DNA of 25,717 nucleotides, taken from NCBI GenBank assembly GCA_048938295.1, contig JBHLMI010000031.1:1-25717 (forward strand), given 5' to 3'. Positions 1 through 25,717 of the stretch are shown in pieces. The notes under the pieces were generated by a model. The model saw nothing but the letters and a program-made list of their open reading frames with translations, did not search any database and was not told where the DNA came from. Numbering within the stretch: position 1 is the stretch's first letter; each line of letters opens with the position of its first letter. The DNA comes from Promethearchaeota archaeon (lineage in GTDB: Archaea > Asgardarchaeota > Hermodarchaeia > Hermodarchaeales > Hermodarchaeaceae). Made by a program: the position numbers and the translations under genes.

Positions 1-261
1 CACGAAGAAGAACCAACTGCCAAACCTAAGCGTAGGGAATCCCAATCCGCTCTGGCAGTAGAGATGATTCTTAGCGATGCTAAACGTCCCTTAACAACCT
101 TCGAAGTCACTCGCTTATTCCATGAAATCGGATGTCCGGACTCTCCAAGCCGATTACTCACCCAACTCCGTCAGGATGGTAAAATTCATGGAAAATTAAG
201 TATCAAGAGGAAGACTATGCTATGGTGGGCACCCGAAGTCGAAGAACCCACCGATGAATAA
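1..261 (+). CDS. 5'-truncated hypothetical protein with probable C-terminal winged-helix domain
   Basis: The frame is open from base 1 (HEEEPTAKPKRRESQSALAVE precedes the ORF-track Met at 64). The pattern ILSDAKRPLTTFEV...CPDSPSRLLTQLRQDGKIHGK...LWW resembles a wHTH. It converges on the radical SAM gene. Confidence 0.6.
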   Translation, partial: HEEEPTAKPKRRESQSALAVEMILSDAKRPLTTFEVTRLFHEIGCPDSPSRLLTQLRQDGKIHGKLSIKRKTMLWWAPEVEEPTDE

Positions 262-272
262 ATTTCCGCATG

Positions 273-1103
273 TCAGAAGATGATGTCGGCTTCCAACCCA
301 TAATCAATGCAGAACTCCATGATTTGAGTCCGAACCTGATCATAGTACTTGCTTCCTGGTCGAAGGGCATCAAGTATAGATTTAGCGTTGTTTCCAAAAT
401 GAGTGTGTAATGCCTGCTCAATAACTGGGCGGTTCCCATACTTCACGTTCAACCGATCGAAGAGTGCATAGGCCACACCACAATCGGCAAGATTTCGGAT
501 CAATTCCTCCAGGTATATCGTGCTTAATTCCGGAATAATAGGACCCACAAACCCATAGGTTCGTATTCCTCGTTCGCTCAGTTCCTTTAATGCTATTAGA
601 CGACGGTGACTCGCTACCGCGCCAGATTCGAAGACCTGGCGAACCTTGTTATCTAAAGTAATTATGGTCATCCCCACCTCGTTTTTAACTGATTGACCAA
701 GTAAATCAGCATCGCGCAGAACCAAATCTGATTTAGTTAAAATGGTAATGGGGAACTCGTTTCGTAATAGTAACTCGATGCAGGCACGGGTAATCTCGTA
801 CCGACGTTCCAACGGCTGATAGGAATCTGTTACGCTAGAAAAGAGTACAGGCTCCTTTGTGGTCTTCCTGCGTCGTCGCAACTGTTGCTGCAACACCCGT
901 GGCGCATTGATTTTAATATCCACAAAACTGCCCCATTCTTCTCCGAGATGGCCTGAGTATCTGCTCATGAATCGGGCGTAACAATAGGCGCAAGCATGTT
1001 GGCATCCTATGTACGGGTTGATGGCATAAGTGACCCCACTAATACGGCTGGGGTTCAAGATGCTCTTGGCGGCAACCTCGTTGATGCGCAATTGAGGGGA
1101 CAA
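273..1103 (-). CDS. Radical SAM protein, spore photoproduct lyase-like (SPL/Rv2578c-type) family
   Basis: CxxxCxxC motif in INPYIGCQHACAYCYA, the SSVTDSYQPLE motif, and ITILTKSDLVLRD. TTG start. Confidence 0.85.
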   Translation of the reverse strand: MSPQLRINEVAAKSILNPSRISGVTYAINPYIGCQHACAYCYARFMSRYSGHLGEEWGSFVDIKINAPRVLQQQLRRRRKTTKEPVLFSSVTDSYQPLERRYEITRACIELLLRNEFPITILTKSDLVLRDADLLGQSVKNEVGMTIITLDNKVRQVFESGAVASHRRLIALKELSERGIRTYGFVGPIIPELSTIYLEELIRNLADCGVAYALFDRLNVKYGNRPVIEQALHTHFGNNAKSILDALRPGSKYYDQVRTQIMEFCIDYGLEADIIF

Positions 1104-1238
1104 GGTTCATCAGTATAACATGCTGTAGATGGTGAAATAAAAACTTGGACCCCGCTAGGAAAAGTGAGATGTGGGGAAGTTGAGAGAATAACAACACAGA
1201 AAAGGAAGGAGGAAAGAAGTGGCGACGGTGACCTCACC

Positions 1239-1715
1239 ATGGATGCAGATCAACTCAAAGCCTTCCTGAAGAATCAAATCGTACTTGAAGGGAAAATTGT
1301 GCGTATGGCAAAAAAGAGTGTGAAAGACACGAGAAATCAGTTGGTAAAGAATCTCATCCAAGCCATCGCCATTGACTCCAACAAGCACGCCCTCATGCTC
1401 AACGCCATTCTCGCCCGTCTCGCATCAAAGACCCCTTTCATTGAAGAAACCAAACGAAATGAACTAGGTAGGGATATCAAGATACACATTGAATTGGAAG
1501 CTGAAGCAATCAAAACATACAAAGAGCTCATTCCTGAAATGGAAGATCCTGGGACCAAACAAGTCATCCAATACATACTCGATGACGAAAAACGTCACCA
1601 CAGCCTCCTCACTCAGCTTTACGAACTTGTTATCGTAAAAGAAACTCTCACCGAAGAAGATCTTTGGGATCTCACATGGAAAGACGTGCCATGGCATGGC
1701 GGACCTGGAGGATAG
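1239..1715 (+). CDS. Ferritin-like (rubrerythrin-type four-helix) di-iron protein
   Basis: Two helix pairs with iron-ligand spacing: LE...DSNKH and IELEAEA...DEKRHH. GGTGA ribosome-binding site 7 nt before ATG 1239, so the ORF-track start at 1164 is probably too long. C-terminus WKDVPWHGGPGG. Confidence 0.8.
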   Translation: MDADQLKAFLKNQIVLEGKIVRMAKKSVKDTRNQLVKNLIQAIAIDSNKHALMLNAILARLASKTPFIEETKRNELGRDIKIHIELEAEAIKTYKELIPEMEDPGTKQVIQYILDDEKRHHSLLTQLYELVIVKETLTEEDLWDLTWKDVPWHGGPGG

Positions 1716-1730
1716 GCAACTCCGGATGGA

Positions 1731-1740
1731 TTCTTTTTTC
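1731..1740 (+). terminator. Oligo-T tract, putative archaeal intrinsic terminator
   Basis: TTCTTTTTTC 15 nt after the ferritin-like stop codon, between convergent genes. Confidence 0.45.
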
Positions 1741-2586
1741 TCACTGATAGAAGACGGCTAGGTATCTGAGCACTTCGAGTACTGCTACAACGCCAAATCC
1801 GACACCTATTGCATAAAAGAAGTATTTTGCTAGCCTCTCTAAGGGCAATATTGTAATGATTACTGCTAATAGAGCACAGAAGATGAGGAAATATCCAACA
1901 ATCATCCCTTGAAAGCCAGCAAATATGTAGGCAATAATGAACATCACTAAAGTGAAAAGTGATGCGGCCCGTTTTCCAAGAACTACGGCAAAGGTGCGGT
2001 CTCCCACAAGCTTGTCGGCACTATAATCCATCACTGTGCTGAACGAATGAATTCCCATCACACATGCTGTGATGAGATAAGCCTGAATTGGAATATCAAA
2101 TAAGGTTGCACCAAAGCTCGCTCCAAGTAACACTGGGGCATAGAAGTAGAGGATGCCATTAGAGATTGAATCCAATGGTGGGTGCTCCTTGAATCGGAGC
2201 GGCGGTGTTGAGTAGAAATAAGAGAAAAACAACAAGAGGCTCATGCCTACAATATTGGTTGGATTCAGGGAGAGAATTGAACTAGCCAACATGATGATTA
2301 CCACAATCGCTGCTAGCTTCTTCACAAAGGGAAAGACTTCGGTTTCCATCTCAACGGATTCAGACACCGATTTGCGTGGATTGAGTTTGTCAGCCTCATA
2401 ATCGTAGATATCATTCACACCATACAGCAGAATACAGTAAGGAATTGAGAGCAGGATGAGTTGGAAAAGTGCCAAAGAACTTAATGGGGTTCCAAATGCT
2501 GTCAACCCTAAGAGGAAAACAAGAGGTGCGATGAGCCATCCAAGGGGTCGACTAGCTTTAATCACTATCCAGATTTTAGTCTTCAC
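1741..2586 (-). CDS. UbiA-family prenyltransferase, most like the lycopene elongase (CrtEb/LyeJ) subgroup
   Basis: Multi-TM protein with SRP near the N-terminus, YGVNDIYDYEADKLNPRK (NDxxDxxxD), PPLRFKEHPPLDS and a second Asp motif MDYSADKLVGDRT. Confidence 0.8.
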   Translation of the reverse strand: MKTKIWIVIKASRPLGWLIAPLVFLLGLTAFGTPLSSLALFQLILLSIPYCILLYGVNDIYDYEADKLNPRKSVSESVEMETEVFPFVKKLAAIVVIIMLASSILSLNPTNIVGMSLLLFFSYFYSTPPLRFKEHPPLDSISNGILYFYAPVLLGASFGATLFDIPIQAYLITACVMGIHSFSTVMDYSADKLVGDRTFAVVLGKRAASLFTLVMFIIAYIFAGFQGMIVGYFLIFCALLAVIITILPLERLAKYFFYAIGVGFGVVAVLEVLRYLAVFYQ

Positions 2587-2631
2587 AGTGAATGCAACTG
2601 GCTATAAGCTAATAATCCTTTGTATCGCTTT

Positions 2632-4005
2632 TTATGTGGCAAAATCGGTAAGTCGCTTTTGATAGAGCTGACGAGCTAACAGACTACCTCCATCAATCCA
2701 CGACTTCAAATCAATCCTAAAACCTGACATCATATATTGAACGGCTTCTTCACGAGTATCGAACCGGAGATAAGGTTGCTGTAAGGCTTCACGAACGATT
2801 TCGCGGCATTTCCAAACCCCTAATGGCATCAGATGGCTGGGGCGAGATTCCCGTAAGACGACAACGGAGGCTTGACGGCGTTCTTTAGCCAGGTGTTCAG
2901 TCGCCATCGCCCGGACTGCATAATAACATCCACCAATGGAAGCATACGTCGTTCGCCCCTTGTACGGTTCCCAGTCACTACAAATGCCCACATGGCTCCC
3001 TGAGGGGTTCCAGGAGGTGCCAGGAAACCAGGCTTCAACAAGTTCGTAACTCCAGGCTTCAGGGCTCATCAAGATCTTGAAATGATCTCCCAAGAAGTTA
3101 TGCTCATAAACACGGTGCTCATTGATGAGTGGCTGGTCTTTGACCTGGCTACGGTAATAGCGTCCTACTGTGCTATCAACAGCGGTAATGCTCCAGCGCG
3201 TGGGAACCATTCGCCGGTTTGGACCAATGCCAAAGGAACCCATGCTAAAAGCGCGGGTAATCTTGGTGAGGTTAACATCATTACTGTACAGGTCAATAAT
3301 CGCCGGAGCAGCCTTGAGGTCTCTATCCTCATAGGCCCGTTCAAGCCGTTTGTGCCCTTTCATGGTTCCTAACACAAACTTCTCTAACATGGCAGACGGA
3401 CCCATAGGCTGGACTTCCGATTCCAATCTGAGGGGACGGCGTGGCCGCTTCTTGAACAGGACCTCCGTTTCAACCGGTCCAGAGGCGAGAGTCATGTCTC
3501 GGGTGTCATCAATGATTCGACCGGATTGTTCTGGTTCAAAGACGCTAACCCTATGCATCCCCCGAACGAGGGAATAACGGTACTCTAAAATCTGGTTCAG
3601 GTCCAGATACATCCAATCTTCAGGGGAATCGTAAATCGAGGTATCGCCAATGACGGGTGGGACCAAGGGGCCTGCGTACACTTTGGGCCAGCCAAAGCGC
3701 CCAACGAAGACCCCTGGCGGTGATGATCCCTCTAAATCAATTTTATCGAGCAGAGGTTGGACTTTCAAAAAAGAGTAAAGCCGGTGCAGGAGCGGGCAAG
3801 AAGACTTGCCACAGAGCATCTTACCACCCTTGCAGACAAGACATCGGGTCTGGCTGGAGTCAGGTGACAGGGTCTGCATGGATACATCCAGATCCTGGGC
3901 GGCTTCAACGCCATCCACCACAGGAGCGAGATAGGGTGCGACTTTGCGGACTTTCTTCACGAGTTTTACTCGCTTCGATGAGCCTCGGCTCGTAAGTTGC
4001 CTCAC
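2632..4005 (-). CDS. nreA: Nre family DNA repair protein with C-terminal PCNA-interacting (PIP) motif
   Basis: CLVCKGGKMLCGKSSCP Cys motif, GSSPPGVFVGRFGWPKV, VPTRWSITAVD, GGCYYAVR and PLGVW. C-terminal QKRLTDF fits a PIP box. Start is uncertain; I chose GTG 4005 because GGTG precedes it and a TTTAAA box lies at 4042-4047. The ORF track gives 4038. Confidence 0.9.
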   Translation of the reverse strand: MRQLTSRGSSKRVKLVKKVRKVAPYLAPVVDGVEAAQDLDVSMQTLSPDSSQTRCLVCKGGKMLCGKSSCPLLHRLYSFLKVQPLLDKIDLEGSSPPGVFVGRFGWPKVYAGPLVPPVIGDTSIYDSPEDWMYLDLNQILEYRYSLVRGMHRVSVFEPEQSGRIIDDTRDMTLASGPVETEVLFKKRPRRPLRLESEVQPMGPSAMLEKFVLGTMKGHKRLERAYEDRDLKAAPAIIDLYSNDVNLTKITRAFSMGSFGIGPNRRMVPTRWSITAVDSTVGRYYRSQVKDQPLINEHRVYEHNFLGDHFKILMSPEAWSYELVEAWFPGTSWNPSGSHVGICSDWEPYKGRTTYASIGGCYYAVRAMATEHLAKERRQASVVVLRESRPSHLMPLGVWKCREIVREALQQPYLRFDTREEAVQYMMSGFRIDLKSWIDGGSLLARQLYQKRLTDFAT

Positions 4006-4186
4006 ATCCGCACCGCCATCGTTCTCCTCGTAACACACCCCTTTAAACCAAGAGAGGGTGCCAGATAAGTAAAGGAGAGTATTAAGAGGCTACCCTGTTT
4101 CCGAGGCATATAAACTCGACGAATTGGCAGCGGTGTGAAAAGATTACTCCTGTTCTTCTTGTCACCTTCACCAAGTACTTGATGAA

Positions 4187-4540
4187 TCATACTGTAGCGA
4201 CATCCACCCGCCATTCCCCCTCTAAATCCTCATCCTTAATGATAGTGATTGGTGCTGGCATTCCGCTTTTTTTGCCTTCTGAATTAATCCGCTGGAAAAA
4301 GAATTTCCATCGATTCTCATCGAGCTGGGTATCCTTTTCAGGGACATGATGATAGGTATAGCCAAATTTTTCTTGCATCTTCTGACTAGCTCGCCAATAC
4401 AGGTCTGGTGATGATCCATAACGATCTGCATTATCTTGGTGGTATTTTCGAAATGTTAAGAGCCATTTTGACTTGTCTTTTTCAACTAAGTATTTGTAAA
4501 AGAGCTTAGCTACTTCCAAAGGTAGAATCCCTTTCTTCAA
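4187..4540 (-). CDS. Hypothetical protein (117 aa, aromatic/Lys-rich)
   Basis: TTG start preceded by AAGAGGTG ribosome-binding site. Occupies an otherwise empty region. No family recognised. Confidence 0.6.
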   Translation of the reverse strand: MKKGILPLEVAKLFYKYLVEKDKSKWLLTFRKYHQDNADRYGSSPDLYWRASQKMQEKFGYTYHHVPEKDTQLDENRWKFFFQRINSEGKKSGMPAPITIIKDEDLEGEWRVDVATV

Positions 4541-4738
4541 TTGTTAACACCTCTTAGGCATTTTTCTTCTCTAACGCTATCTTCTCACAATCTTATTTGT
4601 CTGTGGATAGTGTTCGTGGTTTCTACATAATTATATTATTGATAATCCTTTTGCACTTTATCGAATGAGAGTGGGAGACCTCCGTTACAAATCCATAATA
4701 ATCAATCAAAATGTAATCTTCCCATTTTTTTTGTCTAA

Positions 4739-4752
4739 TTGGTAATTACCAA
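4739..4752. promoter_or_regulatory. Perfect 14-bp palindrome TTGGTAATTACCAA, candidate operator
   Basis: Directly visible, in the divergent intergenic region 58 nt upstream of the APC permease ATG at 4811. Confidence 0.4.
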
Positions 4753-4810
4753 AGTAGGTTTCAGACCCACGGCTAGGCTTTTCTATCCCTTAATATCATA
4801 TTATCAGACT

Positions 4811-6190
4811 ATGCCTGAATTAAAGCGAACGGTTGGTCTTTTTGGAGCGAGTTCTGTAGGCATCGCAAATATCATCGGCGCAGGAATTTTTGTTATTAGC
4901 GGTGTTGCAGCGGGACTTGCGGGGCCATCGGTTATCCTTTCATTTTTTTTGGCTGGAATTATTGCCCTCTTGACGGCACTATCATCGGCAGAACTGGCCT
5001 CAATAATAACGGAGACAGGTGCATCCTATGTGTTTACTAAAAGAGCTTTTGGGCGTATTCCAAGCTTTTTTGTTGGCTGGTTCAAATATTTCGATTATAT
5101 GGCTGGTGCTGCAGCGGTATCCATTGGGTTTGCGGCCTATTTCACAGCACTTTTTGGATTAGTTGGTCCCTTGCCCTTGATTCTAGCCGCCGTCGGGTTA
5201 CCGATCATTTTTACAATTCTAAATATAATTGGTGTCAAGGAAAGTGCTAATGCCACCTCAATTATGGTCTTCATCAAGCTTATTGCTTTAGTCCTATTAA
5301 TTGGGGCAGGTGGGATCTACCTATTTCATTTCTTTGATATAGCGCATTTTACCCCATTTTTTCCAACAGGTTTAGGGGGTACAATAAGTGGAGCTGCAGT
5401 TATCTTCTTTGCCTTTCTTGGTTTTAACACCATTGCAATGATGTCTGAAGAAACCAAAAACCCCGAAAAGACGATTCCTCGTGCATTGATTCTCGCGTTT
5501 ATAATAACCTTTGTTCTTTACATGGCAATTGCGGTCTTGGAGATTGGCATATTGAATTGGCAAAATTTGGGAACGAGCGCATCCCCACTTGAAGATTTAG
5601 CCCGGGCAATTTCAGCTAATCCCTTATTTACGAGTTTCATTGCGTTTACTGCATTGATTGCTACCGCCTCTGTTGTCTTGAGTTCCATTATGGGTGGAAC
5701 GCGTGCAAGTTTCGCCATGGGGCGGGATAGGCTCCTTCCCCAACAATTTGATAGAGTAAGCAGCCGCTTTAGTACTCCCTATCTGTCTGTGCTATTTGGA
5801 GGCATTCTTGTTGCAACTCTTGCCGGATTATTCTTCAATAACATTGATATCATTGCGTCAATCGTGAATTTTGGAAGTCTGTTTACCTATCTATTCGTTC
5901 ATGCCTCATTAATAAAATTAAGACGCGATGCACCAGAAATACAACGCCCTTTCAAAGTTCCCCTTTATCCCATCACACCAATCTTAGGCATATTTAGTTG
6001 TATTCTGTTAATGTTCTTTCTAAGTCTCAATGCCATGATTATGGCCGCTGTTTGGTGTCTCATTGGGATTTGCGTATTGGTGGTGATGTTCCGCAAATAC
6101 CCCCAAAGCTCATTGCATGACTCCGATGTGAAATCGGTCCATCAGTTTGATGACTCCGATTTTGAAAAAGTTCCCGACCACAAAGAATAG
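4811..6190 (+). CDS. APC-superfamily amino acid permease (CAT/ApcT-like)
   Basis: About 12 TM segments; TM1 NIIGAGIF, TM6 FFAFLGFNTIA, AEL and RPFKVPLYP motifs. Start placed at ATG 4811 (MPELKRTVGLF). The 3' end overlaps the H+-ATPase gene by 81 nt. Confidence 0.9.
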   Translation: MPELKRTVGLFGASSVGIANIIGAGIFVISGVAAGLAGPSVILSFFLAGIIALLTALSSAELASIITETGASYVFTKRAFGRIPSFFVGWFKYFDYMAGAAAVSIGFAAYFTALFGLVGPLPLILAAVGLPIIFTILNIIGVKESANATSIMVFIKLIALVLLIGAGGIYLFHFFDIAHFTPFFPTGLGGTISGAAVIFFAFLGFNTIAMMSEETKNPEKTIPRALILAFIITFVLYMAIAVLEIGILNWQNLGTSASPLEDLARAISANPLFTSFIAFTALIATASVVLSSIMGGTRASFAMGRDRLLPQQFDRVSSRFSTPYLSVLFGGILVATLAGLFFNNIDIIASIVNFGSLFTYLFVHASLIKLRRDAPEIQRPFKVPLYPITPILGIFSCILLMFFLSLNAMIMAAVWCLIGICVLVVMFRKYPQSSLHDSDVKSVHQFDDSDFEKVPDHKE

Positions 6191-8566
6191 GAGCGCATAT
6201 CCCCAGATAAAAGCTGCAAGCCCCCAGCCAATAGCAGGCATAAGAATACCAAAAACAGCCATGATGGTCGCTAGCAACTGTGTGAGTTCTGCTGTTAGGA
6301 AAAGACGAAGGGCAGGAAATGGCCGGTGCCAAAAAGAATGCGATCGAGTTCGAGTTAAATAAATAGTCATATGACCCGCAACGGCAAGCTTGAGAAAGAT
6401 TAGTGCTTGAAGTGTTAGGAGATCGAGGTGAAACACAACCAAGCCAAGGTAGAGAACACCAAAGCTGGCCAAGACACCCAGGACACCAAGGCTGGTGGCA
6501 AGGATTAGGATTCTAGCCGAGTCCCAGCGAACGGGTTTTCCTGGGGGTACAGCGTTATCAAAGGCAATCATCATTATGGGCAAATCATTGAGGAGGGCAA
6601 GAACGACGATCATAATTGCGTTAATTGGGTAAAAATTGAAGAGAAGGATAGAAAATGTAAGAAAGAACAACACCCGCACCGTCTCAGCAATGCGATAAGT
6701 CGAATAGCTATTCATGCGTTCAAAGATTTGCCGACTCTGCTTAATAGCATCAATAATCGCACAAAGTCCCGGTTTTGTAAGAACGAGATCCGCCGCCGAT
6801 TTGGCTGCATCTGTGGCACCAGCCACCGCAATACCGGTATCTGCTTTTTTCAGCGCCGGTGCATCGTTGACGCCATCTCCTGTCATTCCCACAATATGAT
6901 TTTTCTGTTGCAGGAGTTTCACGATATCATATTTATGTTCAGGAAAAACCTGTGCGAACCCATCAGCTTTTTCCACAAAATCCTGAACTTCACTATCGGA
7001 TTTTGCTAAAAACTCTGATGCCAGCAAAATGTTTGTGCCTAACTTAATTTGTTGAGCAATCTGTTTAGCAATGGCTATATGATCGCCTGTCACCATCTTA
7101 ACATCTAAACCCATGGTTTGAGCCGTTTTTATTGTATCTGCGGAATCGTCACGAGGAGGATCATAAAGAGCGATTAATCCTACAAACTGCCAAGCTCCTT
7201 TTGAATCCGTCTTAGTCACACCTAAAGCTCGAAACCCTTTTTGTGCAAAAGCATTAACCTGATCATCGAGATCCTTCGATAACGTCTTTTTATCCGCTAT
7301 TAAGCCAAGAATAACTTGGGGTGCACCCTTGGAAACCTTGAACTGATCTTTACCCGCTTCTATAATGGTGGCTTCTGTACGTTTTGAAACTGGGTCAAAT
7401 GGCTTAAAGGTTAGGGTTTCAAATGACGAATATTGGCCATTATCTGCTTGTTCTGCCTTATTTTTAACAATGATTGCGGTATCAATCGGGTCTTTATCTT
7501 CTTCCCGGGATGCAAGAGCTGCCAGTCTGATGACATCTTGGCTTGTAAAGTTCTTTTGTGGGGTAACATCCGCAACAACGATTTCATTTTTTGTTATCGT
7601 ACCTGTTTTATCTGAGCATAAGACATCCACACCGGCCATTTCCTGAATGGTACGAAGTTTTGACACAATGATGCCATGTTGAGTCAAATTGAGTGCACCA
7701 ACCGCCAAAGTCACAGAAAGAACCGCTGGCAAGGCAACAGGAATGGCAGCTATTAACAGCACTAACGAAAATTGCAATGTCTCTAGAATTGATTCATGGC
7801 GAAGAAAGGATGCAACAAAGATTATAGCTACCAGAGCGACAGCGAGTACGATTAGATAATTTCCAATTTTTATTACGCTCTCTTGGAAGTGACTGCGGGT
7901 TTTCGCTTCCTCTACAAGTTGTGCAGTTTTGCCAAAGTACGTCTGCATCCCGGTAGTGATGACGAGTCCATTCATTTCACCTCGTCGAACAATGGATCCT
8001 GAATAGGCTACATCTTCCAGCTTTTTTTCAACAGGAAGCGACTCACCGGTTAAGGTTGATTCATCTGTCTGTAGATAATCGCCTTCTATAAGTTTCAAAT
8101 CAGCTGGAATCATATCACCAAGTCGAATCCGAACGATATCTCCTGGTACCAGTTCCCGCGCTGTAACCTCGATCCATTTTCCATTTCTTAATACTCGGGC
8201 CTGGGTGGCTAATTTTTGTTTTAACAGCTCAATGGTGTCATCTGCCTTCTTCTCTTGCCAGAACCCAACAACGGCATTAATCATTAACATGACAAGGATG
8301 ACTGCAAAATCTTCCCAATGTTGTATGACAGCTGATAAGATTGCAGCCGCTTCAATCATCCAAGGTATAGGTCCCCAGAAATAGCTAAGAAATTTAAGAA
8401 AGGGATTTTTCTTCTTCTCTACTATCTCATTTGGGCCAAACACTTGTCTGCGCTTAGAAGCTTCGTCAGAAGACAGGCCTTTCGAACTTGTTGACAGAGT
8501 TTTCATTATATCCTTTGTCGATTTTATTTTCGCTTCGTCCGTTGTGATTCTTTTTGGTTCTGCCAA
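6110..8566 (-). CDS. Plasma-membrane proton-efflux P-type ATPase (type IIIA)
   Basis: TGES, DKTGT phosphorylation motif, KGAP, TGD and GDGVNDAP. TM4 IPVALPAV and TM6 LLND are characteristic of P3A pumps. GPIPWMIE motif. TTG start with GAGGGAG ribosome-binding site. Confidence 0.92.
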   Translation of the reverse strand: MAEPKRITTDEAKIKSTKDIMKTLSTSSKGLSSDEASKRRQVFGPNEIVEKKKNPFLKFLSYFWGPIPWMIEAAAILSAVIQHWEDFAVILVMLMINAVVGFWQEKKADDTIELLKQKLATQARVLRNGKWIEVTARELVPGDIVRIRLGDMIPADLKLIEGDYLQTDESTLTGESLPVEKKLEDVAYSGSIVRRGEMNGLVITTGMQTYFGKTAQLVEEAKTRSHFQESVIKIGNYLIVLAVALVAIIFVASFLRHESILETLQFSLVLLIAAIPVALPAVLSVTLAVGALNLTQHGIIVSKLRTIQEMAGVDVLCSDKTGTITKNEIVVADVTPQKNFTSQDVIRLAALASREEDKDPIDTAIIVKNKAEQADNGQYSSFETLTFKPFDPVSKRTEATIIEAGKDQFKVSKGAPQVILGLIADKKTLSKDLDDQVNAFAQKGFRALGVTKTDSKGAWQFVGLIALYDPPRDDSADTIKTAQTMGLDVKMVTGDHIAIAKQIAQQIKLGTNILLASEFLAKSDSEVQDFVEKADGFAQVFPEHKYDIVKLLQQKNHIVGMTGDGVNDAPALKKADTGIAVAGATDAAKSAADLVLTKPGLCAIIDAIKQSRQIFERMNSYSTYRIAETVRVLFFLTFSILLFNFYPINAIMIVVLALLNDLPIMMIAFDNAVPPGKPVRWDSARILILATSLGVLGVLASFGVLYLGLVVFHLDLLTLQALIFLKLAVAGHMTIYLTRTRSHSFWHRPFPALRLFLTAELTQLLATIMAVFGILMPAIGWGLAAFIWGYALLFFVVGNFFKIGVIKLMDRFHIGVMQ
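6117..6167. repeat. Imperfect direct repeat with 33-nt period inside the convergent gene overlap
   Basis: ATGACTCCGATGTGAAA (6117-6133) and ATGACTCCGATTTTGAAA (6150-6167). In frame in both genes: FKIGVI...FHIGVM in the ATPase and HDSDVK...DDSDFE in the permease. Confidence 0.65.
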
Positions 8567-8601
8567 CTAAGCTCCCTCTACAGAAGTTGTGCTGCTCTGA
8601 T

Positions 8602-9546
8602 TTAGTCTGGATAAATTATTGTTCCTTCTTTTCCATGTAAGCTTATTTCAACATTTTCGATGGAAGTAATGATGGCCTGTTTACCGCCCGCTTCGATGAA
8701 ATCGATAGTGGCTTCGATTTTGGGTTGCATGCTTCCTGGTGCGAAGTGACCCTGAGCAAGATATCGTTTGGCATCTGATACTGGTATCTTGCTGAGGGCA
8801 GTTTGGTCTGGGCGACCATAATGTAGGTAGGCTCTTGGAACATCAGTAAGAATGACTAAAGTTTCTGCCTTGATAAGTGTGGCTAAAAGAGCTGCGGCAT
8901 GGTCTTTATCAATTACCCCTTCTACTCCCTCAATCTGTCCATCTTTTTTGCGGATAATCGGTACTCCACCTCCTCCTGAGGCAATCACAATGACTCCTTG
9001 ATCATATAGATATTTGATGGAAGGACCTTCGATGATTTCGTGGGGAATGGGCGAGGGGACCACTCGGCGAAAACCGCGCCCACTGTCATTGATTATGGTC
9101 CATCCTTTCTCTTTGCGAAGCTGCGAAGCCTCTAATGCCGTATAAAACGGACCAATTGGTTTGCTAGGCTTCTCAAATGCGGAATCTTCTTTATCCACTA
9201 CAGTTTGAGTGAGTATCGTTACTACAGGCTTTTTGATTGCAGCAAGAGCTAATTCGGTGGTTAGACTTTGTTGAAGCATATACCCGATCATTCCTTGACT
9301 TTCAGCGTTGCAGATATCAAGGGGCATTTGTGGAAGTGATGATTTTGCGAGTTCATTCTTCAAGAGGATATCGCCGACTTGGGGACCATTGCCGTGGGTA
9401 ATCGCTATATGGTAGCCTTTTTGAATTAACTTGACTAAGTGCTTTGCAGTTTCACGGACATTTCTAATTTGTTCTTCCGCTGTTCCTTTGTCTTTGTGTT
9501 TAAGGATTGCATTTCCACCTAAGGCGACTAAGATGTTTTTATTCAT
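8602..9546 (-). CDS. arcC: Carbamate kinase
   Basis: ALGGNA, THGNGPQVG, KPIGPFY, GFRRVVPSP, GVEGVIDKD and GSMQPK motifs. AGGAG ribosome-binding site. Confidence 0.97.
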   Translation of the reverse strand: MNKNILVALGGNAILKHKDKGTAEEQIRNVRETAKHLVKLIQKGYHIAITHGNGPQVGDILLKNELAKSSLPQMPLDICNAESQGMIGYMLQQSLTTELALAAIKKPVVTILTQTVVDKEDSAFEKPSKPIGPFYTALEASQLRKEKGWTIINDSGRGFRRVVPSPIPHEIIEGPSIKYLYDQGVIVIASGGGGVPIIRKKDGQIEGVEGVIDKDHAAALLATLIKAETLVILTDVPRAYLHYGRPDQTALSKIPVSDAKRYLAQGHFAPGSMQPKIEATIDFIEAGGKQAIITSIENVEISLHGKEGTIIYPD

Positions 9547-9570
9547 AAAGTGACTCTCCTGGTCTATTGA

Positions 9571-10449
9571 TTAATATCGTCTGATTCCAGTGACCACACA
9601 TATTTTCACCCCGTTATAATTACGAGAAATATGCATGGCTAACATATCGACAGGATCATAGTTTGGATAGCGAAGGCATAGTTCTAACACAGCATCAAGT
9701 TCTGTTGTTGTGTCAATCTTTGTATAGGGTAGATCTCGAAATTCTCTTTTGATATCCTTTCCCTCAGGCCCATGCGTATAAATGGAGTCAAAGGGTCTCT
9801 GATACTTCTCATCAATATCTTCCCATTTCAAGGGACTTAATGGATGATTGGGCAAAACACACGCAATAACAATCGGTGCTTTGCTAATAAGTTCCTTATC
9901 GACTAGTTCTTGAAACCCATAGGCTGTAGCATAGGAGAGGTTCATGTTCGCCGCTGGGATAAAGACATAATCGGGACGCCACTCCATTAACTCATATGCA
10001 ATTGGAACATCGCCTTTCCAACGTTCCAGTTCTCCTGGTGACGCATCAATTATGTCCCTATCTTCTGAAATCTGCTCTCCATGCTTGTATGTCTCAAAGT
10101 AATATTTCCCGGTAGCTTGGACTTTGGCCCCAAATTGCTTAATGGTATTAAGTTTAGTATCTGTTCGTCCCTCAGGAACAAGGATGAGGGCATGATCCCT
10201 CATCCAATATGCTCCTGATATACCGGCATTACCTTCAGAGACAATAAGATATTGTTTGTCACGACCGTATTTGTTAATGACCCAATAGGTTTCGCGATCT
10301 TTATGGCTTCCAGAAGGATTGGTATATTCTAATTTTAGGAAACATTCCAAGTACTCATCGTAGATTACGGGTGTATAGCCCACTTGAGGGTCAATGGGTT
10401 TTTGTTTGTCTTGTGAGGTTCTCATTTTAGCTTTTCCTTCTGTAAGCAT
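9571..10449 (-). CDS. Fold-type II PLP-dependent enzyme, divergent and shortened threonine-synthase-like protein of unknown reaction
   Basis: GYTP, KLEYTNPSGSHKDR (Schiff-base Lys), SEGNA, GAKV, IAYEL...PDYVFIP and terminal VVTG. ATG directly abuts the ADI stop codon (TAAATG). Confidence 0.8.
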   Translation of the reverse strand: MLTEGKAKMRTSQDKQKPIDPQVGYTPVIYDEYLECFLKLEYTNPSGSHKDRETYWVINKYGRDKQYLIVSEGNAGISGAYWMRDHALILVPEGRTDTKLNTIKQFGAKVQATGKYYFETYKHGEQISEDRDIIDASPGELERWKGDVPIAYELMEWRPDYVFIPAANMNLSYATAYGFQELVDKELISKAPIVIACVLPNHPLSPLKWEDIDEKYQRPFDSIYTHGPEGKDIKREFRDLPYTKIDTTTELDAVLELCLRYPNYDPVDMLAMHISRNYNGVKICVVTGIRRY

Positions 10450-11757
10450 TTATCCGCGTCGAAGTGCACAAGTCATACAATGGGCTCCGCCGTATCCTCC
10501 TGTGAGATTGGGTAGTACAATTGGATAGATGTCTATTCCATGCTGGTAGATTCCTCTTTTATGGGGAAAGAACTCGCTTTGATTCTTTAAAGTCTTATAG
10601 TCTTTTTCAGCTTGGGCAAGTAATTTTTCATAGCGTTGTGGCTCGGATTTAGCCTTGGTCTGTAGGTTTTCAAGGACTGCCTTCACATCGCGTTCAACTT
10701 CTATTGCGAGGATTGTTCCATCCCGGATGCAAAGGAAATTGGAAGCGTATGCAAGTTGTTCGAGCGTCGTTATACTGATTAAATCCAAGCCTTTGTCCTT
10801 GACATAGTCGTGAAGGTTTGTGGTTGTTTTTTCTTTTTCATATTCCCCTGGTCCTTTTCGATGATATATTTCCACGATTGCCTGTCTTAAGAGTAAGTCA
10901 AGACCAATTACGACGCTGCTTGAAGCTACATTGAAGTAAGTGTCCAAGTGCATGTCAACCATTGGATCTGGTTTCTTGCTTGGGATGAGAGGATGATTAG
11001 GTTGGTGTACAACGCCCACCTCATCAAAATTGAGGCCATATCTGAGCATTTGTTCTACTCCTGCTTGGTTTGAGCGATCTCCAAGCCCTACTAACGCGAA
11101 ATCTTTCATAGGGATAAAATCGCCTCCCTCAAAGGTTCCTGGTGCTTGAGTTTCATGGACTACATTAGCAGCTATTATCTCCCATAGGAAACGAGTAATC
11201 TTTGGCTCTGACCGTCGCTGGGGTTTACTCATGCGGGAGAGAAAAATCCCTTTATCTGTAACTGCTTGTTGATCTCGCATGAAATAGAGATTAGAGAGGG
11301 GTTGTCTTTCTGTGATGTTCAGGTGGATCGCTCTGGTTCCTTTCCCCGTTTTTAATTGTATCAACGGATTTAACAAGAGGGTTTTAAAGAAGTGGTCAAC
11401 GTCTAAGAGTGGTTCGTTCTTGTTCAATTCGTTACGAGCTAGCGCTATATCGGATTCTGAACCTTTGATATCGATGGTCGCGTGAGCTAAGTCAACGAGT
11501 TGTTGTCTGATAGTCGGATTCACATCAGCTGCATTTAATATGATGTCTTTCATTTTTAGAACATTCACATTAAGTTCGTGACGAAGAATATATTCGAGTT
11601 GTTTGTGTTCTTCTCGTGCTCCATATCGGCTGAAAGCCCGTTCATAAAGTGATGCAAAGGGTTCGAGAAGTCCGAAGAACATCTCAATACCTGGTTGATG
11701 AATCACAACCGTTTTGAGCGAATCCCATTCTGCACGAATTTTTGTTTCCATTATCAT
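10450..11757 (-). CDS. arcA: Arginine deiminase
   Basis: AEW, NLYFMRDQ, FEGGD, MHLDTY and C-terminal GYGGAHCMTCALRR with the nucleophile Cys. ATGA overlap with OTC and a GAGGTG ribosome-binding site; the real start may be the second Met at 11751. Confidence 0.95.
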   Translation of the reverse strand: MIMETKIRAEWDSLKTVVIHQPGIEMFFGLLEPFASLYERAFSRYGAREEHKQLEYILRHELNVNVLKMKDIILNAADVNPTIRQQLVDLAHATIDIKGSESDIALARNELNKNEPLLDVDHFFKTLLLNPLIQLKTGKGTRAIHLNITERQPLSNLYFMRDQQAVTDKGIFLSRMSKPQRRSEPKITRFLWEIIAANVVHETQAPGTFEGGDFIPMKDFALVGLGDRSNQAGVEQMLRYGLNFDEVGVVHQPNHPLIPSKKPDPMVDMHLDTYFNVASSSVVIGLDLLLRQAIVEIYHRKGPGEYEKEKTTTNLHDYVKDKGLDLISITTLEQLAYASNFLCIRDGTILAIEVERDVKAVLENLQTKAKSEPQRYEKLLAQAEKDYKTLKNQSEFFPHKRGIYQHGIDIYPIVLPNLTGGYGGAHCMTCALRRG

Positions 11758-12695
11758 CCACCTCTAGATTCTTTGTGACCTAACATTAGATCTAAAATTC
11801 CGATAGCCCCATAGAGCTTGTTTTCGCCTTGTTGCCACACTATTGATTGGCTACCTTCAATGACATTGTCAGTGATTTCAAGCCCACGATGGGCAGGTAA
11901 GCAGTGCATCACAAGGGCATCTTTTGCTGCCACTTTTAGGAGAGCATCATTGATTTGATAGCCCTGGAAGGCTTTCAATCGCTTTTGTCGTTCTTTATCT
12001 TCACCCATGCTAACCCAGACGTCAGTGTATAAGATATCGGCGTTTTTTGCTGCTTCCTTTGGGTTTTCCACAATTGCGATTTTTGAGCCAGTGTTGAGGC
12101 TAAGTTGCTTTGCCTGTTGAAGAATTTCGTCTTTAGGGTAGTACCCCTTTGGACATGCAGCAACCATGTTCATGCCCATCATTGCTGCGCCAAGCATCAG
12201 CGAATGGCACATGTTGTTTCCATCGCCAATGAAGGCTAATGTGAGCCCCTTGAGATGACCTTTTGCTTCTTTAATAGTAAAGAAATCACAGACTATTTGT
12301 GTTGGGTGTTCAAGGTCGCTGAGTCCATTGATAACAGGTATGTTAGCGTATTGTGAGAGCTGCACAACCGTGTCATGTGCATAAACACGAGCTATGATTG
12401 CGTCTAGATACCCACCAAGAATGCGTGCTGTATCCTTTATGGGTTCTCCACGGCTTAGTTGAAGTTCACTTGAGGGTAGATAAACGGCTTGACCACCGAG
12501 TCGAAGGGTAGCTACTTCAAAACTGGTGCGAGTGCGGGTGGAGGGTTTTTCAAAAAGTAAACCCACCACTCGATCGCTAAGAGTAGTTACCGATTTTTGC
12601 TGTTTTACTTGAGATTTCAGTTTACTAGCTCGCTCAAATAGGGTGTCAAAGTCCTGTTGGGTTAGATCAGTGATCGATAGGAATGCTGATTTCAT
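11754..12695 (-). CDS. arcB: Ornithine carbamoyltransferase (catabolic role inferred from operon context)
   Basis: FEKPSTRTR, HPTQ, DVWVSMG and MHCLPAHRG motifs. AAGGTG ribosome-binding site. Confidence 0.95.
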   Translation of the reverse strand: MKSAFLSITDLTQQDFDTLFERASKLKSQVKQQKSVTTLSDRVVGLLFEKPSTRTRTSFEVATLRLGGQAVYLPSSELQLSRGEPIKDTARILGGYLDAIIARVYAHDTVVQLSQYANIPVINGLSDLEHPTQIVCDFFTIKEAKGHLKGLTLAFIGDGNNMCHSLMLGAAMMGMNMVAACPKGYYPKDEILQQAKQLSLNTGSKIAIVENPKEAAKNADILYTDVWVSMGEDKERQKRLKAFQGYQINDALLKVAAKDALVMHCLPAHRGLEITDNVIEGSQSIVWQQGENKLYGAIGILDLMLGHKESRGG

Positions 12696-12714
12696 TTACC
12701 GCACCTTATTGTGA

Positions 12715-14307
12715 TTAGTCCGTAGCAGTGTATTTTGAGTTCTCCCAGTACGCCCATGCAAAGATGATTATGCTAAACACGGTCAGGACAATCATGTCGA
12801 AGGGCATCGGAATAATCCCCAAGGGACTAATGAATCCTGGGAAGTTTTGATAGACGAAATTAGTGTCGCCGATCAGAGACATCACCATGATGCCTAAGAT
12901 ATAGACGAAAATCCAAAGGTTTCGTTTGATTTCGAAGTCATGGCGTCTTAGTGTAAGATACAATGGATACCCAATAAGCATCAGGATTCCGCCAACTAGG
13001 GTCCATGGCCAAGAAGCCCAATAGACCAGGAGCGTGGCAAAGATGAATCCAAGTCCAGTGATAATGACTGGAATCGGCAGTTTAAATGGTCGTTTTACGT
13101 CTGGTTTAGTTTTTCGAAGGATTGGAACGGCAAGAGCTGCTGCGGCATAGGGTACAAGCGCTGTTATTGAGGCAATCAATGCTACAGATGGAAAGTTCGG
13201 TATGAAAATCTGAATTATCATTGTGAGAATCGTTGCGAAGATTAGAGCGATGTATGGGGTTCCAAATCGAGGATGGACTTTCTCCATTGGTCCCCAGAAG
13301 AGCTTATCGTGTGCCATGGCGAAGGGAATACGTCCTTGAAGAAGGACCCAGTCGCCTCCGGCACCTGCAGTGCTAATCACAGCTCCAATGACAGCGACGA
13401 TAGCTAGAATTGGTAAGCCAGCTGCCAATGCAACATTTGCTAGTGGGGAGCTAAGATTTCCAATACTCCCCCAATCGCCTACCGTTAAGCCTAGTCCGGT
13501 CCAGTTGATTAATCCTGTAAATGCAATGCCTAACAGAATGTATGTTACGATTACAATACCTATGGTTATTAGCATTGCTCGGGGAATGGTTTTGCTGGGA
13601 TTCTTGATTTCTTCTGTGGGAACAACTACTGATTCAAAACCAGTAAATGCCCAGAATTCAAAAGCCATCGCTAATGTGATGCCGGTTAAGCCAAAGGGCA
13701 GTAACGGAAAGAAATTCGTCCAGTTAAGAACTGCCAAACCGACGCAGATGAAAGCAATCAATGGGACTAGTTTTCCGATAGTGGTAAATACACTATACCA
13801 GCCGCCCCATTTTACCCCCACTAAGTTGATGATTGTAAAGATCCACAAAGCAATGACAGCAATTGCAATTCCTAGTGGTGTCAATGTCTGTCCTACAGCT
13901 AAGGCGGGGAAGAAGAAGCTGAGGTAGGTAATGAAGATGTCGATGATTGCCGCGGTGCCCACAAACGCGTAAAGGAAGTACCCCCAACCCATAATAAACC
14001 CGCCTAAGTTACCCAAGGCTAATCTGGGAAGTGAGTAGGGTCCTCCAGTTTTGGGAAACGCTGATCCAAGCTCTGCATAGGAAATAGCTAGCAGAGTAGT
14101 CACCAGTCCAGTTAAAAGGATTGCAATGATGAGAGCAGGCCCAGCAACTGAGCCCATTACAGCAGGCATAGCAAAGACGCCTGAACCGATAATACTACCA
14201 ACACCAAGGGCTACAAGCATCCAGAGACCAAGCTCTCGTTTCAACCCTTTTTTATCCGATTCTCCCTCCATTGATGAGGAAGAAGTTGATTTTGATTCAT
14301 TCGTCAT
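12715..14307 (-). CDS. APC-family transporter, probable arginine/ornithine antiporter (ArcD/AdiC-like)
   Basis: First gene of the ADI operon. TM1 IIGSGVF, TM6 FWAFTGFES and TM8 GGDWVLL retain the GSG, Trp and Glu positions of AdiC-type arginine antiporters. About 14 hydrophobic segments. Confidence 0.85.
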   Translation of the reverse strand: MTNESKSTSSSSMEGESDKKGLKRELGLWMLVALGVGSIIGSGVFAMPAVMGSVAGPALIIAILLTGLVTTLLAISYAELGSAFPKTGGPYSLPRLALGNLGGFIMGWGYFLYAFVGTAAIIDIFITYLSFFFPALAVGQTLTPLGIAIAVIALWIFTIINLVGVKWGGWYSVFTTIGKLVPLIAFICVGLAVLNWTNFFPLLPFGLTGITLAMAFEFWAFTGFESVVVPTEEIKNPSKTIPRAMLITIGIVIVTYILLGIAFTGLINWTGLGLTVGDWGSIGNLSSPLANVALAAGLPILAIVAVIGAVISTAGAGGDWVLLQGRIPFAMAHDKLFWGPMEKVHPRFGTPYIALIFATILTMIIQIFIPNFPSVALIASITALVPYAAAALAVPILRKTKPDVKRPFKLPIPVIITGLGFIFATLLVYWASWPWTLVGGILMLIGYPLYLTLRRHDFEIKRNLWIFVYILGIMVMSLIGDTNFVYQNFPGFISPLGIIPMPFDMIVLTVFSIIIFAWAYWENSKYTATD

Positions 14308-14311
14308 AAAG

Positions 14312-14318
14312 ACCTCCT
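14312..14318 (-). promoter_or_regulatory. Shine-Dalgarno sequence of the first arc operon gene
   Basis: AGGAGGT 4 nt upstream of ATG 14307. Confidence 0.8.
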
Positions 14319-14346
14319 AAACAGAAAGGAGTCACCACGAAGTAAG

Positions 14347-14374
14347 CTCAAGGTATAATGTATAATTACTTGAG
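14347..14374. promoter_or_regulatory. Inverted repeat enclosing the probable arc operon TATA box
   Basis: CTCAAG-N16-CTTGAG. The spacer holds a tandem GTATAAT GTATAAT, which reads TTATAC twice on the minus strand. Confidence 0.5.
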
Positions 14375-14391
14375 TTGAACAAAATGCTAGC

Positions 14392-14406
14392 CTTTATAGC
14401 TTAAAG
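14392..14406. promoter_or_regulatory. 5-5-5 inverted repeat overlapping the probable lrp TATA box
   Basis: CTTTA-TAGCT-TAAAG, containing TTTATAG, 31 nt upstream of the Lrp/AsnC start. Confidence 0.45.
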
Positions 14407-14437
14407 AAGACAAAATGGGGCAGAGTGTGCAACAAAA

Positions 14438-14884
14438 TTGCCAGTAGACGAGCTAGATCGTTACATAATTAATTGCTTATGCCAGGGCGTTTTTTCATAC
14501 TCGGATTTAGCTGAGATTTGCAGCACAACACGCAGTACAATCTATCGTAGAGTAAAACGCCTTGAGGACCTTGGAATCCTTGACAAGAAAGTGATGGGAA
14601 TAGTGAATTTCCAAAAACTCAATCTTTCGGGTATCTGTATTGGGATTGATGTGAAACAGGGCGAAACAGACGAAGCATTAAAGATTTTGAGTGGCCATGA
14701 ACCCGTTAAAATGCTTTTGAAATCCTATGGCACATATCACATTTTTGCGATGCTTTTCTGCGAAAAGGGTCGTGAAGGGGAAACCATTTCCAAACTCCGT
14801 GATGTATTACAGAAATTCCATTTGCATAAATTTGATGTAAGTATTGGATTTGAATGGTTGAAAATAAACCTCACACCATTCTAA
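14438..14884 (+). CDS. Lrp/AsnC family transcriptional regulator
   Basis: N-terminal HTH VDELDRYII...SYSDLAE...STIYRRVKRLEDLGIL followed by a RAM-like domain (SYGTYHIFAML). Divergent from the arc operon. Confidence 0.88.
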   Translation: MPVDELDRYIINCLCQGVFSYSDLAEICSTTRSTIYRRVKRLEDLGILDKKVMGIVNFQKLNLSGICIGIDVKQGETDEALKILSGHEPVKMLLKSYGTYHIFAMLFCEKGREGETISKLRDVLQKFHLHKFDVSIGFEWLKINLTPF

Positions 14885-14986
14885 GATTAACATCAAATTC
14901 TATTAGAGCCATAATTCACCACTATATAAGTGACAGAAAATATTGCATCGAATATAATGACTCTTGTTTTTTACGAAAGTCGGTTA

Positions 14987-15009
14987 AATCAAACCAAGAA
15001 TGTTTGATT
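14987..15009. terminator. AT-rich hairpin between convergent lrp and mch
   Basis: AATCAAAC-CAAGAAT-GTTTGATT (8-bp perfect stem), with a T-tract at 14963-14972. Confidence 0.35.
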
Positions 15010-15040
15010 CCTACGTTTATGCTAAATGTCTGTAATAGAT

Positions 15041-16018
15041 TTACTTTAGAGTCGTTGCTAAGGCCTTTAGGAATAGTTGCGGATCCAGGTGCCCTGCCGT
15101 ATGGTAGCGTCCTGTTCGTAAATCATTGACTGTAATGTGGGCAGGTGCAAAGAGCATCTTATCGATGTTGTAAAAGTCGCCTTCGGCATCCTTGAAGATT
15201 TGATGGAAGGGTTTACCATAATCTGATGACGTCGAGGAGGGAACTTGCTCGATGAGGTCGGCTAAGCCATCATCCTCTGTGGAGTGGATGAAAAGGAAGG
15301 TCTCTCCCATCATCAGTATGGCATCATTAGTGATGCCCATTGCTCGCATGTCTTTTCGGGCAACTGGGACGATGGGACATACCCCGATGCCGCTAAGCAC
15401 CTTTCGAAAGTCATATCCCAAGATTTTGAGTTTATGAATCCCGGTTTCCACAATTCGAGCCGCAATTTGCACGGAACCGGCAATGCATGCTGTCGGGGCG
15501 ACGAGGAGATAGAGGTCCTTTTCATCGATGTTACATGCCTCGGCTACGTATTCACACACAGCAGGATTGGGGAGGGTCCGGGTTTCTAGCATAAGCACCG
15601 CTTCGTTGTGCTCGTCTTCGTAATCGAGTGTATCAAACAGCTTGCCTTCAACTCGTGACTGGGCTCGGGCAGGGCCAGAGCCTAAAGCGAAGAATCCTTC
15701 GACCTTGACGTTCCAACCAGCTGCTTGGGATCCAATACAGGCGAGAGCAGCATGATCGCTGGTAATACGTGCTGTGGGAAACGTAGATCCTCCAACGAGG
15801 GTCGTTTCTAGGCCAACGGTCCCCAATCCACCCATGCACACTTCAGCAAGTAGGCGACCGGCTTCAAGGCTGCCTGGGACATCAATGCCGCAGTCAATGA
15901 TTGTGGTTTTGCCTTTGGTTTTGTGCACTTTAACTCGAAGCACATCACTTTCTGCGATAAGACGCTTCACTAGGGGCATAGCACGCTTGTTGATGCTAGG
16001 TTGAGTTTTAGCCGCCAT
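15041..16018 (-). CDS. mch: Methenyltetrahydromethanopterin cyclohydrolase
   Basis: IDCGI, GSGPARA, GSVQIAARIVETGIHK, PSSTSSDYGKPF and DFYNIDKMLFAPA motifs. Overlaps the fwdC stop by 11 nt. Confidence 0.95.
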   Translation of the reverse strand: MAAKTQPSINKRAMPLVKRLIAESDVLRVKVHKTKGKTTIIDCGIDVPGSLEAGRLLAEVCMGGLGTVGLETTLVGGSTFPTARITSDHAALACIGSQAAGWNVKVEGFFALGSGPARAQSRVEGKLFDTLDYEDEHNEAVLMLETRTLPNPAVCEYVAEACNIDEKDLYLLVAPTACIAGSVQIAARIVETGIHKLKILGYDFRKVLSGIGVCPIVPVARKDMRAMGITNDAILMMGETFLFIHSTEDDGLADLIEQVPSSTSSDYGKPFHQIFKDAEGDFYNIDKMLFAPAHITVNDLRTGRYHTAGHLDPQLFLKALATTLK

Positions 16019-16907
16019 TATTTCCGACCTTCAGAACATGGCTATTGGTTGCCTTGAAAAGAAGCAGCTCCCCACGCCCTCCTGAACCGAAATCACCCGT
16101 AAACCGAAGATAAGGGCCGACTCGTTCTTTCTCTGTGAAGGTCACCCCTGGAATTTCGGCTTCAATGGCATCCATAAGGAGGCGAAGAAAGATCATATCA
16201 GAATATTCTCCATTAAACAAATGTGTAGGCATTGGTGGTCGCGCCTTGCCCAACGCAATTATGGTTCCCTTATACCCCATTGCAGCTCCAGCACGATCGC
16301 CAAGTTCGCCACGAACAATAATCGTTCCTGCCAGCATACGAGTGCCAGCATAGGATGCGGTGTCACCATCGATTACGATGATCCCGCGTCGCATTCCCAT
16401 TCCGAGTTCATGGCCGACATTTCCTTTGACGTAAAGGTTTCCGCCATTCATTCCATATTTACTGCCCAGATAGGATGAGGCCGCCTTGTCACCAACGTTG
16501 CCCGTTACGCGGATTGTGCCTCCGGACATTTCAGCGCCAAGCCAATGATCTACATTCCCTTTGACCTCAATAGTTCCACCTTTCATCCGGGCGCCCAAAT
16601 GCATCCCTGTATTACCTTTGATGAGAATCGTTCCTGCAGTCATGTCCTGACCAAGATGGCGAACCTGAGGAATTGCCCCTACAACCTCAATTACTGTGTT
16701 TTTAGCCGCCTTGTCTGTTTTTCCAGTTACATCGAAGAATTTACCAAGGGTCGTTCGCCGGTTTCCATGCCAGATAGCGATTTTCTTGATTTTGTCAAGT
16801 GTTTTCCCAGCTACGGTATCCGGTGAAACTAATTTCAAGTCAAAAGGGATCCTATCTGTAGGGTCAATAGATGGTGTGAGCACAAGCTTCGATGCAGGCA
16901 TCTTCAT
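16008..16907 (-). CDS. fwdC: Formylmethanofuran dehydrogenase subunit C (GXGXG beta-helix)
   Basis: N-terminal SPDTVAGKT...IWHGN...LGKFFDVTG, repeated GxxMxGGxIxVxG units and C-terminal RFTGDFGSGGRGEL. Start placed at ATG 16907 after GGAG. Confidence 0.88.
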   Translation of the reverse strand: MKMPASKLVLTPSIDPTDRIPFDLKLVSPDTVAGKTLDKIKKIAIWHGNRRTTLGKFFDVTGKTDKAAKNTVIEVVGAIPQVRHLGQDMTAGTILIKGNTGMHLGARMKGGTIEVKGNVDHWLGAEMSGGTIRVTGNVGDKAASSYLGSKYGMNGGNLYVKGNVGHELGMGMRRGIIVIDGDTASYAGTRMLAGTIIVRGELGDRAGAAMGYKGTIIALGKARPPMPTHLFNGEYSDMIFLRLLMDAIEAEIPGVTFTEKERVGPYLRFTGDFGSGGRGELLLFKATNSHVLKVGNNGG

Positions 16908-16952
16908 AATCGCTCCATTCATAATGCACGAGGGTTTGTGGGGATTCGTAAA

Positions 16953-17000
16953 TTATGGAACTACCATAAACGGATTTAGGGTATTTATCATTACCCATAA
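16953..17000. promoter_or_regulatory. Paired inverted repeats upstream of fwdC-mch
   Basis: TTATGG-AACTA-CCATAA (16953-16969) and GGGTA-N8-TACCC (16979-16996). The CCATAA half-site recurs 31 nt apart. Confidence 0.4.
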
Positions 17001-17040
17001 ATAATCAACGATGAAACAAGAATTCGAAACGGTGTAAACA

Positions 17041-17387
17041 ATGATGAAAAAGGTGTAAAGCTACATCGATGCAGTGACGAACGAAAGAAAACGACTTTTT
17101 TGAAAAACTCCAATCATTGATCCTTAGACTATATCCAACTGTTGACATCTGCCTTTCTTACAAGATACCAACCTACAAAATCGAGTCAGGATGGGTCGCA
17201 TTAGGCCTTTGGAAAGATGGTGTCTCAATATACACCAATAACCCCCATCATATAGCGCCATTCAAATCTACCTTCCACAAGATCAAGACAGGCAAAGCCA
17301 GTATCAATTTGAAAGTAAATGATGGTTGATGAAGCCGCTCTAGAACAGGTCATCAATAGGGCAATAGAAAACTGGACAGAATCCTAA
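17041..17387 (+). pseudogene. DUF1801 (YdhG-like) family pseudogene
   Basis: Reassembled reading: MMKKV*SYIDAVTNERKRLF / EKLQSLILRLYPTVDICLSYKIPTYKIESGWVALGLWKDGVSIY...KIKTGKASINLKVND / VDEAALEQVINRAIENWTES. In-frame TAA at 17056-17058, +1 shift in the T6 run at 17096-17101, and a second +1 shift near 17324. GGTG ribosome-binding site before ATG 17041. Confidence 0.8.
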
Positions 17388-17495
17388 CCATGGCCTTTCT
17401 GATAACTGATTTTTAGACAACTAAAATAAATTTCGGGTGTAGGTAAGGTTATTAGGAGTCATCACGACACTGTACGACTATTCGGGGTTTAACCA

Positions 17496-18392
17496 ATGGA
17501 ACTGAACGGAGTAGAAGTCGAAGATACCTTCGCAGAAGCCTTCGACATGCAAGTTGCCCGTATTCTAATGACTGCTGCAACTGAAAACTGGGCAAGGACA
17601 TGCGCCTATTCTGCAGCTGGATTTGCCACATCAGTCATCGAATGCAAAGTTGAAGCAGGAATCGACCAGATAATCCCAAAGACTGAGACACCAGATAAAC
17701 GGCCAGGCATTACACTACTCTTCGCCGCTTTGAAATCAAAGGATTTGGCTAAAGAGCTACGGAAGCGAACCGGCCAATGCATTCTCACCTGCCCTACTAC
17801 GAACGTATACAATGCATTGGATACTGCAGAGGAATGGGTTGATGTTGGGAATCAACTCCGCTATTTCGGTGACGGATTCGAAGATCGAAAACGTGTAGGA
17901 GACAAATTACTCGCCTGGCGAATACCTGTCATCGAAGGCGAATTCGTTATTGAAGAGAAATTTGGAATTAAAGCTGGCGTTGGTGGTGGAAATCTGATTC
18001 TAATGGGCAAAACCCCTAGGGCGACGCTAAAAGCCGCTGAAGCCGCCGTTCAGGCCGTACACACAGTTGATGGGTGTGTGACACCATTTCCTGGCGGTAT
18101 TTGTCGCAGTGGAAGCCAAGTAGGCTCCAAATATGATTTCTTGAAAGCTTCCACCAATGTGCGCCTTTGTCCCACGCTGCGAGAACATATCCCCAATAGC
18201 CTTGTTCCTCCTGATGTCAACAGTGTACTTGAAATCGTTCTGAATGGTCTCAGTAAAAATGCTGTGCAAGATGGTATGGGTGCAGCGTTAAGGGCTGCTG
18301 TTAAAGTTCCTGATCTTGTGAAGGTTTCTGCTGTGAATTTTGAAGGGAAACTCGGAAAACACAAACTCCATCTGAAGAGTCTCCTTGACTAA
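17496..18392 (+). CDS. ftr: Formylmethanofuran--tetrahydromethanopterin N-formyltransferase
   Basis: MELNGVEVEDTFAEAF, GFATSVI, TPDKRPG, GQCILTCPTT, LRYFGDGF and GGICRSGSQVGSKY...ASTN...CPTLR motifs. Confidence 0.97.
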   Translation: MELNGVEVEDTFAEAFDMQVARILMTAATENWARTCAYSAAGFATSVIECKVEAGIDQIIPKTETPDKRPGITLLFAALKSKDLAKELRKRTGQCILTCPTTNVYNALDTAEEWVDVGNQLRYFGDGFEDRKRVGDKLLAWRIPVIEGEFVIEEKFGIKAGVGGGNLILMGKTPRATLKAAEAAVQAVHTVDGCVTPFPGGICRSGSQVGSKYDFLKASTNVRLCPTLREHIPNSLVPPDVNSVLEIVLNGLSKNAVQDGMGAALRAAVKVPDLVKVSAVNFEGKLGKHKLHLKSLLD

Positions 18393-18553
18393 ACTCGATA
18401 GCATAAACTGATCTTCTCCCTTTTTCGCAATCATGCATAGAGGATTTACCATCGTAACGAAAGACACTTATCTCAAATTTCAAGAGACTAAAAATGAGAA
18501 GAGGTTGGGGAAACAGTCACTTCTCTACATATACCCATCCATGGTGGTGTATC

Positions 18554-19990
18554 ATGCCTACCTCTAAGAATGCTACCAGTAAGTTGGAAAAAGCTGAAGC
18601 TGAGTATCGCCACCTGTTTGAAAGCGTTCCCGTGGGCTTATTCCGAACCAAACCAGGAATTGGCGAAATTCTAGATGCAAATCCTGCCCTAGTCAATATG
18701 CTAGGATTCCCAAACAAGGAAGCACTCCTCAAGAGAAAGGCTTCATCGTTTTATGTTGATCCAAATGCCAGACGAAAGTGGGAGCAAAAGGTGGCAAAGG
18801 AAGACGCCGTCATGGGATTTGAGACTCAATTTCGACGACTAGATGGTCGTCTAATTTGGGTTCTCCTGAGTAGTCGAGCGTTTCGAAATGCTCAGGGCAA
18901 AGTCATCTATTATGAAGGCACCATTGAAGACATTACCGATCGTAGACACGCCCAAGAAGCTCTTGCCGAGAGTGAGGAACGATACCGACTTTTCTTCGAA
19001 AACCTAACTGATGTTCTCCTACATTTTGACAGGAACCTAAACATTATCGATGTATCACCATCAATTGAAGCCCATTTAGGGTACCATCCCGATGAGTTGA
19101 AGGGAAAACCCTATCCGAGTATAGGCTTTCTCCCCCCTGAACTCCTGCCACAAGCCCTTGAAAACACAAGGCGGCTCTTTGCCGGTGAGGAGGTCGGTCC
19201 CCACGAATATCCTTTCATTGCCAAGGATGGCTCACGGGTTTGGGGTGAAGTCAGTAGTAAACAGGTATATCGCAATGGGAAAATCGTTGCTCTATACTCA
19301 CTAGTCCGGGATATTCATGATCGCAAACTAACTGAAATCGAATTACAGAACACAAATCGTGACCTCGAACTCTATGCAAAGTTACTGCGCCACGATCTCA
19401 TCAACGATATTCAAGTAATCTTCAGCAACACAGAACTTATCGAAATGCAGATTCCTGAGGATTCGGAACTTCGTGACTTTCTCGAAGCCTCCAGAGGGGC
19501 AGCAGACCGAATGATTCGTCTTCTCAATCTCTTACGACGTCCAGAACAAGAGGTTGAAAAAGAAATCGTAATCCTCATCGACCGGGTGGCAAAGCAGGCG
19601 ATGCAAACCCATAAGCAACTCGCCATAAAGGTGAATGCTCCGAAAAAACTCAAAAAAGTCCGTGTTGCAGGTGGCCGACTTCTGCCCGTAGTTTTTGTCA
19701 ATCTCTTCAGAAACGCCGCTCAGCATGCGGGAGCAAAACCGGAAGTCGATGTCACAATTGCTCAAAAAGCTGACAAAATACAAATCAATGTGGCTGATAA
19801 TGGCCCAGGTGTACCAAAGAAGCTCCAAGCGAAACTCTTTGAACGTAGCAATACCACTGATGGTGGAGGCTTAGGGCTGAATCTAGTCAAACGTGTTCTC
19901 GAAGCCTACGATGGCTCAATCGAATTCATCCCGAAAAAAGGCAAAGAAGGTGCTGAATTTCGCATCTTCTTGCCGGTAGAGGAATCCTAA
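18554..19990 (+). CDS. Cytoplasmic PAS-PAS sensor histidine kinase
   Basis: Two PAS/PAC units (each ending DITDR or DIHDR), H-box LLRHDL, N-box VNLFRNAAQH, G1 DNGPG and G2 GGGLGL. No TM segment. Start placed at ATG 18554 after GGTGGTG. Confidence 0.9.
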   Translation: MPTSKNATSKLEKAEAEYRHLFESVPVGLFRTKPGIGEILDANPALVNMLGFPNKEALLKRKASSFYVDPNARRKWEQKVAKEDAVMGFETQFRRLDGRLIWVLLSSRAFRNAQGKVIYYEGTIEDITDRRHAQEALAESEERYRLFFENLTDVLLHFDRNLNIIDVSPSIEAHLGYHPDELKGKPYPSIGFLPPELLPQALENTRRLFAGEEVGPHEYPFIAKDGSRVWGEVSSKQVYRNGKIVALYSLVRDIHDRKLTEIELQNTNRDLELYAKLLRHDLINDIQVIFSNTELIEMQIPEDSELRDFLEASRGAADRMIRLLNLLRRPEQEVEKEIVILIDRVAKQAMQTHKQLAIKVNAPKKLKKVRVAGGRLLPVVFVNLFRNAAQHAGAKPEVDVTIAQKADKIQINVADNGPGVPKKLQAKLFERSNTTDGGGLGLNLVKRVLEAYDGSIEFIPKKGKEGAEFRIFLPVEES

Positions 19991-20002
19991 GTTTCAACTT
20001 AA

Positions 20003-20024
20003 CGGAACCATTGTCAAGGTTCCG
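20003..20024. terminator. Hairpin, probable bidirectional terminator between convergent kinase and YHS genes
   Basis: CGGAACC-ATTGTCAA-GGTTCCG, a 7-bp perfect stem 12 nt after the kinase stop and 1 nt beyond the YHS stop. Confidence 0.55.
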
Positions 20025-20025
20025 A

Positions 20026-20169
20026 TTAGGACGTATACTTTTCTGGATTCTTATCGAACTCTGCTTTACAACCAGGGGCGCAGAAATAGTAGGTTTTTCC
20101 TTTATATTTTGAAGTCCACTTTGCCGTTTTCTCATTGACTTTCATTTTACAGATTGGATCAATTGCCAC
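20026..20169 (-). CDS. Small YHS/TRASH-domain protein, probable copper metallochaperone (47 aa, not in ORF track)
   Basis: Hand translation [47 protein letters not shown] gives DPxC...YYFCxxxC...FxxNPxxY. GTG start with GAGGTG ribosome-binding site 5 nt upstream. Divergent from padR-copA. Confidence 0.92.
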
Positions 20170-20226
20170 AGAATCACCTCGTAGACGTCTTTAATATTTA
20201 ATTAGGTGTGTAACATCATTATATTA

Positions 20227-20246
20227 ATATATCGGATAGGATATAT
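20227..20246. promoter_or_regulatory. 7-6-7 inverted repeat, candidate PadR-TRASH operator
   Basis: ATATATC-GGATAG-GATATAT, overlapping the AT-rich TATA-like ATATTAATAT (20221-20230) in the divergent yhs/padR promoter region. Confidence 0.55.
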
Positions 20247-20284
20247 CTACCTCGTAATAAAATACCTCTTCAGGGTGAATGCGC

Positions 20285-20740
20285 ATGAGTGAAAAGCCAC
20301 TAGACACAGTATTAGACGATCTGGCCAAACTGTATATCCTCTTAGTACTCAATGAAGGCCCAACTCATGGATACGGCATAATTCGGAAGTACAATACACG
20401 ATCTGGCCGCTCGCTTAGCGCTGGAACCCTCTATCCCTTCTTACAAAAACTAGAGCAACAGGGTCTGGTCACATCTGAGGATAAGTCAGTGGGTAAACGC
20501 CCTCGACGTGAATATTGTCTTACTCGAAAGGGGCGGAGTTCAGTGAGCCAGCTATTGGATCGATTCGCATCACTTACTGCTGCAGTCTTTGAGTCAAATC
20601 TGCAGGTATGTGCTAGTTGCGGCTGTAAAGTCTATGAAGGGGCGCATCTCGAAGAGATAAACGGCAAGCAAATGGCATTTTGCTGTCAACACTGTGCGGC
20701 TGCATACCAAATTCAGCTCCAAAACCAAACAGACAGTTAA
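20285..20740 (+). CDS. PadR-family regulator with C-terminal TRASH (Cys-rich metal-binding) domain
   Basis: PadR wHTH (GPTHGYGII...SAGTLYPFLQKLE..GLV...RREYCLT..G) followed by CASCG...FCCQHC. GGGTGA ribosome-binding site favours ATG 20285. Confidence 0.88.
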   Translation: MSEKPLDTVLDDLAKLYILLVLNEGPTHGYGIIRKYNTRSGRSLSAGTLYPFLQKLEQQGLVTSEDKSVGKRPRREYCLTRKGRSSVSQLLDRFASLTAAVFESNLQVCASCGCKVYEGAHLEEINGKQMAFCCQHCAAAYQIQLQNQTDS

Positions 20741-20756
20741 CCAAAGGTGAGTAACA

Positions 20757-23219
20757 TTGAAGGAACAATCGAAACAGGAACCAGAAACAGAACGGCTTTC
20801 AATGCGTATCGAAGGAATGCATTGTGCTGCATGTGTTACTACAATCGAGAAAGCTCTACTCGAACAACAGGGTGTTACAAAGGTCTCAGTTAATCTACTG
20901 GAACAGAAGGCCACCGTTGATTTAATTCCTGGTCAAGTGACCCGTGAAGCCCTCGAAGAAACCGTCATATCAACAGGCTACACGCCAAAAAGAGCCACCA
21001 TGACGCTGACTCTTTCACCCTCCCCTCGTTCAGATGAATGGGCGTTCATAACAAAGACCGTTCAGGGAATCAACGGAGTACTCTCAGTTAAAGAACACAT
21101 GATGTCCGGTCGGTTGGTTGTCGAATATGATGAGCTGCTAGTCACTCTGAAAACTGTGCGGAACAGTTTGAAATCAATTGGATTTGATATTGTCGCCGAA
21201 ACGACCACTGACATTGATCGTGAAGCAATGACACGCAAGCACGAAATCCGCTACTACTCTTGGCTCTTGGCTTTTACGATCCTATTCACTATTCCAATTG
21301 TCTTAGTTTCGTTTTTCCCTTACCTTCTTACTCCTTATCTTCCTCCAGGAATCACTCCTGCTGTAATTCTGTTCCTGCTTACAACACCCGTTCAATTTTA
21401 TGGTGGTTATCCGTTTTATAAGTCAGCTTTGAATGCCGCTAGACATGGCAAAACGAACATGGATACCCTCATAATGTTGGGCACAAGTGTGGCTTATTTC
21501 TACTCTATTGCAGCCACGTTTCTTCTGACAGGTCAGGAAATATTCTATAACTCTGCAGCCTTGTTGATTACTTTTATTCTTCTGGGCCGAACGTTGGAGG
21601 CATTTGCGAAAGGACAGACTTCTAAAGCAATCCGTGCATTAATGGACTTACAACCTAAAACTGCCATCGTTTTCCGAGATGGTGAAGAAATCACCATCCC
21701 AACAGATGAGGTTGAAGTAGAAGATCGATTACTTGTTCGCCCAGGCGCTCAGATTCCCGTGGATGGATATATAGTTGAAGGTCAATCATCAGTTAATGAA
21801 GCTATGATTACAGGCGAATCCATTCCGGTGAGTAAAAAGGTGGATGATGAAGTCATCGGTGGAACGATTAATGAAACGGGAATATTAGTAATTGAGGCAA
21901 CGAAGGTTGGATCAGATACTGTTCTTGCACAGATTATTCACATGGTTGAAGAGGCACAAACCCATAAACCACCAATTCAACGAAAAGCCGATGCCATCGC
22001 CGAAAAGTTCGTCCCATTCATCATCCTTCTGTCCCTTGTCGTTTTTACAGCTTGGCTAATCCTAATCATCTTCACACCTTGGTTTCCAGGACTCACTTGG
22101 GTCGCAGCCATAGGTTTTTCAATCGCAGTGTTAGTTGCCGCCTGTCCTTGTGCACTTGGGTTAGCTACGCCTGCGGCTCTAATGGTAGGTATTGGTCGGG
22201 GTGCACAGCTTGGAATTCTAATAAAAACTGGTGAAGGTCTAGAAGTCATTCCGCAAGTAGACACAATGGTTTTTGACAAAACTGGCACTCTAACCATCGG
22301 AAAACCCACAGTAACGGATATCCTCCCAGCAGGAGACATTGACGCCAAAGAAGCCCTTTCCTACATCGCATCAGCTGAAAAATATAGTGAACATCCACTC
22401 GCGAACGCAGTGGTTCAATATGCTGAAAAAACTAATATCCCGGTTTTTAAAATCAATGACTTTAGTTCCATCACAGGAAAGGGTGTTCAAGCTGTGGTTG
22501 AGAAACATACCATCCTTGTTGGAAACGACCTTCTCATGCAGGAGCATGAAATTGACATTACTGAACTGAAACCACATCTTGCCGACCTTCAAAAGGCAGG
22601 AAAAACCACAATCTTTGCTGCCAGAGACGGACGTCTCCTCGCTTTGATTGCCATCGCGGATACGCTCAAGCCTCAATCGGCTCGAGCAGTTGCACAGCTA
22701 CAAAAAATGGACATCGATGTAATTATGCTCACAGGAGATAAACAACAAACCGCAGAGGCGATTGGTCAACAAGCAGGAATCTCTAGCGTAATCGCACAGG
22801 TTCTACCTGAAGATAAATCCCACGAAATCCAGAAACTCCAAGCAAAGGAACATACCGTCGCTATGGCTGGTGATGGAATCAATGATGCTCCTGCGCTTGC
22901 TCAAGCAGATGTCGGAATCGCTCTGGGTTCTGGAACCGATGTTTCCGTTGAAACCGGTGATATCGTACTAGTCCGAGACAGTCTCCTCGATGTAGTGACC
23001 GCAGTTCAGTTGGGAAAGAAAACCGTTTCTAAAATTCGGCAAGGCTTCTTCTGGGCTCTGATCTACAATGCTATTCTTCTCCCTATTGCTGCAGGGGCAT
23101 TATATCCCTATATTTTCCTTCGTCCCGAATGGGCTGCATTAGCTATGGCTCTGTCCAGTGTAAGCGTGCTCACAAATGCCCTACTCTTGCAGCGATTCAA
23201 ACCCCTTCTTGAGTCCTAA
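20757..23219 (+). CDS. copA: Copper(I)/silver-translocating P1B-1 ATPase
   Basis: N-terminal GMHCAAC metal-binding domain, TGES, TM CPC, DKTGT, SEHP, GDGIND, TM YN and MALSS signature of Cu+ pumps. AGGTGA ribosome-binding site with TTG start. Confidence 0.95.
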   Translation: MKEQSKQEPETERLSMRIEGMHCAACVTTIEKALLEQQGVTKVSVNLLEQKATVDLIPGQVTREALEETVISTGYTPKRATMTLTLSPSPRSDEWAFITKTVQGINGVLSVKEHMMSGRLVVEYDELLVTLKTVRNSLKSIGFDIVAETTTDIDREAMTRKHEIRYYSWLLAFTILFTIPIVLVSFFPYLLTPYLPPGITPAVILFLLTTPVQFYGGYPFYKSALNAARHGKTNMDTLIMLGTSVAYFYSIAATFLLTGQEIFYNSAALLITFILLGRTLEAFAKGQTSKAIRALMDLQPKTAIVFRDGEEITIPTDEVEVEDRLLVRPGAQIPVDGYIVEGQSSVNEAMITGESIPVSKKVDDEVIGGTINETGILVIEATKVGSDTVLAQIIHMVEEAQTHKPPIQRKADAIAEKFVPFIILLSLVVFTAWLILIIFTPWFPGLTWVAAIGFSIAVLVAACPCALGLATPAALMVGIGRGAQLGILIKTGEGLEVIPQVDTMVFDKTGTLTIGKPTVTDILPAGDIDAKEALSYIASAEKYSEHPLANAVVQYAEKTNIPVFKINDFSSITGKGVQAVVEKHTILVGNDLLMQEHEIDITELKPHLADLQKAGKTTIFAARDGRLLALIAIADTLKPQSARAVAQLQKMDIDVIMLTGDKQQTAEAIGQQAGISSVIAQVLPEDKSHEIQKLQAKEHTVAMAGDGINDAPALAQADVGIALGSGTDVSVETGDIVLVRDSLLDVVTAVQLGKKTVSKIRQGFFWALIYNAILLPIAAGALYPYIFLRPEWAALAMALSSVSVLTNALLLQRFKPLLES

Positions 23220-23471
23220 TAATATGTGAATCAAGGAATAATTGAAGAACAACTTTAAAGAAGCCTCCAAATTTTTTCGACATTCAAACAACAAGCAAAT
23301 CTTCCCTCTACTGCTACAGAAAACCGAAATGGAAACGCAGAGAACAAATGGCAAACATAATACTCTTAACCGTCAATTACCGAGCAATCAATGGGCAACG
23401 CAAGCGGGGATTACTTGCAACACCTACATTGTATACCAAACAAGACGAAAGTGAAACGGACAGTGCATTCA

Positions 23472-23837
23472 ATGGCATCGATCTTCATCGTTGATGACGA
23501 AGAGAACCTGCACCAAATTTACAAGGCTCTCTTCCAGATGAAAGGTCATAAAGTAATCGGCTCTGCATTCGATGGCCACGAAGCAGTCCAACTCTTTTTA
23601 ACGATGGACCCCAAACCCGATGTCATTATCATGGACCATCGGATGCCGCGTATGGACGGAATTAGCGCGACAAAAATGATTCAAGAAATCGATACGCACT
23701 CTAAAATTATCTTCGTGAGTGCTGATGAAACTGTTCGCGCAGAGGCTATAGATGCAGGCGCAGCAGTTTTCCAAGTAAAACCCGTGCGTGCCAAAGAGCT
23801 TTTCAAAATCATTGAAATGATAGCTGAGGACAACTAA
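23472..23837 (+). CDS. Stand-alone response regulator receiver protein
   Basis: IVDDE acidic pocket, phosphoacceptor Asp in MDHRMP, VSA and KP. No output domain. Start placed at ATG 23472. Confidence 0.9.
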   Translation: MASIFIVDDEENLHQIYKALFQMKGHKVIGSAFDGHEAVQLFLTMDPKPDVIIMDHRMPRMDGISATKMIQEIDTHSKIIFVSADETVRAEAIDAGAAVFQVKPVRAKELFKIIEMIAEDN

Positions 23838-23859
23838 AATCCTCTGCACCCGACAAACT

Positions 23860-23910
23860 AGAAAAAGAAGTGAACCAGTCGAACAGTCCCCGTTCACCAG
23901 TCGACTGGTT
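23860..23910 (-). terminator. Hairpin plus U-tract downstream of the BPL-N gene
   Basis: AACCAGTCGA (23873-23882) pairs perfectly with TCGACTGGTT (23901-23910). On the minus strand it is followed by TTCTTTTTCT (23860-23869). Confidence 0.55.
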
Positions 23911-23917
23911 GCCTGAG

Positions 23918-24844
23918 TCAAGTTATGCTCCGTTTCCGAACCAGGAAGAATGCTATCCCTGCAACGACAATTACCGTGATGACACCAATCACAATTAGAA
24001 TTCCACCAATCCCACTTAATGGATTGGGTGGAGCGGTCTCTAAAGACTCATCGATGAGCCATTGAACCATCTTTTCTAAGAGACCCCACTCTGAGTCGGG
24101 ATCATTAAGATAATCGTATTGGGTGGTTCCGTCCCGGTCGCTGCCTTCTTCAAATTCAGGGTGTGGCCCACAGATGGATATAGTGCCGTATCCATAGTGA
24201 GAAACGCACAGGGCGATACCATCATTTGCGGCAAATGACATAATTGGGATAACCTCATCCGAATTATTTGGGTCGAAATAATGGGAACCCCAGTAGAGAG
24301 ATAGATAGGATGCTGGTTCATCAGATAAGTCTGGACCAGTTGAACCCTGATTAACATTCATCTCGACCAATTGGGGACCTCCAGAAATTCCTGGAATGGG
24401 GTATCTCCATTCACCTTGACATAGCTCAAGGGTCCGTGTGGCAAACATCCCACCCCCACAGATACCAAAATACGACCCACCATTTGCAATAAATTGTCGG
24501 ATAAGCTGTACTCCTACTTCACCAACGTAAATTGCATAGAGCTCTGGAGACCCGCCTGGAAAAGCAAGTAAATCGAGAGTATACAAGGTTCCATTTAGAA
24601 TGCTTGTCTCGTCAACCCAAATGACTGTTGGTCCCATCCATACCATGAGACTGTGCAAAGCGGTTGCACAATCATCATCAGCCCCTGGTCCATTATATAC
24701 ACCGACATGAATGTTAGTTAAATCGGTTTGTGCGTGCACAATCATTCTGTCAGAGGTAAGGGGAAGAAATAGACTGACCAGGACAAAACTAACCAGAGTG
24801 TAAACCACTCCTTGAGTGAATTTCTTAGAGACAACGCTGTTCAC
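23918..24844 (-). CDS. Secreted, C-terminally membrane-anchored BPL-N / class I glutamine-amidotransferase-like protein
   Basis: N-terminal signal peptide (ending VHA), VGVYNGPG, AFPGG, GGSYFGICGGG (nucleophile elbow), GPHPE, then a C-terminal TM helix followed by RKR. GAGGAG ribosome-binding site with GTG start. Confidence 0.8.
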   Translation of the reverse strand: MNSVVSKKFTQGVVYTLVSFVLVSLFLPLTSDRMIVHAQTDLTNIHVGVYNGPGADDDCATALHSLMVWMGPTVIWVDETSILNGTLYTLDLLAFPGGSPELYAIYVGEVGVQLIRQFIANGGSYFGICGGGMFATRTLELCQGEWRYPIPGISGGPQLVEMNVNQGSTGPDLSDEPASYLSLYWGSHYFDPNNSDEVIPIMSFAANDGIALCVSHYGYGTISICGPHPEFEEGSDRDGTTQYDYLNDPDSEWGLLEKMVQWLIDESLETAPPNPLSGIGGILIVIGVITVIVVAGIAFFLVRKRSIT

Positions 24845-25019
24845 TTTTCGATTCTCCTCTGCTAGTCTGTTTTCGATTACTATTCAATTCGAATCTAGCA
24901 GTTACTGGATTTGGACGCGAAATCTCTCAAATATTCTCGTTAGCCGGCAAGTTCGGAATAGAGTCTATAGCCTGTTAATCTTGGGTATTTTTCGAACAAC
25001 TTGGTGCGAAAAAATGAAC

Positions 25020-25448
25020 CTAGCTGATCCTTTCCCGAATGACGAGAAGCCAGCTACCTCCCAAGATGGCTCCAAGTAGAATGGGTCGTATCTGTGGAAG
25101 CACAAATTGAATAGTAAACGCTAGAATCATAACAGGCCATCCAATCTCATCACCCCATTTCTCAAGGACGGTTTCTCTACCATCCTGTCGGTGTCCTTCG
25201 TCCCATTGCAGTACGACCCAAATTGCTATAGTACAGAAAATTAACCCTAAGCTGAATAGAATCCAATAAACACCAAAGGACCACAGTCCCAACAGTTGGT
25301 CAATGATAACAAGTATCACGATGACTACAGAAACGCTAATCGTGGTAAATAGCCGAAGCCTAGATTTAGAAATATCGTCTTCGGGTAAACTAATTATGGG
25401 AAAAGTTTCATTAGCTGAGGGTTCTTCTTCAGTCTTCAAATCGGTCAT
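25020..25448 (-). CDS. Hypothetical membrane protein (about 4 TM)
   Basis: Acidic N-terminal tail, then four hydrophobic stretches. Overlaps the upstream gene by 20 nt. Confidence 0.65.
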   Translation of the reverse strand: MTDLKTEEEPSANETFPIISLPEDDISKSRLRLFTTISVSVVIVILVIIDQLLGLWSFGVYWILFSLGLIFCTIAIWVVLQWDEGHRQDGRETVLEKWGDEIGWPVMILAFTIQFVLPQIRPILLGAILGGSWLLVIRERIS

Positions 25449-25716
25449 CTTCAGCTAACTCAGTTGAGACTGTATCGATATGATCGGTCTTTCGTTGCCA
25501 GGCTCGACCCTTGTAGCCTTCCATGAAATAAAGCTCAGCAGCAGTAATTTCGTCCGCTTCTAGTAACTCATCCAGGGCTTCCTCATCATAAATCTCCTCC
25601 CCTGGTTCTACCTTCTCACGCGGGATATCTTGTAATCGTTGTTCGACAAATTCGAATCGCGAAGCGAGTTGCTTCGCTGCTTTTGCGTCACGTTTTCTCA
25701 GGCTATCTAAAAGCAT
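25429..25716 (-). CDS. Hypothetical acidic protein, possibly 5'-truncated by the window edge
   Basis: Open frame reaching the window end, Glu/Asp-rich (EEIYDEEALDELLEADEITAAELYFMEGY). No family recognised. Confidence 0.6.
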   Translation of the reverse strand: MLLDSLRKRDAKAAKQLASRFEFVEQRLQDIPREKVEPGEEIYDEEALDELLEADEITAAELYFMEGYKGRAWQRKTDHIDTVSTELAEDDRFED

Positions 25717-25717
25717 A

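Follow-up and report, generated by a model that had tools for sequence, protein, structure and literature searches.

An arginine deiminase cassette adjoining a P3A-type ATPase in a variable island of an Asgard archaeon

Introduction

Prokaryotic P3A ATPases are the nearest relatives of the proton pumps of plant and fungal plasma membranes, and these eukaryotic relatives move one H+ per ATP. An archaeal example, the P3A ATPase of Methanocaldococcus jannaschii, goes back to Morsomme 2002 as it is cited in PMC10654040, and according to that recent review there is no prokaryotic P3A ATPase with a demonstrated transported ion.

The locus described here places such an ATPase next to the genes of an arginine deiminase (arc) pathway. 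Arginine deiminase (ADI) is irreversible and catabolic, while ornithine carbamoyltransferase (OTC) and carbamate kinase (CK) are reversible. To our knowledge, neither a P3A ATPase nor a PLP enzyme is part of the canonical arc operons. The bacterial operons have been surveyed (PMC5300872), with arcDABC of Pseudomonas aeruginosa and arcABCD of lactic acid bacteria as examples. Under acid stress in bacteria an H+-ATPase extrudes protons with ATP from the ADI pathway, as stated in a passage of PMC6942593 that cites Cusumano and Caparon 2015. We found no paper in the literature on a pairing of arc genes with a P3A ATPase.

Results

Architecture of the locus

The window, by which we mean the whole stretch of 25,717 nucleotides that was analysed, comes from an Asgard archaeon with an H4MPT C1 pathway, the genome of which also encodes an A-type ATPase. 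The region from about 4700 to 14900 is probably a variable genomic island that holds a complete, horizontally mobile arginine deiminase cassette and a single-subunit P3A-type pump. Its features are as follows.

4739..6190, plus strand: second APC-family permease, convergent with the ATPase gene with an 81-nt overlap, variable island (PF13520, 195 bits; congener synteny)
6110..8566, minus strand: P3A-type P-type ATPase, putative H+ pump, 818 aa, TTG start (TIGR01647, 1024 bits, cut-off 615.5)
8567..8601, minus strand: arcC-ATPase spacer, 35 nt; Shine-Dalgarno motif GAGGGAG, free of T-runs
8602..9546, minus strand: carbamate kinase (arcC), the ATP-forming step (TIGR00746, 412 bits, cut-off 358)
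8614..8640, minus strand: block in the 3' end of arcC (TTACATGGAAAAGAAGGAACAATAATT), arcC relic and candidate internal BRE/TATA promoter for the pump (blastn relics, alignment A3)
9571..10449, minus strand: fold-type II PLP enzyme, inserted between arcA and arcC (PF00291, 75 bits)
10450..11757, minus strand: arginine deiminase, archaeal/chlamydial type (arcA) (PF02274, 160 bits, cut-off 22.8)
11754..12695, minus strand: ornithine carbamoyltransferase, catabolic copy (arcB) (TIGR00658, 413 bits, cut-off 281)
12715..14307, minus strand: APC-superfamily transporter, 530 aa, putative arginine/ornithine exchanger (arcD analogue) (PF13520, 180 bits)
14308..14437, between divergent genes: candidate main arc promoter; TATA-like boxes rich in AT, and AGGAGG as Shine-Dalgarno motif ahead of the transporter gene
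14438..14884, plus strand: Lrp/AsnC-type regulator, divergent from the arc genes, within the island (weak PF13404 and NF040820 matches)

Six genes follow one another on the minus strand (transporter, OTC, ADI, PLP enzyme, CK and P3A ATPase) with gaps of 19, -4, 0, 24 and 35 nt. The ORF coordinates agree exactly with the initial annotation on this series and its gaps, and they place the Lrp/AsnC gene upstream and divergent as it had claimed. Shine-Dalgarno motifs, expected at five genes, were found at five of the six, the PLP gene being the exception, and the claim that no terminator is visible between the genes is borne out by zero runs of five or more T in any intergenic gap. Co-orientation, short gaps and the lack of a terminator, which are the marks of an operon, thus characterise the whole series, transporter gene through ATPase gene, and the six genes may well be co-transcribed. 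A scan for sigma-70 promoters and hairpin terminators gave results no different from shuffles, these models being inapplicable to an archaeon. The base composition and boxes of the region between the Lrp and transporter genes suggest that the main arc promoter lies there.

The assembly is sound across the locus. Logan contigs of 6.8 kb from each of two runs cover positions 8392-15210 with 0 differences, and a 709-nt Logan contig from a third run covers 8109-8817. Jointly the contigs of the three runs bridge the arcC/ATPase and Lrp/mch junctions, and every junction is bridged independently. None of the runs that contain this DNA is an RNA run.

Enzymes and transporter of the cassette

In the ADI the catalytic motifs FMRD, FEGGD, H-x-D and HCMT are invariant (alignment A1). 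The protein is 55-70% identical to ADIs from many phyla and scores 88 bits against TIGR01078, the bacterial arcA equivalog with a cut-off of 489, so we assign it to a divergent subfamily. OTC and CK stand in one cluster with both TIGR matches above their cut-offs, which is the combination by which arc clusters are recognized, and the putrescine carbamoyltransferase model scores the cassette OTC under its cut-off. The genome has a second OTC on contig C57 and a second CK on contig C8, each 49% identical to the cassette copy. That the cassette enzymes are extra to these copies fits a catabolic role. The transporter scores under the antiporter cut-offs (119 bits vs 591 for TIGR03810, 189 vs 409 for TIGR00905), and by these HMM cut-offs it falls outside the ArcD/ArcE family. 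It is the conserved gene one in related arc clusters from many phyla (55-76% identity), a context that points to an exchanger role.

The PLP enzyme can be assigned to the fold-type II PLP superfamily and no further. Its SGSHKDRE lysine motif is invariant, and a structural model (pLDDT 88) resembles threonine synthases and dehydratases with a TM of 0.74, the identity being no more than 24%. We rejected the identity of threonine synthase, since the protein misses the cut-off of every threonine synthase model, the best match being NF004996 with 62 bits vs a cut-off of 266. The initial annotation had counted this enzyme as a component of the module, a view that does not generalize, given that the gene is missing from all 80 of the other arc loci compared; in other archaea it stands alone. 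It is a lineage-specific insert.

The P3A ATPase

The motifs DKTGT, TGES and GDGVNDAP are present in the ATPase and invariant in the alignment, and the closest solved matches are AHA2 (5ksd, E 2e-188) and Pma1. Residues N97, R631 and D661 align with Asn106 (TM2), Arg655 (TM5) and Asp684 (TM6) of AHA2 (phmmer vs 5ksd), and the equivalents of these three are invariant in eight pumps of the clade, seven of them arc-linked. We found neither a C-terminal nor an N-terminal regulatory domain. The TTG start is invariant across eight species. Upstream of the gene, the 8614..8640 block is kept in seven of the eight species with divergent flanks (alignment A3), and it persists in congeners that have no arc genes. 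From this pattern and its BRE/TATA-like sequence, the pump probably has its own promoter within the 3' end of arcC.

Deletion history within the genus

The adjacency of arc genes and pump is ancestral within the genus. At least eight congeners retain the pump by itself after arc loss, and in at least seven the deletion of the arc genes left arcC relics at the junction. In one of them (G011) a relic of 113 nt from the 3' part of the Lrp gene (window 14823-14711, 88% identity) is fused directly to the arcC relic. The arc genes having been deleted and the pump retained, it follows that the pump also works alone. The second APC permease stays with the pump in the arc-less congeners, and both are missing from five congeners that lack the whole island; the permease is not generally tied to the ATPase clade (1 of 80). 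The ADI, PLP, CK and ATPase genes persist in a second lineage (L214, 88% nucleotide identity), where the spacers are identical, including the 35 nt between arcC and the ATPase. Comparison with the window genes gives dN/dS of 0.10-0.14, with 0.10 for the PLP gene, which indicates purifying selection.

Recurrence of the linkage

The gene-neighbourhood search that the initial annotation had proposed was positive. The P3A ATPase adjoins arcA/arcC in about eight independent lineages with varied gene orders, and pumps of the clade have arc genes no more than 2 kb away in three Asgard families, in Thermoplasmatales, Theionarchaea and Nitrososphaerales, and on two other contigs. The pump comes first in a Thorarchaeia genus (ATPase>APC>OTC>ADI>CK) and last in a Thermoplasmatales MAG and a peat contig (both APC>OTC>ADI>CK>ATPase) and in a Theionarchaea MAG (OTC>ADI>CK>ATPase). 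It follows ADI without an intervening CK in a Nitrososphaerales MAG (APC>OTC>ADI>ATPase). The fourth arrangement is convergent, as in a MAG labelled Pseudomonadota and in the Asgard lineage LC30, where the ATPase is 2 kb from ADI-CK, and co-transcription is impossible in these two lineages. Elsewhere, CK-ATPase gaps of 79, 237 and 660 nt are long enough for separate promoters.

In a set of 400 Asgard genomes, 11 encode ADI, and 10 of these carry the ATPase clade vs 52 of the 389 without ADI; eight of the ten genomes that carry both genes have them side by side. Because the adjacency recurs to this degree, the refuting outcome named in the initial annotation, in which no related genome shows it, can be set aside. 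The link is one-way. ADI predicts the pump, and most pumps of the clade have no arc neighbours: 52 of the 62 Asgard genomes with the pump are without ADI, and among the 80 nearest metagenomic homologues of the pump only one has arc neighbours. In the ATPase tree one 32-member subclade contains 11 of the 12 arc-linked pumps, and the Thermoplasmatales pump lies elsewhere. Horizontal transfer relates the linked loci to one another, so that part of the recurrence is shared ancestry.

Discussion

Our preferred reading, which we hold with moderate confidence, is that the island couples the ATP and ammonia released from arginine to proton export, in the service of cytoplasmic pH and membrane potential. 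In this scheme the APC exchanger would bring arginine in and carry ornithine out. ADI would convert arginine to citrulline and NH3, the catabolic OTC would convert citrulline and Pi to ornithine and carbamoyl phosphate, and carbamate kinase would use carbamoyl phosphate and ADP to give ATP, CO2 and NH3. The two ammonia per arginine would take up cytoplasmic protons and the pump would expel protons with the arginine-derived ATP, at one H+ per ATP. Together they would defend the cytoplasmic pH and build a membrane potential without another energy source. Control of the cassette probably lies with the Lrp-type regulator. Read-through from the arc promoter probably serves the pump gene, given the 35-nt gap with its Shine-Dalgarno motif and no T-run, and the gene is probably also transcribed from its own promoter inside the 3' end of arcC. 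Such dual transcription would mean that the pump also works without the cassette.

The idea that ATP from arginine is spent on proton export had been put forward in the initial annotation, and the recurrent adjacency of arc genes and pump lends it partial support. The accompanying description as a self-contained module was too strong. In congeners the pump has outlasted the deleted arc genes, the conserved block at the arcC 3' end resembles the pump's own promoter, most pumps of the clade are without arc neighbours and the genome has an A-type ATPase as well.

Several of these observations would also be expected if the arc cassette and the pump were independent cargo of one transferred island, regulated separately and sharing only the ATP pool. 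In the ADI tree as in the ATPase tree, most of the linked loci share a single subclade, a pattern that one ancestral linkage passed on by transfer could produce. Additionally, the pump outlives the loss of the arc genes with a promoter-like block conserved upstream of it, convergent arrangements occur and five congeners are without the entire island. However, neutral linkage should decay, and this adjacency survives at least four rearrangements over phylum-level distances and is found in eight of the ten Asgard genomes with both genes. The position of the Thermoplasmatales pump in a different ATPase subclade further suggests a second recruitment. We consider independent cargo possible but unlikely.

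Coupling of arginine breakdown to the pump can also be stated in a bolder form. The archaeal P3A pump clade, which is common in Asgard archaea, might be a dedicated outlet for fermentative (substrate-level) ATP, here turning arginine ATP into membrane potential and pH control through a single-subunit proton pump of the eukaryotic type, with the arc cassette selected beside the pump because it is useless without it, or even harmful through alkalinisation and ATP/ADP imbalance. We regard this form as speculative and rather doubtful. If it were true, plasma-membrane energisation of the fungal and plant kind would already have been present in the archaeal relatives of eukaryotes.

A different question is which ion the pump moves. 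The ATPase might export NH4+ or exchange K+ and so clear ammonium from arginine breakdown, not protons. The two ammonium ions released per arginine must leave the cell by established biochemistry, and the transport function of prokaryotic P3A ATPases "remains to be determined" (PMC10654040). Against this, the residues that handle H+ in AHA2 (Asn106, Arg655 as built-in counter-ion, and Asp684) are conserved here and invariant in arc-linked pumps, and the score is far above the cut-off of the H+-ATPase equivalog. H+ is therefore the predicted ion, and another one appears improbable. An anabolic or mixed cluster, in which the reversible OTC and CK serve arginine or pyrimidine synthesis beside an unrelated pump, would sit well with a transporter under every antiporter cut-off, but it is very hard to reconcile with an irreversible catabolic ADI, a separate OTC and a separate CK in the genome, and APC>OTC>ADI>CK as the conserved catabolic cassette order in dozens of genomes.

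The recurrent and rearrangement-resistant link to arc genes gives the prokaryotic P3A family a first physiological context, in which fermentative ATP may serve pH homeostasis or energise the membrane. Since the hosts include Asgard archaea, it also touches on the time at which cells first energised their membrane with P-type pumps. The comparison of loci indicates that arc cassettes travel between archaeal phyla together with the pump, and the relics document the erosion of an island with the pump retained. Sister species with and without the cassette, and a pump of 818 aa free of regulatory domains, are natural experimental material.

Comparison with known systems

The locus shares with bacterial arc operons the same three enzymes and a putative arginine/ornithine exchanger in one orientation with a regulator nearby, and a predicted yield of 1 ATP, 2 NH3 and CO2 per arginine. 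It departs from them in its divergent archaeal/chlamydial ADI, in a transporter that the HMM cut-offs place with neither ArcD nor ArcE, in a regulator of the Lrp type and not ArgR or Anr, and in the PLP enzyme and P3A ATPase set into the series. The proposed working resembles F1Fo coupling in streptococci and other bacteria, in that ATP from carbamate kinase would drive proton extrusion while ammonia neutralises the cytoplasm. However, the bacterial pump is a multi-subunit rotary machine encoded elsewhere, whereas here a single-subunit P-type ATPase is encoded beside arcC and the link is evolutionarily recurrent. With AHA2 (5ksd), Pma1 (7vh5, 1mhs) and the M. jannaschii P3A ATPase the pump has in common the TIGR01647 family, the ten-helix architecture, DKTGT and the equivalents of Asn106, Arg655 and Asp684. 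Unlike AHA2 and Pma1, this putative H+ pump carries no N- or C-terminal regulatory domains and is encoded beside an ATP-generating pathway.

Layout of the locus and identity of its genes

The locus lies on a complete contig of 25.7 kb (C49), which is the whole window and belongs to a metagenome-assembled genome (MAG) of 2.5 Mb and 91.6% completeness. The initial annotation had placed six genes on the minus strand and a divergent Lrp/AsnC gene; all were found at its exact positions, its gaps of 19, -4, 0, 24 and 35 nt were re-obtained, and Shine-Dalgarno motifs precede five of the six genes, as it had claimed. Together with a convergent permease gene they make up the island.

Genes of the island and their profile matches
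Minus strand: transporter of the APC superfamily, below all antiporter cut-offs
Minus strand: OTC; TIGR00658, 413 bits, above cut-off
Minus strand: ADI (arcA); PF02274, 160 bits, below the bacterial arcA equivalog cut-off
Minus strand: PLP enzyme; PF00291, 75 bits, below all threonine-synthase cut-offs
Minus strand: CK (arcC); TIGR00746, 412 bits, above cut-off
6110-8566, minus strand: P3A ATPase (the pump); TIGR01647, 1024 bits against a cut-off of 615.5
14438-14884, plus strand: divergent Lrp/AsnC gene
4739-6190, plus strand: second APC permease, convergent

By its Pfam match and the presence of every catalytic motif the ADI is clearly identified, yet it stays under the arcA equivalog cut-off, which places it in a divergent subfamily. 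No oligo-T tract occurs in any intergenic gap of the six-gene run. A scan for sigma-70 promoters and hairpin terminators, a model unsuited to an archaeon, gave counts equal to those of shuffled sequences, and neither Rfam models nor a tRNA search matched anything in the window. No RNA run is listed as containing this stretch. The adjacency of the genes is not an assembly artefact, because it is spanned by two independent Logan contigs of 6.8 kb each, which cover 8392-15210 with zero differences; the arcC/ATPase junction is also crossed by a contig from a third run.

The genes mch, ftr, one for a fwdC-like GXGXG protein and Nre neighbour the island and mark the host, a member of the Asgard group, as an archaeon that carries the H4MPT pathway of C1 metabolism. 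The first three of these, which belong to H4MPT-dependent C1 (Wood-Ljungdahl) metabolism, are clustered at 15041-18392 and directly flank the island. At 20279-23219 lie the genes of a PadR-TRASH regulator and, after it, of a P1B ATPase of CopA type that has two HMA domains, a copper-resistance pair that has no relation to the pairing of arc genes and pump.

Recurrence of the pairing of arc genes with the pump

The linkage is general when seen from the arc side but not when seen from the pump side. This type of ADI occurs in 11 of 400 Asgard genomes, and the pump is present in 10 of those 11 compared with 52 of the 389 others, counts that we give without a P value because the genomes are kin; in 8 of the 10 the two are adjacent. 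In five genomes of one Thorarchaeia genus an orthologous pump (57-59% identity) lies directly upstream and co-oriented, the order being ATPase>APC>OTC>ADI in three, with CK next in the one contig that reaches that far, and ATPase>ADI alone in two. Another Asgard genome (G360) has ATPase>ADI on a single contig, and in a further one (G049) an ADI-CK pair lies 2 kb from a convergent pump. The Thorarchaeia versions are eroding or reduced: one contig (L045, genome G352) has no CK after ADI, two genomes (G365, contigs L046/L057; G363, contigs L047/L058) have only ATPase>ADI, and on another contig (L051, genome G369) the transporter gene matches in two pieces, a possible frameshift.

When each GTDB species, represented by one genome, was scanned with the ADI profile, 80 loci came up. 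At 8 of these, all among the closest ADIs, the pump adjoins arc genes.

Pump-linked loci among the 80 ADI loci
Asgard, four loci: the LC30 lineage and three Thorarchaeia contigs, the same ones as in the Asgard survey
Thermoplasmatales MAG: APC>OTC>ADI>CK>ATPase
Theionarchaea MAG: OTC>ADI>CK>ATPase
Nitrososphaerales peat MAG: APC>OTC>ADI>ATPase
MAG labelled Pseudomonadota: ATPase convergent

The neighbourhood search for a P3A ATPase with arc genes that had been proposed at the outset thus finds the link again in other Asgard archaea, Thermoplasmatales, Theionarchaea and Nitrososphaerales. At the other 72 ADI loci (Methanobacterium, Methanomicrobiales, Chlamydiae and others) there was no pump within 10 kb. 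On the pump side, this clade is found in 62 of 400 Asgard genomes, and when the 80 homologues nearest to it on metagenome contigs of JGI were inspected, arc neighbours were seen in only one case (L134, from peat).

Of 12 linked pumps in the tree of the ATPases, 11 fall, with those of the relic-bearing congeners (see below), in one 32-member subclade, the Thermoplasmatales pump lying elsewhere; in the ADI tree 10 linked ADIs sit inside one 27-member clade, where ADIs that lack the link are mixed among them. These patterns fit an old linkage that would have spread by horizontal transfer, been kept through at least four rearrangements and been repeatedly lost, and perhaps re-formed once. The record titles of many ADI relatives name peat, bog or fen samples, which hints at acid habitats.

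Loss of the arc genes within the genus

Searches of 14 congeners and of 4 genomes from the same family found no ADI. At least six congeners have the order fwdC-like > mch > ATPase < permease with the arc genes missing, an arrangement that suggests insertion of the arc genes beside a resident ATPase. Such an insertion is rejected on account of relics of the arcC 3' end and of the Lrp gene at the arc-less junctions, which show instead that the arc genes were deleted in these congeners. In the congener G011 window 14823-14711 (inside Lrp, 88% identity) is fused to window 8670-8508, that is, the last 68 nt of arcC and the start of the ATPase; this corresponds to a clean deletion of 6.0 kb. A second congener (G002) retains about the last 55 nt of arcC, four others (G013, G004, G003 and G012) retain the block 8640-8614, and at the junction of G005 no relic of arcC or Lrp is left. 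On a metagenomic contig from a second lineage (L214, 88% nucleotide identity) ADI-PLP-CK-ATPase is kept free of indels, its spacers again measuring 24 and 35 nt and its dN/dS 0.10-0.14. The arc part of the island has been deleted at least once, and probably more than once, because the junctions differ and L214 groups with the arc-less species in a short tree, although at moderate support only (93% SH-aLRT).

Five further congeners are without the whole island, that is, ATPase, convergent permease and arc genes, which indicates that Lrp, arc genes, pump and permease (about 4700-14900) come and go as one unit. These five have instead mch > g4187 > Na+/H+ exchanger gene(s) > Nre, with a tandem exchanger pair in three or four of them. 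The exchanger genes (PF00999) between g4187 and Nre are seen at L218:3393-6317 (genome G006) and on contigs L216, L217 and L219, the window equivalent being 4038-4187; the window's genome, 91.6% complete, holds no exchanger homologue at E<=1e-10. Mutual exclusion of exchanger and pump island at this locus is ruled out by G004, which carries both. The locus is a hot spot for genes of ion and pH homeostasis.

The pump

The pump has the DKTGT, TGES and GDGVNDAP motifs, and its closest solved relatives are AHA2 (E 2e-188) and Pma1 (E 4e-175). The equivalents of AHA2 Asn106, Arg655 and Asp684, the proton-handling residues of plant and fungal pumps, are kept; the regulatory tails of those pumps are missing. 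In 7 of 8 species a 27-nt block (8640-8614) shows far stronger conservation than the sequence on either side; it lies about 45 nt upstream of an invariant TTG start in the window, G011 and G002, and farther upstream in other species where insertions intervene. Located inside the arcC 3' end, it may serve the pump as a BRE/TATA promoter.

In three sequencing runs (X1-X3) the ATPase gene (6110-8566) is split among numerous loose-ended variant contigs, and its summed contig depth exceeds that of the arc genes (8600-15200), with 35-69 versus 33.9 in X1. Both observations fit co-occurring sister strains or species in which the pump is shared and the arc genes are not. Several peat metagenome contigs (L154, L156, L164 and L166) and three Asgard genomes (G180, G185 and G292) have tandem duplicates of this ATPase clade on a single contig. 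That the second APC permease is a general partner of the pump, as energisation of H+ symport would predict, is not supported: a permease lies within 3 kb at only 1 of 80 pump loci.

The PLP enzyme

The PLP enzyme is one of a family of proteins, some 280 residues long, that share an invariant SGSHKDRE lysine motif and are widespread in archaea; some records name the family 'PLP-dependent lyase/thiolase', and the Atlas match is PALP only. Its model (pLDDT 88) has fold-type II; the closest structures are those of threonine synthases, of serine racemase and of the dehydratases of threonine and serine (TM about 0.74, identity at most 24%). The fold searches return only the general fold-type II family. 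Within the genus the gene is kept between arcA and arcC under purifying selection, and it is missing from every other arc locus examined. The relatives looked at in other archaea stand alone or next to SHMT or ArgRS, never in arc clusters. On a Verstraetearchaeota-labelled contig (L041:10001-12764) a homologue is tail-to-tail with arginyl-tRNA synthetase, a single, weak hint of a link to arginine. As a guess, an ammonia-releasing deaminase would suit the context.

Proposed role and relation to known systems

By textbook enzymology the cassette converts arginine to ornithine, 2 NH3, CO2 and ATP. The genome encodes a second OTC (C57:21073-21984) and a second CK (C8:4985-5911), each about 49% identical to the island copy, and as extra copies the island OTC and CK fit a catabolic role. 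It is accepted that bacteria under acid stress drive proton export by the H+-ATPase with ATP derived from ADI (PMC6942593), and in the window a single-subunit pump gene is placed beside the ATP-forming step (CK). By this analogy we favour, with moderate confidence, a module that uses arginine as fuel to keep pH homeostasis and to energise the membrane, in which the pump may be transcribed by read-through from an arc promoter as well as from its own candidate promoter. The initial annotation had gone further and called the module self-contained; in the strict sense it is not, because the genome also encodes an A-type ATPase, sister species have lost the cassette and retained the pump, and the majority of pumps in the clade are found without it.

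The full-text literature searched held no description of a cluster of arc genes with a P3A ATPase, which is not proof that none exists. Each of the parts is already known: the arc pathway, the family of P3A ATPases, and an H+-ATPase coupled physiologically to ADI. What appears to be new is that archaeal genomes recurrently pair the arc cassette with a pump of the P3A type.

Follow-up and report, generated by a model that had tools for sequence, protein, structure and literature searches.

The gene examined here lies in a 25,717-nucleotide window (the whole stretch of DNA analyzed, from the archaeal genome G000), where six co-oriented ORFs on the minus strand follow one another with intergenic gaps of 19, -4, 0, 24, and 35 nt. 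The run begins with an APC-family amino-acid permease (12715..14307; Pfam AA_permease_2, 180 bits) and continues with an ornithine carbamoyltransferase (OTC; 11754..12695; TIGR00658, 413 bits versus a cut-off of 281), which overlaps the start of the next gene by 4 nt. This third gene (10450..11757) encodes a divergent protein of the arginine deiminase (ADI) fold that carries a C-terminal HCMT cysteine motif; it scores 160 bits with the Pfam ADI model, 88 bits with NCBIfam arcA (cut-off 489), and ∼35 bits with ADIs in the PDB. The fourth gene (9571..10449), the subject of this analysis, encodes a 292-aa protein, P0001, with a Pfam PALP match. It is followed, 24 nt downstream, by a carbamate kinase gene (CK; 8602..9546; arcC model TIGR00746, 411.7 bits versus a cut-off of 358) with a GGAG Shine-Dalgarno (SD) sequence, and the run closes with a P-type plasma-membrane H+-ATPase (6110..8566; TIGR01647, 1024 bits versus a cut-off of 616). 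An Lrp/AsnC-type regulator (14438..14884; Pfam HTH_AsnC-type) lies divergently, on the plus strand. We read the locus as an ADI/proton-pump operon, probably serving acid stress or energy, that has been extended by a single foreign gene. Canavanine, β-guanidinoalanine, and Dap variants of the pathway were set aside, because the OTC scores as bona fide and because the orthologous operons contain no PALP gene.

A codon-by-codon check of the minus-strand ORF between the ADI-fold gene and the carbamate kinase gene confirmed its position, as well as all of the motifs that an earlier note on this DNA had quoted for it, namely S48-H49-K50-D51-R52; S71-E72-G73-N74-A75; A136-S-P-G-E-L-E-R143; P165-A-A-N-M-N-L171; D265-P-V-D-M269; and V285-V-T287-G288. 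Two start codons are possible on the evidence of the sequence. The first ATG (10447-10449) directly follows the TAA of the ADI-fold gene, as that note had observed, whereas the second, M9 (10423-10425), is preceded at a distance of 9 nt by an SD-like GAAGGA and was chosen as the start in an independent gene call. Because of this box and this call, the abutting, translationally coupled start is only one of two candidates. The gene itself is real and under purifying selection: compared with a metagenomic copy of 91% identity (L141), the G000 gene has a dN/dS of 0.096 at a dS of 0.41, similar to the value of 0.115 obtained for the adjacent CK in the same comparison.

P0001 is probably a PLP-binding enzyme of fold-type II. 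The Pfam PALP model (PF00291) matched residues 20-195 only, at 75 bits (gathering cut-off of 35), and an AF2 model (pLDDT 87.7, from a 31-sequence alignment) superimposed on threonine synthase (ThrC; 1uim) with a Z-score of 28.3 over 264 residues (rmsd 2.5), with residues 21-292 aligned. Since the alignment to ThrC spans these residues, the two-domain fold-type II core is complete in the predicted model, and the C-terminal half is trimmed and re-decorated there, not missing. The earlier description of this half as shortened thus holds for its length (292 versus ∼350 aa), but not for its core.

Among the 31 cellular members of the family (alignment A1), Lys50, Asn74, Arg143, Asn168, Asp265, and Thr287-Gly288 are invariant, as are the family-specific motifs SHKDRET, CVLPNHP, and SIYTHG. 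Lys50 (codon at 10300..10302, minus strand, like all of the positions that follow) is the predicted Schiff-base lysine of the SHKDR motif and aligns with the SFK lysine of ThrC and L-serine dehydratase (SDH). Asn74 closes the S71-E72-G73-N74 asparagine loop (10228..10239), in which Glu72 is confined to P0001, P0002, and P0003; most members contain SSGN or STGN, and Thr or Cys, besides Ser, is found at the position of Glu72. This new Glu, once proposed to bind a basic substrate, is therefore not a family feature. In a HMMER alignment to 2zsj, Arg143 (10021..10023) falls on the Arg of NSxNPxR in ThrC. The P165-AANMN-L171 loop (9937..9957) stands in place of the Gly-rich PLP-phosphate loop, and its Asn168, which corresponds to the Asn of the ThrC GNAGN loop, is also invariant in the viral members. 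Thr287-Gly288 (9586..9591), the C-terminal TG, aligns with LTGHG of ThrC and lies 4 residues from the protein end; Thr287 is the predicted residue at the pyridine N1. The proposal of a fold-type II PLP protein that retains its anchoring residues while its ThrC substrate motifs have changed is borne out by these observations, with Lys50, Asn74, and Thr287 intact and with SEGNA, ASPGELER, and AANMN in place of the ThrC motifs, of which no more than one Arg (R143) and one Asn (N168) survive.

All NCBIfam matches of P0001 (ThrC, Ser/Thr dehydratase, CysK, and SbnA) reached 15-62 bits, versus cut-offs of 167-580. The label of threonine-synthase-like proved half right: the single sequence nominally matches ThrC models and structures best, but in the structure comparison ThrC is followed very closely by CysK (Z 26-27) and TdcB (Z 26.3), and with the family profile L-serine dehydratases (1pwe, 3e-15) come out slightly ahead of ThrC (2zsj, 3.6e-13). 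Despite these nominal top matches, it is scarcely credible that P0001 is a true, minimal threonine synthase, since every ThrC model falls far below its cut-off (TIGR00260, 15.3 versus 167.1; NF004996, 61.8 versus 266; NF004170, 58.2 versus 421), the STGNT, NSxNP, and GNAGN motifs are altered, and the family contexts are unrelated to threonine biosynthesis. Moreover, G000 encodes a separate canonical ThrC (422 aa, contig C61; 197.7 bits versus a cut-off of 167.1), and it contains nine other full-length PALP genes. P0001 likewise did not reach the models of Ser/Thr ammonia-lyases (SDH, IlvA, and TdcB), the best being NF006094 at 42.6 versus 331 bits, and its loop reads AANMN. The DAPAL (YgeX) model NF006058 was not among the P0001 matches at E<=0.01, and P0001 has 292 aa versus ∼400 aa in DAPAL and ∼470 aa in OrtB; no OrtA or ornithine aminomutase genes occur in the window, and the hit lists contained no identified OrtB-specific model. 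The protein is thus unlike DAPAL by score and size and does not fit OrtB in size, in line with the earlier note. Judged from these comparisons of sequence, the family, which is uncharacterized, stands apart from ThrC, Ser/Thr dehydratases, CysK, and DAPAL and probably also from OrtB.

A search of 5.8 billion proteins returned 108 family clusters with 46-91% identity, all of ∼270-290 aa and almost none of them named, and when 1.84 billion representatives were searched exhaustively with the profile, only 8 reached E<=1e-30 (full-length matches of 248-281 aa), beyond which there were generic matches to the N-terminal half only. The members are mostly labeled Bathyarchaeia/Bathyarchaeota, with some in MAGs of Korarchaeia-type Thermoproteota, Culexmicrobium, Verstraetearchaeota, and Heimdallarchaeaceae; two MAG members bear the NCBI label "PLP-dependent lyase/thiolase." Literature searches (PLP lyase/thiolase in archaea, 7-deazaguanine with PLP, and ADI in Bathyarchaeota) returned nothing on the family, and a feature search of the ESM Atlas returned unnamed PALP clusters only. 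In one large group of loci that are related to each other, the gene order GlmS - PCMT - (TrpB2) - FEN1(-) - PALP(+) - EF1B recurs, and ∼30 loci additionally contain a polar-amino-acid ABC operon, which is mostly convergent with PALP and lies on the same strand in L023. Its binding protein best matches the lysine/arginine/ornithine subfamily model, at 105-129 bits and thus below the cut-off of 256. This ABC synteny, being mostly convergent and drawn from related genomes, is weak evidence. Other cellular members are solitary beside ArgRS, an ATP-grasp gene, SHMT, or a TnpB fragment, and an activating enzyme (Ser/homoserine kinase or acetyltransferase) was not a conserved neighbor of the family loci. 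A link to tRNA archaeosine in the host was dropped, as no clear QueC was found in G000.

To place the gene within its operon, we compared the locus with its counterparts in the phylum. ADI orthologs with 62-68% identity are present in ten other genomes, and, where the flanks are visible, these ten loci have the order permease-OTC-ADI-CK, with 24-40 nt and no gene between ADI and CK and with no recognizable remnant of an insertion in these spacers; in four of those genomes, the H+-ATPase adjoins ADI. The PALP family was absent from all five of the whole-searched genomes that carry orthologous arc operons, and it was found in 1 of the 400 sampled genomes of the phylum (G000 alone) and in none of the 18 other genomes of the class. 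The nearest relatives of P0001 are the 91% copy in L141, which has the same ADI-PALP-CK-pump order, so that operon-like spacing is kept in two diverged copies, and P0003 (59%), the nearest outgroup, which is not arc-linked and is adjoined by a TnpB-like fragment. The tree groups P0001 with P0002 and P0003 at 100/100 support, and this clade branches from within the cellular members. Because the gene is absent from the orthologous operons and from the rest of the sampled phylum, and because its clade is nested in this way, we conclude that it came from outside the phylum and, in the G000 lineage only, entered an operon that was already complete. An insertion into an already complete operon makes the gene an accessory to the arginine-to-ornithine route, and not one of its steps.

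This conclusion bears on the earlier suggestion of an ornithine/citrulline-side reaction, in which P0001 would add a step to the ADI pathway, taking ornithine, citrulline, or arginine as its substrate and using Glu72 to bind the basic side chain. While the tight spacing within the operon, the presence of Glu72, and the lysine/arginine/ornithine-type binding protein (below its cut-off) beside cellular members all fit such a step, ADI, OTC, or CK genes were found at none of the ∼80 other family loci, the ten orthologous arc loci run directly from ADI to CK, the family is missing from the five of their genomes that were searched whole, and Glu72 recurs in P0003, away from any arc gene. Furthermore, fold-type II PLP chemistry requires a β or γ leaving group, which ornithine, citrulline, and arginine do not have. 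Recurrent co-occurrence with arc genes across lineages was not found, as only G000 and the 91% copy carry PALP with them; homologs without an arc association were the very outcome that the earlier note had named as telling against its proposal. We regard an arc-specific step as improbable; the idea that the ADI pathway has gained an extra reaction on ornithine or citrulline, tempting as it is, lacks support.

The full-length members that diverge most (P0112-P0120; 24-35% identity) are encoded on archaeal-virus contigs, and in the tree they make up a derived clade with long branches. These contigs carry terminase, HNH, PrimPol, PolB, and Gad1 genes, and one of them is an IMG/VR UViG; a scan of IMG/VR with A2 returned a single viral contig, from the same sample as L084. 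The viral PALP gene was counted as directly upstream of QueC at five loci, lies inside 7-deazaguanine clusters at two more, and has one degenerate member outside such clusters. Specifically, the gene orders are PALP, a 53-aa ORF, and QueC in L083; QueE-QueD-PALP-QueC-DpdA-FolE in L084 (= L087); PALP directly upstream of QueC in L085 and L086; DpdA-PALP-QueC in L088; QueE-QueD-DpdA-PALP, at a contig end, in L089; and FolE2-PALP-unknown-DpdA-like, with no adjacent QueC, in L186, whereas L185, whose member P0120 lacks both the Lys and the Asn, contains no 7-deazaguanine cluster genes. Downstream of P0115 and P0120 lie proteins of 246 aa and 183 aa, respectively (the former being the unknown protein in L186), neither of which is QueC (hhalign probability <1%). 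Of the profiles phrog_1550 (145-361 of 418) and phrog_10428 (257-472 of 476), which are of the Gat-QueC type with an N-terminal amidotransferase-type region, the viral QueC proteins cover only the C-terminal part. Adjacency to a Gat-less QueC is limited to the viral clade, the downstream neighbor of the window gene being CK. A complex prediction for a viral PALP (A3) and its adjacent QueC (A4), run without controls, gave scores of 0.01 and 0.00 versus a mark of 0.32 and thus no verdict.

In known phages, FolE-QueD-QueE-QueC-DpdA clusters lead to dPreQ0, and those in which QueC is replaced by Gat-QueC, its fusion to a glutamine amidotransferase domain, lead to dG+ (PMC6884629). The L084 cluster consists of exactly FolE-QueD-QueE-QueC-DpdA plus PALP, with no QueF, and NH3 is the sole co-substrate of this route that the viral clusters do not otherwise provide. 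Since ammonia is the only missing input, an NH3-releasing PLP lyase would be the simplest role for the extra gene.

We favor, at a probability of roughly 40%, the reading that the P0001 family comprises ammonia-releasing amino-acid lyases, with P0001 acting as an accessory in the arc operon of G000. This reading draws on (i) the SDH-like profile, (ii) the position of the viral genes, which is that of the Gat domain, (iii) the amino-acid transporter neighbors, and (iv) the operon logic of NH3, ATP, and proton export; the new ammonia-lyase of the earlier note thus remains the most plausible chemistry. Through a PLP-dependent α,β-elimination, such an enzyme would convert an imported amino acid to NH3 and a 2-oxo acid. 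In the window, the operon, which already yields NH3, ATP, and proton export, would gain further NH3 along with a keto acid that can be fermented, and in the viral cousins, NH3 would be supplied to QueC-type enzymes, replacing the glutaminase domain of Gat-QueC. Several observations speak against a lyase. No ligand or residue pattern fixes the reaction type, and the PLP-phosphate loop is not Gly-rich (AANMN, with SADLT or SANHT in relatives), an Asp there being unusual for a phosphate site. The SSGN of most members is the loop form of serine racemase, and Arg143 aligns with the substrate-phosphate-binding Arg of ThrC, which fits a phospho-amino-acid substrate and a replacement reaction. In addition, QueC is missing beside PALP at one viral locus (L186), one viral protein (P0120) has lost the Lys and the Asn, and a pathway that itself yields two NH3 has no obvious need of a further NH3 source.

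The main rival to the lyase reading, although an unlikely one, is a β- or γ-replacement synthase in the style of CysK, SbnA, or ThrC, which would join an activated amino acid (O-phosphoserine or O-phosphohomoserine) to a nucleophile to give a non-standard amino acid or, in the viruses, a further-modified 7-deazaguanine or its precursor. The closeness of the model to ThrC and CysK, the SbnA and CysK models among the matches, the invariant Arg143, and the L186 locus, where PALP lies between FolE2 and the unknown 246-aa protein with a DpdA-like gene and no QueC, are all consistent with such a synthase. However, L084 contains no QueF and hence would provide no amine nucleophile on the base, no activating enzyme is a conserved neighbor, and the remaining substrate motifs of ThrC and CysK have been lost. 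It is very unlikely that P0001 racemizes or epimerizes amino acids in the manner of serine/aspartate racemases. In fold-type II racemases, the second Ser of SSGN is the re-face base, and SSGN is indeed present in most members, while the best profile matches include 4h27, an A65S human SDH, and the fold lists contain racemase structures; this second Ser is nevertheless replaced by Glu in the P0001 clade and by Thr or Cys in others, and a racemase would have no evident use beside QueC in the viral clusters. We also consider it improbable that P0001 is a passenger that landed in the operon by chance, or a scaffold or regulator devoid of PLP chemistry. Its absence from all orthologous operons, the TnpB-like fragment beside P0003, the non-canonical phosphate loop, and the viral member without Lys and Asn would suit this explanation, which is opposed by a dN/dS as low as that of the neighboring CK, by the invariance of Lys50, Asn74, Asn168, and Thr287 in the 31 cellular members, and by the operon-like spacing preserved in two diverged copies.

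A broader version of the lyase reading, which we consider distinctly doubtful, takes the family as a PLP-dependent ammonia-donor module, an "amidotransferase" subunit of a non-glutaminase kind, that would deaminate an amino acid and pass the NH3 to an ATP-dependent, nitrogen-fixing partner encoded immediately downstream, namely QueC in the viruses and CK in G000. With QueC as the partner, the product would be preQ0 or dG+ DNA; with CK, the transfer would take place in a genus without a CarB-type carbamoyl-phosphate synthetase, as the CarB model was reached in none of its 13 genomes. A parallel that also favors the lyase reading itself is the housekeeping CK, which is present in 12 of these 13 genomes; where its locus was inspected (four loci, in G000 and three relatives), it stands in divergent orientation to another PALP, which is serine-racemase/3-hydroxyaspartate-ammonia-lyase-like (436 bits versus a cut-off of 452). 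A putative fold-type II ammonia-lyase gene thus lies beside a carbamate kinase twice in G000, as would fit a lyase that feeds NH3 to CK. To our knowledge, all known ammonia-channeling amidotransferases use a glutaminase, amidase, or asparaginase module. If a PLP lyase were to act as the ammonia donor, it would be a new solution among these enzymes and would explain 7-deazaguanine DNA in some archaeal viruses without Gat-QueC. P0001 represents a compact, well-folding, uncharacterized PLP family of ∼280 aa, with clear candidate substrates to screen.

With class II ThrC (Thermus thermophilus 1uim and Aquifex 2zsj), P0001 shares both domains of fold-type II, the S-x-K-D-R Schiff-base Lys, the SxGN loop, the phosphate-loop Asn, the Arg aligned with NSxNPxR, the D/E-P motif, and the C-terminal TG. 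It differs from ThrC in that it is only 18-24% identical and ∼60 residues shorter, has neither the N-terminal extension nor a tail after TG, scores 4- to 10-fold under the curated cut-offs, and coexists with a real ThrC; in the family, STGNT becomes S(S/E/T)GNA, NSxNP becomes SPGxx, and GNAGN becomes (S/A)A(N/D)xx. Among solved structures, the family profile finds its best relatives in L-serine dehydratase and SDH-like proteins (1pwe, 1p5j, and 2rkb; 3e-15 to 1.5e-13), with a nearly identical SSGNAG(I/M)(S/A)xAY loop and a common W-x-G motif (ERWRGD versus LIWEGH). Their sequence alignment with the family covers only the N-terminal ∼150 residues, however, and the family has SHK where SDH has SFK, lacks the SDH tetraglycine phosphate loop, and contains the CVLPNHP and SIYTHG motifs that are absent from SDH.

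At the level of gene neighborhoods, the window resembles the E. coli ygeW-ygeX-...-yqeA cluster, which we take to encode DAPAL together with a carbamoyltransferase and a carbamate kinase, in that a fold-type II PLP protein, a putative ammonia-lyase, is again encoded with a transcarbamoylase and a carbamate kinase. Unlike in that cluster, the transcarbamoylase in the window is a bona fide OTC, its partner is an ADI-fold enzyme, and P0001 has no DAPAL match. The viral genes, in turn, occupy a genomic position equivalent to that of the Gat domain of Gat-QueC, that is, N-terminal to or upstream of QueC in FolE-QueD-QueE-QueC-DpdA clusters (PMC6884629), and we infer from this analogy that viral PALP and the Gat domain may be functionally equivalent, although they are unrelated in fold and cofactor (PLP fold-type II versus an Ntn-type amidotransferase) and PALP is encoded by a separate gene rather than as a fusion.

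The ADI-fold protein encoded in the window (10450-11757) is distant from bacterial arcA, scoring 88 on the NCBIfam model versus a cut-off of 489, and ADIs in the PDB match it at only ∼35 bits. It retains the C-terminal cysteine motif (...HCMT...), arginine is assumed to be its substrate, and its orthologs occur in ten genomes at 62-68% identity. Together, these proteins constitute a distinct archaeal ADI type. The adjoining PLP gene has two candidate starts, M1 and M9 (10423-10449), of which M1 directly adjoins the ADI stop. An SD-like GAAGGA stands upstream of M9, which was the start chosen by an independent gene call; both Met codons are kept in the 91% metagenomic copy. A P3A-type H+-ATPase is encoded at 6110-8566 of the window, and in four more genomes from the phylum (L165, L166, L168, and L173) such a pump is encoded beside the ADI ortholog, with 55-59% identity in three of these four loci. 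The ADI/proton-pump linkage is therefore conserved and not window-specific.

Elsewhere in the source genome (G000), a second OTC lies on contig C57 (21067-21978; 429 bits, above the cut-off), and contig C61 carries, ∼3 kb from the canonical ThrC, a pair of adjacent carbamoyltransferase-like genes (33201-35249) whose scores of 272 and 240 bits fall short of the OTC cut-off. Both in this genome (contig C8, locus L144, 1441-3491) and in three congeners (L182, L183, and L184), the gene for a 321-aa PALP protein lies in divergent orientation beside that for the housekeeping carbamate kinase; this PALP protein resembles threo-3-hydroxyaspartate ammonia-lyase/serine racemase (436 bits versus a cut-off of 452). 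Since the CarB model was reached in none of the 13 genomes of the genus, carbamoyl phosphate for anabolism may be supplied there by the housekeeping kinase.

The nearest outgroup of the window PLP protein is P0003, another member of its compact archaeal PALP family. A TnpB-like (Cas12f1-like_TNB) fragment of 158-161 aa lies in divergent orientation ∼100 nt from the P0003 gene (L020, 7410-8837; L021, 410-1837; L022, 5819-7246), which hints that this sub-clade travels together with mobile elements. P0120, a viral family member (L185, 4383-5165), is possibly a non-catalytic derivative, with the Schiff-base Lys replaced by Tyr and the Asn of SxGN by Gln; its gene is flanked by an RFC-like AAA ATPase on one side and, farther along the other, by the anti-Gabija gene Gad1.

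Divergent family members are encoded within 7-deazaguanine DNA-modification clusters on archaeal-virus contigs, at seven loci (L083, 7001-8713; L084, 5806-10283; L085, 819-2167; L086, 287-1742; L088, 434-2076; L089, 57-2793; and L186, 5203-8944). The viral PALP protein looks like a so far undescribed component of 7-deazaguanine DNA-modification pathways. Usually directly downstream of its gene is a QueC that lacks the glutamine amidotransferase (Gat) domain, to which QueC is fused in known phages.
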